A DNA stretch of 64,000 nucleotides, from positions 267,108 to 331,107 of the forward strand of contig NZ_PVTR01000001.1 of NCBI RefSeq assembly GCF_003003005.1. The letters are read 5' to 3'. Origin of the DNA: Mongoliibacter ruber (GTDB taxonomy: Bacteria; Bacteroidota; Bacteroidia; Cytophagales; Cyclobacteriaceae). The notes under the pieces were generated by a model. That model searched no databases. It saw nothing but the letters and a program-made list of their open reading frames with translations, and was not told where the DNA came from. Each line of letters opens with the position of its first letter. The stretch's first letter is position 1. The translations under genes were made by a program, and so were the position numbers. This document shows, one piece after another, positions 1 to 64,000 of this stretch.

Positions 1-199
1 AATCCAGATCTATACAATGAAATATTTTCTTCATTGATTCATTTTTAATGAGTCGCTTTGCCATTTCCAAGGCGTAAACTCCATTGGCGAAGTATTTGGA
101 TTGGAAGTATTCAGGTTGCTTTTTCAATTTGGCCAAACTGGTATGTGTAATTACTTCCGTTGCCGTTTCTGGATATATATTTATTTTTAGATTTTCCAT
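1..199 (-). CDS. hypothetical protein, 5' part only (ORF runs off window start)
   Basis: ATG at 197-199 on minus strand, reading frame open to position 1 (>=66 codons: MENLKINIYPETATEV...); not in ORF track because truncated. Confidence 0.3.
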   Translation of the reverse strand, partial: MENLKINIYPETATEVITHTSLAKLKKQPEYFQSKYFANGVYALEMAKRLIKNESMKKIFHCIDLD

Positions 200-245
200 T
201 TTGTTATGAGTTTGAGTAAAAAAAAAGAAGGCTTGCGCCTCGTCT

Positions 246-935
246 CTAAATCAATCCTTCATCAGCGAAACTGAAGTAGGCTATGTCTGTGAATATCACA
301 TGATCCAATACAGGCACTTCCAGAAACTTGCCTACTTCCTTCAACCTGGTGGTAAGCCTTCTATCCTGTTCTGATGGCTTGAGATTGCCTGATGGATGGT
401 TATGCACAAGTATGATACTGCTGGCAAGGTGATCAAGGGCGTGTTTGAAAATCAGTTTAGGATCAGCCACCGTTCCTGATGTGCCCCCACTGCTGATCTT
501 AATATGTCTCATGATTTCATTATTCCTCTTCATTAAAAGGATGTAAAAATGCTCTACTACTTCATCTTGTAAGAAGGGTTTGAAATAGTGAAAGACGGAT
601 GCTGATGAATGTACTATTACCTTTTTTACAGGCGGTTCCATTTTCCTTCTGCGACCAAGTTCTAAGGCTGATATTATTGCAGAAGCTTTTGCTATGCCCA
701 TTCCTTCGTATTTCAGAAGATTGCTTGCGCCCATTCGTGCCAGTTCTGATATCTGGTAATTACAATCTGCAAAAATCCTTTGGGCAAGTGGTACTTCTAT
801 CTGCGCGATAATCGACAAAAGTTCAGAGTCAGACAGTGCGCTTCTTCCTTTTTCGTAAAGTGTAGCTGTCGGTTCATTCAAGGCATTCCAGTCAATCCTT
901 TTCATAATCATTTTGCAGTCTTTACCCTCCCGCAT
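246..935 (-). CDS. radC: RadC-like JAB/MPN (JAMM) domain protein
   Basis: C-terminal HNHPSG...SEQD JAMM-type motif and overall RadC/UPF0758 layout; alternative in-frame ATG at 909-911 preceded by GGGAGGG. Confidence 0.8.
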   Translation of the reverse strand: MREGKDCKMIMKRIDWNALNEPTATLYEKGRSALSDSELLSIIAQIEVPLAQRIFADCNYQISELARMGASNLLKYEGMGIAKASAIISALELGRRRKMEPPVKKVIVHSSASVFHYFKPFLQDEVVEHFYILLMKRNNEIMRHIKISSGGTSGTVADPKLIFKHALDHLASSIILVHNHPSGNLKPSEQDRRLTTRLKEVGKFLEVPVLDHVIFTDIAYFSFADEGLI

Positions 936-939
936 CGAG

Positions 940-1060
940 CTCTAATGTGAGCCGGACTGACATGGGGAGGGGCAACTGAAAGCAAGGTGGACCGGAATAA
1001 AGCCTCTCCTATTTACTTTCTATTTATGCCGGAATACCTTGGATGATCTATGGAAAAAGT
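940..1060. promoter_or_regulatory. conserved non-coding block, copy A (homologous to 16120-16290), directly 5' of radC on minus strand
   Basis: shared cores with copy B: GAAaGCAAGGTGGAcCGGAATAAAgCCTCTCC, CTATTTATGCCGgAaTACCTTG, CCTCCCGCATcGAG; no credible ORF. Confidence 0.4.
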
Positions 1061-1210
1061 TCGGACTTGTGTTGCCCTGTACCCATAACTTTGGTGCACA
1101 TTATAGGCTCGGGTCTACTCGGCTTAGGGATAGAAGCGGTAGCCCACAGGCCGTAAGCGAAGCGAGCGGACGAGGACTACAAGCGGATAGCCCGACCTTT
1201 GGGAAGCCCC

Positions 1211-1241
1211 AAATAAAAAAGCCTTCCATAATGAAAGGCTT
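1211..1241 (-). terminator. rho-independent terminator for the 1270..1617 gene
   Basis: 7-bp stem AAGCCTT/AAGGCTT (1219-1225/1235-1241) followed on minus strand by TTTTATTT. Confidence 0.6.
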
Positions 1242-1269
1242 CTTAACTTATAAGTGAAGTGTGAATCTG

Positions 1270-1617
1270 TTACAATAAGAAGACGTTGCCGCACGAACCA
1301 GGATCATAATGTTTATCTAGCCTTGCGTTGCTTTCTAAGCTTCGTCTCAGATTGTTCAGTTCATCAGCATTTGTCGCCATTCCTCTGATAAGAGTCTCAG
1401 GAAAGAGGGCCTCGCAATACTGGTGAGCTGTGGTGTTAGATAGGTAAGCGGTGGACTTGACGGTAACATCGAAGCCAGCAATTGCCAACACATTCATGTG
1501 ATGGTCATGTGATACATCGATACTGGTCGTCTGGTCATCAAAATCCGCTGCCAGTCCCGGGCTGAAATTCACGATCATCCCGATCGCAAAAATCATCAAT
1601 AGAAGTAGTTTTTTCAT
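1270..1617 (-). CDS. hypothetical secreted protein
   Basis: ATG verified at 1615-1617; N-terminal hydrophobic signal-like segment MKKLLLLMIFAIGMIVNFSPGLAA. Confidence 0.55.
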   Translation of the reverse strand: MKKLLLLMIFAIGMIVNFSPGLAADFDDQTTSIDVSHDHHMNVLAIAGFDVTVKSTAYLSNTTAHQYCEALFPETLIRGMATNADELNNLRRSLESNARLDKHYDPGSCGNVFLL

Positions 1618-1737
1618 TGATAGAGGTTATGTGAATTATGTGAGACTCTAATTTGGCTAAGAAGTCCAAAAAGGTGTAGGACAAAAAAAAGCATCCCTAT
1701 TGGAATGCATTTTAAGAGTGATAGCCCCAGTAATTAT

Positions 1738-1974
1738 TTACTCATTCGAGTCTTTTTTATCAGTTCTCCTGCGGGTGGTCTTGGCTGGCTCTGCCTTGGC
1801 GGGTGCTTTCCTGAGGTAAGGAAATCCGATGGCCAGCAGCTGCTCTGCCTTCGCCGCATTGATTTTGCTAAGATCCACCATTCCCAGCTTAGTGCCGCAA
1901 AGCCCCGGAACGATGCCTACTACAAGGTAGGCACCGTCGAGGATAGGGGTGGTTTTTGGCTTTTTAGCTGACAT
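1738..1974 (-). CDS. hypothetical protein
   Basis: ATG at 1972-1974; co-oriented with neighbours; competing plus-strand ORF 1705..1971 judged antisense artefact. Confidence 0.4.
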   Translation of the reverse strand: MSAKKPKTTPILDGAYLVVGIVPGLCGTKLGMVDLSKINAAKAEQLLAIGFPYLRKAPAKAEPAKTTRRRTDKKDSNE

Positions 1975-1976
1975 GA

Positions 1977-2519
1977 TTAGACAGCAGGGGTGAATGGAAG
2001 CGCATCAATAAACAACGGCGGGTAGAATATTGACCTTACGGTGAACATCGTCATCTTTTCCCCGGCTACTTCGCCTGGTACTTCGATGCTGCCTTCATCT
2101 ATCTCTGCCCACAATCCCGGTGTACCCAAGATCAGGAACTGTCCTCCCATCAATGGCTTGAATCCCACTACCAAAGGTCTGTTCCTGTTGGCTCTCAACC
2201 ATCCGCAAAGGTGGCTGTTCATGGCATTCTTCATGATGGTAAGCGTATTTTCAAAGCTTTTCGCTCCTCTGGCTCCTACGAGTTGAGAAGAGAAAGCATT
2301 TTTTTCAAGAGATCCTTCAAACTTGTGGAATTGCTTTGTTGATTTCATCACAAAGGCAGAAGCGCCTAAATCAACATAATCCTTGGACGCTGTGCCGGCA
2401 CTCAGGTCGGGAAGGTCAGGAAATGTTTCAATGTCGTGATATGCAGCAATGGCCACTTCTACCTGTAAACCGGCAGATTCCTCAAGCTCAATCTCTCCTA
2501 CAAAATCGTATAAGTTCAT
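1977..2519 (-). CDS. hypothetical protein (head-morphogenesis module)
   Basis: ATG at 2517-2519, tightly packed downstream of capsid gene. Confidence 0.5.
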   Translation of the reverse strand: MNLYDFVGEIELEESAGLQVEVAIAAYHDIETFPDLPDLSAGTASKDYVDLGASAFVMKSTKQFHKFEGSLEKNAFSSQLVGARGAKSFENTLTIMKNAMNSHLCGWLRANRNRPLVVGFKPLMGGQFLILGTPGLWAEIDEGSIEVPGEVAGEKMTMFTVRSIFYPPLFIDALPFTPAV

Positions 2520-2529
2520 GGCTGTTGGA

Positions 2530-2895
2530 TTAAAGTTTGACTACTATGGTGGAGTTTTTCTCTACCAGTTTTTTGCAGAGTGCCAGGTCTGCTGCGATGT
2601 CAGATGGAGACAATGCCCCATCTTTGGTGCGCATGCCTTTGGTGACCCTGTACTTTTCTTTACCGATGGTGATCACCGGACCTTTGTTTTCTTTGGAACC
2701 GCTATCCTTAAGCTGATCCTTCAATTCCTCGACATACTCTTTCGCATCAGCTACCTCATTTTTGGCTTCTTCGAGTTCTTTTGCAAGCTTCTCGTTTTCG
2801 GCTTTAAGGGCAGTATTTTCTGCGGTAAGGGTGTCGATTATTTCTTCTGGAGAAGGAGCGGCAGTTGGTGCCGCTCCTGTTTTTTTATTGCTCAT
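2530..2895 (-). CDS. hypothetical coiled-coil protein
   Basis: ATG at 2893-2895, 2 nt after capsid gene; E/K-rich heptad region. Confidence 0.5.
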   Translation of the reverse strand: MSNKKTGAAPTAAPSPEEIIDTLTAENTALKAENEKLAKELEEAKNEVADAKEYVEELKDQLKDSGSKENKGPVITIGKEKYRVTKGMRTKDGALSPSDIAADLALCKKLVEKNSTIVVKL

Positions 2896-2896
2896 C

Positions 2897-3967
2897 TTAG
2901 GCTTGGTCGTTTACGTACAAGTTTTCAAGGTCCCTGAACTGGAAGCCGATCATGTACTTGACGATCGCTTCGTATCCGTGCAGGTTCTCTACTATTTTAC
3001 CGACTTTGTTGGCGTCAGATACCTGGTTCATACCAAGGATCATGTTGCCTTTGTGGGTCATGATGATCCTTCTGGAATCTTTCATCCAAGTCACAGGCTT
3101 GATGGTCAATCGACCTCCTGTACCTTTGAGGATAAATTCTTTTCCTTCCTCGATATCGCTTTTCGCGATTCCCTGACCGGTACCGAATAGCTTGTTGACA
3201 TTGATGGCCAAATCTTCCTGAGCACCAAAGCCCACAGTCGCTACCATGCCTTTGTTTTTGTGTACTTCTGGAATGACAGACCACATGTCCAAGAATGCAT
3301 CATAGGCAGTCGTCTGGTCGTAAGCACCACCAGATCCAGCCACCAAAAGGTTGGTAGCAGCCAGTTCAGATTCGATGATGTGGTGAGGACCGTCGCAGAT
3401 CACTTTGTTATCCACATCTTCCCACTTGACGCCGTGTGTCTCTGGAGATTCACCCGCTAGGGTTTCAGCTTTAGCTCTGTACACGATCTCGTCGAAATAT
3501 ACCAAGTCCCCAATAGCATAGGTCTCAGTGCCATCGAAAGGAGCAATCGTGCCCGGATTGAAAGACAGGTAGAAGTTGTCATTGATCTCTTGCGCGATCC
3601 TTGCAAACTCCTGTTCCCATACCCACTGGCCAAATGGAATTTCCTTCGCATTTGGATCCAGCATCTCAGCCATAAAGGATTCTCTTACTTCTTCCGGGAT
3701 GATCTCGATGATCTTCATCGCACCCTGAGGAGTCAAGATCCTTTCGGACCATTTTCTACCGCCCTTGGCTGTTTTTATGTTCGTGTTCAGACGCCTTACG
3801 CCTCTGTCCACTACCATCTTTTTCAGCGTCCTGGGCGAGCGAACGTTTCTAAGGACATCGATGTCCTTGGCTACGTCCAAGCCGTTCAGCATCTGATGGA
3901 TCAATTTTTTGTCGTATATCTCGACATACTTCTTGATCGCTTCGATGTCAGTTCTTACTTGTGACAT
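2897..3967 (-). CDS. putative phage major capsid protein (HK97-like)
   Basis: 356 aa, directly downstream of ClpP-type prohead protease/scaffold gene; size and position typical of MCP; no motif-level proof. Confidence 0.5.
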   Translation of the reverse strand: MSQVRTDIEAIKKYVEIYDKKLIHQMLNGLDVAKDIDVLRNVRSPRTLKKMVVDRGVRRLNTNIKTAKGGRKWSERILTPQGAMKIIEIIPEEVRESFMAEMLDPNAKEIPFGQWVWEQEFARIAQEINDNFYLSFNPGTIAPFDGTETYAIGDLVYFDEIVYRAKAETLAGESPETHGVKWEDVDNKVICDGPHHIIESELAATNLLVAGSGGAYDQTTAYDAFLDMWSVIPEVHKNKGMVATVGFGAQEDLAINVNKLFGTGQGIAKSDIEEGKEFILKGTGGRLTIKPVTWMKDSRRIIMTHKGNMILGMNQVSDANKVGKIVENLHGYEAIVKYMIGFQFRDLENLYVNDQA

Positions 3968-4016
3968 GTTGGTGGTTGTTAGTTGGTTTAGTTTTCAAAT
4001 GGATGTAGGGAATGGC

Positions 4017-5246
4017 TTATTGGCCTATTCCCATTTCTGCTCTTTGTCTTTTGATTTCCACATCTGTCTCAGAAGTGAAATTGACAGCGCCTTCTTCTCC
4101 ATCGATCTTGTCAGGATCATCGGATTTTGCGTTGACTGGCTTCACGCCGCTCTTGCGATAGGCTTCGACAGTTACCTTGAGGTTTTTGACCTCAGTGTCC
4201 AGCTTTCCTTTTTCGGTAGAGAGCGTCTCTTTTTCCTCAGTCAATGAAGAGACAAGTGTCTCGGCGTTGGCTTTTTCGGTAGAGAGGTTTGTGATCTCTT
4301 CGGAAAGTGTGGCAGTGGCTTCGGTAATCCTGTTCTGGACTTCCTCATCGGTGAATTTTTCACCGGCATCGTGGTACGCCTGAAGCTCGGCCTTGATGGC
4401 AGCGAGATCTTCGGCGGTCACAGTCTCCTTGGAAAGGAGAGAAAGTGAGTTTTCGAAATTCATATCTGTATTGGTGGGATTTGGTGTCGGAGTGGGTGCA
4501 GGCGGATCCTGCCCTTCCTGCTTGGCAGGGGTCAGCGTGAAAGTCTTTCTGAGGTGGTTGGTAATGCGGGTGATCAGTGACTCTTCGCTGTGCTGTTCTT
4601 TTTTGTAGAGATTCATCACCTCCCCAAAAGCCATGTTGGTAATGTTTGAAGGAGGCGCATCCTCAGACTCGTAGTCTTCTATCTCGTTTACAAATCCTGC
4701 TTCCTTGGCTTCTTCAGCAGTGAGGAAATGATCTTTGCCATCGAAATATTTGTCTTGGATGTCCTCTTTGGACTGGCCGGAGATGGAGGCGAGGCGATCA
4801 ATGATCACTCCTTCGTACTTTTCCATCATATCTGCGGTATCGCGCATCTTGTCAGCATTACCAAAGGCAATTCCGCTGGCGCGGTGGATCATCAGAAAAG
4901 CATTCTTCGCCGTGTGGATAGTCTTACCTGCGAGTAGGATATAGCCCCCAGCGGAAGCGGCCAGACCGTCATTGTAGGTATGGACATCCTTCTTGCTGTT
5001 GGCGATGACATTGAAAATCGGGAAAGCGTGGTACAGGTAACCTCCAGGGCTGTTGATGTAGATGTTGATCCTATCGAAGTCTTTTTCAAGCTTCTTGAAT
5101 TCACTGACAAACTTGTCAGCCTGGTTTTTCATCTTATAGGTGTCCAGATCAAAGTCGGGAATCGCACCGTATAGCATGATATCGACAGAGGACTTGTCTT
5201 CTGCCTTATTGAAAATCTCGTAAAAACCGGTAGTCTGCTTGCTCAT
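4017..5246 (-). CDS. ClpP-family (S14) prohead protease fused to acidic coiled-coil scaffold-like C-terminus
   Basis: N-terminal ClpP core (NSPGGY...AASAGGYILLAGK...MIHRASG) then Pro/Thr linker and E/K-rich coiled coil. Confidence 0.8.
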   Translation of the reverse strand: MSKQTTGFYEIFNKAEDKSSVDIMLYGAIPDFDLDTYKMKNQADKFVSEFKKLEKDFDRINIYINSPGGYLYHAFPIFNVIANSKKDVHTYNDGLAASAGGYILLAGKTIHTAKNAFLMIHRASGIAFGNADKMRDTADMMEKYEGVIIDRLASISGQSKEDIQDKYFDGKDHFLTAEEAKEAGFVNEIEDYESEDAPPSNITNMAFGEVMNLYKKEQHSEESLITRITNHLRKTFTLTPAKQEGQDPPAPTPTPNPTNTDMNFENSLSLLSKETVTAEDLAAIKAELQAYHDAGEKFTDEEVQNRITEATATLSEEITNLSTEKANAETLVSSLTEEKETLSTEKGKLDTEVKNLKVTVEAYRKSGVKPVNAKSDDPDKIDGEEGAVNFTSETDVEIKRQRAEMGIGQ

Positions 5247-5308
5247 CTTGCGCTTTGTTTAGCACAAGATGTGGATTGATAGGGGTCGGGTATAGGACGT
5301 TTTTTGGC

Positions 5309-5716
5309 CTAAATGAGGGGAATCTGAAGGGAAAGGGAGATAATAGTTTCGCGGTTGTCTGCATTGCCGGCACCGGAATCACGGGTGTATTGGAAGGTCA
5401 TCGGTGTATCGTCCGAACCTAAAAAGTGCCGCTCTCCGTTGGCGGTAGTGAGGTAAGCCATCACTTCTTTTCCTGCAAACTGAGAGTGGTAATCTGAATC
5501 CCTGGGAATGGTACTTCTCACAGCAAAGGAAATGACATCACCCTGATCAGTGTCGTTGGATTCTTCTCTGATATCGGATCGCTCTAATACCAGTGGGGCT
5601 TCTTTGAAAAAATCAATCAGGTCCTGTGCAGATGGAAAGCCATCCGTCAAGGTCAGCTGGGGATGGTGGGAAGCGAGTCCTATATATAAGGAGGTGATGA
5701 GGGATATTCTTTCCAT
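5309..5716 (-). CDS. hypothetical protein (signal-peptide-like N-terminus)
   Basis: ATG at 5714-5716; MERISLITSLYIGLAS hydrophobic start. Confidence 0.45.
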   Translation of the reverse strand: MERISLITSLYIGLASHHPQLTLTDGFPSAQDLIDFFKEAPLVLERSDIREESNDTDQGDVISFAVRSTIPRDSDYHSQFAGKEVMAYLTTANGERHFLGSDDTPMTFQYTRDSGAGNADNRETIISLSLQIPLI

Positions 5717-5755
5717 GAGGGAAATTTACAAAGTGTATTTTTTTACCTCTTGACA

Positions 5756-6190
5756 CTACCAAAGTGGCAATATGTTGCGCATTTGCTCTTTATTCTTGTA
5801 GCGTTGCCATTGCTTGTAAGCAGTATCAGGTTCCAGTTCTTCAAATGAAATGTCGTATTTGTCCATAAACTTTCTGATGGCTTCGGTTGCTTCCATCCCC
5901 CCTTCCACAGCTGCCTCTATGTAGAGCAGCATTTTTGTTTTGAATTCGTTTTCCATCATTCGGGAAAGAGTGTACAACTTATATATGGAGAGGTATTTAC
6001 ATACGACTGTTATTCTGACTTGACTATCTGTGGTATTTTCTATGTATTGGCGGATCTGATCGGGGTTGCGTTGTTTGTAGGGACTGCAAAAAATCATCTG
6101 GGTGATGTTGAGGTGTTTGGAATAGCCATAGTCCCGCTTGAGCATTTTTTTCACAGGCTTAGATACCGGAATTTCGTAGGCTTTCATCAT
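5756..6190 (-). CDS. hypothetical protein
   Basis: ATG at 6188-6190; 144 aa. Confidence 0.5.
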   Translation of the reverse strand: MMKAYEIPVSKPVKKMLKRDYGYSKHLNITQMIFCSPYKQRNPDQIRQYIENTTDSQVRITVVCKYLSIYKLYTLSRMMENEFKTKMLLYIEAAVEGGMEATEAIRKFMDKYDISFEELEPDTAYKQWQRYKNKEQMRNILPLW

Positions 6191-6248
6191 ACGTGAAAAA
6201 TACTTTGTATTATCATAAGAATGTAGGACAAATAAAGACCCTATTTTA

Positions 6249-6533
6249 TTAGAGATTATACGTCTTGATAAATGCTTCCCTTACCTTCTTGTCGATGGCA
6301 AAGTAATCTTTGAGCGCAGTCAGGTAATCATCCTCCGTAGCCGGGACAGCGATGGTCTCCATTATTTCGAGTGCGGTAGATTCGTGTTTGAATACATCAC
6401 ATCCCCTGGCATGTAGAAATGAACCGTCATTCTGTGCAGTCACAGAGACGAAATAGAGTAATGCTTTTCCCGAAATAGACATTTCTAATTTGTAGGTTTT
6501 GCGTTGGGAATCGCTACGGAAGTACTTTGCCAT
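6249..6533 (-). CDS. hypothetical protein
   Basis: track ORF starts at a TTG; first ATG at 6531-6533 (MAKYFRSD...) with TAcaaTTTT -7-like box just upstream. Confidence 0.5.
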   Translation of the reverse strand: MAKYFRSDSQRKTYKLEMSISGKALLYFVSVTAQNDGSFLHARGCDVFKHESTALEIMETIAVPATEDDYLTALKDYFAIDKKVREAFIKTYNL

Positions 6534-6619
6534 AAAATTGTATTTTTCCAATGAGGTCAAAAAATGGGGTAGTAAGTAATAATTACATGTAAAATAAGTG
6601 ATTTTTTCGTGAATTAAAA

Positions 6620-6880
6620 AAACGTGTTACAAATGTTACATTTGTAGTATTTCCCCCTATCCTATTGATATTCTGAAATTTAGGTATGTAACATTTTTAT
6701 CAAAAAATGTTACAAGTCTGTAGTATTTGTTGACATTGTTACATGCAATATGATTGCAGGTAACAAACATTTGTTGACAAGACTGTCATTTTGTTGACAT
6801 GTGTTGACATGGAAAACCCTTGTTTATTGGCTTTATTACCCTATTTTTAAAAAATGTAACAAATGTAACAAATGTAACGC
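6620..6880. promoter_or_regulatory. repeat-dense intergenic control region upstream of the RM gene
   Basis: TGTTACA x2 direct (6625-6640); 28-bp palindrome TGTAACATTTTTatcaAAAAATGTTACA (6687-6714); TTGTTGACA x4 (6727-6809); (AAATGTAAC)x3 tandem (6852-6878); TGTAGTATTT x2. Confidence 0.5.
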
Positions 6881-6977
6881 CTTTTTTGAGCGGTGAAATT
6901 TGGTCTAAAACCAAAGCAGACATTTAACATTTTAGTTATAGTACTTTGTAAAGATTGTAACCTTTTTACCTTAACAG

Positions 6978-9900
6978 ATGAGTTTGGAATTGAACGATTA
7001 CATTGGTAATCTGAATAGGCGTTACCGTTTGGGCAATGCCACAGAGCATACTTTTAGAGGAGACCTGCAAAACCTGATCGAAACCCTCGTTCCTGGTGTA
7101 GCTGCTACCAACGAACCAAAGCGGATCAAGTGCGGTGCTCCGGATTATGTCATCACCAAAAAAGATATTCCCATTGGATACATAGAAGCCAAGGATATTG
7201 GAGTCGATCTCAGGTCTAAGGTTTTGAAAGAACAGTTTGACCGGTATAGGGAATCTTTGGAGAACCTGATCATTACAGATTACCTCGATTTCCATTTCTA
7301 TATCAATGGCGAATTGGTGAAGACCATTGCCATAGCAGAAATAAAATCGAATGGGATATCCCCTCTTCCAGCCTTTTTTGAAGAATTTACAGATTTGATC
7401 AGGAGTTTCTGTTCATTCTCCGGACAGACCATCAGAAGTCCGAAGAAACTTGCCGAAATGATGGCGGGTAAAGCAAAGCTTCTTGCCAGGATAATAGAGA
7501 ACTCTCTGAATTCGGATGCATCTGAAGAAGTGGACAGTTCATTGAAAGATCAATACACTGCCTTTCAGCAGATATTGATCAATGATATCAAGACAAATGA
7601 ATTTGCCGATGTATATGCCCAGACGATTGCCTATGGAATGTTTGCTGCACGGCTGTATGATCAGACCTTGGATACCTTCTCCAGAAAAGAAGCTGCAGAA
7701 CTTATTCCAAAATCCAATCCTTTCCTACGGAGGCTCTTCCAATATATAGCTGGATATGATTTGGATGAAAGGATTGTATGGATAGTGGATGCATTAGCGG
7801 ATATTTTCCGTGCCACGGATGTTGCTTCTCTGCTCAAAAACTTTGGGAAGTCAACCAAACAGGAAGATCCTATCATACATTTTTATGAAACTTTCCTTGC
7901 CAACTATGACCCAAAGCTAAGAAAGGCCCGTGGAGTCTGGTACACACCAGAACCGGTGGTAGATTTTATCGTGCGGGCAGTAGATGATATTCTCAAGACT
8001 GAATTTGATCTTCCTGATGGACTGGCCGATACCAGTAAAACAAAAATTAAGGTAGCCATTCCTACTCATGACCACAGGTTTAAGGGCGGTATGCGTGAAA
8101 TAGAGCAGGAATTGCACAGGGTTCAGATACTGGATCCGGCCACTGGCACGGGTACTTTCCTCGCAAAGGTGATAGACCATATCCATCAGACGAAGTTTGC
8201 GAATCAAAAAGGAATATGGTCCCAGTATGTGGAAAATCACCTTATCCCAAGGCTTAACGGATTTGAGTTGCTCATGGCTTCTTATGCCATGGCCCATCTT
8301 AAGCTTGACCTTTTGCTGATGGAAAGCGGATATAAACCAAGCAAGAGTCAAAGATTCCGAGTATATCTGACCAATAGTTTGGAAGAACATCATAAAGACA
8401 CAGGAACTCTTTTTGCCAGCTGGCTTAGTGCAGAAGCCAACGAAGCCAATCAGATTAAGCGGGATACTCCTGTGATGTGTATCATTGGAAACCCTCCCTA
8501 TAGTGGTGAGAGTGCCAATAAAGGCGAATGGATAATGAAGCTTATGGAGGATTACAAAAAAGAGCCCGGAGGAAAGGAGAAGCTTAAAGAAAGAAACCCT
8601 AAATGGATCAATGATGATTATGTAAAGTTTTTACGCTATGGTCAGCATTTTATTGAAAAGAATGGAAGTGGCGTACTAGCCTTTATCAATCCTCATGGAT
8701 TTTTGGACAATCCAACATTTAGAGGAATGCGTTGGAATCTGCTAAAAACCTATGATAAGATTTATACTATTGATCTTCATGGGAATAGTAAAAAGAAAGA
8801 AACAGCACCTGATGGATCGATTGATCAAAATGTTTTTGATATTCAGCAAGGAGTCTCAATAAATCTCTTTATAAAAACAGGTAATAAAAAGTTAAATGAT
8901 TTAGGTAAACTATTTCATTTTGATCTATTTGGTAAACGAGAGATGAAATATGATTTTTTGAAGAAAAATTCCTTGAGATCTATTTCTTATAAAGAAATAC
9001 CAATAAATATTCCTTTGCATTTTTTTGTTGATAAAGATTTTGAATCGAAAAAACAATACGACAATGGATTTTCCATTTCAAAAATTTTCGAATCAAATAG
9101 TGTGGGTATTGTAACGGCAAGAGATCATTTTACCATTCATTCAACAAAAAATGAGTTGAAAAGTACAATAGAGCTATTTATGAGTTTAGAGGATGAAATA
9201 GCTCGTACAAAATTTAAATTGGGAAAAGACGTTAGGGATTGGCAAATTAATTTTGCAAAAAAAGATTTAGAAAAAAACTATCCTCATCAAGGGGTAATAA
9301 CCCAAATTAGCTATCGGCCATTTGATTTAAGATGGACTTTTTACACTGGGAAATCCAAAGGATTTCATTGCTATCCGAGAACAGAAGTAATGAAAAACTT
9401 CACAAAAGAAAATATTGGATTAGTATATAAATTAGGTAATAGCGAAGAAAAGTCCGCCTCAGTCATGGTTTCAAAAAACATGATTGATTTTAGAAGTTGG
9501 TCAAGACCTGGAATGCAAGGAGGAGATTACATTGCTCCGTTGTTTTTATATGACGAAATTGACGATCTTTTTACTAAAAGTAAGTTTTCAAGAGAACCCA
9601 ATCTTAACCCCAAAATCCTTAAAGAAATCGAAAAGGCATTAGGCTTGGGATTTATAGCAGAGCGACCTGAAGGAGATGGAGTTTGTTATGCAGATAGTGG
9701 TGAACTGCGAACTGAGTATAGACAATCATTTGCACCAATTGACCTTCTGGATTACATCTATGCAGTATTGCATAGCCCTGCATATAGGGAGAAGTACAAA
9801 GAGTTTTTAAAGATTGATTTTCCGAGAGTCCCCTACCCTACGGATCAGGAAAGTTTCTGGAAGTTGGTAGAGCTGGGAGGCCAGATCAGAAAACTCCATC

Positions 9901-10208
9901 TGATGGAATCTTCCGATCTACAAAGATTGGATACCGGATATCCGGAGGATGGAGATAATGTGGTAGAAAAACCACATTACAAGAATGGCCAGGTACATAT
10001 AAATGCTACCCAATATTTTGAGAATGTACCACAGGTGGCTTGGGAATTTTACATTGGAGGATATCAGCCAGCACAGAAGTGGCTTAAAGACCGTAAAGGT
10101 CGGCAGCTATCCTATGAGGATATCCTTCACTACCAAAAGATCATTAAAGCCCTTCAGGAAACAGATAGGTTGATGAAGGAGATTGATGAGGTTGGGTCGG
10201 TTTCTTAA
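6978..10208 (+). CDS. MmeI-like Type IIL/IIG restriction-modification enzyme (PD-ExK nuclease + gamma-class N6-adenine MTase + TRD in one chain)
   Basis: N-terminal PDYV...IEAKD (PD-ExK); DPATGTGTFL (AdoMet motif I); IIGNPPYSG (motif IV, ~8493-8504); 1076 aa. Confidence 0.85.
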   Translation: MSLELNDYIGNLNRRYRLGNATEHTFRGDLQNLIETLVPGVAATNEPKRIKCGAPDYVITKKDIPIGYIEAKDIGVDLRSKVLKEQFDRYRESLENLIITDYLDFHFYINGELVKTIAIAEIKSNGISPLPAFFEEFTDLIRSFCSFSGQTIRSPKKLAEMMAGKAKLLARIIENSLNSDASEEVDSSLKDQYTAFQQILINDIKTNEFADVYAQTIAYGMFAARLYDQTLDTFSRKEAAELIPKSNPFLRRLFQYIAGYDLDERIVWIVDALADIFRATDVASLLKNFGKSTKQEDPIIHFYETFLANYDPKLRKARGVWYTPEPVVDFIVRAVDDILKTEFDLPDGLADTSKTKIKVAIPTHDHRFKGGMREIEQELHRVQILDPATGTGTFLAKVIDHIHQTKFANQKGIWSQYVENHLIPRLNGFELLMASYAMAHLKLDLLLMESGYKPSKSQRFRVYLTNSLEEHHKDTGTLFASWLSAEANEANQIKRDTPVMCIIGNPPYSGESANKGEWIMKLMEDYKKEPGGKEKLKERNPKWINDDYVKFLRYGQHFIEKNGSGVLAFINPHGFLDNPTFRGMRWNLLKTYDKIYTIDLHGNSKKKETAPDGSIDQNVFDIQQGVSINLFIKTGNKKLNDLGKLFHFDLFGKREMKYDFLKKNSLRSISYKEIPINIPLHFFVDKDFESKKQYDNGFSISKIFESNSVGIVTARDHFTIHSTKNELKSTIELFMSLEDEIARTKFKLGKDVRDWQINFAKKDLEKNYPHQGVITQISYRPFDLRWTFYTGKSKGFHCYPRTEVMKNFTKENIGLVYKLGNSEEKSASVMVSKNMIDFRSWSRPGMQGGDYIAPLFLYDEIDDLFTKSKFSREPNLNPKILKEIEKALGLGFIAERPEGDGVCYADSGELRTEYRQSFAPIDLLDYIYAVLHSPAYREKYKEFLKIDFPRVPYPTDQESFWKLVELGGQIRKLHLMESSDLQRLDTGYPEDGDNVVEKPHYKNGQVHINATQYFENVPQVAWEFYIGGYQPAQKWLKDRKGRQLSYEDILHYQKIIKALQETDRLMKEIDEVGSVS

Positions 10209-10219
10209 AGTTAAATTTC

Positions 10220-11062
10220 ATGAATAAAGATCAATTGTTAAAAGTGATAGAATCTACAATTGTATCTATCTCTGCCTCTATCCCAATAGCAGCTACTTTT
10301 GCAACTGGATATACAGAATATAGAAACAGTTTACAAGAGCGAAATGTAAAAGAGATAATTTACACCCTCTTTAAGAGCCTTAAATCTTTAGAGGAAAGAG
10401 TTGATAAGGAATATCTAAAATCAGGAGATTTTAAGTCTTTAACAATGAAAGTATGTTTGCATGGTATGGATGAGATTCATGAAGAAAAAAGAAAGTATCT
10501 ATCTTATTTTTTAGCAAACTCTTGTGTTGTTGAAAATTCAAAAGATTTGATTAAAAATTCAGTTTTAGAAACCTTAATGAGGTTGAGCAAATTTGATTTA
10601 ATAGTTCTTAATGTATTATTTGAAGGAGTTAAAGGGGATTTTGGCGAGGTAATTAGAGGGAAAAAAAAATTCGATCTAAACTTTGCCTTTTTGATTTTTG
10701 AAGAAAGCTATGTTACTGGACTTTTACCTCAATATAATGAACTAGATATAAGAATTACCCTTCATTATTTAGAATCAATAGGTGTTATCGAAAATGCAAT
10801 TTCAAGAACATTCAACAGAAATTTTTCAATCGATATCGATGATTATCTTCGATCTAAAAGATTGGATGAAATAATGAATCGGATCCTTGAATTACAGTCA
10901 AGTTTGATGACAACTAATAAAAAAATCGAATTAAGAGAATTAGAAAAGGAACAAAAAGAACTGGTCGGTTTTAACAATCAGATTGAAAAGAATTATAATA
11001 AGCCATATATTATAACAAGTCTTGGGGTTAAAGTTCTGGATTATATTTCCATGATTGAATAA
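10220..11062 (+). CDS. hypothetical protein, RM-island partner
   Basis: ATG at 10220, 11 nt after RM stop; 280 aa, helical, no recognisable motif; very AT-rich. Confidence 0.6.
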   Translation: MNKDQLLKVIESTIVSISASIPIAATFATGYTEYRNSLQERNVKEIIYTLFKSLKSLEERVDKEYLKSGDFKSLTMKVCLHGMDEIHEEKRKYLSYFLANSCVVENSKDLIKNSVLETLMRLSKFDLIVLNVLFEGVKGDFGEVIRGKKKFDLNFAFLIFEESYVTGLLPQYNELDIRITLHYLESIGVIENAISRTFNRNFSIDIDDYLRSKRLDEIMNRILELQSSLMTTNKKIELRELEKEQKELVGFNNQIEKNYNKPYIITSLGVKVLDYISMIE

Positions 11063-11067
11063 AAAAA

Positions 11068-12552
11068 ATGAAAGAAGTCAATTTACTTTCAGTACTTAAT
11101 GCGGATAAAAGTTTGTCAGAGCCTTTACGATCTAATTTTTTTGAACATTACGGAATAAAAGAAAAATTAGGTGAATTCCAAGATTTAGATGTCTTAGTCA
11201 ATGAATTATTGGTTCATAGATTGGAAATATCCATGTTAGATTCATTTTATTTGGGATATTTAATTCCTCAAATAAGTAAAGAATTTGATTTATTAAGAAT
11301 TGGTGATTCAAATATTATTAACATCGAATTAAAGTCTGTAAATACTGGAGAAGCTATTTTAAAACAACTTCTAAGAAATAAATATTATTTGAGTTTTTTT
11401 AAAAAAGATATTAGACTTTTCAGTTTTGTTTCGAGTGAAAAAAAATTATACACACTAGAAAGAAATTCCGAATTAAAAGAATTTGATATTAAAGAATTAG
11501 CAAAATTATTGCATCGGCAAAAAATTGAAGAAGTTGAAAATATTGATAAACTTTTTAATCCCTCAAATTATTTAGTCTCTCCGTTTAATTCAACAAATAA
11601 TTTTTTAGAAAAGAAGTATTTCTTGACTGGGCAACAGGAAGAGTTCAAAAAATCAATTTTATTAGGAATAAATATGGCAGAAGCATCCTATTTCTCCATT
11701 TCTGGTGAGGCAGGAACTGGAAAAACTTTGTTGATTTATGACATAGCGAGAGAATTGAAGGAAAATAATAAAAGGGTTTTAATTGTTCATGTTGGAAATT
11801 TAAATGAAGGCCACTTTTTTTTAATCGATGCATTTCAATGGGAAATAATTTCAATTAAACAGTACAAAGAAACGGATTTTAGCACCTATGACTTAGTCAT
11901 AATTGATGAAACTCAGAGGATTTATCCTAAACAATTAAGGGATATTATTAGCAAAATCGATGCAATTGGAAATAATTGTATTTTCTCTCATGATATTAAA
12001 CAGGTATTGCAAAAAAGTGAAGAGGAAAATAATATTCCAGAACTAATAAAAAAAGAAACTAAAGCTCAGTCTTTTCGACTTTCAAAAAAAATACGAAGTA
12101 ACCTCCATATAACATCCTTCATAAGTTCACTTTTTAATAAAAGCATAAATAATAAAGCTATAGATAAAAGTTGCATTGAGATAAAGTTTTTTGATAGTTA
12201 TCAAGTAACAAAAGCTTATTTAAATTTTAAAACGGAAAAAGGATGGAAAGCTATAAATTACACACCTTCAAGTTTTAATAAATATCCATACGATTCATAT
12301 GCTATAGATTTTACAGAAAGTGTTCACGGTGTAATTGGTCAAGAATTCGACAAAGTAATAGCAGTAATTGACGATCACCTTAGTTATGAAGGGAATGAGC
12401 TGGGAACTGTAAAAAGAGGGAAAAAATTTTATTATAGTTTAGATAAAATGCTTTTTCAAACAATGACCAGAGCAAAAAATAAGTTGTGTATTGTAATAAT
12501 TAATAATCCTTCGGTTTTGGATAGGTGCTTGTCAATTTTAAATGGACAATAA
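11068..12552 (+). CDS. P-loop NTPase with SF1-helicase-like core and NERD-like N-terminal region (DUF2075/Nhi-like)
   Basis: Walker A GEAGTGKT, Walker B LVIIDETQ, helicase-motif-VI-like VHGVIGQEFDKVIAV, N-terminal D-x6-ELK; starts 5 nt after upstream gene. Confidence 0.65.
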   Translation: MKEVNLLSVLNADKSLSEPLRSNFFEHYGIKEKLGEFQDLDVLVNELLVHRLEISMLDSFYLGYLIPQISKEFDLLRIGDSNIINIELKSVNTGEAILKQLLRNKYYLSFFKKDIRLFSFVSSEKKLYTLERNSELKEFDIKELAKLLHRQKIEEVENIDKLFNPSNYLVSPFNSTNNFLEKKYFLTGQQEEFKKSILLGINMAEASYFSISGEAGTGKTLLIYDIARELKENNKRVLIVHVGNLNEGHFFLIDAFQWEIISIKQYKETDFSTYDLVIIDETQRIYPKQLRDIISKIDAIGNNCIFSHDIKQVLQKSEEENNIPELIKKETKAQSFRLSKKIRSNLHITSFISSLFNKSINNKAIDKSCIEIKFFDSYQVTKAYLNFKTEKGWKAINYTPSSFNKYPYDSYAIDFTESVHGVIGQEFDKVIAVIDDHLSYEGNELGTVKRGKKFYYSLDKMLFQTMTRAKNKLCIVIINNPSVLDRCLSILNGQ

Positions 12553-12565
12553 AATTCATGTTACT

Positions 12566-14131
12566 TCAAGATAAACTTTTAACGCACTGTCCGATTATCC
12601 ACTCCTGCACCGGTGGTGTGACGGCATTGCCACATTGCTTTACCTGGTCACGCTGATTGCCGAGTATGATGTAGTCAATATCGAAAGCCATGGAAGCCTT
12701 GACCTCAGGAGCTTTGATCATTCGGTAATAGCAATCTTCAATCAGGGGTTTTTGGTAGTTGATGAGGTAGGATCTGTCACGGGTGTTTACTGTACCGATT
12801 GGCTCAGATATCTTGGAAGCCTGATGACTGCCGTAATAGTATTGGATAAAGCTGCTCCAAGATTCATGTGTGACTATGCCATTGTTGATATTACTCGTCT
12901 GTGCCGGCATAGATTCGGTTGAAGGTTTTGACATGGATTTCCCTTTGTTCTGGACAACCAAGGGAACTCCCATCAGCGAATGGTTGATTCCTCCTGCAGT
13001 AATGGTTGACATGGGATGATTGGCGGGTTTTGCTTCACCCGTTTTGTTCATCTCAATTATCCATGGAGTCACTAGAGCTGAGGTTTGTCTGGTAGTTTGG
13101 GTAAGAAAAGGATCTGTTACCTTTTTGGCATTTTTCATTTGAGATCCATTTTCTGTTTTGATGACCATTGGAGTGGCTAAAGAATGACTTAAGTCAGTGC
13201 ATTGAGTTCCTATAGGTGATTCTATTGTGCTTTTTACCCTTCCGTTTACTCCGCTTACCTGACGTGTTTGAATTAAAAGCGGATCCACTCCGTACCTGTC
13301 CAATCCCCACTGAATCCTTTTGAGGGTATTGGGTGAAAGCGCCTTTTTCCTTTCTCCGATCTTTGTACCCAAATCGCTCCAATCAATGGCATTGAATGCC
13401 GCATAGTAGTAGGGTTCTACCACTGTGCCATCTTTCGGGCATTTATATTGATATTGGAAGCGGTATTTCCCGAATTTTTTTTGAGGGTTTTTCCAAACCT
13501 GCACGGCGTGGACATCCTTTCCGCAACATGGACAATGTGCCAATGGACGGTAATCAAGGTCAGGAGCTTTGTTTCCTTTCTTCCAGAAAACGACATACAT
13601 CCTATCCCTACTCTGGGGAGTTGGCCAGAAGTGCATGGAATTCAGGTAAAGACATTTGTGCTCATATCCAAGTCGGTGCATGGCTGCCAACCAAACATCG
13701 AATAGTACCCACTGAGTACGGGCTTCCACCACATTTTCGACAATCACAATTTCATAATCATGGTATTCTGCAAATCTGCATACGTCCCACATCGTGGCTC
13801 TGCTCCGTTCGGTGGATGGGTCAATGATTCCCTTGTCAAAAAGGTCGATTGTTGCTTTTACATTTTTGTGACGATTGCCACCTGCTGGACTGTGGGTGGT
13901 GCATTCTGGAGAAGTGATCAGAATATTGGTGCTTGGGTATCTTCTGGGATCACAGGCAGATATATCAGTGCAATCGTGAAGCGTATCGGGAAAATTGCTG
14001 TTGTGGGTATCAATGGCAAGTTTCCAGTGATTCAAAGCCATTTTGACTTCTACTCCTGCTTTTCTTGCTCCCTGCGAACTGCCACCGGCACCGCAAAACT
14101 GGTCTGTTGCTGTTATATATGAGTTCTTCAT
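12566..14131 (-). CDS. dcm: DNA (cytosine-5) methyltransferase, orphan
   Basis: FCGAGG (motif I), IVIVENV (motif VI), QCGNAVTPPV (motif X); motif IV is atypical SPEC rather than PCQ. Confidence 0.8.
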   Translation of the reverse strand: MKNSYITATDQFCGAGGSSQGARKAGVEVKMALNHWKLAIDTHNSNFPDTLHDCTDISACDPRRYPSTNILITSPECTTHSPAGGNRHKNVKATIDLFDKGIIDPSTERSRATMWDVCRFAEYHDYEIVIVENVVEARTQWVLFDVWLAAMHRLGYEHKCLYLNSMHFWPTPQSRDRMYVVFWKKGNKAPDLDYRPLAHCPCCGKDVHAVQVWKNPQKKFGKYRFQYQYKCPKDGTVVEPYYYAAFNAIDWSDLGTKIGERKKALSPNTLKRIQWGLDRYGVDPLLIQTRQVSGVNGRVKSTIESPIGTQCTDLSHSLATPMVIKTENGSQMKNAKKVTDPFLTQTTRQTSALVTPWIIEMNKTGEAKPANHPMSTITAGGINHSLMGVPLVVQNKGKSMSKPSTESMPAQTSNINNGIVTHESWSSFIQYYYGSHQASKISEPIGTVNTRDRSYLINYQKPLIEDCYYRMIKAPEVKASMAFDIDYIILGNQRDQVKQCGNAVTPPVQEWIIGQCVKSLS

Positions 14132-14184
14132 TTTGATTTTAGATTTTAGATTTAAGAATTAAGATTTAAAAAGGGATAATCTTT

Positions 14185-14595
14185 TCAGAGGTCTGCCTCC
14201 ATTACTTTAAGCTCTGCTTCGAGGCTTGCAATTTTATTGATGGTATTGATATAGCGTTGATCCTCCTCAATTGGAAAAAGGGAATCCCATTTGGTGACTA
14301 CTTTTGCCAGTTTGTTTTTGTATTCTGTGACCTTTCCTTTCTTTGCTCTGAGCTTATTAATCTTTTGCTGATCAAGCGTTTTTTGGCTGGATTCACAATG
14401 TCCCCACTTGAATTCTACATGGGCTTTGGGGTGTTGAACCTGAGCTAAAGCAGCCCGGTATTTGAAATACCAATCCCATTTATTACGGATTTCAAATCGC
14501 ATATCATCCCATCTGATGATTTGAAGGAGGTTTCCCCCCTTCTTATCAAAAACCTTGATTAGGACAAAGTGGGCATTATCATATACTGTAATCAT
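14185..14595 (-). CDS. hypothetical protein
   Basis: ATG at 14593-14595 overlapping upstream stop (ATGA). Confidence 0.5.
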   Translation of the reverse strand: MITVYDNAHFVLIKVFDKKGGNLLQIIRWDDMRFEIRNKWDWYFKYRAALAQVQHPKAHVEFKWGHCESSQKTLDQQKINKLRAKKGKVTEYKNKLAKVVTKWDSLFPIEEDQRYINTINKIASLEAELKVMEADL

Positions 14596-16100
14596 GATTG
14601 CCCTCCTTTCTTTGGCTCAAACAATGGATATCCTTTGATTCGGGATATTTCCTGATTGAATCTGGCCCATACGTTTTCGTCTTTGAACTTGAAGTGGATG
14701 GTGCCTTTTTTGTATCCTTTGATCTCGAAAAATTCCCAGTCAAACCACTGCCCAAATTCTACCTGTGGCAATCTTTTGCAGTCTGGATTTTTCTCCAAGT
14801 AGGAAAGCATATCTGATTCATTTCTGAAATAGACCGGATATGCCCTGAATTTTACGCTTTGATCCAGTAGAACTTGGCCCTCTCTTTCCACCATAAATTC
14901 ATGGTTGCACCGATCATACAGCGATATGGATTTGTTGTAATCCTTTCCTGTGATGTAGCATAGGGCTTTGAGTAGGTCCTCTATTTTTTCCAAGTTGTGT
15001 GAACCGTACCTAACAGCAAATTTTCCACTCCAGCTTATCTCGGTCAATCCGTCCAGGATGAATTTTTGATTGACCAGGTAATGGCTATTGGTTTTCCATC
15101 CTTCGACTGCATACCTGTTTTCATGGTAGTGCTTTGTGATGCGGTCAAATACATCTTCCAATGCCCGATCCATTCTTGACCTTTGTGTACCCACTATCAT
15201 TTGGATCATGGCATAGATATTCTTCATCGTGAAGGGTATCTTTTGCTGCGTCTCTACAAATTTGTTGATGTCATCCTTCACTGATTTGGTGACATACTTC
15301 CCCATGTTCATCTTATCCAGCACATAGTTCCAAGCGGATTTTTGCAGATCTTTTTTGAATTCCTCACGGGTGGTCTTGGCTTCGTCTGTGGTCAGGTTGA
15401 GACCTATTTTGGATTTGTAGAAAGTTTTGGTAAGCTCATTCATCCGGACAGCAGCATTAAGCTGTTCATCGAAGATTTTGACCGATCCGACATACCTTCC
15501 TACTATATCCCGGACAAAGTTGTAGCGCTGCAATCCTTCCACTTGCGCTTCTTCCTCCTCATCCATAAAGAATCCTTCAAACTCGCTTTCTCCGGATTTT
15601 GGTTTTCTGAGGATGATATAAGCCACTTCCACACCTGTCTTTCGTTCCGCATTGGAAAAGCAGTCACCCAGATAATCCATCTGTCCATAATCATCTATGA
15701 TCCTCTTGAGCACTTTTCTTGTTCTGTTGTAGATGTTGGCCACGGTTTCCCAATTGCAAAGTGCCCTGATCTCGCAGCCTTCGGGAGCAATTTCCCAAGC
15801 ATGAAGGATATGCCGTGCATCTTCACTAAATGGAGGATTCATTATTATGTGTGAAATATGGCTTATCTGAGCGCTTTTAACTTTGAAGAAATCATCCTCG
15901 ATTACCCTGCATTTGAGCATAGCGCGGAGTTTGGGTTCTTTTTCAGAGGCAATTACTTCTGCGCCTCGGATAAGACAATAATCCACCATATTTCCAGAAC
16001 CTGCATGAGGCTCCAGTATTTTGGATTCTGGGAAAGCAATCCCTTCGGTGATCCGCTCGATGACTGCTTCGGGTGTTGGGTAAAAGTCTGAGTTAAACAT
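14592..16100 (-). CDS. N6-adenine DNA methyltransferase with ~330-aa C-terminal domain of unknown function
   Basis: FYPTPEAV, EPHAGSGN (motif I), NPPF (motif IV) in first ~110 aa; remainder unassigned. Confidence 0.7.
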   Translation of the reverse strand: MFNSDFYPTPEAVIERITEGIAFPESKILEPHAGSGNMVDYCLIRGAEVIASEKEPKLRAMLKCRVIEDDFFKVKSAQISHISHIIMNPPFSEDARHILHAWEIAPEGCEIRALCNWETVANIYNRTRKVLKRIIDDYGQMDYLGDCFSNAERKTGVEVAYIILRKPKSGESEFEGFFMDEEEEAQVEGLQRYNFVRDIVGRYVGSVKIFDEQLNAAVRMNELTKTFYKSKIGLNLTTDEAKTTREEFKKDLQKSAWNYVLDKMNMGKYVTKSVKDDINKFVETQQKIPFTMKNIYAMIQMIVGTQRSRMDRALEDVFDRITKHYHENRYAVEGWKTNSHYLVNQKFILDGLTEISWSGKFAVRYGSHNLEKIEDLLKALCYITGKDYNKSISLYDRCNHEFMVEREGQVLLDQSVKFRAYPVYFRNESDMLSYLEKNPDCKRLPQVEFGQWFDWEFFEIKGYKKGTIHFKFKDENVWARFNQEISRIKGYPLFEPKKGGQS

Positions 16101-16119
16101 ATTTTTTGTAATGCCTGCT

Positions 16120-16290
16120 TTATCCTCCCGGCATGGAGACTAAGTGATAAAATGAAAGCACCTTATCACGAAGTCTCAAGGACTGAAGGCAAGGTGGAAC
16201 GGAATAAAACCTCTCCCCCGAGCTATCGGGGCCCTTCCTATTTATGCCGTAGTACCTTGTGTGGATTTGATGTCAGTTAGGACCTGTGTC
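16120..16290. promoter_or_regulatory. conserved non-coding block, copy B (homologous to 940-1060), directly 5' of the 502-aa MTase
   Basis: shares three conserved cores with copy A in same order and orientation. Confidence 0.4.
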
Positions 16291-16346
16291 CTTGATGCGA
16301 GTAAATTTGTGTGTTCATAGTATCACCACTTTCTTGATTTCAGATT

Positions 16347-16934
16347 TCAGATTGGGTTCAGTTCAGAAGTTTCAAATGATTCTTCATTGATAGGTTCAAT
16401 AGTTTTCAGATATTTTTTATTGAGATTTAAATTGATAATCTGACCTTTTATTCCCGATTTGATCAGAGAATTGAAATTTGATTCGTTGAAAGCAATAAGT
16501 ACTGAAGGGCCTCCAGAATTTGCCTTTGCCTTAATTCCTTCAACCGTATAAAAGCTTAGTCTACCTCTGATGAAAAGCATACCATAAGCTTTTTCCCAAG
16601 CCCAATCAAAAAAGGTAGTTGTTTCAGTTCTTGCAAAAATTAAAGCAATACCATTTTTGTGAGCTGCCAGCTTTTCTAGCCAAACTTTTGATTGGTCACC
16701 GTACGGGGGATTACACCATACTCTTCCAAACCAGTCTTTAGTAAGCCCATTTTCCACTTTGGAAAAATGGGTTGAAGCAGTATCCCATGGTCGGTTAATA
16801 GGCGAGCATGGATCAAGATCAAAAGGACCTAATGCATTAATAATTTCGGGTGGTGTTAGCCATTCATCATTCTTCATTTTGGAAGATTGATGAGACCCTA
16901 TTCCGTTTTTTTTCTTGTTTCTTGGCTCTAGCAT
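16347..16934 (-). CDS. dam: phage-type DNA N6-adenine methyltransferase (Dam, T1/pfam05869-like)
   Basis: WCNPPYGD catalytic motif and family-typical flanks. Confidence 0.85.
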   Translation of the reverse strand: MLEPRNKKKNGIGSHQSSKMKNDEWLTPPEIINALGPFDLDPCSPINRPWDTASTHFSKVENGLTKDWFGRVWCNPPYGDQSKVWLEKLAAHKNGIALIFARTETTTFFDWAWEKAYGMLFIRGRLSFYTVEGIKAKANSGGPSVLIAFNESNFNSLIKSGIKGQIINLNLNKKYLKTIEPINEESFETSELNPI

Positions 16935-16936
16935 TT

Positions 16937-17179
16937 TTAAGTTCTTTTCTTCAGAGTATCCAATTTTTCCTTTAATTCTTTGAGGGATTGTAATGCGTCA
17001 ATCACTTCGTTCATACCGTTGATGGCATCATTTAACTCACTATCTTTGGCAGCTTCGACTTTGTGAAAGTTGACTTTATCAAGGATTTGTTCTTTGGCTT
17101 GTTCGATACTATTGGCGAGTACTTTTGACTTCATTTTCTTTCCAAAAAACTCGAAGTAAACTTCATATTCCTGTAGCAT
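16937..17179 (-). CDS. hypothetical coiled-coil protein
   Basis: ATG 17177-17179; stop abuts Dam start. Confidence 0.45.
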   Translation of the reverse strand: MLQEYEVYFEFFGKKMKSKVLANSIEQAKEQILDKVNFHKVEAAKDSELNDAINGMNEVIDALQSLKELKEKLDTLKKRT

Positions 17180-17190
17180 GGTATGGGATT

Positions 17191-17487
17191 TTAGAGGGTA
17201 GACGAAAGTTTCTTTAGTCCTTCATTGAAGTCTTTCATCATTGCTTCGATGTTCTGATTTATATCAGCATCTCTCTGAACCTCCAGTTCATCTATGTACA
17301 GATCAAGGGCGCAGATATATCGGTAGAGTTCAGGGCTTTTTGTAAACATTCTGTGAATGTCTCCCAAGCCAGTTTCTCTGGGCACAAAGTCCTCAATCTT
17401 TGGTCTTGGTGGATTTGAACAGGTTGTATTGTTTTTCCTTGTGGTATCGTCCATATTTTCTATTTGTGATGTGCTGTGAGCGGTCAT
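17191..17487 (-). CDS. hypothetical protein (start uncertain; overlaps HNH gene as drawn)
   Basis: internal Met codons would shorten it to ~17454 or ~17349 and remove the overlap. Confidence 0.35.
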   Translation of the reverse strand: MTAHSTSQIENMDDTTRKNNTTCSNPPRPKIEDFVPRETGLGDIHRMFTKSPELYRYICALDLYIDELEVQRDADINQNIEAMMKDFNEGLKKLSSTL

Positions 17488-17713
17488 GGTTTAGATGGCA
17501 TCGCTGACAGAGAGCCGCCAAATTGCTGAACCGGTTGTTACTTCTGTCCCGGTCGATGTGAGCTACGGTCAGGATCACTTTGGATCCAGTGTCTGGGTGA
17601 GGCTGGTAGTTAACAGCGCCACACCATTCACAGTGATTCTTTGCGCGTTGAAACCGTATCAGTCTACTGATCAGGCTCCATTTGGGATGGTATTTGGAGT
17701 AGTCTATGGGCAT
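17393..17713 (-). CDS. HNH endonuclease
   Basis: HCEWCG...H-x3-D...N...CQRCHLNHD zinc-finger/HNH layout. Confidence 0.8.
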   Translation of the reverse strand: MPIDYSKYHPKWSLISRLIRFQRAKNHCEWCGAVNYQPHPDTGSKVILTVAHIDRDRSNNRFSNLAALCQRCHLNHDRSQHITNRKYGRYHKEKQYNLFKSTKTKD

Positions 17714-17764
17714 GTTCGATTTTAGATTGGGGTGGTTAGTGAAGACAAAACCACGGAGTTAATT

Positions 17765-18328
17765 TTAAGAATCAAACAACTGCCAGTCCTCAGCAAGCAT
17801 GTCAGTCTGGGATGCGAGCCAGCCATTGACCATGGTGCCATCGGCTGCTTTCATGCAGATGTAGGAGGTGAATTTTACTTTTGAATTTGGCAAGGCTTGG
17901 CTCTTTGATATCACGCCTGTTTCCTCATTCATCCATGGGTCTCTTTTGGCATAATAATTTTTGAGACTTTGAGGAAGAGACTTTACTTTCTCAACTATAA
18001 AATCAACATCCAATTCATCCTCCGGCCTAATGAAGAGGAACATCCCTTTGCCGTTCCATCCTTTTCGAGTGACCAGTTTTCCTGCCTTTAGTGCGCAGAT
18101 GGCCCAACCGAAGTCAAGACCTTCAGCTATTTCCCAGTCCGTCCTTTGTTGTAATGCCAGGCGATGTGCAGCAGTATGGTTTTCCGATATCCAAGGGATA
18201 ACTATGTCACCTTCCTTGGTCAGCCCCAAGACTTCGCCGTCTTCGTCCATAAACCAGTATCCTCTCCATTCTGGGAGTCTTACTTTTTTTCCATCTTCGA
18301 GGGCATTCATTATTCCTTCGTAAGTCAT
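17765..18328 (-). CDS. tandem DUF2829-like phage protein
   Basis: two repeats each with A/EdGKKVrxxxWxGxxxF (LEDGKKVRLPEWRGYWF; KAGKLVTRKGWNGKGMF). Confidence 0.65.
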   Translation of the reverse strand: MTYEGIMNALEDGKKVRLPEWRGYWFMDEDGEVLGLTKEGDIVIPWISENHTAAHRLALQQRTDWEIAEGLDFGWAICALKAGKLVTRKGWNGKGMFLFIRPEDELDVDFIVEKVKSLPQSLKNYYAKRDPWMNEETGVISKSQALPNSKVKFTSYICMKAADGTMVNGWLASQTDMLAEDWQLFDS

Positions 18329-18372
18329 GATTTTAAAATTTAGATTTAAGATTTAGTGTTGATAATAATTTG

Positions 18373-18795
18373 TCAGTTCAAAAGCTTGAAGCCGCCTTTT
18401 TCTATTTCTTTATAAAGGGTATTGCCAGATTTGGTGACGGTATATGGTAAGAATACCTCAGCCATAGCAGCTACTTCTGCCTCTACTATTGCGACTTGGG
18501 CTTCTACCCAATCTTTCACTATTCGCCATGAGACTTTGATAGCTTGTTCTTTTGTGCAGAGATTTCTGGGCACCTTTTTATTTTTCTCCATTGCTCTCAA
18601 TACTCCACTATAGTTTGCAGGAAGTGAATAGACTGTCATTTGATCATTCACAATCAAACAAAAGGTGACAGCGATAGGGATACCGTCTTCATAGTCACAT
18701 ACTATTTTATTTGCCCCATGAGCAACCAGTATTTTCTGTATCTCACCAATGGTTTTGATCGAATCTATTTTAGTGGTGTAATTGAGTATGGCCAT
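18373..18795 (-). CDS. hypothetical protein
   Basis: ATG 18793-18795. Confidence 0.5.
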   Translation of the reverse strand: MAILNYTTKIDSIKTIGEIQKILVAHGANKIVCDYEDGIPIAVTFCLIVNDQMTVYSLPANYSGVLRAMEKNKKVPRNLCTKEQAIKVSWRIVKDWVEAQVAIVEAEVAAMAEVFLPYTVTKSGNTLYKEIEKGGFKLLN

Positions 18796-18808
18796 TTAGA
18801 TTTGAGGT

Positions 18809-19156
18809 TTAAGATTTTGGAAACTCGACTTGATCTTTATCGACTATCAGGATTTTTTCTACCTGATCGGGGCTCAACTCTGAGTCGAAGGATTCTGTCC
18901 TGATCTTGCTGGTCAGTTTGTCCCGCATTTTCTTGACATTGAACAGTCTCCTGACGTTTTGCCCGTAGGACTTGGTAGGTCGGCGGTCAAAGAACTGGGG
19001 GTACTTTTTGAGGATCTCCATTTTCTCTTTTTCATCCATAGGGATTTTTTTCACGGTGGAGATATAGACCTTTCTGACATCTTCGGGAAATGTCTCGTAG
19101 GTTTCCTGTGAGATGTCTTCCCTCAGGTGGTAGGTGTAGTGTTTGAATCTGCTCAT
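18809..19156 (-). CDS. hypothetical protein
   Basis: track ORF begins at TTG 19201; first ATG at 19154-19156 removes overlap with primase gene. Confidence 0.45.
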   Translation of the reverse strand: MSRFKHYTYHLREDISQETYETFPEDVRKVYISTVKKIPMDEKEKMEILKKYPQFFDRRPTKSYGQNVRRLFNVKKMRDKLTSKIRTESFDSELSPDQVEKILIVDKDQVEFPKS

Positions 19157-19167
19157 TGAAATTATTT

Positions 19168-21696
19168 TTAAAATGGTGCTGGTCCTTTTCTTTGATCCCA
19201 AAGCTCTTCCTGTTTGTACTGCTTATTGTCAAGGGGTTGGGCTTCGGCAAACTCCTTGGTTTTCTTTTCTTCTTTGCTGTCCTCTTCTTCATGTTTGCTG
19301 AATTCGAACGGTGCTCTGAATTCCTGGTATTCTACAGGAGTGAGCCAATCATCTGGCTTGAAGAGGTAATGCCTTTGGGTTTCCTCTATGTAGGCTATCC
19401 TAGGTTCATTGTCAGAATCGAAACCATTGATATGCGTAGGCAGCTTACACCTTCCCGGAGACAGGTACTTCATGCCTTTTTTCTCCTCCAGATAATACTT
19501 CAGTTCCTTTTCATCTATCCTGTATTTGCTCAGTGCCGGATCATTGAGGTATTTGAGCATGGTCTTTCTATTGACCCTAATGGATGGAAGCTTGTAGGTG
19601 AGGAAAAGGTCTTTGATCCAGTTTTCTACCACCACATCAAGTCTGGCCTTGGTGACTTCGATGATCTTCCGCATTTGATCGGTTTCGAAGTCTTTGGGGT
19701 CAAACCACAGCCTTGAGGTTTTCTTGTGGAAGATTTTTCGGTTTGAAAGAAAGCTGATCCAAGCGGGGATTTCTGTTTTGAGCTTATTCTCCAAGTCTGG
19801 ATCCTCTTTGTCGGTCTTTTTTACTTTGACCACAAACCAACGGGTATCTTCCTCCTCCATTTTCATCAGGTTGTCCGCGTCATTGGAACAGATAATCAGA
19901 TGCCCGAAATATGGAATAGGCTTCACGTCGATTCCTTTGAGTTCCATGAATATCTCCTTGGCGGTAACCATCTGCTTGAGCCTTTCCCGTTCCGCTTTTT
20001 TCTCGACATCCAAGAAACCTTCATCAAGGCCGATGATAAACTTGGAAGCCCAGTGGGCGTTGAAGTTTTTCTTGAACTGGTCATTGTTCAGCACGATGCC
20101 ATTGCCATTGTACACCATGCACAGCCATTCGAGAAAAGTGGACTTTCCTGTCTTTTGGTCCTTGGATACCAGGCAGGGAACAAAGGTCTTTTGGGTGGGA
20201 TGTTGATGGAGAATGGTCAGGTAGTCCAATGCTATGGTGAATTGATCGCCCTTGTAAGCCGTTTCTTTGTACACTTTTTCCTCTTCATCCCATTCCACTT
20301 TTCCTTCTCCTTGGAATAGGTGTTTGACAAAGCCAAGTGTAGTGTCAATCCTGCCCGGCTTTGGATCCCACATCAAAGGTTCCATCAGGTTGTAGCAGCC
20401 GTATATTGTCCTTCGGTATCCTTTGGGGTCCCAAGAGGGCAGCGAAAAGAATCCGTCAAAACGTGGGATATCCTTATTGATCATCTGCTCTGCCTGGTGC
20501 TTGGGATAATCCCTTTTTATTTCAGTCACAGACCATTTTTCAATCCTTTCTTCCGTGATTCCTCTGTGGTTGGGCAGGCGGACTCGCTTGATCCAGTTGA
20601 TTCCTATTCTGGCGAATCGGTCTGCTTCTTCCGACTTGACATATTTTAGCTCCTCTCCTGTCCACTCGTACTTAGTGCGGTTGAAGATGAAAGGCCTACT
20701 GCCAATATATTCCTTATAGATGGCGTAGAAATCAGACTGATTGTTAGTGCCGAAATAGCGGTATATCCCCGAAGTCTGACCGTCAGTAAGTGGCAATCCA
20801 TCAAAGTAGGTTTTCGCAAAGTGCAGCTGCGAAAGGTCATCCATGATCTGCTGCTGCTTAGCCGGCAGCGAGACCAAAAGATCATCCAAGCCCTTAGTAT
20901 GCTCATACATTTTGGTCTTGAGGTGCATAAAGTAGACATGCGTGAGGTTGACGCTTTTGTCTTCAATGAGCAGGTGAAGACTGTTGCGGAAATTTGCCAC
21001 TGCATTGGCAAAAGACATGGGGCGTGTCCTTAGGTCTTTGTTGTCTTTCCACTTGACAGTAAGGGTATCTGCGTCAAGGAGCATGACAATATTTTTGACT
21101 TCACAGTCCAGAATAATCTGCTGTATGATTTCATTGATTTCCCGACGGTGGTTGGTGTCTCCTCCATAAAAGCCGTGAATACCTGGAATGCCGACAAATT
21201 CCCAGTTTTCCATTTCCCCGATTTTGTCCTTGACCATCCAAGCTTTGAAAGCCTTGAACTCCCCTTCCACCAAGACCAGAGTTTCAATTTTCTTATCCGT
21301 ATTATATGCCTTGATCACCCCGGGGGTGAGATAAGGGACCAGCGGAGAGCCTTTTTCCTGATGGTACTTGGCAGTGTGGATATTACCGTCCTTTTCATAG
21401 GTATTTTCTTTGGTCAGACGGATTCGGGAAAAGTTCTTAGACCACTTCAGTCCATCAGGTTTCCAGTCAATCGGGTAACCGGTGGGCAGGAAGTAATTGA
21501 TCTGAATTCCTTTTTCATGGATTTCAAATGCCTTGTTTTCTTTGGTTTTGGTGGTGCGTATCCAAGCTGAATTTTCTCCATGCTCATAGTCCGGACTGGT
21601 GATCGTATTGATCTCCTCGGTAATGCCGAGGCCGCGGAGTCGCTCCTCGTAATATAATTTTGCTTCATCGGGTATGGTGGTTTTCGGATTGCTCAT
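19168..21696 (-). CDS. phage/plasmid primase-helicase (P4 Primase_C / D5-like SF3 NTPase domain)
   Basis: 842 aa; C-terminal half has KDQKTGKST Walker A and IIGLDEGF Walker B in P4-primase C-terminal context. Confidence 0.7.
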   Translation of the reverse strand: MSNPKTTIPDEAKLYYEERLRGLGITEEINTITSPDYEHGENSAWIRTTKTKENKAFEIHEKGIQINYFLPTGYPIDWKPDGLKWSKNFSRIRLTKENTYEKDGNIHTAKYHQEKGSPLVPYLTPGVIKAYNTDKKIETLVLVEGEFKAFKAWMVKDKIGEMENWEFVGIPGIHGFYGGDTNHRREINEIIQQIILDCEVKNIVMLLDADTLTVKWKDNKDLRTRPMSFANAVANFRNSLHLLIEDKSVNLTHVYFMHLKTKMYEHTKGLDDLLVSLPAKQQQIMDDLSQLHFAKTYFDGLPLTDGQTSGIYRYFGTNNQSDFYAIYKEYIGSRPFIFNRTKYEWTGEELKYVKSEEADRFARIGINWIKRVRLPNHRGITEERIEKWSVTEIKRDYPKHQAEQMINKDIPRFDGFFSLPSWDPKGYRRTIYGCYNLMEPLMWDPKPGRIDTTLGFVKHLFQGEGKVEWDEEEKVYKETAYKGDQFTIALDYLTILHQHPTQKTFVPCLVSKDQKTGKSTFLEWLCMVYNGNGIVLNNDQFKKNFNAHWASKFIIGLDEGFLDVEKKAERERLKQMVTAKEIFMELKGIDVKPIPYFGHLIICSNDADNLMKMEEEDTRWFVVKVKKTDKEDPDLENKLKTEIPAWISFLSNRKIFHKKTSRLWFDPKDFETDQMRKIIEVTKARLDVVVENWIKDLFLTYKLPSIRVNRKTMLKYLNDPALSKYRIDEKELKYYLEEKKGMKYLSPGRCKLPTHINGFDSDNEPRIAYIEETQRHYLFKPDDWLTPVEYQEFRAPFEFSKHEEEDSKEEKKTKEFAEAQPLDNKQYKQEELWDQRKGPAPF

Positions 21697-21865
21697 TGTC
21701 GGGGTATACTTCTGCTTCGAGTTGCTGTATTTCGGTAAAAAGGGCGGTCATTTCTTTGGTCAACTGATCCAGTCGCTGTGAAGGGATGTCAGGATCTTCA
21801 AGGACTTTCTTCCGTTTGGCTTCCAGTTGGGCCTTGAGGTTGGAGAGTTGTATGGATTTATCCAT
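21665..21865 (-). CDS. hypothetical small protein
   Basis: ATG 21863-21865 preceded by AGGAGGTTGACC. Confidence 0.4.
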   Translation of the reverse strand: MDKSIQLSNLKAQLEAKRKKVLEDPDIPSQRLDQLTKEMTALFTEIQQLEAEVYPDNEQSENHHTR

Positions 21866-21909
21866 GGTCAACCTCCTTTCCTGAGAAGCGAGATACGAGA
21901 GGCGAGAGA

Positions 21910-22647
21910 TTAGACATGAGCTACCTCCTCTCCTATTACTTGCAGATGATTTTTGAGAATGGTTTCCTCAGATGGATGGCCAGTGCGGGATAGTTCTCTG
22001 AACTTGATCACCCATACCCAGGGGTTGGCTTGCCAAGAGGCTTGACCGTTGATTGATTTCCAGAGTGTTTTAAAAGAAGATTTTGCATTTGAAAGGTTAT
22101 AGAGATTTGCTTCATAATCGTAATGCCAACCTTTATAGTCTATTCCTTTTCCAAATTGGATACCCTCATCAATCGCATCCTCCTCACTGATATGCTGCAA
22201 TCTCTCTACCTTGACGTCCTCGACCATCAGCCAGATTCGGGCAGCTGCTTTGGGCATATGGATGGAGGGTTTCCATGTAAAATTATTCTTCTCTGTACTT
22301 GCTCTAAATCTTATTCCATTGTCTTCAGGTTTAGAGGCGGTCTGCATATTACACCAAGTCTCCCTCACCCAAAGGAGGTCGCCAGGTTTGCCGTAGGGGC
22401 AAAAGAAATCTAAGCCAGAACTATTAGGATAATTGATATGCTTAAAGAAAAATCTCTCTATTAGTCTTAAATCAAATATCCAATCCGATGGAGTGTTTAT
22501 ATTAAGATAATCAAGTCCTTTTGTTCTTCTAGTCTGCTTTTTCAATCCATGCAGCACAGACTTCACCATTTCTGTTTGGTATAGTATAGGCCTCTCAGTG
22601 ATCAGGTGGCTGTCAAGGAGGAATTGGTTTGGTTTTAGCTTAGCCAT
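21910..22647 (-). CDS. hypothetical protein
   Basis: ATG 22645-22647 preceded by GGGAGGTCTCCA; 245 aa. Confidence 0.5.
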   Translation of the reverse strand: MAKLKPNQFLLDSHLITERPILYQTEMVKSVLHGLKKQTRRTKGLDYLNINTPSDWIFDLRLIERFFFKHINYPNSSGLDFFCPYGKPGDLLWVRETWCNMQTASKPEDNGIRFRASTEKNNFTWKPSIHMPKAAARIWLMVEDVKVERLQHISEEDAIDEGIQFGKGIDYKGWHYDYEANLYNLSNAKSSFKTLWKSINGQASWQANPWVWVIKFRELSRTGHPSEETILKNHLQVIGEEVAHV

Positions 22648-23071
22648 TGGAGACCTCCCTTTCTGCCATTAAATGGATCTCATTGATATAGCGGGAAATG
22701 TTCTTTTCGTCCTCTCTGGCCATGCTCATATAGAGGTTGGCCTTGAGTTCCTGTAGCCTGTAATTGCTGTCCGTGTCTGGAAATTCTTCGAGATAATCTT
22801 CGAGTTCGTATTCCTCCAATTCCAGTTCCTTTATCATTTTGAGAAGTACTTCAATCTGGCTTTCGGCTTTGTTGAGTGCCTGGTGATAGAGCCATAGGGC
22901 AGTACCGATTTCCTCGTCTTTGGCGTCCCTTCCTTCCTTGTATATTGTGAGACTGGGGCCTTGGTCAAGCCGTAGGATCATAAAAAGCCTGTCACCCATA
23001 GGATAGGATTCCAAAGAATCGATGGCGTTGAGCTTGGCGGGGACCTTTTCTATAAGTGCTGAATTAGCCAT
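22640..23071 (-). CDS. hypothetical acidic protein
   Basis: ATG 23069-23071 preceded by AAGGAGGTCACCA; C-terminal ...EREVSNG encodes the next gene's ribosome-binding site. Confidence 0.5.
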   Translation of the reverse strand: MANSALIEKVPAKLNAIDSLESYPMGDRLFMILRLDQGPSLTIYKEGRDAKDEEIGTALWLYHQALNKAESQIEVLLKMIKELELEEYELEDYLEEFPDTDSNYRLQELKANLYMSMAREDEKNISRYINEIHLMAEREVSNG

Positions 23072-23600
23072 TGGTGACCTCCTTTTTCTTAAAGTGTTGA
23101 TCTCTGATGGCTTCAAATTCCTTTGAAGTGATCTCAATGATATTTGGGTCTGTTGGAATGTGCTTGTCATCGAGGAAAAGCAGGATGATATCACAGCATA
23201 TTTCCATATATGGGATAGTGAATTTTCCATATATCCCTTCTTCTATCGATGCTGCTTCAAGGACATAGGAATAATTGCTAGATGGAAGACCTTGCAGAAA
23301 TTCTCTAATTTCTCTTCCAAGCTTGTACCGTGTGTTTGACACAAAGACATCCGGAAGATTGGAGTCCCTTTTCCAGGTCTTAGTGTCCACTTTTTCAGGG
23401 TTTTTGAATACAAAGCCCGAGTAAATCAAAGTCCTTGTAAAAGTCTGATTGGTACTGGTTCCAAAATACTTCTGATAGTCAAGACCTGTTTTTTCTTTGA
23501 TGGCCTTTTTATTGTCCTTGTCTATCTGAAGCTCTCTGGTCCTAAGTGCATGGAGCTTTTTGTATGCAGCACTGCTTTTTCTGGTGACTTTATAAAACAT
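23064..23600 (-). CDS. hypothetical protein
   Basis: ATG 23598-23600 preceded by GGAGGTGAAGG. Confidence 0.5.
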   Translation of the reverse strand: MFYKVTRKSSAAYKKLHALRTRELQIDKDNKKAIKEKTGLDYQKYFGTSTNQTFTRTLIYSGFVFKNPEKVDTKTWKRDSNLPDVFVSNTRYKLGREIREFLQGLPSSNYSYVLEAASIEEGIYGKFTIPYMEICCDIILLFLDDKHIPTDPNIIEITSKEFEAIRDQHFKKKEVTNG

Positions 23601-23931
23601 CCTTCACCTCCATTTCCAGATCGTTCTCCTGATAATCAATTCCACTGTATTCAGTAAGCTTAATCCCCATGCTTCCATCAATCGGGGCAAATCCTTCTTG
23701 ATTCCAGGAATGTATTATCTGATAGTCAGAACTATCACCACCAACTCTTAACACTTCCAAGGCATATTTTTTCAATACTTCATCGATAGGATCTGCTTCC
23801 TTATCATAATCCCATGAAAAAAAATCAAGGGTTTCTCTGGCCATTTCCTCGGTGAATTTTTCGAGATCGACTTCAAATTCAAGCTGTGCTGTATAGAAGT
23901 CATAATTGAAACTGTAAATTTTCTTAGTCAT
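23590..23931 (-). CDS. hypothetical acidic protein
   Basis: ATG 23929-23931 in CCAATGaCTAA start/stop overlap; longer track ORF to 23988 would overlap upstream gene by 65 nt. Confidence 0.4.
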   Translation of the reverse strand: MTKKIYSFNYDFYTAQLEFEVDLEKFTEEMARETLDFFSWDYDKEADPIDEVLKKYALEVLRVGGDSSDYQIIHSWNQEGFAPIDGSMGIKLTEYSGIDYQENDLEMEVKDVL

Positions 23932-24148
23932 TGGGTTGTGGTTTTTTGATTCGATTGAATTCTGATTTTTTGTGAGGATATTTTTCAAGAGAGCACATGT
24001 ATTGCTCAGATGGAAAATCAGGTTTGTTTGCTGCGATCATGGCATCTACCTTTTTTTTGGGAAAGCCTGTGATGTTGAACTGTGCCACCCTTTCACCTGT
24101 ATTGTAGGGCTTGGTGGTGTAGCAGAGGTATTTAAAGTAGTTAGGCAT
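23924..24148 (-). CDS. hypothetical small protein
   Basis: ATG 24146-24148 preceded by GAGGAGGTATCCA. Confidence 0.4.
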   Translation of the reverse strand: MPNYFKYLCYTTKPYNTGERVAQFNITGFPKKKVDAMIAANKPDFPSEQYMCSLEKYPHKKSEFNRIKKPQPND

Positions 24149-24359
24149 TGGATACCTCCTCTCTTTCTTTAAAACATGTAAAAGTCTGAACCATGGTACT
24201 ATGCCGGCAAAGCCTTATTCTTTGGGTAGTGCCATTATAATCTACCGGTATAAATGGCTTAAAATAATGGCAATGCTTGCACGGAGGCTCTGTGATGGAC
24301 TTGAGGGCTTCCAGGTTTTCGGGTTCCTGTTCGGCCTTTTTTCGGATTTCCTCAAACAT
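24141..24359 (-). CDS. hypothetical small Cys-rich protein
   Basis: ATG 24357-24359 preceded by GGAGGTCACCG; CKHCHY...C..H cysteine pattern. Confidence 0.45.
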   Translation of the reverse strand: MFEEIRKKAEQEPENLEALKSITEPPCKHCHYFKPFIPVDYNGTTQRIRLCRHSTMVQTFTCFKEREEVSNA

Positions 24360-24609
24360 CGGTGACCTCCATTTCTTCAATGTTCTCAATTGGATATCTT
24401 AATTGCATTAAATCAGGATTTCTATTGGTTACAAAAAAAATACGATCACCAGTTTTAAGTACCGTTTCTGAATAATTCACAAGCTTAGATCCTATCCATA
24501 TACTTTGTTGAAATGGTCCACAATTCACAACTGTACCATCTTTATCTAAATCCCACCACAGAAAATCCTGTCCGTGATCCTCAAAGTGGAGTCTTTTAAT
24601 TTTATCCAT
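24352..24609 (-). CDS. hypothetical small protein
   Basis: ATG 24607-24609 preceded by AAGGAGGTGTCCA. Confidence 0.45.
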   Translation of the reverse strand: MDKIKRLHFEDHGQDFLWWDLDKDGTVVNCGPFQQSIWIGSKLVNYSETVLKTGDRIFFVTNRNPDLMQLRYPIENIEEMEVTDV

Positions 24610-24817
24610 TGGACACCTCCTTTTTCATTTTTGCACTTCTTACTAGGAATAGTTCTTTGTCGGGAGCAAACTCGAAGGTGTTCTTTCCCCATGTGGTTAT
24701 CTTGACGGTATCGGTTACTTCTATCGTATCCACCCAGTATTCTTTGTACACCATGGAGTTGGTTTTGAATACATCTCCGGGCTGTAGTTCTTTGGCTTTT
24801 ATATGTGGTCTGTACAT
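24602..24817 (-). CDS. hypothetical small protein
   Basis: ATG 24815-24817; C-terminus ...KKEVSNG. Confidence 0.45.
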   Translation of the reverse strand: MYRPHIKAKELQPGDVFKTNSMVYKEYWVDTIEVTDTVKITTWGKNTFEFAPDKELFLVRSAKMKKEVSNG

Positions 24818-24984
24818 AGCTGATTTTTTAATTCTTGAAGTTCTTTTTCTTTGATTTCCTTCCAGTGGCGGAGTTTGATGCGGTCTTCCTCCTGAAGCTC
24901 ATGGATATAGCGAAGTTTGTTTTCATAGACCTGTATATCGATTTCCAAAAGGAAGATGCCCGTGTTTACTTCTTCCTGTGTCAT
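24799..24984 (-). CDS. hypothetical small protein
   Basis: ATG 24982-24984. Confidence 0.35.
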   Translation of the reverse strand: MTQEEVNTGIFLLEIDIQVYENKLRYIHELQEEDRIKLRHWKEIKEKELQELKNQLCTDHI

Positions 24985-25274
24985 CTGCGAATCCTTTTGG
25001 TATCACACCAGAAAAAAGCAGGGTACACATCCCTGAGAAGTTCGCGTGTCATATTGAGGTCATTTTCTTCGCAGTACTTGACGATCTTGTTCTGTTCCTG
25101 CATTCTGCCGATCAGTTGACCGGCCATAAAAGCTATCCATCCGGCAAGTGCCATGAAAAATACCAGTAGCATTGCCATTGCTGAAGTTGTAATCATTGTT
25201 GTATGGGTTGAAGTGTGAGAATTGCTTTGAATTTTTCTTTGTTGACTATTCCCTCTCCTGGGACATAGTACCAT
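24981..25274 (-). CDS. hypothetical membrane protein
   Basis: hydrophobic stretch AMAMLLVFFMALAGWIAFMAG. Confidence 0.4.
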   Translation of the reverse strand: MVLCPRRGNSQQRKIQSNSHTSTHTTMITTSAMAMLLVFFMALAGWIAFMAGQLIGRMQEQNKIVKYCEENDLNMTRELLRDVYPAFFWCDTKRIRR

Positions 25275-25618
25275 TGGCCTGAATATGTGCCGGGTTCTCC
25301 AAGTGCGTCCTCAAAAAGGATGAAGACCCTGTCCGGCTCGGCTTTGAGGATGATACCCTCCGTTTTCAGCCCAAGCACTTTTGGAGTTCCGCAGCGCATG
25401 GCCATAAAGAGCAGGAGAAAACCGAAGATGATGGCTGTTACCACTGCCCGAAAACAGCCTTTCCCGCTGTTTTCCAAGCCATCGTCCGTATAATAGGGCT
25501 CTTGAGAATCTATCATTTGTAGGGATGTTTGGATGGATTGCTGCGCTGACGGATGTTGCTTCCCGGTCTGACCGGTACCTGAGTGATTGACTCGGCGCGT
25601 TGGGTTCCTTGGGACCAA
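25193..25618 (-). CDS. hypothetical membrane protein (true start probably internal)
   Basis: hydrophobic stretch VVTAIIFGFLLLFMAM; region 25193-25803 has overlapping ORFs in three frames, so boundaries are uncertain. Confidence 0.3.
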   Translation of the reverse strand: MVPRNPTRRVNHSGTGQTGKQHPSAQQSIQTSLQMIDSQEPYYTDDGLENSGKGCFRAVVTAIIFGFLLLFMAMRCGTPKVLGLKTEGIILKAEPDRVFILFEDALGEPGTYSGQWYYVPGEGIVNKEKFKAILTLQPIQQ

Positions 25619-25799
25619 TTGGTCTTGGTGACAAAGTCAAAATAACCTTCGAGCACTTCTTCTATGCTCACACCTATCTTGCAGTAGTTCTGTCCCAGAT
25701 AAGTGATATCAAGACTATATACTCCTTGCCCATGCACAATGGGCGGCAACTGATATGGGGCTGTGCCCATGATCTGGCCAATCAATACATCTCTGCTTT

Positions 25800-26354
25800 T
25801 CATGGCTTCTGGGATTTATATGCTCTTGGATTGTTGCCGAGGTCGATGCCCTGTCTCTTGGCATACTTGAGTTTATAGCCCTTAAAGCGTTTTTGCTTTT
25901 GGGTCTTTTTCACTACCGCTTTTCCGTTGCGTGGCTTGAAGATGCCATCTGCAAAAGCCGGAGTAGCCATCAAAAAGGAAAGGCAGATTACCAGGGCTTT
26001 TTTCATCATTCGGGAGATATTGAACAGTGGTGCCTCTCCGGTGATGACTACTCTTTTCTTTGCTTTTTTGGGGAATGCTTCTTTGACTTTAATGAATTCG
26101 CCACTGGCCTGGTCACAGATCAGGATCAGGTCGTCTCCGTAAAGGATGATCAATACATGATCACCCTGGTGTTCGTTTCCGTTTTTTTCAGGTCGGCAGA
26201 ACTCTGATTTCCATTCTTCCAGCGTTATGGCCAGCTGGTCAAGGCTGTCAAAGACGTGATCATTTTGAAGGTGTTCCTCAATGGCAAGCAGCCAAGCCTC
26301 CAGGTGTTCAAGTGTGGGATTTGTGAGTTCTGATTTTTCTATTTCTAGTCTCAT
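25800..26354 (-). CDS. hypothetical protein
   Basis: 184 aa co-oriented ORF. Confidence 0.45.
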   Translation of the reverse strand: MRLEIEKSELTNPTLEHLEAWLLAIEEHLQNDHVFDSLDQLAITLEEWKSEFCRPEKNGNEHQGDHVLIILYGDDLILICDQASGEFIKVKEAFPKKAKKRVVITGEAPLFNISRMMKKALVICLSFLMATPAFADGIFKPRNGKAVVKKTQKQKRFKGYKLKYAKRQGIDLGNNPRAYKSQKP

Positions 26355-26581
26355 AATGTAAAAAGGTCAAATGTTTTTTTTCTTGCTCGTCGTACTTTTG
26401 ATCGGAGGGCCTTTGAGGGCTTTTCCGTTTTCCATAAATCAGGTCTGATTTCCTGTGATATCATCACTGCGGATATGAGGCAGATCATGAGGAAAGACAC
26501 AATGAATTTCAGTGTGAATTCCCTGGCTGTCTCAGTCGGGACTGCGAAACCCAGGTGTTGGGCTCTGATTGTAGCGTTCAT
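26351..26581 (-). CDS. hypothetical small membrane protein
   Basis: 4-nt overlap with downstream gene; hydrophobic FIVSFLMICLISAVMI. Confidence 0.35.
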   Translation of the reverse strand: MNATIRAQHLGFAVPTETAREFTLKFIVSFLMICLISAVMISQEIRPDLWKTEKPSKALRSKVRRARKKTFDLFTL

Positions 26582-26846
26582 CTGTTAAAAGTTTAAGTAT
26601 CGGCACGTTGTGATCGGGAAAAAATGCCAATACGATTAGGTCTTCGATTTCATTTTCAATTTCTCTGAGTTCCAAAAGGATCTCCATGATGGATGTTGAC
26701 AAAGCTTTGTCATTATCCGGAGAGCTTGGAGCATCGATAAACTCTTGTTCGAGGGATTTCAATCTGCGCTTGAGCATAATCTCGTCATCGAGCAGTAGCT
26801 TGGAATAGCGAATGTTGATTTCCTCCGGAAGCGGATACTTTTTCAT
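26532..26846 (-). CDS. hypothetical protein
   Basis: co-oriented ORF in early-gene run. Confidence 0.35.
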   Translation of the reverse strand: MKKYPLPEEINIRYSKLLLDDEIMLKRRLKSLEQEFIDAPSSPDNDKALSTSIMEILLELREIENEIEDLIVLAFFPDHNVPILKLLTDERYNQSPTPGFRSPD

Positions 26847-27117
26847 GGTACTTGGTTTTAGCGGTGTTGATGAGTTCTAGCATATCAGCGCGGAGTTTGG
26901 AAAACCTGCTTTCTTCATGAGGAAGGAGCAGGATGATTTCAGACTCCAGCTGCAAGACAGCGTTCAGCTGTACCGTTTCTGACTTTTGGGAGAAAAAATC
27001 CGCCTTGAGGAGGATTTTGCTGATGGCCTTCGCTCTTGCACCATTGAGATAGCCGGTCATTCCATAGGCCTTTTCTCTTGCTTTTGCGAATTTTTTCAGT
27101 TTGGCTAAAGCTCCCAT
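26785..27117 (-). CDS. hypothetical protein
   Basis: co-oriented ORF in early-gene run. Confidence 0.35.
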   Translation of the reverse strand: MGALAKLKKFAKAREKAYGMTGYLNGARAKAISKILLKADFFSQKSETVQLNAVLQLESEIILLLPHEESRFSKLRADMLELINTAKTKYHEKVSASGGNQHSLFQATAR

Positions 27118-27126
27118 AAGTAGATA

Positions 27127-27393
27127 TTACTTAATTAAACCTAATTTTTCAGTCAAACATGACTTTTCTGCAATCTCTCCAACCAATAAATCAGTGTCTA
27201 CCATTTGAAATCCGGAAATCCACTTTTTGATTGATTCCAATTCATGTACATTAATTGGTGTTTTGTTTGTATTTTCTAGCAGTTGAGTGAATCTACGGCG
27301 AGAAATTTCCATTTTTTCAAGAGCCTCTTCAGTTGGTCTAGCTTCTTCAAGTCCTGCTCTTAGCAGTAATTTTTTCAGGTTTGTTTTGATCAT
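27127..27393 (-). CDS. Cro/excisionase-like small HTH protein, first gene of the leftward early operon
   Basis: MEISRRRFTQLLEN HTH-like segment; divergent from XRE gene across a 160-bp switch region. Confidence 0.5.
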   Translation of the reverse strand: MIKTNLKKLLLRAGLEEARPTEEALEKMEISRRRFTQLLENTNKTPINVHELESIKKWISGFQMVDTDLLVGEIAEKSCLTEKLGLIK

Positions 27394-27552
27394 AATGGTA
27401 TTTGATATACAACAATTATGTATTTGTTACGTATCAAAACAAGTAAAAAGTATATATAAAGTCAAGTAATATTAATATATTTTATATATTTTTTGCGTAA
27501 TCAACTGACATTCAATACGCTAATTTTACATAATACAAGTAAAAAGCATTTA
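27394..27552. promoter_or_regulatory. divergent promoter/operator (genetic switch) region
   Basis: very AT-rich; ACAAGTAAAAAG direct repeat at 27439-27450 and 27535-27546, plus a CAAGTAA half-site at ~27461. Confidence 0.5.
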
Positions 27553-27921
27553 ATGAACGATTTCAGAAGCAGGATAGCAGAGGGTTTAAAATCTCTTAGA
27601 CTTCAAAAAAATTACTCTCAGGAGTATATAGCTGAAAAGCTTGGTAAAAGTGATTATACAGGTTATCAACGTATTGAGTCAGGTCGAACAGAATTAAAAT
27701 TTGAAGATGCTTATAAATTAGCGGACATATACAATGTCCCAATGGAAAAAATTTATAATCCGGATCTCAATGAATCCAGTACTTTTTCGGAAGGTTCTGT
27801 AGCTCCCTATGGAAAAAGAGAAGTCCTTCATCTCAACATTTACCTCGATGGCACAGAGACTCAACTTGATAAGCAAATAGAGCTTTTGAAGCGCGTCAAT
27901 TCCTGCATTACATCTGACTAA
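27553..27921 (+). CDS. XRE-family HTH transcriptional regulator (repressor-like)
   Basis: NYSQEYIAEKLGKSDYTGYQRIESG HTH; ATG 27553 chosen because the operator repeat lies inside the longer track ORF. Confidence 0.75.
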   Translation: MNDFRSRIAEGLKSLRLQKNYSQEYIAEKLGKSDYTGYQRIESGRTELKFEDAYKLADIYNVPMEKIYNPDLNESSTFSEGSVAPYGKREVLHLNIYLDGTETQLDKQIELLKRVNSCITSD

Positions 27922-28180
27922 TTGAAACAGTTTCTGAAACAAAAGTAGGTTTTGAAACAGTGAAACAAGATTAAAAAACGCTGTTTTAGGCCGTTTTAAG
28001 GTATATGAAAAAGAATATGCGTGATCCTTCCGAGTGCACTATAAACATCGATTATTGGTTTAAAAACGGCTTTTTTTATAGCTTCACTTTATCATTTAGG
28101 ATTAGAAGTTTGTTGATTAAGTCCATATTTGAGGAAAGAAAGCAATTTTGAATCAAATTATTTGTGATAGCATATAAAAT

Positions 28181-28213
28181 ACCCACTTCTGACAAGAGGT
28201 GGGTATTTTTTTG
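28181..28213. terminator. bidirectional rho-independent terminator
   Basis: ACCCACTTCT-gaca-AGAGGTGGGT hairpin followed by ATTTTTTTG; T-rich on the other strand too. Confidence 0.6.
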
Positions 28214-28367
28214 GTTTATATATAGTCTAAAAATTTACGAATTACACCTATTTTTTTCATCATCCGTGGTGTCACTCCCCTTAAATTAACTTATAACCTA
28301 AACTGAAAAACTCTTACCTTAAAGAATAAAAAAACTATAATTCAAAATGAAATTAAGGATGCAAAAA

Positions 28368-29033
28368 CTATTGGCTTTTCAATTGTTCTTCTAAAAGTTT
28401 AATTTTATGCTCCATGGAAGCAAGTCTTTTTTCCAATGGAGTTTTATCCTTGACAGGACTATAAATTCCAAGCACTTCATAGAGACCTTTAGATTCTTTT
28501 AGGCTAAAGGTTGAATTATCTAGTATGATGCTATTTGGTTTATAGTCATCAACTTTTCCTATTTTATATACGCCATTTGATTGCACTACAAATAGTTTTC
28601 CCACAACCGGCTCATGCGGCACTGCAAAAATTATTTCATCTGGTTTTATATAAGCATTTGCTTCGACTTGATCAGATAAAATGAAAATTAGATTATTTGG
28701 AAAGATTCCCGAATTTTCTCTTGAAAATATCCCTGAAGATAATTGATTAACTGGGTTCTGAATGATTGTTGGTAAACTAAAGCCACTTAATTGATTGACA
28801 GTTACGTTGCTTGAAAGGAGGATATCAGTTGAAAGGTGAAATACTTCTGCTGTTTTCAATATGGTTTCAATTTTTGGTTCTGCCCTTCCCTCTTCATAAG
28901 AACTTATTACACCTCTGCTAACCTCTAGCAAATCTGCCAATTGAGTTTGTGTCAAACCTCTCACATTTCTTATTTTTTTTATGTTTTTACCAAATTTTGA
29001 CATGCCTTTGATTTTCGTAAATTTATGATGCAA
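28368..29033 (-). CDS. cI/LexA-like repressor: XRE HTH N-terminus plus S24-like C-terminal domain
   Basis: RGLTQTQLADLLEVSRGVISSYEEG HTH; ~110-aa C-terminal beta-rich domain; likely true start MSKFGK at ~29003. Confidence 0.6.
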   Translation of the reverse strand: MHHKFTKIKGMSKFGKNIKKIRNVRGLTQTQLADLLEVSRGVISSYEEGRAEPKIETILKTAEVFHLSTDILLSSNVTVNQLSGFSLPTIIQNPVNQLSSGIFSRENSGIFPNNLIFILSDQVEANAYIKPDEIIFAVPHEPVVGKLFVVQSNGVYKIGKVDDYKPNSIILDNSTFSLKESKGLYEVLGIYSPVKDKTPLEKRLASMEHKIKLLEEQLKSQ

Positions 29034-29150
29034 ACAAAATTAGCATTAAATAGCTAATAATAATTGCAAAATTAAAATTTTTATTTATTATTGTAAAACA
29101 GTTGATCTAAATATAATTCATTTTTAAAAAAACCCTATAAAGAGTTGATT

Positions 29151-29540
29151 ATGGAGCATTATTTTAAAATTGTAAAAGAATATGTACTTGAACTTGGTTC
29201 TGTCATCCAATATGAAAATGAGTCTGACAACTTATTGGTAATAGAAAATGAAGATATGGGAGTCAAGAACATGGTGATTGGTGTAGCAACTCCCATCATT
29301 ATTATCGAACAGTACTTGTTCGACTTGAAGGATGAGGCAAATATTTACAAACAGTTGCTTATCAAGAACAGAGACATTGTACACGGTGCATTTGTATTGG
29401 ATGAAACAGGCAAAAAAGTCATTTTCAGAAATACATTGCAGGCAGAAACTTTAGACCTGAAGGAATTGGAAAGTACCATCAATTCGCTCGGCCTTTTGCT
29501 TTCTGAGTATTCAAACGAAATATTATCATTTTCCAAATAA
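29151..29540 (+). CDS. YbjN-like domain protein
   Basis: 129 aa from first ATG (track ORF begins at a TTG 6 nt upstream); alpha/beta pattern typical of YbjN/T3SS-chaperone-like fold. Confidence 0.5.
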   Translation: MEHYFKIVKEYVLELGSVIQYENESDNLLVIENEDMGVKNMVIGVATPIIIIEQYLFDLKDEANIYKQLLIKNRDIVHGAFVLDETGKKVIFRNTLQAETLDLKELESTINSLGLLLSEYSNEILSFSK

Positions 29541-29551
29541 ACCTTACTGTT

Positions 29552-30274
29552 ATGAACGTTTTAAAAAGATTATTCAAAATAGGACAAGCAGAAACCAATT
29601 CAGCCATCGACAAACTAGAAGATCCAATCAAAATGATTGAACAGGGTCTTAGAGACATGCATGAAAATCAAGACCGTGCATTAAAGGCACTTGCGGAAGT
29701 TAAAGCAATGCATATTAGAAGAAGCAGGGAACTAAAGGAATCCATCAGTCAAGAAGAAGACCTTCAGAACAAGTCTGTCTTACTCCTGAAAAAAGCACAG
29801 ACGGGTGAGCTGGACAAAACAGAAGCTGACAATTTTGTTAAAGAAAACCTAAGAAGAAAGGCCAAATTAAGCCAGGAAATCAAATTGATAACAGAAGATG
29901 TCAGCAACCTGGAAAAACAAGTGGCAAGTCTTGAACAAAATGTAAACAGAATCAAAGCAGGGATCAAACAGTGGGAAAATGAGCTTGGTACCCTGAGAGC
30001 AAGAATCAAAGTTAGTAGCGCCACTCAGAAGATCAACAAACAGATGACCAATATGGATAGCACAAGTGTGGTGTCTATGTTAGAGCGTATGAAAGACAAA
30101 GTCATACAAGATGAAGCTCTGGCAGAGGCTTATGGAGAAATGGCTGAAAGCAGTATTACACATGAGGAAAAGCTTAAAAAAGCCCTGGAAGATATTTCTG
30201 TAGAGGATGAATTGGCCCAAATGAAAAGAAACATGGGACTCTCCGATTCAAAGGAACAGTCAGAAAATACTTGA
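29552..30274 (+). CDS. pspA: PspA/IM30 (ESCRT-III superfamily) protein
   Basis: N-terminal ...AIDKLEDPIKMIEQGLRDMHEN... matches PspA/Vipp1 helix alpha1-2; 240-aa coiled coil. Confidence 0.85.
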   Translation: MNVLKRLFKIGQAETNSAIDKLEDPIKMIEQGLRDMHENQDRALKALAEVKAMHIRRSRELKESISQEEDLQNKSVLLLKKAQTGELDKTEADNFVKENLRRKAKLSQEIKLITEDVSNLEKQVASLEQNVNRIKAGIKQWENELGTLRARIKVSSATQKINKQMTNMDSTSVVSMLERMKDKVIQDEALAEAYGEMAESSITHEEKLKKALEDISVEDELAQMKRNMGLSDSKEQSENT

Positions 30275-30341
30275 GTAAACCAAGTGTTCAAGAAATTAAA
30301 GACTGTCCAGCAAAACAAATCTTTCAAACTAACAGCGCAAC

Positions 30342-30974
30342 ATGGAAAGACTAATTGAAATATCTTTTGCCCCAGCCAATTTCATACTAACCCTCCTGGG
30401 GATTATCATGCTGATTTATTGGCTTGTAGTCATCTTCACAGGTTTTGATTTTGAAGTGGCGGATCTGGATGCAGAAGCTGATCTGAGCAACCCAGAGGTG
30501 GGTGTTGCTGAAGGACAGGGGTTTTGGAATGCATTTATGGAGTTTTTCTATATCGGAGAATTGCCTGTCATGTTTATCATTTCCATTGTCGTATTCACCA
30601 TGTGGCTGATCAATGTAAATGTGACCGCAGTATTTGGAATTTCGGATAGTCTTTTGGGATTCTTGGTGTACATTCCAGGGTTGGTGGTTAGCATGCTCGT
30701 CACAAAAGTAGTTGCCAGACCCTTTGTAAAACTGTATGGGCATTTCAATCACAAAGGTGAAGTTGCAATAGATTTTATAGGAAAAACAGGACGTGTAGTC
30801 TCCCCTATAGGAAAAAACAAAATCGGTCAGATCGAAATACAGATTGAAAGTGATGTCGTAAAGGTCTACGCCAAATCGATTGATGAGGACTTTATTAAGT
30901 TCAATGAGACAGTCATCATTTTGGAAGAGTCCTCGGATAAAAAATATTTTTTAGCTCAAAAATATCAACTATAA
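30342..30974 (+). CDS. NfeD/YqiJ-like membrane protein with C-terminal OB-fold-like domain
   Basis: three or four TM helices then ~70-aa beta-rich C-terminus; immediately upstream of a flotillin gene, as for nfeD/yqiJ. Confidence 0.55.
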   Translation: MERLIEISFAPANFILTLLGIIMLIYWLVVIFTGFDFEVADLDAEADLSNPEVGVAEGQGFWNAFMEFFYIGELPVMFIISIVVFTMWLINVNVTAVFGISDSLLGFLVYIPGLVVSMLVTKVVARPFVKLYGHFNHKGEVAIDFIGKTGRVVSPIGKNKIGQIEIQIESDVVKVYAKSIDEDFIKFNETVIILEESSDKKYFLAQKYQL

Positions 30975-30988
30975 ACCAATAAAATCTT

Positions 30989-33013
30989 ATGATGGAATCA
31001 TTTTATGTAATAGCAGGAATAAGTGTAGTCGTGCTATTAGGGCTATTTGTTTGGCTCATTTCAATGTACAAAAAAGTTAGCCAAGGCCGTGTATTAGTTC
31101 GGACAGGTCAGGGTGGTGTAAGGATATTCTTCAATGCAGGATTGGTGGTACCAATCCTGCACAAAGAAGAAATCATGGACATCTCAGTCAAAAAGCTGGA
31201 AATCTCCAGAATGACGAAAGATGGTCTGATCTGCAAGGACAACATGAGAGCTGACATAAAAGTGGCCTTCTTTGTCCGCGTCAACAAATCTGTTCAGGAT
31301 ATCATTAATGTAGCCCAGACCATCGGATGCGCCAGGGCCTCTGATCATGAGACACTTGAAAGTTTGTTTGAAGCCAAGTTTTCGGAAGCATTAAAAAGTG
31401 TGGGGAAAAAATTTGAATTTATAGAGCTTTATGAAGCTAGGAGAGAATTCAGGGACGAAATTATCGACATCATTGGTACAGATCTAAACGGATACGTGCT
31501 TGATGACTGTGCAATTGACTATTTGGAACAAACCAAAGTAGAAAATCTGGACCGGGACAATATCCTTGATGCTGAAGGTATCAAAAAAATCACAGAGCTG
31601 ACTGCTGCACAAAACATCAAAGCTAACTTGATCAGAAGAGATGAAGAGAAAATCATAAAAAAGCAAGATGTAGAAGCTAGAGAAGCAATTTTGGAGTTGG
31701 AAAAACAACTCAAAGAAAAAGAAGAATCCCAAAGACGTGAAATTGAAACCATAAAGGCCCGAGAGCAGGCAGAGATTGACAAAGTAACATCTCAGGAAAG
31801 GCTTAAGTCAGAGGAAGTACGTATCCGTACTGAAGAGCAGTTGCAAATCCAAGAAGAAAACAAACTTCGACAGGTAATTATTGCATCCAAGAACAAAGAA
31901 CGAGCAGAGGCTGTAGAAACCGAAAGGGTGAAAAAAGACCGTGATATTGAAGCCACAGAACGTGAGCGAGTAGTTGCCCTTGCTCAAATTGAAAAAGAGA
32001 AGGCCGTTGAAATTGAAAAGAAAAACATTCAGGATGCCATTAGGGAGCGAGTAGCTATGGAAAAGACTGTAGTGGAAGAGCAGGAGAAAATCAAAGATGT
32101 AGAAGCACTAAAAGAGGCACATAGACAGAAAGATGTCGCCTTAATAATTGCTTCTAAAGAGGCTGAGAAAAACCTGATTGAAGAAGTGAAAGCTGCAGAA
32201 TCCAAAGAAAAATCTGCCAAGCACGAAGCAGCTAAAATCATCATCGAGGCCAATGCACGCAAAGATGCAGCTGATAAGGAGTCTGATGCAAGAAAAATCA
32301 TTGCCGAGGCAAAAGCCAAAGAAGAAGCTACCATTGGTATGTCAGAAGCACAAGTGATGCATGCTAAAGCTGATGCTATGGAACGTCAGGGAACTGTAGA
32401 TGCCATAGTAATTGAGAAAGTGGCTGAAGCGAAAAGAAAAGAAGGATTGGCAGAGGCTGAAGTAATTCAAGAAAAAGCTATTGCAGAGGCGAAAGGTATT
32501 CAGGAAAAAGCAGGTGCTATGAAGCAACTCAATGATGCTGGGAAAGAGCATGAAGAATTCCGATTGAAGCTTCAAAAGGAAAAAGATGTCGAGTTAGCAC
32601 AAATCAGCATTCAAAAAGATATCGCAGATGCGCAGGCGAAAGTACTTTCAGAAGCATTTAAAACTGCTAAGATTGACATTGTCGGAGGAGACAACACCTT
32701 CTTTGATAATCTTATCAAGCAGATTTCTACCGGAAAAGGAATTGATAAAATGGTTGAAAACTCAACTACCATCACACAATTTAAGGATGCACTTATAGGA
32801 AACGGTATCGACGATACGCCTACGGACTTGATAGAGAAAATAAGAAGCATTGCCCACAAATACGGCATAACCACAGAGGACCTCAAAAACATCTCGATTG
32901 CTGCTCTAATAGCACAAATTCAGATGAAAGCAAGCGATGAGGATAAAGGCTTTTTGGCAAGCATGCTGACCATGGCTAAAGGAATGGGAGTAGAAAACAG
33001 GAGGATCTTATAA
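30989..33013 (+). CDS. flotillin/YqiK-like SPFH (band-7) protein with long E/A/K-rich coiled coil
   Basis: N-terminal TM then SPFH core (GQGGVRIFFNAGLVVPILHKEEIMDISVKKLEI...) and ~350-aa EA repeats. Confidence 0.85.
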   Translation: MMESFYVIAGISVVVLLGLFVWLISMYKKVSQGRVLVRTGQGGVRIFFNAGLVVPILHKEEIMDISVKKLEISRMTKDGLICKDNMRADIKVAFFVRVNKSVQDIINVAQTIGCARASDHETLESLFEAKFSEALKSVGKKFEFIELYEARREFRDEIIDIIGTDLNGYVLDDCAIDYLEQTKVENLDRDNILDAEGIKKITELTAAQNIKANLIRRDEEKIIKKQDVEAREAILELEKQLKEKEESQRREIETIKAREQAEIDKVTSQERLKSEEVRIRTEEQLQIQEENKLRQVIIASKNKERAEAVETERVKKDRDIEATERERVVALAQIEKEKAVEIEKKNIQDAIRERVAMEKTVVEEQEKIKDVEALKEAHRQKDVALIIASKEAEKNLIEEVKAAESKEKSAKHEAAKIIIEANARKDAADKESDARKIIAEAKAKEEATIGMSEAQVMHAKADAMERQGTVDAIVIEKVAEAKRKEGLAEAEVIQEKAIAEAKGIQEKAGAMKQLNDAGKEHEEFRLKLQKEKDVELAQISIQKDIADAQAKVLSEAFKTAKIDIVGGDNTFFDNLIKQISTGKGIDKMVENSTTITQFKDALIGNGIDDTPTDLIEKIRSIAHKYGITTEDLKNISIAALIAQIQMKASDEDKGFLASMLTMAKGMGVENRRIL

Positions 33014-33165
33014 GATTCTCCTATCTTACCCATTTCCATCAAAACCATCCTGGACTTGACGACAACTATTTATTGATTTGTCAAAGTTTAGAAAATTAAG
33101 CCTTGGTTTTCATTTTAGTCTGTTAAATAACCCAACCAGTTTTATTATAACTTTTATCCATTAAT

Positions 33166-36100
33166 ATGGAAACGAATATAGAAAGAGGTACTTACGAAAT
33201 CATACAAGGCCGTCTCCAACAGCAACGGTCCCAACTGATCGAAAGGCTGCAAAAACTTAATAGAGAAAGGCAACAAATATTTGGCGCCGTTGATTTTAAA
33301 CTGCTCTCAAATGTCCGTATCAATACCCAGCACAATTGTATTGCGAGGGATATTGTGTCCGTTGGCGGAATATGTCTTTTCGGATATAATGTCCGTCTTG
33401 GTCTGAAATCAGTCCTGGAAGTTGCAGATGTATTTAGTGCCTTCCGCTTTACAGAAAACGAATTTCACCCCCTCTCTCTGGATATTATTCAGGACAAAAG
33501 TTTTGCTGATGAACTACAAAACCTATATAAATTTTATAGGTATACCCAGTTTTCCAGATTTTTTGTCAAAGGAAATTTTCTCTATATGGTTTTTCAGCTT
33601 TCGGAAAGTCCTACAGATATCAAAGCTTTTAAATGGTTGATCGAAGAGGAAAAGCTTCAGTTCCTAAATTCCAGAAGTGCTGCGGAAGTCACTTTTCCAT
33701 TACAACACGAATTTGAATGGGTGAGAGCTACCCGTGACATGCAGAGAATTGGAAAAAACCCTCATGTTTCAGTGGTAGATAAGGTATTTGTAGAGACTAC
33801 CAAAGGTAACTTGACCATCAAAGTAGAAGACAATACAGATGACGGATTGGGGATATACTCTGAAGATGTGGAACATGCCGATCAGTCTTTGGATGATGGT
33901 GAAATACATTATTGCGACTTGGGAAACCTTGTACTGTTAAAAATTCGCCCTTATTTAGAAAGTGACCGATATTTTATTTTTAATCATCGAATTAAAAATG
34001 TGGTAAGAGTGGATACTCTCAGGGATGCCGGAATCCTTTTACCAGATGATCAAGGCATCATGCTTTCCAATGGTTATTATTTACAGACTGGGGAAAATAA
34101 GATTTTTGACAGAAAAATTGAAGGAGTCAAGTTTTTAAGAAAAATACAGTCTCCAAATGGAGAAGATTACCTTTTTATCTTCTACGAAGAAAAAAACCAT
34201 GACTTTGTGATTCTGTCCTATAATGTCATAGAACAGACAGTAAAAACCCCGATTTTCTGTAATGGCTTCACTCTTTTCAATGACGGTGAACTTTGCTATT
34301 TTAATACAGAAAAAGACCCGAGTAAGCATCACCTGATTCAAATATGGCAAACTCCCTATACCAAGGAGCTCTTACCAAACGAGGCTTTCAAGGATCATGA
34401 ACTTTACAAAATTGGCAATCGGCCAATTGTAAAAGCCATGGCCGAAATCCAAGAACTTGTTGTTTTGCTGAATAAAGAAGACAGTTATAATGGCTTGTAT
34501 GAAGATATTGAAAAACGAAGTCAAAGCATTCTGGACGGTTACTTTTGGTTGAAAAACAATGCCCCGGAAGGACTACAGCAACCCTTACAACAAGTTAAGG
34601 AAATAGCCCTTTCAGCCATTGATGAGTATGAAAAAGTAGTCCAAATCAGAGAAAATACGGTCGCTACTTCGAATAAGGTCAAAGAAAAAGTAGAGAAAAT
34701 ACTTTTTGACACACGTAGCGCCAATTTTGACAGCCTTGACAAATATGTTTCATTGCTTTCGCAGATGAGGGGAATTCGAGGTGAGATTATCGGACTCAAA
34801 AATCTGCGGTACATAGACATGGAAATGGTGGATCAGCTTGAAGATCAGATGTCTAAAAGATCAGAAGAGCTATCCAAAGGTTGTGTACAGTTTTTGTTGC
34901 AAGACAATGCTCTTGAGTATTATCAGACTCAAATGGAACAATTGACGGAGTCAGTTGGAGGGCTGTCCAAGGTCATAGATGCTAAGGAATTGGAAAAGGA
35001 ATTAAATGCCCTTTCTCTACAGTTAGAGTTGTTGATTGATATAGTAAACAACCTTAATGTAGAGGACACTGCGCATTCCACCCAAATCATTGAAAACATT
35101 TCCTTGATTTTTGCCCAACTTAATCAGCAAAGGGTTGCCCTTAACAACCGAAGAAGGCAGCTTGGAGAACGGGAAGCCAGAGCTGATTTCCAAGCACAAA
35201 TGACCTTATTTGAACAATCTATAGTCAACTATTTAGACTTGGCCAATGATCCGGTCAAATGTGACGAATACCTCACAAAGCTTTCAATACAGCTAGAAGA
35301 ACTGGAAGGACGTTTTGTTGATTTTGATGAATTTATAGACAAAATAAGTGAAAAAAGGGAATCAGTTTATGCTGCTTTTGAATCCAAAAAAGTCAACCTA
35401 ACTGAAGCTCGAAATCGCAGAACCAACTCTCTATTCAGTTCCGCTGAACGTATCTTGAAAAGTATTAAATCACGGGCCGGAAGTTTTGAAACAGATGTTG
35501 AAATTAACGGCTATTTTGCATCAGATCTGATGATTGAAAAGGTACGTGATGTGGCTTCGCAGTTACAGCAGTTGGATGATGCAGCCAAGTCAGAGGATTT
35601 ACTGTATCAACTGCAGGTATTACAACAAGAATCCATACGTGCATTAAAAGATAGAAATGAGCTTTTTGAAGATGGTAATCAAGTCATCAAACTTGGGGAA
35701 TACCGCTTTGCTGTCAATCAGCAAAAACTAGACCTTACTTTGGTGATAAAAGAGCGCCAATATTATTTTCACCTTACAGGAACCTCCTATTACGAACAAG
35801 TAAATGCTCCTGAAATCGAGGCTTTGAAAGACCTATGGGAACAGGAACTGCCCTCAGAAAATCAGACGGTTCATAGAACAGAATACTTGGCTTGGCAGGT
35901 TTTTCATACGCTCGATAAAAGCAAACCATTAACAGAAGCCGAATTAATAAGTAGTATAGCGAAATATACCTCCAAACATTATGGGGAAGGTTATGTCAAA
36001 GGCGTACATGATCAAGACGCCCTGTTGATCTTGAAAACGCTGCTTGAAAAAGACAGAGACCTAGGGTTACTCCGCTTTGCTGCCGATACCAGAGTATTGG

Positions 36101-38022
36101 CACAACTTTTCTGGCATTTCTTTGCTGAGGATCAAAAGGCTTTTTTCAAAAAACAGTTTGTCTTCCTCAACTTGCTCAAACAAGCTTTTAGCCACTCACG
36201 GGAGGAGCTACACTTACTGGAAACACTCAGGAAAGCCATTTCACAATTTTCTAAAGCACACAAATTATTTGAAAGTACCGATCCATATCAGGCTGCTCTA
36301 TATTTGGCAGAAGAACAGGCATCAGAAGGCGTTGTGATGGAGGCTAATGCATTTGACTTGCTTCAAAACTTCAAAAAGGAACTGAAATCAAAAAATGCAG
36401 ACTTAACTTTTACTGAAGCACAACAAGAGATCGCAGCATTCCCAGCTGAAGTCTGGCATCTATCAAGGCAATGGCTCAGTACCTATGCTGAAAACCAACA
36501 ACTTTCACTCCCTGATAGCATTTTGGATGAAGCCACAGCGTATATAGTTACCAAAGCTGCAAACATTCAAAGTGTTCAACAAATTTCAGGTAAAGCCAGT
36601 CTAGAAGGGCTAAAAGAAGCCATAGGTCAACAGGATGGAGAAGAGAATCTTTACCAATTCGATTACCATGACTTTACCCGTAGACTAAAGCATTTTACAG
36701 AAGAAATTCAACCCAGATATCAGCAATTGCAGAGTTTGAAACACCAGCTAATTTTGCAGAAAAGACAAGCTCTTCGTTTGCATGAATTCCAAACGCAAGT
36801 TCTGACCAGTTTTGTACGAAATAAGTTGATCAACCAGGTATACTTCCCTTTGATCGGAGCCAATTTCGCCAAACAGTTGGGGGCATTTGGCGCAGACAAA
36901 CGAACCGACCGGTCAGGGATGCTGCTGCTTATTTCCCCTCCTGGATATGGCAAAACCACCCTGATGGAATATGTAGCAGATCGCTTGGGATTAATTTTTA
37001 TGAAGATAAACGGTCCTTCCATAGGGCATGAAATCACCTCGGTGGATCCTTCAGAAGCAAGAAATGCCGCGACTAGACAGGAACTACAGAAACTGAACTT
37101 GGCATTTGAAATGAGTGACAATGTGATGCTCTACCTGGACGATATTCAGCATTGTAATCCGGAATTTCTTCAAAAGTTCATTTCTCTCGCAGATGGACAA
37201 AGAAAGATAGAGGGTGTTTTTAACGGCGTTTCTAAAACTTATGATTTCAGAGGCAAGCGCTTCTGTGTGGTTATGGCAGGTAATCCCTATACCGAAAGTG
37301 GGGATAAATTCCAGATCCCAGATATGTTGTCAAACAGGGCTGATATTTACAACTTAGGTGACACCGCATCCAATAGAGCTGATTTGTTCAAGCTGAGCCT
37401 AATAGAAAATGGATTAACTTCCAATTCCCACCTCAAATCCATTACCCAGTATGGGTTGGATAATTTATATAAACTGGTGGAATTTATAGAAAGCGAACAA
37501 CAACAGTTGCCTGATTTGGAGGGCAACATAACCTCCCAAGAAATCCAAGATTGTGTGCAAGTATTGCGAAAAACGATGGTTATCAGAGATGTTGTATTGA
37601 AGGTCAATGCCCAATACATTGCTTCTGCAGCCATGTCCGATGACTATAGAACTGAGCCACCGTTCAAGCTACAGGGTTCTTATCGGGATATGAATAAGCT
37701 GATGGGTCAAGTAGTACCGATTTTGAATGATGGTGAAATAACTCAATTGCTGTTGGACCATTATCAAAACGAATCCCAGACATTGACTTCCGATGCTGAA
37801 TCCAATTTATTGAAATTATCCGAAATGATGGATTTGCTAGATCCCAAAAAACTAGCCAGATGGGAAGCTATTAAAACTGCATTTGTTCGAAACAACCGGG
37901 TTAAAGGCATGGGAGATTCTGACAGGATGGCACAGGTAATTGGTCAAATGACTCTGTTTGTTGAAGGTTTGGAGGGCATAAAGAATGCTCTAAATCAATT
38001 CAACAAAAATGATAAATTATAA
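33166..38022 (+). CDS. giant (1618 aa) protein: beta-rich N-terminal region, ~700-aa helical region, AAA+ (AAA_5/MoxR-like) ATPase module
   Basis: Walker A LISPPGYGKTTL (~36940), Walker B MLYLDDIQ, sensor-1-like VVMAGNPY; ATG 33166 verified. Confidence 0.7.
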   Translation: METNIERGTYEIIQGRLQQQRSQLIERLQKLNRERQQIFGAVDFKLLSNVRINTQHNCIARDIVSVGGICLFGYNVRLGLKSVLEVADVFSAFRFTENEFHPLSLDIIQDKSFADELQNLYKFYRYTQFSRFFVKGNFLYMVFQLSESPTDIKAFKWLIEEEKLQFLNSRSAAEVTFPLQHEFEWVRATRDMQRIGKNPHVSVVDKVFVETTKGNLTIKVEDNTDDGLGIYSEDVEHADQSLDDGEIHYCDLGNLVLLKIRPYLESDRYFIFNHRIKNVVRVDTLRDAGILLPDDQGIMLSNGYYLQTGENKIFDRKIEGVKFLRKIQSPNGEDYLFIFYEEKNHDFVILSYNVIEQTVKTPIFCNGFTLFNDGELCYFNTEKDPSKHHLIQIWQTPYTKELLPNEAFKDHELYKIGNRPIVKAMAEIQELVVLLNKEDSYNGLYEDIEKRSQSILDGYFWLKNNAPEGLQQPLQQVKEIALSAIDEYEKVVQIRENTVATSNKVKEKVEKILFDTRSANFDSLDKYVSLLSQMRGIRGEIIGLKNLRYIDMEMVDQLEDQMSKRSEELSKGCVQFLLQDNALEYYQTQMEQLTESVGGLSKVIDAKELEKELNALSLQLELLIDIVNNLNVEDTAHSTQIIENISLIFAQLNQQRVALNNRRRQLGEREARADFQAQMTLFEQSIVNYLDLANDPVKCDEYLTKLSIQLEELEGRFVDFDEFIDKISEKRESVYAAFESKKVNLTEARNRRTNSLFSSAERILKSIKSRAGSFETDVEINGYFASDLMIEKVRDVASQLQQLDDAAKSEDLLYQLQVLQQESIRALKDRNELFEDGNQVIKLGEYRFAVNQQKLDLTLVIKERQYYFHLTGTSYYEQVNAPEIEALKDLWEQELPSENQTVHRTEYLAWQVFHTLDKSKPLTEAELISSIAKYTSKHYGEGYVKGVHDQDALLILKTLLEKDRDLGLLRFAADTRVLAQLFWHFFAEDQKAFFKKQFVFLNLLKQAFSHSREELHLLETLRKAISQFSKAHKLFESTDPYQAALYLAEEQASEGVVMEANAFDLLQNFKKELKSKNADLTFTEAQQEIAAFPAEVWHLSRQWLSTYAENQQLSLPDSILDEATAYIVTKAANIQSVQQISGKASLEGLKEAIGQQDGEENLYQFDYHDFTRRLKHFTEEIQPRYQQLQSLKHQLILQKRQALRLHEFQTQVLTSFVRNKLINQVYFPLIGANFAKQLGAFGADKRTDRSGMLLLISPPGYGKTTLMEYVADRLGLIFMKINGPSIGHEITSVDPSEARNAATRQELQKLNLAFEMSDNVMLYLDDIQHCNPEFLQKFISLADGQRKIEGVFNGVSKTYDFRGKRFCVVMAGNPYTESGDKFQIPDMLSNRADIYNLGDTASNRADLFKLSLIENGLTSNSHLKSITQYGLDNLYKLVEFIESEQQQLPDLEGNITSQEIQDCVQVLRKTMVIRDVVLKVNAQYIASAAMSDDYRTEPPFKLQGSYRDMNKLMGQVVPILNDGEITQLLLDHYQNESQTLTSDAESNLLKLSEMMDLLDPKKLARWEAIKTAFVRNNRVKGMGDSDRMAQVIGQMTLFVEGLEGIKNALNQFNKNDKL

Positions 38023-38511
38023 AATATCTATAGCTTGAAAGCATCAATGCCTAAGCAATTGAGTCATTATACATGATTAAAATTCAGACCTTAAATACTT
38101 AAGATCGCATGAGAAGCGGGCAGCTTAAACAATGCTATAACATCCAACTCAGTATCCAAGGTTGCTTTTGGTCAACTATATACCTTGTACCAAAAAAAAA
38201 TACGATGCCACAACATTCATCCCACTTAAGAATACCTACAGGCAGATATGCGGGACTTACCCCGAAACACTGACTACTGATGGGGGTATGTAAGCCAAGA
38301 AAATGGGAAGTATTAGCAAAATTTATTTCCCATTTAAATGAATTGATTTGAACACTCAAAAATCACCCCCATACTTATAGAGAACTCCTCATAGTCCTAA
38401 ATATTTGGTTTAGATTTTATCAATTTCCATGAACATTATATAGGCTAACCCTTACACAGAAATCTAAACTGCTGTACCAGTGATTACTACTAAACCAATT
38501 ATAGGTAGAAT

Positions 38512-40560
38512 TTAAGTTATAGAGGAGTTTTCCATTGCATTTACTCCTTGACTAAGATTTGATGTAGTGATTTTAATAATACTATTCAGTAAAATATTTT
38601 TATCCAAGATACCTGGCCCAACATTGACGATATTACCTTCACAATTCACAAGATTATTCCCAGTGAACTGAAACATCTTTTGGGTATTTATTTCAAATTT
38701 CCCACCCATACAATTATTATAATTGAATCTGTTTGCAAACCCAAAACGGCTACCGTAGAAATTACGAATATCAAATGGACGCTCGCAATTGTTGAAGTTA
38801 TTCTTATAAATATTGTTCCCAATAGCATAGTTGAAAAATTCAGGATTTGTCACTCCAAAACTCCCGAATCCAGCTAGATGCATTCCATGCTTGCATCCAT
38901 CGACGGTATTGTTTTCTACATTGCAGTAAAAACTGGCACCCCAAAGACTGATACCATGTCCCGGTTGTCCACTGGCTGGTATTGCACCATAGACTATGTT
39001 ACCAGATATGTCACAATTGTATGCGCCGGTAAACAAAGCGACTTCTGTCCCTTTTGACAGTTTTGATTTATCTAAACTTGCCTTTAAAAAAAGTCTATAA
39101 GTAGTACGCCCTTCAAAATTAATCACTTCTGATCTCTCAATAAGGGATGTGGTTAACTCCAATGCACCAGATTCAATCAAAAACAGGAAATTTTTCGGGT
39201 CATCAATTTGATCAGCATTTATTGTTCTATGCTCAAAACCTCCCCCATTATCCTTTTGTTGAACAAAAATCAATTGCTGAAGGTCAATGATTCTACCTAC
39301 GACAAAATCTCCCTTCATCCAATCTCTTACATTTTCGATTTTTGTTCTTGCTATTACCGGAAACAATCCAAGATTATTTCCAAAAGCATCAATTGAAATA
39401 CTTTCTTCTGTACAGTTCTTTACCTCATTATCCCTGATTTTTACATTTCTTAATAACTTTCTCCTTTGAGTTGCTACCTGAATACCAGTGGTCCCATTTT
39501 TTACTTTATTTTTTGACACATCACATGCACCAATGAAATCATTTACCCGAATCGGATGCGAAGACGATTCTATATTCATATCACAGTATTGAATTTCCAC
39601 ATTATTTGCTGTACCCACCCAAATACCACAATAGACGCTATCGGCATTAATTTTTACACCATGACAATATATATTTGATTTTGAATGATTAACATTGATA
39701 AGATAAGTTGATGATGTAGTAATGGTCTTGAAATTCAATTCAACGTTCTTAAGATAAAAATCCCTATCCAAATGTCTGCTTCCCGTTGAAGGAATAATGT
39801 TGTGCAAAGTCAGGTTTTCGAGCTTGCTATCGATTGAGGCGATAATGTCAGGATTAGTGCTGACACCGATCAATACCGAATTGCCCGACCCTTTTATTTT
39901 CAATGGTTGCTGATCAAAGAAAAGTGTATTGAGTCCATGCCCTTGTAAATGAATAAAAGTGCCATTCGGAACCAGCACTTCGCAACCGCATAAATTGTAT
40001 TTATTCAAATCATCTGCTGAAATAAAACCAATTGCATTTTCAAGTACGAATGAACCATTGTTATTTTTCAATATATGAGGTGATATTGACTGTATGCTAA
40101 AAGTAGTAGGTTGACCGTTGGTCAAAATATTGTTATAAGTCACATCACCTTTCTCTGTAGGATATAAAATATAATACACTTTCTCATTACTATTTTCAAT
40201 GACTATTCTACTATGATAAGTATCCTTGAATGTATAGCCATGAACTTGTGAATCGATTGACCTTGCCCCTAGTGAAGTGATATCAATAGTCCCGGCAAGG
40301 CCTTCAGAGGTAGGTTGAAGGCTTGAATGAGGATTAGGTTCCGGATTTGAATGAGACGCCTGTACAGGAACTGATTGGGAAATAGGCACAGGAATAACGG
40401 CAGGATTTGGTTCTGGCTGTTTTGAATGAGTTTCAATATTATCAACCAACTCTTTTAAGGTTTTAAGCCTTGAAGTAATATCATTCGCCAGATTTACTAT
40501 AGTGTCAGCATCTACTCTGATTGTCTCTGCATTTTGAATAATTCTTTCTTTATTGTTCAT
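38512..40560 (-). CDS. right-handed parallel beta-helix protein with N-terminal coiled coil and Pro-rich linker (tailspike- or lyase-like)
   Basis: repeated N/G/V-rich beta-helix rungs (NNTVDGCKHGMHLAG, IYKNNFNNCERPFDIRNF...); no signal peptide; flanked by ~500-bp AT-rich non-coding DNA. Confidence 0.6.
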   Translation of the reverse strand: MNNKERIIQNAETIRVDADTIVNLANDITSRLKTLKELVDNIETHSKQPEPNPAVIPVPISQSVPVQASHSNPEPNPHSSLQPTSEGLAGTIDITSLGARSIDSQVHGYTFKDTYHSRIVIENSNEKVYYILYPTEKGDVTYNNILTNGQPTTFSIQSISPHILKNNNGSFVLENAIGFISADDLNKYNLCGCEVLVPNGTFIHLQGHGLNTLFFDQQPLKIKGSGNSVLIGVSTNPDIIASIDSKLENLTLHNIIPSTGSRHLDRDFYLKNVELNFKTITTSSTYLINVNHSKSNIYCHGVKINADSVYCGIWVGTANNVEIQYCDMNIESSSHPIRVNDFIGACDVSKNKVKNGTTGIQVATQRRKLLRNVKIRDNEVKNCTEESISIDAFGNNLGLFPVIARTKIENVRDWMKGDFVVGRIIDLQQLIFVQQKDNGGGFEHRTINADQIDDPKNFLFLIESGALELTTSLIERSEVINFEGRTTYRLFLKASLDKSKLSKGTEVALFTGAYNCDISGNIVYGAIPASGQPGHGISLWGASFYCNVENNTVDGCKHGMHLAGFGSFGVTNPEFFNYAIGNNIYKNNFNNCERPFDIRNFYGSRFGFANRFNYNNCMGGKFEINTQKMFQFTGNNLVNCEGNIVNVGPGILDKNILLNSIIKITTSNLSQGVNAMENSSIT

Positions 40561-41072
40561 TTTTCAAATCAGTTGTTTTTCGGTTTTTACTTCCGACTAG
40601 CTCCTGCACAAAAAATTAAATCCTAACGTCCAATCGGCTTTCTTTTTTTAGATTTTTAACATTTTTTTAATTTAATATATTTTTTTTAAAGTCCAATTTG
40701 GGAACGTTACGATTTTTCAAACAATATACTGTCAACAGTAGCACTCATTAAATTTTTATACTTGTCACATTCTGAAATTGTTATTCAAATAAGGGTATTG
40801 CCTTTTAACTAGGTTTCCACTTAAAGCTATATATTTCTGCAATAATACCAGTAAGCATGGGACTTTCTTGTGCTCATCATTTAGTTACATATAGAAATTT
40901 GTGACCAATTTTAATGGTTAAGATGCGGGTAATTATAAAAAACATTTTACAGTCTTGTGTATCTAATTGGTAATTTGATTTTTATCAAGCTGTTCACTGA
41001 TTTTGATCAGGGTTTTGGGGTAATTTTTCACCTACTTTTACTCATGAAATTTAACCCAAACAGATAGAAACC

Positions 41073-41909
41073 ATGAAAAAAATCCTAATTCCTACCGACT
41101 TTTCCGCCTGTGCAAAAACAGCTGAATCATATGGGATGGCATTAGCCAAACAGATCAAAGCGGAATTGGTCTTTCTCCATATCATCATCACACCAGTAAA
41201 CTGGTCTAAGCTGACCAAAGAGCAGGAAAATTTATTTCCTGAAACCAAAGAAAAAATTAGTAATGCCAAAATGGAGTTGAAATCCCTGATCGAACAAGCT
41301 GAAAAATCCGGCATCAAAGCAACAAAGCTACTGGTCTTCAATAGTGGCAATGAGAAAATTCATCAGTTTATCGATTCCGAAAAAATAGACCTTGTGGTAA
41401 TGGGTTCTCACGGCCAATACGGCTTCAAAGAGCATGTGTTAGGGACAAATACCTACAGTATGCTAAGAAGGGCTGAAATACCTGTCATAGTTGTCAAAGA
41501 GGAAAACCCTAAAGCGGCAATTAAGAACCTGGTATTCGCTACTAACTTTAAAGAGGAAACAGGGACCTCCTTTGCCCATATTGAAAGAATGGCTGAAGAA
41601 CTTGGTGCAAAATTACACATACTCTTTGTGAACACACCGACATACTTCATGGAGACCAATGATATTCTTTCAGTTGGCAATTCTTACTTAAGTGAATTTG
41701 GCAACTATAATTATGATATTACAATAATTGATGCATTCAAGGAAGAAAGAGGTATACTCCAGTTTGCGGAAAAATTAGATGCTGATGGCATTGCAGTGAT
41801 AACATTTGGGAAGTCTGATTTGATGCAATACTTCTCTCCTAGCATTACTGAAAACCTTATTGCCATGACTGAATTACCAGTGATAAGTATTAGAAAAACA
41901 AAAAAATAG
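41073..41909 (+). CDS. tandem universal stress protein (UspA family)
   Basis: two Usp-like halves (MKKILIPTDFSACAKTA...; NLVFATNFKEETG...). Confidence 0.8.
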   Translation: MKKILIPTDFSACAKTAESYGMALAKQIKAELVFLHIIITPVNWSKLTKEQENLFPETKEKISNAKMELKSLIEQAEKSGIKATKLLVFNSGNEKIHQFIDSEKIDLVVMGSHGQYGFKEHVLGTNTYSMLRRAEIPVIVVKEENPKAAIKNLVFATNFKEETGTSFAHIERMAEELGAKLHILFVNTPTYFMETNDILSVGNSYLSEFGNYNYDITIIDAFKEERGILQFAEKLDADGIAVITFGKSDLMQYFSPSITENLIAMTELPVISIRKTKK

Positions 41910-41939
41910 TTTGCAGAATAAGTAGAATCTGTGGTATTA

Positions 41940-41969
41940 AAGCAACTTCATTTTGGAGTTGCTTTTTTT
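41940..41969 (+). terminator. rho-independent terminator after usp
   Basis: GCAACT/AGTTGC stem (41942-47/41957-62) followed by TTTTTTT. Confidence 0.6.
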
Positions 41970-41970
41970 A

Positions 41971-42000
41971 AATAAAAAAGCGGGAGAAACTCTCCCGCTC
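41971..42000 (-). terminator. rho-independent terminator after the 42106..42993 gene
   Basis: perfect 9-bp stem AGCGGGAGA/TCTCCCGCT, T-run on minus strand. Confidence 0.6.
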
Positions 42001-42105
42001 TTTATATGAAAACTAAACCAACTATTATTTAACTACCACAATTAAAACAAAAATAGCACTTAAATATAAAATTCAAAATTTTTATCAAAAAAGGTAAACA
42101 GATAC

Positions 42106-42993
42106 CTATTTTTTGTTACTCACTTTATATAAAATGCCCAATGCCAGAGCTTGGCTATATTGAATTCCAGGATCCATATCGATATCATAAACATTAATAC
42201 TAGTCAAAGTAACATCAACAAATTCTGTGATTTTTGCAATCACAGTAATATCCAATCTATGATCAATTGTATTGAAAGCTAGTGTTTCGTAATTGGCGAA
42301 TAGCTGATACCTGGTGTTGATAGCAAAATTTTCAGTGATTGCCTTATTGTAAGTCATGAAAACTTGTGCTGCAAGCCACTCAGTTCTTATTTTACTTCCA
42401 ATTGGTACACCATAATTTTCAGGTACATTATCAGCTATAGTGAGGTTGTTGACAAAGGTAAGTCTTGGAGATATGGGAGCAATTCTAAGCGCAAACTCAT
42501 CATTAGGCTTATATTCTGCACCAAAACCCGTCATTAGGAAGGCTGGTGCGAAAAAACTTGAAATTAGCGTTGGTTCATCAGGCCCGTAATCAAAGCCATC
42601 AGCGAATTGAGTTATAAAATTAAGAGAACCAAAGTAATTCCATTTGTCTGAAATTTTATACCCCACTTTGGAATCGAAGAATATCCTATCATTTGATTTC
42701 CTCAATTCTTGACCTTCATTTTTGACTACTCCAAAAATCATTTCTAGCTGATTATCCCAAGTCCATTTATCTTTGGCATAATTAGCATTTCCTGTCAATA
42801 ATGACCCGAAGGCGACTGAGTTGACACCACCTGCTTTCCAATTACCACTGAAGGAGGCTTGGTTGAAGTTCAACCCAAAACTTAATCCCGAATCCCAATA
42901 AGTAGTATCCTGAACTATATCACTATCTAAATCTTGAGCGGAGGCCTGGTAGATTAAAACAAAACAAAAACATACAAGTAGAACTTTTTTCAT
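42106..42993 (-). CDS. outer-membrane beta-barrel protein (hypothetical)
   Basis: signal peptide MKKVLLVCFCFVLIYQASAQ; alternating amphipathic strands; aromatic C-terminus. Confidence 0.55.
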   Translation of the reverse strand: MKKVLLVCFCFVLIYQASAQDLDSDIVQDTTYWDSGLSFGLNFNQASFSGNWKAGGVNSVAFGSLLTGNANYAKDKWTWDNQLEMIFGVVKNEGQELRKSNDRIFFDSKVGYKISDKWNYFGSLNFITQFADGFDYGPDEPTLISSFFAPAFLMTGFGAEYKPNDEFALRIAPISPRLTFVNNLTIADNVPENYGVPIGSKIRTEWLAAQVFMTYNKAITENFAINTRYQLFANYETLAFNTIDHRLDITVIAKITEFVDVTLTSINVYDIDMDPGIQYSQALALGILYKVSNKK

Positions 42994-43146
42994 CGTAAAT
43001 AATTTAAGTTAAAGAATTATTCAAAGTAAATAATTAATCTAAAGAATTTGAAATGCGTAAACATAATACTAAAAAAAAATAATAAGTACCTTCTGTTCTA
43101 TTCACCATTCAATAAATAAAGGCATAAAACCCATATCTCCTATAAA

Positions 43147-43713
43147 ATGCTTAACCACCAAACTTTCAAAATCGTGTTATTCCTTTCTGTTTTAGCTCTC
43201 AGTAGTTGCAGCTCTATTGAAATGTTCAAAGAAAAAACCGAATTTGCTCCCTATAAGAAATACTCCACATTTGCCATATTAAATAAAGAGTTTGACCAAA
43301 AAGGTTTTAATGATCCATTTTTGGACGCTTTAGTTTTGGATGGACTTGAATTCTTGTTGGCAGAACAAGGCTTGGTATATGATGCAAATGAACCGGAAAT
43401 TATCCTGAGATATACATCTAATGAAGATCCTCGGCAAAAGGAAATAGTAAATAACAGAATGCCCATGTGGGGATTTAGGGTTTGGGATCCTTGGATGTAT
43501 GATCCTAGATTTATGAATCAATCACCTGTAAGCACGAAAAACTATGAATTGCTGCAACTTATCGTCGATTTTATAGATCCCAAAAATGACAAAATGCTAA
43601 TGAGACTTACAGCTGTCTCAGAAGTGACTTCAGTGAAAGACAAAAGAAAAAAAGTGAAAAAATCAGTTCAAAAAGTAGTTGAAACCTATACTGCACATAT
43701 CAAAGTCAATTAG
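43147..43713 (+). CDS. lipoprotein (DUF4136-like)
   Basis: lipobox LALSSC; ~188 aa. Confidence 0.5.
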   Translation: MLNHQTFKIVLFLSVLALSSCSSIEMFKEKTEFAPYKKYSTFAILNKEFDQKGFNDPFLDALVLDGLEFLLAEQGLVYDANEPEIILRYTSNEDPRQKEIVNNRMPMWGFRVWDPWMYDPRFMNQSPVSTKNYELLQLIVDFIDPKNDKMLMRLTAVSEVTSVKDKRKKVKKSVQKVVETYTAHIKVN

Positions 43714-43730
43714 TTTAAACCCCTATCATT

Positions 43731-44045
43731 ATGGAAAAAAAATTCAATTCACTTAGAGATTTTTACCCATATTACCTTTCCGAACACCTAAATCCCACGT
43801 GTAGAAAGCTACATTTCATAGGCACAGCTTTACTTTTTGTTATCTTGGCTTATGCCCTTTTCACAGCCAACTACTTGTTTCTACTTCTAATACCTGTGGT
43901 CGGATATGGGTTTGCTTGGGTTGGACATTTTTTCTTCGAAAAAAATAAACCAGCAACTTTTCAATACCCTTTTTACAGTCTTGCTTCTGATTTTATCCTC
44001 TTTTTTGACTTATTGATTGGTAAACAAAAGTTCAATCCTGATTAA
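43731..44045 (+). CDS. DUF962 (Mpo1-like) membrane protein
   Basis: FYPYYLSEHLNPTCRKLHFIGT start and two TM helices. Confidence 0.55.
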   Translation: MEKKFNSLRDFYPYYLSEHLNPTCRKLHFIGTALLFVILAYALFTANYLFLLLIPVVGYGFAWVGHFFFEKNKPATFQYPFYSLASDFILFFDLLIGKQKFNPD

Positions 44046-44145
44046 TTATTTTTATATACAAAAAAACGTTATTTAAATATTGGATATAAAAAACAATATG
44101 CTATTTTTGTAATTATATTTTTGCATTTCAAATTAATAAAATTGC

Positions 44146-44508
44146 ATGTTGATGGTAAGGATAGTTCTAATAGACGATGATCCAATAAGTACATTCGTGA
44201 CAGAAAAGCTGATTTCTAAAAATATCAGATTCCCTCATCAGATATTTAAATACGATAGCGCCGTAAACGCTCTAAAAGAAATGGATAATATTCAACCTAA
44301 TTATCTATTTCTAGATTTGAATATGCCGGAAATGACTGGATGGGACTTTTTAGAAGAATTTGAACCCTGTCAATCATCCCCGGAAGTTTATATTCTCAGT
44401 AGTTCTGTTGATGAAAGAGATATTGATAAAGCAAGAAATTATTCAGTCGTCAAAAAATATCTTTCTAAACCTCTTATCAAAAAATACATTAAAACCATCT
44501 TCAACTGA
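44146..44508 (+). CDS. single-domain response regulator (CheY-like receiver)
   Basis: VLIDDD...LDLNMPEMTGWDFL...SKP receiver signature. Confidence 0.75.
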   Translation: MLMVRIVLIDDDPISTFVTEKLISKNIRFPHQIFKYDSAVNALKEMDNIQPNYLFLDLNMPEMTGWDFLEEFEPCQSSPEVYILSSSVDERDIDKARNYSVVKKYLSKPLIKKYIKTIFN

Positions 44509-44751
44509 TTTACTTTTTGCTGTTGGTATCAATTTCTGATTGATACTTTATCCATGATGTAATTATTTAACTTTTACTAAAATCAACTTCCACTACTTTC
44601 TTATCCTTAGGAGAGCAATACGGCGTGCACTAAAACTGTTTTTTACTTTATCAGATTTTATTATGGCAGGATAGTCTTACTTTTTTTTTAAACGAACAAA
44701 CAAGTGAAGCTTCAAATTGGTTAATTTTAAGAGTAATTAATTGAAACCATT

Positions 44752-45225
44752 ATGGCGAAACCAAGCGAACACCTAATAGAAGCTTTTAGAAAAACTATTT
44801 ACAAACTAAAACACAATGCTCCATATCAGTGGGGACACATGGGAGCGTGCAATTGTGGTAATTTAGCCCAAGAACTTACAAAACTCAGCAAAGGTGAAAT
44901 TCACAGCTTTGCAATGCAGAAATCGGGTGATTGGAACGATCAATTAGTCGATTATTGTCCTACCAGCGGTTATCCTATGGATTTGATGATAAGCAGAATG
45001 ATTGAGGCTGGCCTCACAATTGATGAGTTGAAACACCTAGAGACCTTATCTGATCAAAGAATACTTGAAAAGATTCCTTTTGAAAGAAGAATGAAGATGA
45101 AAAAAAATTCAAAGGAAGATGTAATTCTATATATGGAAACATGGTTAGGAATCATTGAGGAAGCATTTTTGAAAAATATTGAAATTCAACTTCCTGAAAA
45201 TAAAAGGTTAAAATCTTTTGCTTAA
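44752..45225 (+). CDS. hypothetical protein
   Basis: 157 aa; no motif recognised. Confidence 0.45.
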   Translation: MAKPSEHLIEAFRKTIYKLKHNAPYQWGHMGACNCGNLAQELTKLSKGEIHSFAMQKSGDWNDQLVDYCPTSGYPMDLMISRMIEAGLTIDELKHLETLSDQRILEKIPFERRMKMKKNSKEDVILYMETWLGIIEEAFLKNIEIQLPENKRLKSFA

Positions 45226-45307
45226 AAGAGTAACAAAAAATAAACTTTCGGAGTATTAGCGTAAAACAATCCTTTTAATATATTTGGGAAAATAATTTAA
45301 TCACGCT

Positions 45308-45505
45308 ATGGAAGAATTCGACGACGATTTTGATGAGTTTGATGACACTGAAGATGATGATGAGTTTGCAGAAGAATTTCAGGATGAAGTCTATGACCTA
45401 GATGAAGATTCTGAGTTTCTTGATGACAACATCATAGACTTCGATGATGATGACCTTGAAGAAGACTTCGACGATGATGATCTCGAAGATGATCTTGACG
45501 ATTAA
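45308..45505 (+). CDS. hyper-acidic small protein (65 aa, ~60% Asp/Glu)
   Basis: MEEFDDDFDEFDDTEDDDEF...; terminator immediately downstream. Confidence 0.45.
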   Translation: MEEFDDDFDEFDDTEDDDEFAEEFQDEVYDLDEDSEFLDDNIIDFDDDDLEEDFDDDDLEDDLDD

Positions 45506-45526
45506 ATGAAACTAATCTCAAACTGA

Positions 45527-45558
45527 AAAGCAGGTTATATTTAATCTGCTTTTTTTAT
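45527..45558 (+). terminator. rho-independent terminator
   Basis: AAAGCAG/CTGCTTT stem followed by TTTTTTTATTTT. Confidence 0.55.
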
Positions 45559-45626
45559 TTTCCCTTTGAAGGCTTAATGTTGTCCCGTATATTTCGGAAA
45601 ATTTATAGAACTAAAAACACAAAAAT

Positions 45627-45767
45627 ATGACCTTGTTAGAAATATTTAGCTCTCCGATTGCTTCCGGTGCCCAAACTTTTATCCTGATCGTATGCATCTT
45701 GATTGGACTTGGAGCAGGAATCAGCGCTATTGACGTAAAAAACACTAAAGAACCAAAAGAAAAATAA
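45627..45767 (+). CDS. unannotated small membrane protein (~46 aa)
   Basis: MTLLEIFSSPIASGAQTFILIVCILIGLGAGISAIDVKNTKEPKEK; bracketed by two terminators; below track length cut-off. Confidence 0.3.
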   Translation: MTLLEIFSSPIASGAQTFILIVCILIGLGAGISAIDVKNTKEPKEK

Positions 45768-45768
45768 A

Positions 45769-45795
45769 AGAGGTCGATAAGACCTCTTTTTTTAT
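45769..45795. terminator. bidirectional rho-independent terminator
   Basis: AGAGGTC-gataa-GACCTCT followed by TTTTTTT; T-rich on other strand. Confidence 0.65.
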
Positions 45796-45805
45796 AAATG
45801 ATTTT

Positions 45806-47389
45806 TTAATGGACATTGCCCATCAACTTTCTTATGGGCTTGCTAATCAAGAGTAATAAGAGCCCTGCACCAACAGCAATAGATACAATCAGAAAATACT
45901 GGCTGGGCATTTCAGCCAAAGCATCTTCTGTGCCCCCACTTACTTCTCCTGAGATCAAACCTGCAAAGAGATTTCCCAAAGCAACTGAGATGAACCACAT
46001 GCCCATCATTTGGCCTTGAAATTTCTTAGGGGCCAGTTTAGTAGTAAGACTTAGTCCAACAGGACTCAGGCTCAACTCTCCAAAAGTATGGAGCATATAA
46101 GTAAACACCAGCCAAGTCGGTGCTGCTAATTCTCCTGATGCAGCAATCTTAGCTGCAAAATACATCACCAAGAAGCCCAAACCGAGTAAAATCAAGCCAA
46201 AAGCAAATTTTGCTGGTGAACTTGGTTCAAGATTTCTCCTGCCTAACCACACCCACATAGCCCCAAAAAACGGAGCGAATATGATGATGAACATCGAGTT
46301 GATGGATTGAAAATAACCGGTAGGTATTTCCCAGCCTAAAAACGATCTGTCTGTAAATCTTTCTGCAAAAAGATTCAGCGTACTTCCTGCTTGTTCAAAG
46401 CCTGACCAAAACAAGGCTGAAAATAAAATTACAATTACTATCGCACCTGTCTTTTTCTTTTCGTCCGACGTAAGCCCTCCAAAAGCAAAAACATAGGCAA
46501 AATATACTACTGTAATCACTCCTATAATCTTATACGATAACCTAGCGATACCAAAAGCATCAATTTCTACAAAACCGGTAAAAACTATTGCAACCAACAA
46601 AAACAATGCAACGACAAAAGCCAATCCACCCCTTTTCATCGATTTCAATTTTCTTTCCTCGGATTCACCTTGAGGAGGCAATAGTTCTCCTTTACCTTCT
46701 AGGGTTCCCAATGACATCTTATATTGAATCAAACCTATCACCATACCAAGTCCAGCCAATCCAAAACCGAAATGCCAATCGTATACTGCTACAGTGGAAC
46801 AAGCTATAGGCGCTATGAATGCCCCTAGGTTGATACCCATATAGAAGATAGAAAAACCCGCATCCCTTTTAGTACTGCCATCTGGATACAGTTGGCCTAC
46901 TATCGAACTGATATTTGGCTTCAGCAAGCCTGTACCGACAACAATCAGAATCAATCCCAGGAAAAATGAATTGGTATCCAAGCTATCCAATGAGTTTTTT
47001 TGGAGGGATTCTCCGAAAAGGCTGAATATGCCGGGAAGTGCCATTGTAAAATGCCCTATAGCTATAATGATCCCACCATACCAAACTGTCTTTTTCAATC
47101 CAAACAACCTATCCGCAAACCATCCCCCTGGCAAGGCTAGCAAATATACCCCCATAGTGTAAAGACCATAGATAGCACCTGAGGTCCTATCATCAAATCC
47201 TAAGCCTCCATCAATCACCGCTGTGGTCATAAAGAGGATTAGCAAAGCCCGCATTCCATAATAACTGAACCTTTCCCACATTTCTGTGAAAAACAGGGTC
47301 ATTAAGCCCTTGGGATGACCAAAAATAGTTGGCCCAGGAAATAATTCTAAATTTCCGTCTGTAGGAACCTTTCCAAATTTATTTTCCAA
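45806..47389 (-). CDS. dtpT: POT/PTR2-family proton-dependent oligopeptide transporter
   Basis: ExxERFxYYG (WERFSYYGMRALLILF), GGWFADRLFG, FYMGINLGAF motifs; 527 aa. Confidence 0.85.
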   Translation of the reverse strand: MENKFGKVPTDGNLELFPGPTIFGHPKGLMTLFFTEMWERFSYYGMRALLILFMTTAVIDGGLGFDDRTSGAIYGLYTMGVYLLALPGGWFADRLFGLKKTVWYGGIIIAIGHFTMALPGIFSLFGESLQKNSLDSLDTNSFFLGLILIVVGTGLLKPNISSIVGQLYPDGSTKRDAGFSIFYMGINLGAFIAPIACSTVAVYDWHFGFGLAGLGMVIGLIQYKMSLGTLEGKGELLPPQGESEERKLKSMKRGGLAFVVALFLLVAIVFTGFVEIDAFGIARLSYKIIGVITVVYFAYVFAFGGLTSDEKKKTGAIVIVILFSALFWSGFEQAGSTLNLFAERFTDRSFLGWEIPTGYFQSINSMFIIIFAPFFGAMWVWLGRRNLEPSSPAKFAFGLILLGLGFLVMYFAAKIAASGELAAPTWLVFTYMLHTFGELSLSPVGLSLTTKLAPKKFQGQMMGMWFISVALGNLFAGLISGEVSGGTEDALAEMPSQYFLIVSIAVGAGLLLLLISKPIRKLMGNVH

Positions 47390-47677
47390 AATACTAGAGT
47401 TAGTTAAATCAAAATTTTTTATTGGCTACAATGATAACTCAAATTTTTGAAATCTACTATTCTAAAAATCCACTATGATAAGGGGTTTTTTGATTGCCAA
47501 ACAACAACTTTTAAGCATTTTTATTCTATATGACTATTCTGATTTATATTCTATAATAATTTAGCAAAAAAACTTTCCGTAATCGATTGAAACGCTTAAT
47601 TAAGCCTGTTCTTTGTTTTTATTAAAATATAATGAGTTATCTTTGAAAGCATAATTTTAGACTATAAAAATAACCTT

Positions 47678-49285
47678 ATGAGTACACAAGAACTCGAAAG
47701 TCAAGCTATGCCTAAAAGCTTATCAGATTTAGGGATTGAAACCTCTAAAAAAGTTTTTTGGAATCTTCAACCTGCAGAATTGGTAGAACATGCAATCAAA
47801 AATCAAGAAGGTGTCTTAACAGATACAGGAGCATTGATGGCTGACACAGGTGCATTTACCGGACGTTCGCCAAAAGATCGTTTTATTGTAAAAGATGAGC
47901 TTACCAGAGACAGTATTTGGTGGGGAGATATTAACATTCCAATAGAGGAACAGAAATTTGATCAGATTTATAGCAAGATGCTTGACTTCATAAAGGACAA
48001 AGACCTTTATGTAAGAGATGCTTATGCTGGTGCAGATCAAAAATACCGTCTCAATATAAGGGTAATCAACACCTTGGCATGGCATAACATGTTTTGTTAT
48101 AACATGTTTTTAAGGCCTTCAAAAGATGAACTAGAAAACTTCAGTAATGAGTTTACCATCATTTGTGCTCCTGATTTCAAAAGCGATCCAAGTGAAGATG
48201 GTACACGTCAAGAGAATTTTGCAATCATCAATTTGAGTAAAAAAATACTTTTAATAGGAGGTACAGCTTATGCTGGAGAGATGAAAAAAGGAATTTTTTC
48301 CGTTTTGAACTTTATACTTCCCCACAAGCACAGTGTACTTTCAATGCATTGCTCGGCCAACGTTGGAAAAAATGGTGACAGTGCAATCTTCTTTGGACTT
48401 TCTGGCACTGGAAAAACTACTTTATCCGCAGATCCAAACAGAGGACTGATTGGCGATGATGAGCATGGCTGGAATGAAGAATCCATCTTCAACTTCGAAG
48501 GAGGATGTTACGCTAAGGTCATCGACTTGACTAGAGAAAAGGAACCGGAAATATGGGATGCCATTAGATTTGGTGCTATAGTAGAAAATACGCGTTTCCT
48601 GCCAAATACAAGAACTGTAGATTATACCAATAAAGAGGTGACTGAAAATACAAGGACCTCCTACCCGATCGAACATATTTTCAATGCCATAACACCATCA
48701 AAAGCGGGTATCCCCAAAAATATTTTCTTCCTTACTGCGGATGCATTTGGAGTCATACCTCCTATTTCCAAACTCAATAAAAGTCAGGCGATGTATCACT
48801 TTATATCAGGCTATACCGCAAAAGTAGCTGGAACTGAAGTTGGTGTAGTAGAACCTAAAACAACTTTCTCTGCATGTTTTGGGGCTGCATTCCTTCCTCT
48901 CCATCCAACAAAGTACGCGGCTTTATTCGGTGAGAAAATGGAAAAACATCAAGTCAATGTGTGGTTGATCAATACTGGATGGACTGGTGGACCTTACGGA
49001 GTAGGCAAAAGGATGAAACTTGCCTATACAAGGGCAATGATCACAGCTGCACTCAACGGTGAACTGGATCATGTTTCTTACCGTCAACATAGCGTTTTCG
49101 GAGTTTCTATTCCTGAAAGCTGTCCAAACGTTCCAGTTGATGTATTGAGCCCAAGAGCTACTTGGTCAGATAGAGAAGCGTATGACAAAAAAGCCAGGGA
49201 GCTTGGAACGGAATTTATCAAAAACTTCGAAAAATACAGCGATTACGCTACTGAGGATATTTTGGCAGGTGCGCCAAAATTTTAG
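47678..49285 (+). CDS. pckA: phosphoenolpyruvate carboxykinase (ATP)
   Basis: FFGLSGTGKTTLSADP kinase-1a loop and full-length collinearity. Confidence 0.95.
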   Translation: MSTQELESQAMPKSLSDLGIETSKKVFWNLQPAELVEHAIKNQEGVLTDTGALMADTGAFTGRSPKDRFIVKDELTRDSIWWGDINIPIEEQKFDQIYSKMLDFIKDKDLYVRDAYAGADQKYRLNIRVINTLAWHNMFCYNMFLRPSKDELENFSNEFTIICAPDFKSDPSEDGTRQENFAIINLSKKILLIGGTAYAGEMKKGIFSVLNFILPHKHSVLSMHCSANVGKNGDSAIFFGLSGTGKTTLSADPNRGLIGDDEHGWNEESIFNFEGGCYAKVIDLTREKEPEIWDAIRFGAIVENTRFLPNTRTVDYTNKEVTENTRTSYPIEHIFNAITPSKAGIPKNIFFLTADAFGVIPPISKLNKSQAMYHFISGYTAKVAGTEVGVVEPKTTFSACFGAAFLPLHPTKYAALFGEKMEKHQVNVWLINTGWTGGPYGVGKRMKLAYTRAMITAALNGELDHVSYRQHSVFGVSIPESCPNVPVDVLSPRATWSDREAYDKKARELGTEFIKNFEKYSDYATEDILAGAPKF

Positions 49286-49317
49286 TCAATTGACACTTTA
49301 GAGTATAACCCAAATGA

Positions 49318-49346
49318 CAGGAGTGCTTCGGCACTCCTTTTTTATT
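49318..49346 (+). terminator. rho-independent terminator after pckA
   Basis: GGAGTGC-ttcg-GCACTCC followed by TTTTTTATT. Confidence 0.7.
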
Positions 49347-49397
49347 CTTTCTTGCTTTACTAGTAGAAATGAATTGCTAATTTTGAAAAAAAATAAA

Positions 49398-49835
49398 ATG
49401 AAAAAAGCTGAAATACTTACCGAAAAAGGCACAATGCTAGTAGAGTTTTACGAGCAAGATGCCCCAAAAACTGTCGAAAATTTTATTAACCTTTCAAAAG
49501 ATGGATTTTATGATGGACTTACTTTTCACCGCGTAATCCCAAACTTTGTGATTCAAGGTGGCTGTCCAAAAGGAAATGGTACAGGTGGACCAGGTTACAA
49601 AATTGATTGTGAATTGAACGGAGACAATCAGTATCATGAAAAAGGAGTGCTTTCAATGGCTCATGCTGGTAGAAATACTGGGGGATCACAGTTTTTCATA
49701 TGCCATAGCAGAGACAATACCAGTCACTTGGACAGAAACCACACCTGTTTTGGAAAAGTGATAGAGGGTCTTGAAATTATCGATGACATCCGACAGGGAG
49801 ATAAAATAGAGAAGATCACCATAATTGAAGAATAA
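49398..49835 (+). CDS. ppiB: cyclophilin-type peptidyl-prolyl cis-trans isomerase
   Basis: [31 protein letters not shown]; start moved to MKKAEIL because the pckA terminator lies inside the longer track ORF. Confidence 0.9.
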
Positions 49836-49843
49836 CAATTTGA

Positions 49844-49874
49844 AAGGCTGTTGAAAGACAGCCTTTTTTGTTTT
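49844..49874 (+). terminator. rho-independent terminator after ppi gene
   Basis: AAGGCTGT/ACAGCCTT stem followed by TTTTGTTTT. Confidence 0.6.
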
Positions 49875-51159
49875 ACCCAAACAGTGCTCCAGCTATGGTT
49901 GCAGTCATCAAACAGGCTAAAGTAGCTGCCAGTAATGCGTGCATTCCCAGCTTTGAAAGATTTCCTTGTTGGTTGGGTGCGATGCTTCCAATACCTCCAA
50001 CTTGAATTGCTATCGAACTGAAATTTGAGAAACCACAAAGTGCATAGGTTGCAATCACCACTGACTTTGGAGATAGACCGCCCGCACTTTTCATCTCTGC
50101 CAAACTCAAATAGGCTACAAATTCATTGATTACCGTTTTTTGACCTAGTAAGGAACCTACTTGAAGTGAATCTGACCACTCTACACCAATTACCCATGCA
50201 AAAACCCTGAAAATTTGACCTAATAAGTATTCCAATGAGAATCCGGCAAACTGTCCGTTTGTAGAGGACACCACATAAGCATTCAATCCTGTGTACTCAC
50301 CTATCAATCCTGAAAGGATATAATTCAAAGCAGCAATCACAGCAATAAATGCCAGAAGCATACCACCTACGTTTAATGCCAATTTCAAACCTTCGGAAGC
50401 ACCGATTGACATTGCATCAATCAAGTTTACTCCCATGTTTTCACCACTGACCTCGAGTTTGTCATTGACGACCTCTTTATCAGTTTCCGGTATAATGATC
50501 TTAGAAATGACAATTGCTGCCGGAGCATTCATAATACTGGCACCAAGAAGGTATGCCGCAAAACGACTTTGTTCCTCTAAACTATCTCCTCCCAAAAAGG
50601 CAACATATCCTGCCAACACCCCACCTGCAATAGTTGCCATTCCTCCAGTCATGAGACACATGAGCTCAGACCGGGACATTGTAGGTATAAATGGTCTTAC
50701 CAAGAGCGGGGCTTCAGTTTGACCAAGGAAAATATTTCCTGCGGCAGAGAGACTTTCAGGTCCTGATAATCTCATGGTACGGGACATCACCCAAGCAATG
50801 ACAAACACCACCTTTTGCAATACTCCCAGATAATATAGACCAGAAGAAACTGTAGAGAAGAAAATAATAGTAGGAAGTACCTTAAATGCGAAAATGAATC
50901 CAAAAGTATCCGTAGCTAAGTCCCCAAAAATAAATAAAGCTCCGTCTTCAGAAAAGCTCAACAACTTTACAAATGCCCTACTGACAACGGCAAAAATCCT
51001 TGCAACGAAATCAACTTTTGTAATCAAAAAACCAAATATGGCCTGTAACACCACTCCTATTCCGACCAATCTCCAATCGACTGCTTTTTTATTGGCAGAA
51101 AATAAAAAGGCGAAAGCTAGAATAACAATGATACCAATGAAACCTCTAAGATAATCCAT
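49873..51159 (-). CDS. nupC: concentrative nucleoside transporter (NupC/CNT family)
   Basis: 428-aa polytopic protein with CNT-family length and helix organisation. Confidence 0.8.
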   Translation of the reverse strand: MDYLRGFIGIIVILAFAFLFSANKKAVDWRLVGIGVVLQAIFGFLITKVDFVARIFAVVSRAFVKLLSFSEDGALFIFGDLATDTFGFIFAFKVLPTIIFFSTVSSGLYYLGVLQKVVFVIAWVMSRTMRLSGPESLSAAGNIFLGQTEAPLLVRPFIPTMSRSELMCLMTGGMATIAGGVLAGYVAFLGGDSLEEQSRFAAYLLGASIMNAPAAIVISKIIIPETDKEVVNDKLEVSGENMGVNLIDAMSIGASEGLKLALNVGGMLLAFIAVIAALNYILSGLIGEYTGLNAYVVSSTNGQFAGFSLEYLLGQIFRVFAWVIGVEWSDSLQVGSLLGQKTVINEFVAYLSLAEMKSAGGLSPKSVVIATYALCGFSNFSSIAIQVGGIGSIAPNQQGNLSKLGMHALLAATLACLMTATIAGALFG

Positions 51160-51230
51160 AAGGAGGGTGCAGAATGGTTAAATAATAAATGAGCCGATTG
51201 AACTTTTGACAATATTGGAAGCAATAATCT

Positions 51231-51265
51231 CTTTAAAAAAGAAAAGCCTGGATAAACCAGGCTTT
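51231..51265 (-). terminator. rho-independent terminator after the 51266..51877 gene
   Basis: AAGCCTGG-ataaa-CCAGGCTT followed on minus strand by TTCTTTTTTAAA. Confidence 0.55.
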
Positions 51266-51877
51266 CTAATTTCTCCTGTTGATTTCGTCCCTTATTCTCG
51301 CAGCCTTTTCATAATCTTCATTATTGATAGCCTTGTCCAAGAGTTGATTCAATTTATCTAAACTGAAATCTTTCAGGGAATCAGAACTTTTACTTGAACT
51401 TGAAGCAGAAGCAGGAGTTTTTTTGGATTTCCCACTCTTTTCATGCTCTCGTCGTTCATCTTCTTCATTAAATTCTATACCTGCTTCTGACATTACTTTT
51501 TTAGAGCAATAAATTGAGGCGTCAAATCTAACCGCTATAGCAATAGCATCAGAGGGACGGGCATCTATTTCTACAGTTTTATTGGAATCTTTACACACGA
51601 TTTTTGCGTAAAACACCCCTTCTCTCATATCTGAAATCAGAATATGATCTATAGAATAGTTAAAATTTGAGGAAAAAGATTTAAAAAGATCATGGGTCAT
51701 TGGCCTATTGGGAATGATTTTTTCAATCTCAATAGCAATGGCCTGAGCTTCAAACATCCCAATTACGATTGGCAATCTTCGAATACCACCCACTTCACCC
51801 ATCACGAGTGTAAATGATCCTGATTGGGAATGATTTGATGATAATCCAAGAATTTCAAGTTCTACAGTTTGATCCAC
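51266..51877 (-). CDS. bifunctional nuclease (BFN/DUF151) with C-terminal UVR motif
   Basis: BFN core; C-terminal DYEKAARIRDEINRR UVR-like helix. Confidence 0.7.
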   Translation of the reverse strand: MDQTVELEILGLSSNHSQSGSFTLVMGEVGGIRRLPIVIGMFEAQAIAIEIEKIIPNRPMTHDLFKSFSSNFNYSIDHILISDMREGVFYAKIVCKDSNKTVEIDARPSDAIAIAVRFDASIYCSKKVMSEAGIEFNEEDERREHEKSGKSKKTPASASSSSKSSDSLKDFSLDKLNQLLDKAINNEDYEKAARIRDEINRRN

Positions 51878-51882
51878 AGGTT

Positions 51883-52851
51883 TTATTTTATGGCTTTTAC
51901 AGCTTCAATTAATTTAGGTAAAACCTCAAATGCGTCCCCAACAATCCCATAATCTGCGGCTTTGAAAAATGGAGCCTCTGGGTCTTTGTTTATGACAACA
52001 ATATATTTAGAGGAATTTACTCCCGCAAGATGTTGAATAGCCCCCGAAATTCCAACTGCTAGGTACAAAGTAGGTGCAACTTTTACTCCAGTCTGTCCTA
52101 CGTGCTCATGATGTGGCCTCCAGCCAATGTCAGAAACAGGCTTAGAGCAACCTGTTGCAGCTCCTAACTCTTTTGCCAATTCCTCTATCATTCCCCAGTT
52201 TTCAGGGCCTTTCATTCCACGACCTCCAGATACTACAACATCAGCTTCGGGTAATAGAATTTCTCCTTCGGCTTTGTCCGTTGAAGTGATTTTTGCAGCA
52301 AAATTTTCATCCGCAATCGATAAACTCACCTTTTCAACTGTAGCTTCAGGACCGTTTGTCAAAAGATCTACAGCATTCTTTTTAACTGCTAATATTTTAT
52401 GGTCTTTATTTACAGTGGTCTCGGCAAATGCTTTTCCTGTGTAAATGCTCCTTTTGACCTTATAACCTCCAGTAGTGTCAGGAAGGTCAACAACGTTGGA
52501 AACCAATCCTGCATCCAGTTTTACAGCAAGTCTTGCAGCCACAGCATCTCCTAAAGATGACTTGGACAACACCAAGGTATTTGCTCCTACTTGCTTGTAG
52601 ACCTGCGCTACAGCATCAGCATGCGCCTGAATTACTCCGGCATCCAAATTTCCATCAGCTACATGCATCACTTTTGATGCTCCAGCTGTACCTGCTATTG
52701 CCAAAGCTTCATCAGAAATTGATCCTAAAGCCAATGCAATTACTTCACCTCCTGAGGTTTTATCCGCTAGGGCTTTACCAAAAGAAACAGCCTCTAAACT
52801 TGTTTTCTTAACCGAACCTTCAGCGTGTTCTATATATACTAAAATTGACAT
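51883..52851 (-). CDS. etfA: electron transfer flavoprotein alpha subunit
   Basis: FAD-binding C-terminus PELYLAVGISGAIQHLAG; paired with etfB. Confidence 0.9.
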   Translation of the reverse strand: MSILVYIEHAEGSVKKTSLEAVSFGKALADKTSGGEVIALALGSISDEALAIAGTAGASKVMHVADGNLDAGVIQAHADAVAQVYKQVGANTLVLSKSSLGDAVAARLAVKLDAGLVSNVVDLPDTTGGYKVKRSIYTGKAFAETTVNKDHKILAVKKNAVDLLTNGPEATVEKVSLSIADENFAAKITSTDKAEGEILLPEADVVVSGGRGMKGPENWGMIEELAKELGAATGCSKPVSDIGWRPHHEHVGQTGVKVAPTLYLAVGISGAIQHLAGVNSSKYIVVINKDPEAPFFKAADYGIVGDAFEVLPKLIEAVKAIK

Positions 52852-52886
52852 ATCTATCTTATTTTCAATTTATTAAATATTTTTAA

Positions 52887-53624
52887 TTAAAGCACTTTTG
52901 CTTCATTTTTCAAAAGTTTCACAAGCTCTTCCACATTGTCTTTGTCGACTAATTTGACAGAACCTTTAGCTGGTGGAAGTTTGAAAGCTGTCACGTCCGT
53001 TGCTACTTCACTATCCACAGCTTCCACCACATTCAAGGGTTTGGTACGGGCTGACATGATTCCCCTCATGTTTGGGATTTTCCATTCGGCTATTGGTTCT
53101 TGGCAGCCTGCGATCAAAGGTAATTTTGCTTCAAGATATTCTTTTCCACCTTCGATTTCTCTTGCCATTTTGACTGTCTCTCCTTCCACATCAAGTTTCA
53201 TAACAGGAGAGATTGAAGGCATTCCCAACAACTCACCTACCATTCCATGAACCATTCCTCCATTAAAATCGATTGACTCTCTACCCATAAGGATAAGATC
53301 ATAACTATTTTCTTTCGCAATAGCGGCAATCTGTCTTGCAACAAAAAGTGCGTCTGTTGGAAAAGCATTTACACGGATAGCGTCATCAGCACCGATAGCA
53401 AGCGCTTTTCTCAAAGTAGGCTCTGTGTCGGCTTCACCTACATTCAAAACAGTCAAAGAGGCACCCAATGCATCTTTAAGCTCTACCGCTCTGGCAAGGG
53501 CATAATCGTCATATGGACCTATTATAAACTGAACGCCACTTTTATCAAACTTGGTGTCGTTGTCAGTAAACTGAATTTTGGATGTAGTATCCGGTACGTG
53601 TGTAATACAAACAAGAATTTTCAT
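52887..53624 (-). CDS. etfB: electron transfer flavoprotein beta subunit
   Basis: MKILVCITHVPDT... EtfB N-terminus; 245 aa. Confidence 0.9.
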   Translation of the reverse strand: MKILVCITHVPDTTSKIQFTDNDTKFDKSGVQFIIGPYDDYALARAVELKDALGASLTVLNVGEADTEPTLRKALAIGADDAIRVNAFPTDALFVARQIAAIAKENSYDLILMGRESIDFNGGMVHGMVGELLGMPSISPVMKLDVEGETVKMAREIEGGKEYLEAKLPLIAGCQEPIAEWKIPNMRGIMSARTKPLNVVEAVDSEVATDVTAFKLPPAKGSVKLVDKDNVEELVKLLKNEAKVL

Positions 53625-53697
53625 CTATGAATATTTAGGTTATTTATTTTTAAATTGCGTGAATTTAGTCATTAGACCATAATTAAAAAAAGATTTC

Positions 53698-54036
53698 ATG
53701 AGCAAAATGTCCCGTCTGGAAATGCTTAAATCGTTTGCAGAACAAGAACCACAAAATCCTTTCAATTGGTATGCTTTGGCCTTGGAGTTCAAAGAGCTTG
53801 ATGTTGAAAAGACAGCTGAATACTTTTCTAAACTTCTTGAAGAATTCCCAGACTACTTGGCAACTTACTATCAGGCAGCTGAATTTTTTGCGGAAATAGA
53901 CCAGCTCTCACTCGCCAACTCTATCTATCTCAAAGGCATTGCTCTTGCTGAAAAACAACAATCTGCCAACACCCTTAGAGAACTCAAAAACAGCTATCAA
54001 AATTTTCTGTTTGAATATGACTTTGAAGACGATTAG
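53698..54036 (+). CDS. hypothetical helical (TPR-like) protein
   Basis: 112-aa all-helical ORF. Confidence 0.4.
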   Translation: MSKMSRLEMLKSFAEQEPQNPFNWYALALEFKELDVEKTAEYFSKLLEEFPDYLATYYQAAEFFAEIDQLSLANSIYLKGIALAEKQQSANTLRELKNSYQNFLFEYDFEDD

Positions 54037-55073
54037 GAAACTTGAATTACCAATTTCCCTAACTGATTGCCTGATTTCATCTTATTAAAAGCTGCCACAG
54101 AATTCTCCAAGGAGAAAACCTCATCTACAATAGGCTTAAGCCTGTTTTCGTCTACAAATTTCAACATGTTGAGGAAGTCAGTATCTGAGCCCATAGTACT
54201 GCCTATCAATTTGATCTGATTCCAGAATACTTTCCTTGTGTTAAATCCTTTAGGATTGCCCTGAGTAGCCCCATAAAATACAATTCTAGCTCCAGGTGCG
54301 CTTGCATTGATCAAATTATCTAAGGTGTCTCCCATTGCACTATCTATAATCAAATCAAAACCACCTGTTTCTTTCAAGGCATCTTTTACCCAATTTTCAT
54401 GGTTGTAGTTGTACACCCCTGAGACGCCAAGCTTTTTAGCTTCCTCAAGTTTGCTATCACTGCTGCTGCTCGTGTAAACTTCTGCACCTAATGAAAGCGC
54501 AAACTGAACAGCCATCTGTGCTACTCCACCACCAAAGCCGGTGACCAATATCTTTTTGGAAGCTTTTGCCTTTCCTTGAACAATCAGAGCCCTATAAGCT
54601 GTAACTCCAGCCAAGGGAAGTGCCGCCGCTTCATGCCAATTCATGTGTAGTGGCTTATGATGCAATCTGTCTGAAGCAACAACCAGATATTGAGCTATCG
54701 TACCATTATCTGGCATTCCTAAAATCCTGAAATCACTTCCCTGAGCCCTTTGGTTTTCACCCCAATGCATTGCAGGATTAATGATGACCTCTTGACCGAT
54801 CCACTTACTATCTACTTGACCACCTACCTCTTTGACTATTCCTGCACCATCGGAGCCTAAAATCACTCCATCTTTTAAATTTGGATATAACCCTTGCCTA
54901 CACCATTCATCCCGGTGATTCAAAGCGGCTGATTTGATCTGGATCAAAACCTGATCTACATTCAAATCAGGAAGTGATACATCTGAGATTTTAATCGCAT
55001 CAGGTAATTCCCTGTCTAAAACTAAAGCTTTCAATATATTTGGATGTATAAAGTTGAAAATAACAAGCTCCAT
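54033..55073 (-). CDS. zinc-type alcohol dehydrogenase/quinone oxidoreductase (MDR superfamily)
   Basis: GroES-like N-domain plus Rossmann GxGxxG (VTGFGGGVAQ). Confidence 0.75.
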   Translation of the reverse strand: MELVIFNFIHPNILKALVLDRELPDAIKISDVSLPDLNVDQVLIQIKSAALNHRDEWCRQGLYPNLKDGVILGSDGAGIVKEVGGQVDSKWIGQEVIINPAMHWGENQRAQGSDFRILGMPDNGTIAQYLVVASDRLHHKPLHMNWHEAAALPLAGVTAYRALIVQGKAKASKKILVTGFGGGVAQMAVQFALSLGAEVYTSSSSDSKLEEAKKLGVSGVYNYNHENWVKDALKETGGFDLIIDSAMGDTLDNLINASAPGARIVFYGATQGNPKGFNTRKVFWNQIKLIGSTMGSDTDFLNMLKFVDENRLKPIVDEVFSLENSVAAFNKMKSGNQLGKLVIQVS

Positions 55074-55159
55074 TTTTGGAGCCAGCGCTAAAACTACAAA
55101 ATTAACACCCCGCTAAAAGTAAAAGTTTTGATTATACCTTTAAATTCAAAAAGAAGGTA

Positions 55160-56749
55160 CTAAAAAGGGGCTGGTTCATTGCTTCCTACTCCACCTGGAA
55201 AAGAAGAATCGTTATCACCTCCGTTGGCTTTACTTTGCAACCTGATGGTATTGCCAGACTCAAATTCCTGACCACTTGCCGCTGACGGAAACTTATTGCC
55301 ATAGAGTGCATCTTGGGGTTGGTAAGCAACATTCATTTCCAAATCAGTAAACTTGGTATACTTTCCTATAAATCTAAGTTTAACATTTTCAAGAGAACCA
55401 TTTCTATGTTTTGCAATGATCACTTCTCCTACTCCTAAAGTAGAATTGCTGTTTTCATCCTCTGTGATACCATAGTATTCAGGCCGGTAAAGGAACATTA
55501 CCATATCAGCATCCTGCTCAATGGCGCCAGACTCCCTCAAATCTGAGAGTTGAGGTCTTTTATCACCACCTCTTGTTTCTACAGCCCTTGAAAGCTGTGA
55601 AAGGGCAATAACAGGAATACTCAGTTCCTTTGCAATTTTCTTCAAAGCCCTGGAGATACTTGCAATTTCCTGTTCCCTGTTCCCTCCAGGTCCACCGGAT
55701 TTGGAATCTCCCGACATCAACTGCAGATAATCAATTACCACCATTTGAATATCGTGCTGGGCTTTTAGTTTTCTACATTTTGCCCTCAATTCCAAGATAG
55801 AAAGTGCTGGGGTATCATCTACAAACAAAGGTGACTTAGAAAGTTTTCCTGTTTTATGAATCAACTGTTCCCACTCATAATCAGCTAAATTACCTTTTTT
55901 TATTTTTTCTGAGTCAAGTTCAGCTTCAGAAGAAATTAACCTGTTGACCAACTGCACAGACGACATCTCCAAAGAGAAAATGGCTACAGGCCGGTTGTGA
56001 TCTACAGCTGCATTTCTAAGTACTGACAATACAAATGCTGTTTTCCCCATTGCGGGACGTGCTGCTATGATCACAAGATCTGATTTCTGCCAACCGGAAG
56101 TAACCCTGTCTAAAGCTGTAAATCCACTTGGAACACCCGTAAGCCCATCTTTTTGCCCCTTTTTTGACTCCAGTTCAACAATGGCCTCTTTCATAATATC
56201 CCTCAGGTTAGAGTAATTCTTCCTGATATTTTTCTCAGATATTTCAAAAAGCGATTGCTCCATTTTGTCAAGCAATTCAAAAACGTCAGTGGTGTCTTCA
56301 TAGGCATCTTTCTGAATCTCCGAAGCAATACTGATCATTTCCCTTTTCATGGACTGCTCCGTAATGATTCTGGCATGGAATTCAATATTGGCGGCAGAAG
56401 ATACTCTTGAAGTAAGTTCGGTGATGAAAAATGCACCACCTGCAAGCTCCAACTGACCATTTTTCCTAAGCTGATTGGTGACAGTCAGCAAGTCGATTGG
56501 TTGGCTATCTCCGAAAAGATCCAAAATAGCTGAATAGATAGCTTTATGCGCTTCTTTATAAAAACTTTCAGGCTTAAGGATATCTACTACCGAAGTTAAA
56601 GCATCCTTTTCCAGCATCAAGGCTCCCAATACAGCTTCCTCAAGATCAATGGCTTGGGGGGGTAACTTCCCCATTCCAGAACTTAAATTTAAATCAGGTT
56701 TCCTTTTGCCTGTAGGTCTGTTGCTGTTGCTGAATGTATTCTCTGCCAT
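55160..56749 (-). CDS. dnaB: replicative DNA helicase DnaB
   Basis: Walker A ARPAMGKTAF, RecA-like C-domain; first ATG at 56747-56749 (track ORF starts at TTG) with TTACATTTG -7 box upstream. Confidence 0.9.
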   Translation of the reverse strand: MAENTFSNSNRPTGKRKPDLNLSSGMGKLPPQAIDLEEAVLGALMLEKDALTSVVDILKPESFYKEAHKAIYSAILDLFGDSQPIDLLTVTNQLRKNGQLELAGGAFFITELTSRVSSAANIEFHARIITEQSMKREMISIASEIQKDAYEDTTDVFELLDKMEQSLFEISEKNIRKNYSNLRDIMKEAIVELESKKGQKDGLTGVPSGFTALDRVTSGWQKSDLVIIAARPAMGKTAFVLSVLRNAAVDHNRPVAIFSLEMSSVQLVNRLISSEAELDSEKIKKGNLADYEWEQLIHKTGKLSKSPLFVDDTPALSILELRAKCRKLKAQHDIQMVVIDYLQLMSGDSKSGGPGGNREQEIASISRALKKIAKELSIPVIALSQLSRAVETRGGDKRPQLSDLRESGAIEQDADMVMFLYRPEYYGITEDENSNSTLGVGEVIIAKHRNGSLENVKLRFIGKYTKFTDLEMNVAYQPQDALYGNKFPSAASGQEFESGNTIRLQSKANGGDNDSSFPGGVGSNEPAPF

Positions 56750-57039
56750 GGAAACAAATGTAACGGCTTTATACAAGAGTTTTTAAACAAGTTATTCACT
56801 AGATATCCACATTAACTTAATAACGATTGATTATCAGTTCTATATGAATTTTTCTCCAAACTTTATTTTAAACTTGATAACAATGGGATCTCATTTTTTC
56901 AAAGTAATCAGAAAATCAAAATGCAACCATTTTTTAATAACAGAAAATATAAAAGGAGAAGATACTTTTGAGATTTTAAAAAAAATGGTCCAGTCTCTTC
57001 TACCATATGCTTACATTTGAGTTTCAATTTTTACCCAAC

Positions 57040-58404
57040 ATGAATAAGAAATATCATTTTATTGCCATTGGTGGGGCGGTAATGCATAACCTCGCACTTG
57101 CTCTACATCAAAAAGGATACACCGTAAGTGGTTCAGATGATGAAATATATGAACCTTCTAGATCAAGGTTGCAAAATGCGGGTATCTTGCCTCAAGAAAA
57201 AGGCTGGTTCCCCGAAAAAATCAATCAGGACCTAGATGGCATTATATTGGGGATGCATGCCCGGATAGATAATCCCGAACTGGTCAAAGCTAGAGAACTA
57301 AATATCCCAGTATTTTCTTTCCCTGAGTTTATCTACGAACAAAGTAAGGATAAAAAGCGTGTGGTGATATCAGGATCTCATGGCAAAACCACTATCACTT
57401 CGATGATTTTGCATGTGCTGAATTTCCACAAAATGGAATTTGACTACCTGGTAGGTGCACAGATAGAAGGGTTTGACCTGATGGTAAGCCTTTCCAATGC
57501 ACCGGTCATTATCATTGAAGGTGACGAGTATCTCACCTCTCCACTCGACAGAAGACCCAAGTTTTTCCATTATTTTCATGATATACTCCTTATGAGTGGC
57601 ATTGCTTGGGATCATTTCAATGTGTTCCCAACATTTGAAAACTACAAGGAACAGTTTGAAAGATTGGTGGAAATGACGCCGGATAGCGGTACTTTTATTT
57701 ACTGCAATGAGGATCCGTACGTAAGAGAGATAGGCGAAAAAAAATCCAAAGAGAAATTTTCGCTTATTCCATATAAAGCACATCCATTTCTAATCAAAGA
57801 TGGTCAAACATTATTGATGGCAAATGATGGGGAGATGCCTATACATATTTTTGGTGAGCACAACCTGCAAAATCTGATGGGAGCTTTGGAAATTTGCCTT
57901 GCTTTGGGACTAACGAAAGAGCAGTTTTATCTAGCAATCAAAAGTTTCAAAGGAGCAGCTAAAAGACAGGAAGTATTGGCTAGTTCCGATAATAGCATAT
58001 TTTACAGGGATTTTGCACATGCTCCATCCAAACTAAAGGCGACTACAGATGCAGTAAAAAACCAGTTTCCTGACCGAAAACTTATAGCTGTACAGGAATT
58101 ACACACTTACAGTTCTTTGAATAAAGACTTTGTAGTCAATTATTCGGGCACTATGGATGCCGCAGATGTGGCGATTGTCTATTTAAATCCAAAAGCTGTA
58201 TCTTTGAAGAAGCTGGAACTTATGGATGAAGCTACCTTAAGGACTGCCTTTAATAGAGAGGACTTGATACTTTTTACTGAAATAGAAAAATTGAAATCCT
58301 ATCTTGAAGCCCAGAAATATGACGCCACAAACCTTTTGCTTATGAGCTCTGGAAATTATGATGACATGGACCTGAGTGTATTGAAATCAAAAATTAACAA
58401 ATAA
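57040..58404 (+). CDS. mpl: Mur-ligase-family protein, Mpl-like
   Basis: ISGSHGKTTITSMI Mur-ligase P-loop; TTACATTTG -7 box at 57011-57019 supports start at 57040. Confidence 0.8.
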   Translation: MNKKYHFIAIGGAVMHNLALALHQKGYTVSGSDDEIYEPSRSRLQNAGILPQEKGWFPEKINQDLDGIILGMHARIDNPELVKARELNIPVFSFPEFIYEQSKDKKRVVISGSHGKTTITSMILHVLNFHKMEFDYLVGAQIEGFDLMVSLSNAPVIIIEGDEYLTSPLDRRPKFFHYFHDILLMSGIAWDHFNVFPTFENYKEQFERLVEMTPDSGTFIYCNEDPYVREIGEKKSKEKFSLIPYKAHPFLIKDGQTLLMANDGEMPIHIFGEHNLQNLMGALEICLALGLTKEQFYLAIKSFKGAAKRQEVLASSDNSIFYRDFAHAPSKLKATTDAVKNQFPDRKLIAVQELHTYSSLNKDFVVNYSGTMDAADVAIVYLNPKAVSLKKLELMDEATLRTAFNREDLILFTEIEKLKSYLEAQKYDATNLLLMSSGNYDDMDLSVLKSKINK

Positions 58405-58412
58405 ATTTTGAC

Positions 58413-59219
58413 ATGAATTTAAAACTAAAAAACCCTATCGCATTTTTTGACATTGAGTCCACAGGGATAAACATTTCTACCGACAGAATTGTAGAAATAT
58501 CCATTCTTAAACTTCACCCTGATGGTAAAAAAGAAATCAAGACGGAATTGATTAATCCTACCATACCTATTCCCAAAGAGACTTCATTGATTCATGGTAT
58601 ATATGATGCCGATGTCAAAGACTCTCCTACTTTTAAAGAATTAGCAAGAGATTTACATCAATTTTTGGCGGGTGCTGACCTATCCGGTTTTAATGTACTG
58701 AAGTTTGATATTCCAATATTGGTAGAAGAGTTTTTGAGGGCAGGGATTGATTTTGATATCGAAAAAAGGAGTATTCTGGACTCTCAGAAAATCTTTTTTA
58801 TGATGGAAAAAAGAAACCTTACTGCCGCTTACAAATTCTATTGTGGGAAAAGTCTGGAAAATGCGCATTCAGCTGAGGCTGATACAATTGCTTCTTATGA
58901 GGTCTTTGAAGCCCAGATAGAAAGGTATTTAGGGGAGGAAGCAGAAGACTTACAAGGAAACAAGGTTGGTGTTTTTGAAAATGACATGAAAAAAATCCAT
59001 GCCATTCTCAACGAAAAGATGGTAGACTTGGCAGGGAGGTTTATTTTCAATGATGAGGGGGTTGAGTGCTTCAATTTCGGGAAACATAAGGGTAAACCCA
59101 TTGCTCAAGTATTGAAAGAAGAGCCTGGATACTATGATTGGATGATGAAAGGTGATTTCCCATTGGATACCAAAAGGAAATTTACACAAGTGAAGCTTCG
59201 AGAATTCCAACAACGCTAG
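58413..59219 (+). CDS. DEDD-family 3'-5' exonuclease (DNA pol III epsilon-like)
   Basis: Exo I FFDIESTG; later H-x4-D (HSAEADT). Confidence 0.8.
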   Translation: MNLKLKNPIAFFDIESTGINISTDRIVEISILKLHPDGKKEIKTELINPTIPIPKETSLIHGIYDADVKDSPTFKELARDLHQFLAGADLSGFNVLKFDIPILVEEFLRAGIDFDIEKRSILDSQKIFFMMEKRNLTAAYKFYCGKSLENAHSAEADTIASYEVFEAQIERYLGEEAEDLQGNKVGVFENDMKKIHAILNEKMVDLAGRFIFNDEGVECFNFGKHKGKPIAQVLKEEPGYYDWMMKGDFPLDTKRKFTQVKLREFQQR

Positions 59220-59305
59220 GAAGCATTGTGCATTCCTAATGCTTGTGCGGTTGAATCGTCAAGAAGGAATAAGATAATATAAAGGCATTTTATAAACTGC
59301 ATATA

Positions 59306-59341
59306 AAGAAAAAAACCTGCCAAAATTGGCAGGTTTTTTTT
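59306..59341. terminator. bidirectional rho-independent terminator
   Basis: AAACCTGCC-aaaatt-GGCAGGTTT followed by TTTTTTTT; T-rich on other strand. Confidence 0.65.
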
Positions 59342-60146
59342 ATCTCTTTTGGCTTCTTTCGTAGTATTCCATAGCCTGAGGCATATTATTATTGAGTTGA
59401 TCGATCCTTCTGTTTGGACCAGGGTGGGTGGATAAAAATTCAGGTGGACTTTCACCAGAACTCGCATTACTCATTCTTGTCCAAAACTCAGGAGCATCTC
59501 TTGGGTCATACCCGGCCAAAGCCATAAAATTCAACCCCAATTGATCAGCTTCCAATTCATGTCTTCTTGAAAATTTAAGCATTCCTAGTTGTCCTCCTAC
59601 ACCAAAAGCCTGAAGGAAAAGATTCTGCGTCAAAGATGGGTTTTGACCCATAGCCGCCTGAACTCCTCCCAATAGCCCATTGAGCAACATACCATTAGAC
59701 ATTCTTTCTCGACCATGATGCGCTATAGCATGTGCTACTTCATGTCCCATTACAACAGCAATACCTGTTTCATCTTCGCAAATCGGGATAATACCAGTGT
59801 AAAAAGCAACCTTTCCCCCAGGCATACACCAAGCATTGACAATATCTTCCTGAATAAGATTAAACTCCCAAGCAAAACCTTCTAAGGTTTCATCATAGCC
59901 TTTCTCTTTGAGATAAACTTCTACCGCATCGGCTATCCTTCTGCCCACTCTCAATACCATCTGACCTTCTGATGTGTTGGTCACCACCCTACTCTCTGCA
60001 AGCACTTGATCGTACTGTTCGTATGCGAGTGGCAACAATTCTTCATTCCCGATAAGGGCAAGTTGATTTCTTCCGCTGAGAGGAACTCTTGCACATGAAT
60101 AGATTAAAAGTCCAAGCGCAAACAAAAAACTTATTTTTTTCAACAT
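59340..60146 (-). CDS. M48-family zinc metallopeptidase (lipoprotein)
   Basis: HEVAHAIAHH HExxH motif; lipobox LIYSCA; start moved to MLKKISF (ATG 60144-60146). Confidence 0.8.
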   Translation of the reverse strand: MLKKISFLFALGLLIYSCARVPLSGRNQLALIGNEELLPLAYEQYDQVLAESRVVTNTSEGQMVLRVGRRIADAVEVYLKEKGYDETLEGFAWEFNLIQEDIVNAWCMPGGKVAFYTGIIPICEDETGIAVVMGHEVAHAIAHHGRERMSNGMLLNGLLGGVQAAMGQNPSLTQNLFLQAFGVGGQLGMLKFSRRHELEADQLGLNFMALAGYDPRDAPEFWTRMSNASSGESPPEFLSTHPGPNRRIDQLNNNMPQAMEYYERSQKR

Positions 60147-60242
60147 ATTGATTGATTTTTTCCCGAAAATGACCAAAAAAGGTGCCATTTCAAATTAGTC
60201 CATTTAATTTTTCGCTAAATTAAAAACTTAATTTATTTACCT

Positions 60243-60722
60243 ATGAACGAAGAGGCAAAAAAGTATTTAAAGAGAATGACCAATCCATTCATATTTTGGT
60301 GGGCAATGTTTTTCAAACTTCCCTCGGCTGTTTTCTGGAGGCTAAAAGTCAAGTCCTTGGACCTCAATTCATGTACAGTTACCATCCCCTATTTTTGGAG
60401 GAGTCAAAATCCCTTCAATTCAATTTATTTTGCTGCAATGGCAGGTGCTGCTGAATTAAGTACCGGAGCTCTTTGTCAATTGGCCATGGCCGGAAAAGGA
60501 AAGTTCAGCATGCTAGTAGTGGATTTTAGAGCTGAATATTACAAGAAAGCAAATCAAAGAATTGCCTTCTCATGCACTCAAGGTGATGAACTTTGCCAAT
60601 TGATCGATTTTCTAGAAGTAGATGAGAGTGATAAATTGACCACGGTATCAACAGGGGTTTCCCCAAGTGGAGAAATTGTGGCAAAGTTTTATGTTACTTG
60701 GTCTTTTAAAAGAAAAGCTTAA
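60243..60722 (+). CDS. hotdog-fold-like (DUF4442-type) protein
   Basis: size and pattern only; weak. Confidence 0.4.
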   Translation: MNEEAKKYLKRMTNPFIFWWAMFFKLPSAVFWRLKVKSLDLNSCTVTIPYFWRSQNPFNSIYFAAMAGAAELSTGALCQLAMAGKGKFSMLVVDFRAEYYKKANQRIAFSCTQGDELCQLIDFLEVDESDKLTTVSTGVSPSGEIVAKFYVTWSFKRKA

Positions 60723-61522
60723 TCTCTGAACCTACTATTTCTAGGATCAATCGGGTTTCTTCTATCCAATTGAAGTGGTTCTTCTTTTCTATACCTTGTT
60801 CTTTGATTGAGAAAATCAGTCAACATCTGTTCCACCCTTTCCCAATCCATATCCAAAAATTGATGATCTAAATTGGCCATATTAAATTCAATGATCAAAT
60901 CATCCATATCTCTGTCAGTCAGATTATACTCCAACTTGAGTGCCTGCATAACAGAATCCGATTGGATCAGGTCAAGGTAATCTTTCTGTCTTGCCAAAAA
61001 TGTCAACTTCTTGGCATATTGACGTTTTTGTCTCTCACTTTTCATAAAATACGAAATTGGACCATCGATAGTCAGACCAGGCATCAAGCTTTCATTATCT
61101 GCAAGTCCCATGTAAACTTTCCCAGGTCCTGTAGCCCTGTCTCCTAAGGAACGCATGGAAGATTGGTTTCCTGCCTTGAATGGAATCACCAACCTCTCAC
61201 CATACAAATCAAACATAGGGAGAGTTCTGGCATCAAGATAGATGTCTGTAAAAATGTGTGTATCTTCTCCAACCACCATTTTTTTGGGAATGTAATAGTC
61301 TCTCCTGAAAAGGAGGCTGTCTCCTTTTTGTCCCTTTACCCTGAAGTACCCTCTTTCATTGGTGATAATACTGTCTTTTTTATCCAGGTTTATTACCCAG
61401 ACATTGTCCAAAAAATTCCGATCCATTCCCTCTACCACATTTCCAGTGATCACCTGTGCTTGTGCTTGGGCAATCAAAGAAATACCCAGGAAGAATAATA
61501 TGATATATTTCGCTTTCAACAT
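60719..61522 (-). CDS. hypothetical secreted protein
   Basis: signal peptide MLKAKYIILFFLGISLIAQAQA. Confidence 0.5.
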   Translation of the reverse strand: MLKAKYIILFFLGISLIAQAQAQVITGNVVEGMDRNFLDNVWVINLDKKDSIITNERGYFRVKGQKGDSLLFRRDYYIPKKMVVGEDTHIFTDIYLDARTLPMFDLYGERLVIPFKAGNQSSMRSLGDRATGPGKVYMGLADNESLMPGLTIDGPISYFMKSERQKRQYAKKLTFLARQKDYLDLIQSDSVMQALKLEYNLTDRDMDDLIIEFNMANLDHQFLDMDWERVEQMLTDFLNQRTRYRKEEPLQLDRRNPIDPRNSRFRD

Positions 61523-61674
61523 TCTAAATTACCAACACACATTGTAGCTAAAAAATTTATCAGGTTAAAAATTATTAATCCATTCAATTATCGGAAATCA
61601 TTCCCTGTTTTATCAAAATTTCCAATAAAAGTACCCATAAGATTATTGCTATCCATTTAATACTTGTATTTTGA

Positions 61675-62592
61675 ATGCCATTGTCCAACAACTCTTTTGG
61701 CTTCATGAAAATGACAAAATCACATAGCATAAGCAGGTATGCGCCGACTCCAAGTGGATATTTACACTTTGGAAATATTTACTCTTTTATACTCACTTAC
61801 CATATTGCAAAAAAGGAAAATGCCAAAACCCTTCTCCGAATAGATGACTTGGACAAGGAGCGAACTAAGAATAATTTCCTCCATGATATTTTTAACACCC
61901 TTGATTTTTTAGAGATTCCTTATGATTTGGGACCTAAAAATTTTTCTGATTTTAAATCCAATTATTCTCAGTTGTCGAGAATGAGCTTGTACAAAGAGGC
62001 TTTGGAAAACTTAAAAACAAAAAAGTTGATTTTTGCCTGTGACTGTAGCCGAAAAAAGATCCTAAAATCAAATCCAAAAGGTTTCTACAATGGTTTTTGC
62101 AGAAATAAGAAACTTGATTTCAACAAGTCTGATGCTGCTTGGAGGGTCGCAACTCCAAAAGATATAGAAGTTAACCTCAATGATTATTCAGGAGTAACTG
62201 TCTCAGGAAAGCTGCCATCACTTTTAAGTGATTTTATTGTTAGGAAAAAAGATGGTTTCCCATCCTATCAACTGGCATCCTTGGTAGATGACCTACATTT
62301 TGGTGTTGACCTCATTGTCAGAGGAAAAGATCTCTATGGCTCAAGCTTGGCGCAGGTATATTTGGCTGATATTATGGGCAAAAACGATTTTCCAAAAAGT
62401 ACATTCTATCACCATCAGATTATCAAAAATGAAAACAAAGAAAAACTTTCCAAATCGGCAGGCAGCACCTCCGTTTTTTATTTGAGAAATCAGGGTAAAA
62501 AGAAAAGTGAAGTATATCAGGCTTTGGCAGAATTACTAGGTTTGCAAGGAACATTCACGCAACTGCAAGACTTCAGCATCTTGGTAAAATAA
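61675..62592 (+). CDS. gluQ: glutamyl-Q tRNA(Asp) synthetase
   Basis: HIGH-like YLHFGN, KLSKS-like KLSKSAGS, truncated GluRS catalytic domain length (305 aa). Confidence 0.8.
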   Translation: MPLSNNSFGFMKMTKSHSISRYAPTPSGYLHFGNIYSFILTYHIAKKENAKTLLRIDDLDKERTKNNFLHDIFNTLDFLEIPYDLGPKNFSDFKSNYSQLSRMSLYKEALENLKTKKLIFACDCSRKKILKSNPKGFYNGFCRNKKLDFNKSDAAWRVATPKDIEVNLNDYSGVTVSGKLPSLLSDFIVRKKDGFPSYQLASLVDDLHFGVDLIVRGKDLYGSSLAQVYLADIMGKNDFPKSTFYHHQIIKNENKEKLSKSAGSTSVFYLRNQGKKKSEVYQALAELLGLQGTFTQLQDFSILVK

Positions 62593-62594
62593 AA

Positions 62595-62620
62595 AAGCCG
62601 ATCATATCGACCGGCTTTTT
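62595..62620 (+). terminator. rho-independent terminator after gluQ (moderate)
   Basis: AAGCCG...CGGCTT stem followed by TTTTT. Confidence 0.45.
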
Positions 62621-62693
62621 AAATCTATTTTTTCAAATCTTCCCGCTATCGGGACTAGAATCTTAAATCTAAAATCTAAATCTAAAATTTAAA

Positions 62694-63977
62694 TCAATAC
62701 TTAGCAGGTATGCCATCACCTGGCAAACTCATTTTGATAAACTCTCTGATATCTTCGTTGGAATTAGCCAAATCTTCAGCTCTCAAATACATCATATGTC
62801 CTGATCTATATCCTTTGAAGTGTAACCTATCTTGCATTTTTCCAGCTGGATCCATTTGCCACATGTTGTATTTGGCATTAAAATAATCAGTACCACCATC
62901 AAAATATCCTGACTGAGTCATTACGTGCATGTATGGATTTTGCAACATGGCTTGAGCCAATTGCCTACCGGTGTTTTCATTACTTCTATCCCATGGGTGA
63001 ACTGGACCAAATAGGTTGTAAGTCAAGTCAGTATCATACTTCAAGATGTTTTTAGCATAATAGTTCATGGCTGGTGAAAAAGCATGGTTCCATGAAGTAA
63101 GGGCTGGATCATAATCATAACGCTCTCCAGCATCTGTTTGATCTATGCCTCTATATCTGCTGTCCAATCTACCAATTGTCAGGCCTTGATCTCTCATAAC
63201 TTCTTTCCAGTAATAGCTCGTAGGAACTGCCAATGCATGCTCTAAAATCACTTTTTCACTAAGACCAGTATAATATGACATTTTTTTAGCAATTTCTTTT
63301 CTTTCAGCTGGATCCAAAGTACCTCCTTTAGATAAGGCAGGAATCAAGACGTCAAGCGTATATGCCTCTACTTCAGGAATGATTTCATCCAAATCTTTGC
63401 TCTGTAGCTCTGAAGGCAGCACTTTATGGTACCAAGAAGTTGCTGCAAAATACGGCAAGTAATTAGCCGCAGCTACAGGCCCACTTCTATCTAAGCCCAT
63501 TCCTGTTGGAGAAACCAAGATTACCCCGTTGAGGTACATCCAATGTGCGTTTTGTAATTCATGTGCCATTCCGGCAACTCTTGTAGTACCATAACTTTCG
63601 CCAATAAGATACTTTGGTGATTGCCATCTGTTATTACGTGTAGTGAATGTCTTTACCCAATCAGAAAGGTATTTGATGTCACTGTTGATACCAAAAAAGG
63701 TCGATCTCGGTTCGTCTTTGTCTACCACTCTAGAGTAACCGGTATTTACTGGATCTATATATACAATATCAGCTACATCCAAAATAGAATGTGGGTTTTT
63801 GCTGACACCATAAGGCTGTAAAGGATTCCCTTCATCATCAATATTCAATTTGTAAGGACCAGTGTAAGCCAAATGCATCCAAAGAGAACCTGAACCAGGA
63901 CCTCCATTGAAAGAGTACACCAAAGGTCTTCTTGCCTTGTCAGTTACGTCAGTTCTTTCGTAATAAGTGTAAAACAA
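62694..63977 (-). CDS. S10-family serine carboxypeptidase
   Basis: FNGGPGSGS and GESYG(T) serine-nucleophile motifs. Confidence 0.75.
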   Translation of the reverse strand: MFYTYYERTDVTDKARRPLVYSFNGGPGSGSLWMHLAYTGPYKLNIDDEGNPLQPYGVSKNPHSILDVADIVYIDPVNTGYSRVVDKDEPRSTFFGINSDIKYLSDWVKTFTTRNNRWQSPKYLIGESYGTTRVAGMAHELQNAHWMYLNGVILVSPTGMGLDRSGPVAAANYLPYFAATSWYHKVLPSELQSKDLDEIIPEVEAYTLDVLIPALSKGGTLDPAERKEIAKKMSYYTGLSEKVILEHALAVPTSYYWKEVMRDQGLTIGRLDSRYRGIDQTDAGERYDYDPALTSWNHAFSPAMNYYAKNILKYDTDLTYNLFGPVHPWDRSNENTGRQLAQAMLQNPYMHVMTQSGYFDGGTDYFNAKYNMWQMDPAGKMQDRLHFKGYRSGHMMYLRAEDLANSNEDIREFIKMSLPGDGIPAKY

Positions 63978-64000
63978 AGTCGCTATTGGCTCACCAGCCT

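Follow-up and report, generated by a model that had tools for sequence, protein, structure and literature searches.

The last gene of a flotillin operon in Mongoliibacter ruber encodes a 1618-aa AAA+ ATPase, whose most likely function would be to remodel flotillin and PspA assemblies at the inner membrane at the expense of ATP. The analysed window comprises 64,000 nucleotides of contig NZ_PVTR01000001.1, and in it we observed a protein with a defined domain architecture, conserved nucleotide-binding motifs, no membrane segments and a tight linkage to flotillin and YqiJ that spans phyla. According to the complete model, to which we assign a probability of roughly 55%, this protein would be the soluble, cytoplasmic AAA+ part of a membrane module formed by a YqiJ/NfeD-like protein, flotillin and the ATPase, and it would remodel scaffold assemblies. 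The role of bacterial flotillins is still debated, and a large, very strongly conserved ATPase whose gene follows that of flotillin in nearly every case, in at least nine phyla, offers a concrete handle on it.

Family membership of the ATPase

The gene occupies the following position in the window:

33166..38022, + strand, whole ORF of 1618 aa, a DUF3686/DUF7902/AAA+ protein (ATG start, uninterrupted)

The preliminary description of this stretch had correctly reported a single uninterrupted ORF, for which no known family could be found. Pfam does place it, with matches to DUF3686, DUF7902 and AAA/AAA_5. The profile of DUF3686 (PF12458) is matched end to end and above its curated cut-off (606.9 bits vs. 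a cut-off of 25, E 2.3e-182; residues 24-460 on profile positions 2-448 of 448), AAA_5 also exceeds its cut-off, and DUF7902 is matched with an E-value of 1.2e-23. The protein is a textbook case of the DUF3686 + DUF7902 + AAA combination in Pfam. More than 4120 homologues (E ≤ 1e-10) were found in many bacterial phyla, and the best 120 of these have lengths of 1598-1625 aa, a query coverage of 99-100% and the same Pfam set. The nearest named orthologue belongs to Mongoliitalea daihaiensis (80% identity). Homology covers residues ~1-1610 in the 80 genome loci described below, full-length identity across phyla amounts to 42-55% with fixed synteny, and a comparison of 51 homologues from several phyla left 205 residues without any change. 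Given the number of homologues, the full length of the best 120 and these invariant residues, the feature is far beyond chance.

Both the operon and the architecture have been published: Ravi, Anantharaman, ... Aravind, Gennaro (mSystems 2024, PMC11237479) described a 'beta-propeller + coiled-coil + AAA-ATPase' protein in a flotillin operon, with ANH61663.1 of Dokdonia donghaensis as an example and with the order CesT/Tir - PspA - YqiJ/YuaF - band-7/flotillin + beta-propeller/coiled-coil/AAA protein. By sequence, the ATPase is an orthologue of that protein, in a family known solely through comparative genomics, and the find is thus ordinary and not new. Our literature search returned no experimental work on this ATPase family, and a sequence search of solved structures with the first 1200 residues gave no relative at E ≤ 1. 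Homology over the whole length to SMC or another characterised family, named beforehand as the observation that would speak against a stalk-bearing mechanochemical ATPase, was not found, since the homologous family is itself uncharacterised; such a putative role is a reasonable reading of the protein.

Operon structure and gene linkage across bacteria

The genes that precede the ATPase gene are:

28368..29033, - strand, divergent XRE-type HTH regulator, 221 aa (Pfam HTH_3)
29145..29540, + strand, CesT/Tir-like chaperone-fold protein, 131 aa (PF22550, E 2.4e-52)
29552..30274, + strand, PspA/IM30 (bacterial ESCRT-III) protein, 240 aa (Pfam, E 2.2e-37)
30342..30974, + strand, YqiJ-like (NfeD-like) membrane protein, 210 aa (hydrophobicity; Pfam matches of orthologues)
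30989..33013, + strand, flotillin-type SPFH protein, 674 aa (Band_7, E 3.3e-13 with the N-terminal part scanned alone)

The operon runs on the + strand from the CesT-like chaperone through PspA, the YqiJ-like membrane protein and flotillin to the ATPase as the last gene, with gaps of 11-152 nt and with no terminator-like site ahead of the ATPase gene. Flotillin has an N-terminal membrane segment (hydrophobic residues 1-31), a Band_7 domain and a long E/K-rich helical region, while the YqiJ-like protein has ~3 hydrophobic segments followed by a C-terminal soluble domain; PF21001 (YqiJ_N) was matched by 12 of its 29 orthologues, and its match to NfeD is weak (E 0.072). Unlike these two proteins, the ATPase has no membrane segment by hydrophobicity. 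The position of the HTH regulator is conserved in the Bacteroidota loci. This regulator is listed in PMC11237479 as 'cHTH+Protease'; for the protease part, a Pfam scan of its C-terminal half gave no match at E ≤ 0.1.

For gene linkage, we compared 80 loci of GTDB species genomes, 62 of which contained enough upstream DNA to be informative. In 59 of the 62, a same-strand flotillin gene lies directly upstream of the ATPase gene (the exceptions without an adjacent flotillin being L054, L058 and L061), and a YqiJ-like gene was conserved in 57. The flotillin-linked loci belong to Bacteroidota, Planctomycetota, Verrucomicrobiota, Kiritimatiellota, Desulfobacterota, Omnitrophota and one Clostridiaceae. 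Unsupervised clustering of the flanking ORFs of all 80 loci recovered only six conserved families, which correspond to the six operon genes including the HTH regulator, and within these loci PspA was confined to Bacteroidota. The triad of YqiJ-like protein, flotillin and ATPase is also annotated in Deinococcus and on the Pseudomonas megaplasmid pQBR103, where the operon additionally holds YjfI and PspA. The universal linkage is hence that of YqiJ-like protein, flotillin and ATPase, to which PspA and CesT are added in Bacteroidota and a related pair on one Pseudomonas megaplasmid. To our knowledge, many bacteria, including E. coli, carry yqiJK without an ATPase of the 1618-aa type; if so, the ATPase would be accessory and not core to flotillin function.

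Two further candidate partners were rejected. A conserved extra gene between flotillin and the ATPase was not found: in the 18 loci with an enlarged gap (~0.7-2 kb), the inserted ORFs are unrelated to each other and, from a reading of their translations, are lipoprotein-like, DUF559-like, transposase-like or toxin-antitoxin-like. Downstream, at 38512-40560, lies a convergent ORF of 682 aa, for which neither a homologue in the 80 loci nor a significant Pfam match was obtained.

The surroundings of the operon bear on the idea of an anti-phage or conflict system, in which the large ATPase would detect infection and cause damage to the membrane via its membrane partners. The operon adjoins a mobile, defence-like stretch (a Type ISP restriction enzyme, a Schlafen-like helicase and a C5 methylase), its regulator is of the XRE type, and a few megaplasmids carry copies of it. 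The genes flanking it vary among loci, however, which makes its position beside the mobile region a local matter, and no operon protein had a meaningful match in PADLOC-DB 2.0 (mad8 was the best for the ATPase, with E 0.0055 and 0 passing stretches; the others matched generic coiled-coil or HTH models). No phage homologue was found and only 13 of 72,556 plasmid records matched, of which those > 1.5 Mb look, judging from their sizes, like chromids or mislabelled chromosomes. The full-length identity and fixed synteny across phyla given above are also unlike the fast-evolving, patchy distribution of defence genes. A defence-system identity was rejected on the PADLOC result, the lack of phage homologues and the rarity on plasmids, and we regard this reading as highly improbable.

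Domain layout of the N-terminal region

Two segments of the protein were modelled with AlphaFold2 (residues 1-1150, with a mean pLDDT of 78.5, and residues 1101-1618, with 74.7), and the arrangement of the domains relative to each other is unreliable in these models (pTM 0.41 and 0.59). Their layout agrees with the order proposed in the preliminary description, i.e., a beta head, a helical middle, a single AAA+ module and a helical tail. The features N-terminal to the AAA+ module are:

33175..33282, + strand, N-terminal long helix, residues 4-39 (AlphaFold2 model)
33301..34347, + strand, beta-propeller head, residues 46-394, core of DUF3686 (Pfam, strand pattern of the model, Foldseek)
34399..35661, + strand, helical arm, residues 412-832 (model, conservation)
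34906..35160, + strand, Pfam DUF7902, residues 581-665, within the helical arm (Pfam)
35683..35799, + strand, small conserved beta domain, residues 840-878 (model, conservation)
35806..36555, + strand, all-alpha domain, residues 881-1130 (model, conservation)

The head is all-beta over residues 46-394 and was modelled as ~7 four-stranded blades, and its Foldseek matches include 7-bladed propellers (DCAF1 WD40, Vps11, the clathrin terminal domain and the prolyl oligopeptidase propeller). Beta-propellers are typical protein-binding platforms. The arm that follows was modelled as 13 helices of 15-58 residues with loops between them. Its mean identity across phyla is 46%, and together the propeller and the arm reach 46-52%, a level that is high for regions acting only as spacers and that points to specific interfaces. 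The small beta domain contains five invariant residues (G844, F848, H869, G872, and T873), while the least conserved pair of stretches is formed by the all-alpha domain (28% identity) and the linker at residues 1136-1200 (25%).

A helical stalk of ~700 aa with many heptad-like segments had been proposed for this region. Its helical nature stands, and its continuity does not: the models contain ~420 aa of broken helices, then a beta insert and then a globular alpha domain. Heptads fared poorly as well: of 10 long helices, just one reached p ~0.01 in a single-register a/d test against shuffles. A single register is broken by stutters, which makes this test conservative. A canonical coiled coil in the arm was rejected on this essentially negative result.

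A propeller followed by a helical arm is the layout of clathrin, nucleoporins, and IFT and HOPS subunits. The protein could accordingly be read as a structural scaffold, in which propeller and arm build a coat-like lattice or cage on or around flotillin and the AAA+ module serves as a nucleotide-regulated oligomerisation switch and not as a motor. Foldseek searches with the model of residues 1-1150 retrieved clathrin heavy chain (5ods), IFT-A, nucleoporins and Vps11, and the conservation of the arm is unusually high; yet the TM-scores of these matches are ~0.1, with a large rmsd, and mostly the propeller alone is matched. The remaining evidence on this reading, which we consider unlikely, comes from the AAA+ module.

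The AAA+ module

The features of the C-terminal module are:

36778..37365, + strand, AAA+ alpha/beta core, residues ~1205-1400
36928..36963, + strand, Walker A/P-loop LISPPGYGKTTL, residues 1255-1266 (motif, conservation)
37132..37149, + strand, Walker B YLDDIQ, residues 1323-1328 (motif, conservation)
37201..37251, + strand, predicted pre-sensor-1 beta-hairpin, residues ~1346-1362 (model strands, conservation)
37267..37290, + strand, sensor-1 strand VVMAGNPY, residues 1368-1375 (model, conservation)
37336..37338, + strand, R1391, candidate arginine finger (invariant; placed by aligning motifs with the AAA second region of homology)
37366..38019, + strand, helical lid and C-terminal helical tail, residues 1401-1618 (model, conservation)

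Pfam and the AlphaFold2 models contain one AAA unit only, and the three motifs lie where they had been placed beforehand (1255-1266, 1323-1328, and 1368-1375). The traits of the AAA+ superfamily are present, namely a P-loop alpha/beta core, Walker A, Walker B and sensor-1 in AAA+ strand order and a helical lid, and no part of the protein is better conserved than the core (mean identity of 76% across phyla). Residues G1260, G1262, K1263, and T1264 are invariant in Walker A, as is N1373 in sensor-1. Between the strands of Walker B and sensor-1, two short strands (1348-1352 and 1355-1359) are predicted by AlphaFold2, and the corresponding motif RKIEGVxxGxxKTYDxRG has R1346, G1350, T1358, Y1359, and D1360 invariant. 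The stretch that resembles the second region of homology (SRH) has one conserved arginine, the candidate finger R1391, compared with two in the classical AAA clade. Further invariant residues in the lid and tail (R1495, E1497, P1498, F1500, Q1503, G1504, S1505, Y1506, and R1507) form a possible sensor-2 motif; strand 5 and the GSYR motif are ~110 residues apart, a length that a pre-sensor-2 insert would fit.

Walker B departs from the hhhhDE consensus: the motif is LYLDDIQ, D1325-D1326 are invariant, and the catalytic glutamate is replaced by aspartate in all homologues (D1326 is constant in 24 and in 51 homologues). An aromatic-hydrophobic-Gly pore loop 1 was not found, the equivalent stretch INGPxxGHxxTSxDP being devoid of a conserved aromatic residue. 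These two features make a threading mechanism of the Vps4/FtsH type doubtful, and they would suit the coat-like scaffold described above. Against such a scaffold, the high conservation of the AAA core and the invariance of sensor-1 and the candidate arginine finger would argue for real catalysis. With an aspartate in place of the catalytic glutamate and no aromatic pore loop, the proposed remodeller may be slow and clamp- or switch-like, similar to MoxR proteins, rather than a processive unfoldase.

MoxR-type ATPases deserve separate consideration. CbbQ/CbbO act on Rubisco and NorQ/NorD on nitric oxide reductase, and by analogy the protein might be a chaperone that matures or activates an enzyme or a metal centre, with its N-terminal region replacing the VWA adaptor. 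The AAA_5 match, the predicted pre-sensor-1 hairpin and the Foldseek results, where MoxR-type structures obtained the best target-normalised TM-scores (0.55-0.62), are consistent with it. The margin over non-MoxR AAA+ proteins is small, and sequence searches prefer classical AAA proteins: Rix7, p97, and VAT were the first matches among solved structures, confined to the N-terminal half of the module, from helix 0 to strand 2, with ~35-68 query residues per stretch. The helix-2 insert hairpin after strand 2 was not predicted (residues 1283-1300 are coil or a short helix), Pfam AAA_lid_2 and AAA_3 were not matched, and no VWA partner, typical of MoxR systems, is present among the six conserved families of the 80 neighbourhoods. 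As no family is conserved beyond the six operon genes, a conserved client enzyme is equally absent from these neighbourhoods, and we consider a MoxR-type chaperone very unlikely.

The location of the P-loop also bears on the names under which the protein is stored in databases ('DNA repair ATPase' at NCBI, 'ATPase involved in DNA repair' for Pfam DUF3686). These inherited names, which probably derive from coiled-coil similarity, are all that speaks for a DNA-repair ATPase of the SMC/Rad50/SbcC kind. No SMC, Rad50, SbcC or RecN model was matched in Pfam and NCBIfam (E ≤ 0.01), the only P-loop lies in a C-terminal AAA+ module and not in a split ABC head, and the N-terminus consists of a helix and a propeller. 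Moreover, the neighbourhoods contain no conserved nuclease or DNA-binding partner, and those neighbours that are conserved are all membrane-stress proteins. An SMC-like identity was rejected on these grounds as scarcely credible. The label attached to thousands of database entries has no support; 'flotillin-operon AAA+ ATPase of unknown function' is the reading it should be given.

Proposed function and mechanism

For the preferred reading, i.e., a remodeller of flotillin and PspA assemblies, we infer the oligomeric state, the binding partners, the direction of remodelling and the physiological trigger as follows. The C-terminal AAA+ modules would form a ring with, most likely, six subunits, from which each subunit would extend an arm of ~1200 residues made of helical segments, with the 7-bladed beta-propeller at its tip. 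Propellers and arms would bind flotillin assemblies, and PspA polymers where these are present, on the inner face of the membrane, and nucleotide-driven movements of the ring would remodel, assemble or dismantle the flotillin/PspA assemblies under envelope stress. Parallels are known in Vps4 acting on ESCRT-III and in FtsH inside HflK/C cages. In Bacteroidota and on one Pseudomonas megaplasmid, PspA and a CesT-like chaperone (YjfI-type in Pseudomonas) would join the module as operon members, with the HTH regulator added in Bacteroidota.

In a more far-reaching version, this family would supply the energy-consuming partner that bacterial flotillin has so far been missing. A hexameric AAA+ ring with six propeller-tipped helical arms would dock on a cytoplasmic flotillin/YqiJ cage and open, close or recycle it (and, in Bacteroidota, PspA polymers) under envelope stress. 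We consider this version speculative and quite unlikely. If true, uncoating or ESCRT-recycling machines would have a bacterial counterpart in this ATPase, and its propeller and helical arm might be evolutionarily related to the eukaryotic coat (protocoatomer) architecture.

Comparison with known ATPase systems

Compared with the protein described by Ravi et al. (PMC11237479), the ATPase shares the family, the domain order, the operon and the divergent HTH regulator, and nothing essential differs. Towards SMC/Rad50/SbcC, the likeness is limited to length, many long helices and the inherited name, as the ATPase is AAA+ and not ABC, lacks a split head, a hinge and a zinc hook, and matches no model of these families. 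The analogy with dynein made in the preliminary description could not be upheld either: dynein is a chain of six AAA units with its stalk inserted inside an AAA unit, whereas here a single AAA unit is preceded by an N-terminal helical region.

From the classical AAA clade (p97, NSF, FtsH, and Vps4) the ATPase is set apart by the lack of whole-module similarity, of a two-arginine SRH and of pore loop 1. It is only 15-16% identical to the MoxR proteins CbbQ (6l1q) and NorQ (9qh4), from which it differs by a 1200-residue N-terminal extension, the DD of Walker B, the absence of a conserved VWA-domain partner and the lack of a predicted helix-2 insert hairpin. Unlike Vps4 in the Vps4-ESCRT-III system, it has neither an MIT domain nor an aromatic pore loop, and its constant operon partner is flotillin and not PspA, which is missing from the other phyla among the 80 loci. 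FtsH is membrane-anchored and combines a protease domain with classical AAA pore loops, in contrast to the ATPase, which is soluble and has no protease and no aromatic pore loop. In the HflK/C-FtsH complex, an SPFH cage around an AAA+ protease is established (reviewed in PMC9020784), and the likeness to it is that at the inner membrane an SPFH-family scaffold is paired with an AAA+ machine, there both genetically and functionally and here as judged from gene order alone.

Family and operon of the ATPase

The 1618-aa ORF of the preliminary description was confirmed, and the three motifs quoted there were all found in its product (hereafter the ATPase): LISPPGYGKTTL at residues 1255-1266, YLDDIQ at 1323-1328, and VVMAGNPY at 1368-1375. 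The statement that it could not be assigned to a known family was wrong, as the operon has been published and Pfam PF12458 DUF3686 ('ATPase involved in DNA repair') was matched end to end (residues 24-460, E 2.3e-182), together with PF25472 DUF7902 (581-665, E 1.2e-23) and both PF00004 AAA and PF07728 AAA_5 (1253-1376, above the curated cut-offs). A search of 5.8 billion proteins gave > 4120 homologues (E ≤ 1e-10). The top 120 are all 1598-1625 aa long, cover 99-100% of the query, have the Pfam set of the query and bear the names 'DNA repair ATPase' or 'AAA family ATPase'; Mongoliitalea daihaiensis has the nearest named homologue (80% identity). When the N-terminal head domain alone was searched against 1.84 billion representatives, 666 clusters at 50% identity were retrieved (E ≤ 1e-3), and in all but one of the full-length matches (about 1550-2036 aa) the head lies at the N-terminus or close to it. 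A function in DNA repair is suggested by the database name alone and we regard the label as unsupported; NCBIfam contained no SMC/SbcC-type match to the ATPase, and its P-loop matches (RuvB, CDC48, BrxF) were sub-threshold only.

Genes of the operon and its borders in the window
28368-29033, minus strand, XRE-type HTH gene, divergent from the operon
29145-29540, plus strand, CesT_Tir_1 gene (E 2.4e-52)
29552-30274, plus strand, PspA_IM30 gene (E 2.2e-37)
30342-30974, plus strand, YqiJ-like gene, 210 aa, about three hydrophobic segments
30989-33013, plus strand, flotillin gene, 674 aa, N-terminal hydrophobic segment, Band_7 (E 3.3e-13, N-terminal part scanned alone)
33166-38022, plus strand, ATPase gene, single ORF of 1618 codons with ATG start
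38512-40560, minus strand, 682-aa ORF, convergent with the ATPase gene

The intergenic gaps from the CesT-like to the ATPase gene are 11, 67, 14, and 152 nt; the ATPase gene is not preceded by a terminator-like site. The 210-aa protein is YqiJ-like, PF21001 YqiJ_N being matched by 12 of 29 orthologues and the NfeD match of its C-terminal part being weak. The flotillin scanned at full length had no Pfam match at E ≤ 0.01, and Band_7 appeared only with the N-terminal 254 residues scanned alone; the HMMER bias filter was probably triggered by the long E/K-rich helical region, so that automatic annotation could miss this domain.

The gene order is that of the operon described by Ravi et al. (mSystems 2024, PMC11237479), which has five elements, including CesT/Tir-PspA and a 3TM YqiJ/YuaF protein, and whose divergent regulator is termed 'cHTH+Protease' (LexA/cI-like); in the window, the C-terminal 132 residues of this regulator had no Pfam match at E ≤ 0.1. 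According to the same study, shortened flotillin/YqiJ operons (with or without the ATPase) are more widespread. This kind of ATPase and its operon are thus already published; literature searches turned up no experimental work on the family.

Neighbourhood conservation

The GTDB scan (one genome per species) yielded 565 relatives, from which 80 loci were kept, 42-55% identical to the query (one 70%) and nearly all aligned over about residues 1-1610. They belong to Bacteroidota, Planctomycetota, Verrucomicrobiota, Kiritimatiellota, Desulfobacterota, Omnitrophota, and one Clostridiaceae. Neighbourhoods were compared by tblastn with the window neighbours and by unsupervised clustering of all flank ORFs, which gave only six conserved families, i.e., the ATPase (79 loci), flotillin (64), YqiJ-like protein (60), HTH (34), PspA (34), and CesT-like protein (32), with no seventh family in > 9 of the 80 loci. 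Flotillin lies directly upstream of the ATPase on the same strand in 59 of the 62 loci with ≥ 3.5 kb of upstream sequence (exceptions: L054, L058, and L061), at a median gap of 139 nt (55 loci with flotillin placed by ORF clustering), and the ORFs inserted where this gap is enlarged are mutually unrelated. Of the 80 loci, only those from Bacteroidota have the HTH-CesT-PspA extension, and 34 Bacteroidota loci keep the divergent XRE-type gene at its position. In annotated records, the YqiJ-like/flotillin/ATPase triad was also found in Deinococcus and on the Pseudomonas fluorescens megaplasmid pQBR103, where YjfI and PspA are added. The constant partner of the ATPase is therefore flotillin with the YqiJ-like protein, not PspA. 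An operon for anti-phage defence was also considered, but PADLOC was negative, no phage homologues were found, occurrence on plasmids is rare, and evolution is slow with a fixed synteny.

On pQBR103 (strain SBW25, locus L081, 986-14190), the ATPase is the last of an 11-gene same-strand cluster, ordered YjfI, PspA, rhomboid protease, DUF2491, DUF350, DUF1190, glutathionylspermidine synthase-like, YqiJ-sized hypothetical, SPFH protein, and 'DNA repair ATPase', which unites two PspA operon types that are separate in Ravi et al. (PMC11237479).

Elsewhere in the window, positions 1-28000 have a mobile or defence-type look (e.g., genes at 246-935, 4017-5246, 6978-10208, 11068-12552, 12566-14131, and 19168-21696), encoding a RadC-like JAB protein, a ClpP-like protease, a 1076-aa Type ISP restriction-modification enzyme, a Schlafen-like/SF1 helicase, a C5 cytosine methylase, and a DUF5906 protein, with GC down to 0.29 at 10-12 kb and a strongly negative AT skew at 14-26 kb. 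This region ends just before the operon, to which it does not belong. The convergent 682-aa ORF had no significant Pfam, NCBIfam, or PADLOC match, nor did any of the 80 loci contain a homologue of it, and ordinary chromosomal genes follow at 41073-47389 (tandem universal stress protein, DUF3078 and DUF4136 proteins, Mpo1-like protein, stand-alone response regulator receiver, and POT-family peptide transporter).

Predicted structure

Residues 1-1150 were modelled with a mean pLDDT of 78.5 (pTM 0.41).

Predicted parts of the ATPase
Residues 4-39, N-terminal helix
Residues 46-394, head, about seven four-stranded blades
Residues 412-832, arm, 13 helices of 15-58 residues
Residues 840-878 (window 35683-35799, plus strand), small beta domain
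Residues 881-1130, all-alpha domain

No solved-structure relative of the first 1200 residues was found by sequence search. Foldseek matched the model to seven-bladed propellers in the PDB (E about 1e-5 to 1e-4; DCAF1 WD40, Vps11, clathrin terminal domain, prolyl-oligopeptidase propeller, PON1); propeller-plus-solenoid coat proteins were also among the matches, with very poor global superposition. A coat-like scaffold whose ATPase is regulatory is a plausible rival reading. No hydrophobic segment of the membrane-spanning type was detected in the ATPase (maximum 19-residue Kyte-Doolittle mean 1.30). The earlier interpretation is supported in part. When the long helices were tested for heptads in a single register, the result was essentially negative, so that 'helical segments or bundles' suits the proposed stalk better than 'canonical coiled coil'. 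Across phyla, identity is 52% in the propeller and 46% in the arm, the variable parts being the alpha domain (901-1135, 28%) and a linker (1136-1200, 25%). The small beta domain, which has no recognisable family, keeps G844, F848, V850, N851, L857, H869, G872, and T873 invariant.

The AAA+ module and its likely action

In the model of residues 1101-1618 (mean pLDDT 74.7), a P-loop alpha/beta core carries Walker A after strand 1 and Walker B where strand 3 ends; a two-stranded hairpin (1348-1359) precedes the sensor-1 strand, and an all-helical lid and tail follow. When PDB chains were searched with the single sequence and with a profile, classical AAA proteins came first (Rix7, p97, VAT, NSF), in matches spanning helix 0 to strand 2 only, then RuvB and midasin. 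The AAA+ fold is certain, unlike the clade: MoxR may be nearest, though only by a small margin, and the predicted hairpin fits the MoxR/HCLR side, not the classical clade. A MoxR-type maturation chaperone is a rival reading, but neither a VWA partner nor a client gene occurs among the conserved neighbours.

In the reading best supported, the ATPase is a soluble AAA+ remodeller that specifically serves the flotillin/YqiJ membrane module, and PspA wherever it occurs. The data show its architecture, its motifs and its gene linkage; its oligomer, partners and action are inferred, the C-terminal module probably forming a ring from which propeller-tipped arms would reach the partners. Among 24 and 51 homologues drawn from several phyla, identity in the core is 76%, G1260, G1262, K1263, T1264, N1373, and R1391 are invariant, as is the tail motif GSYR (1504-1507), which may be sensor 2, and the counterpart of pore loop 1 reads INGPxxGHxxTSxDP, with no conserved aromatic. 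Walker B D1325-D1326 is likewise invariant, with Asp at the usual catalytic-Glu position. Given this DD motif and the lack of an aromatic pore loop, we argue against a threading unfoldase of the Vps4 or FtsH kind and favour a slower, MoxR-like or switch-like remodeller.
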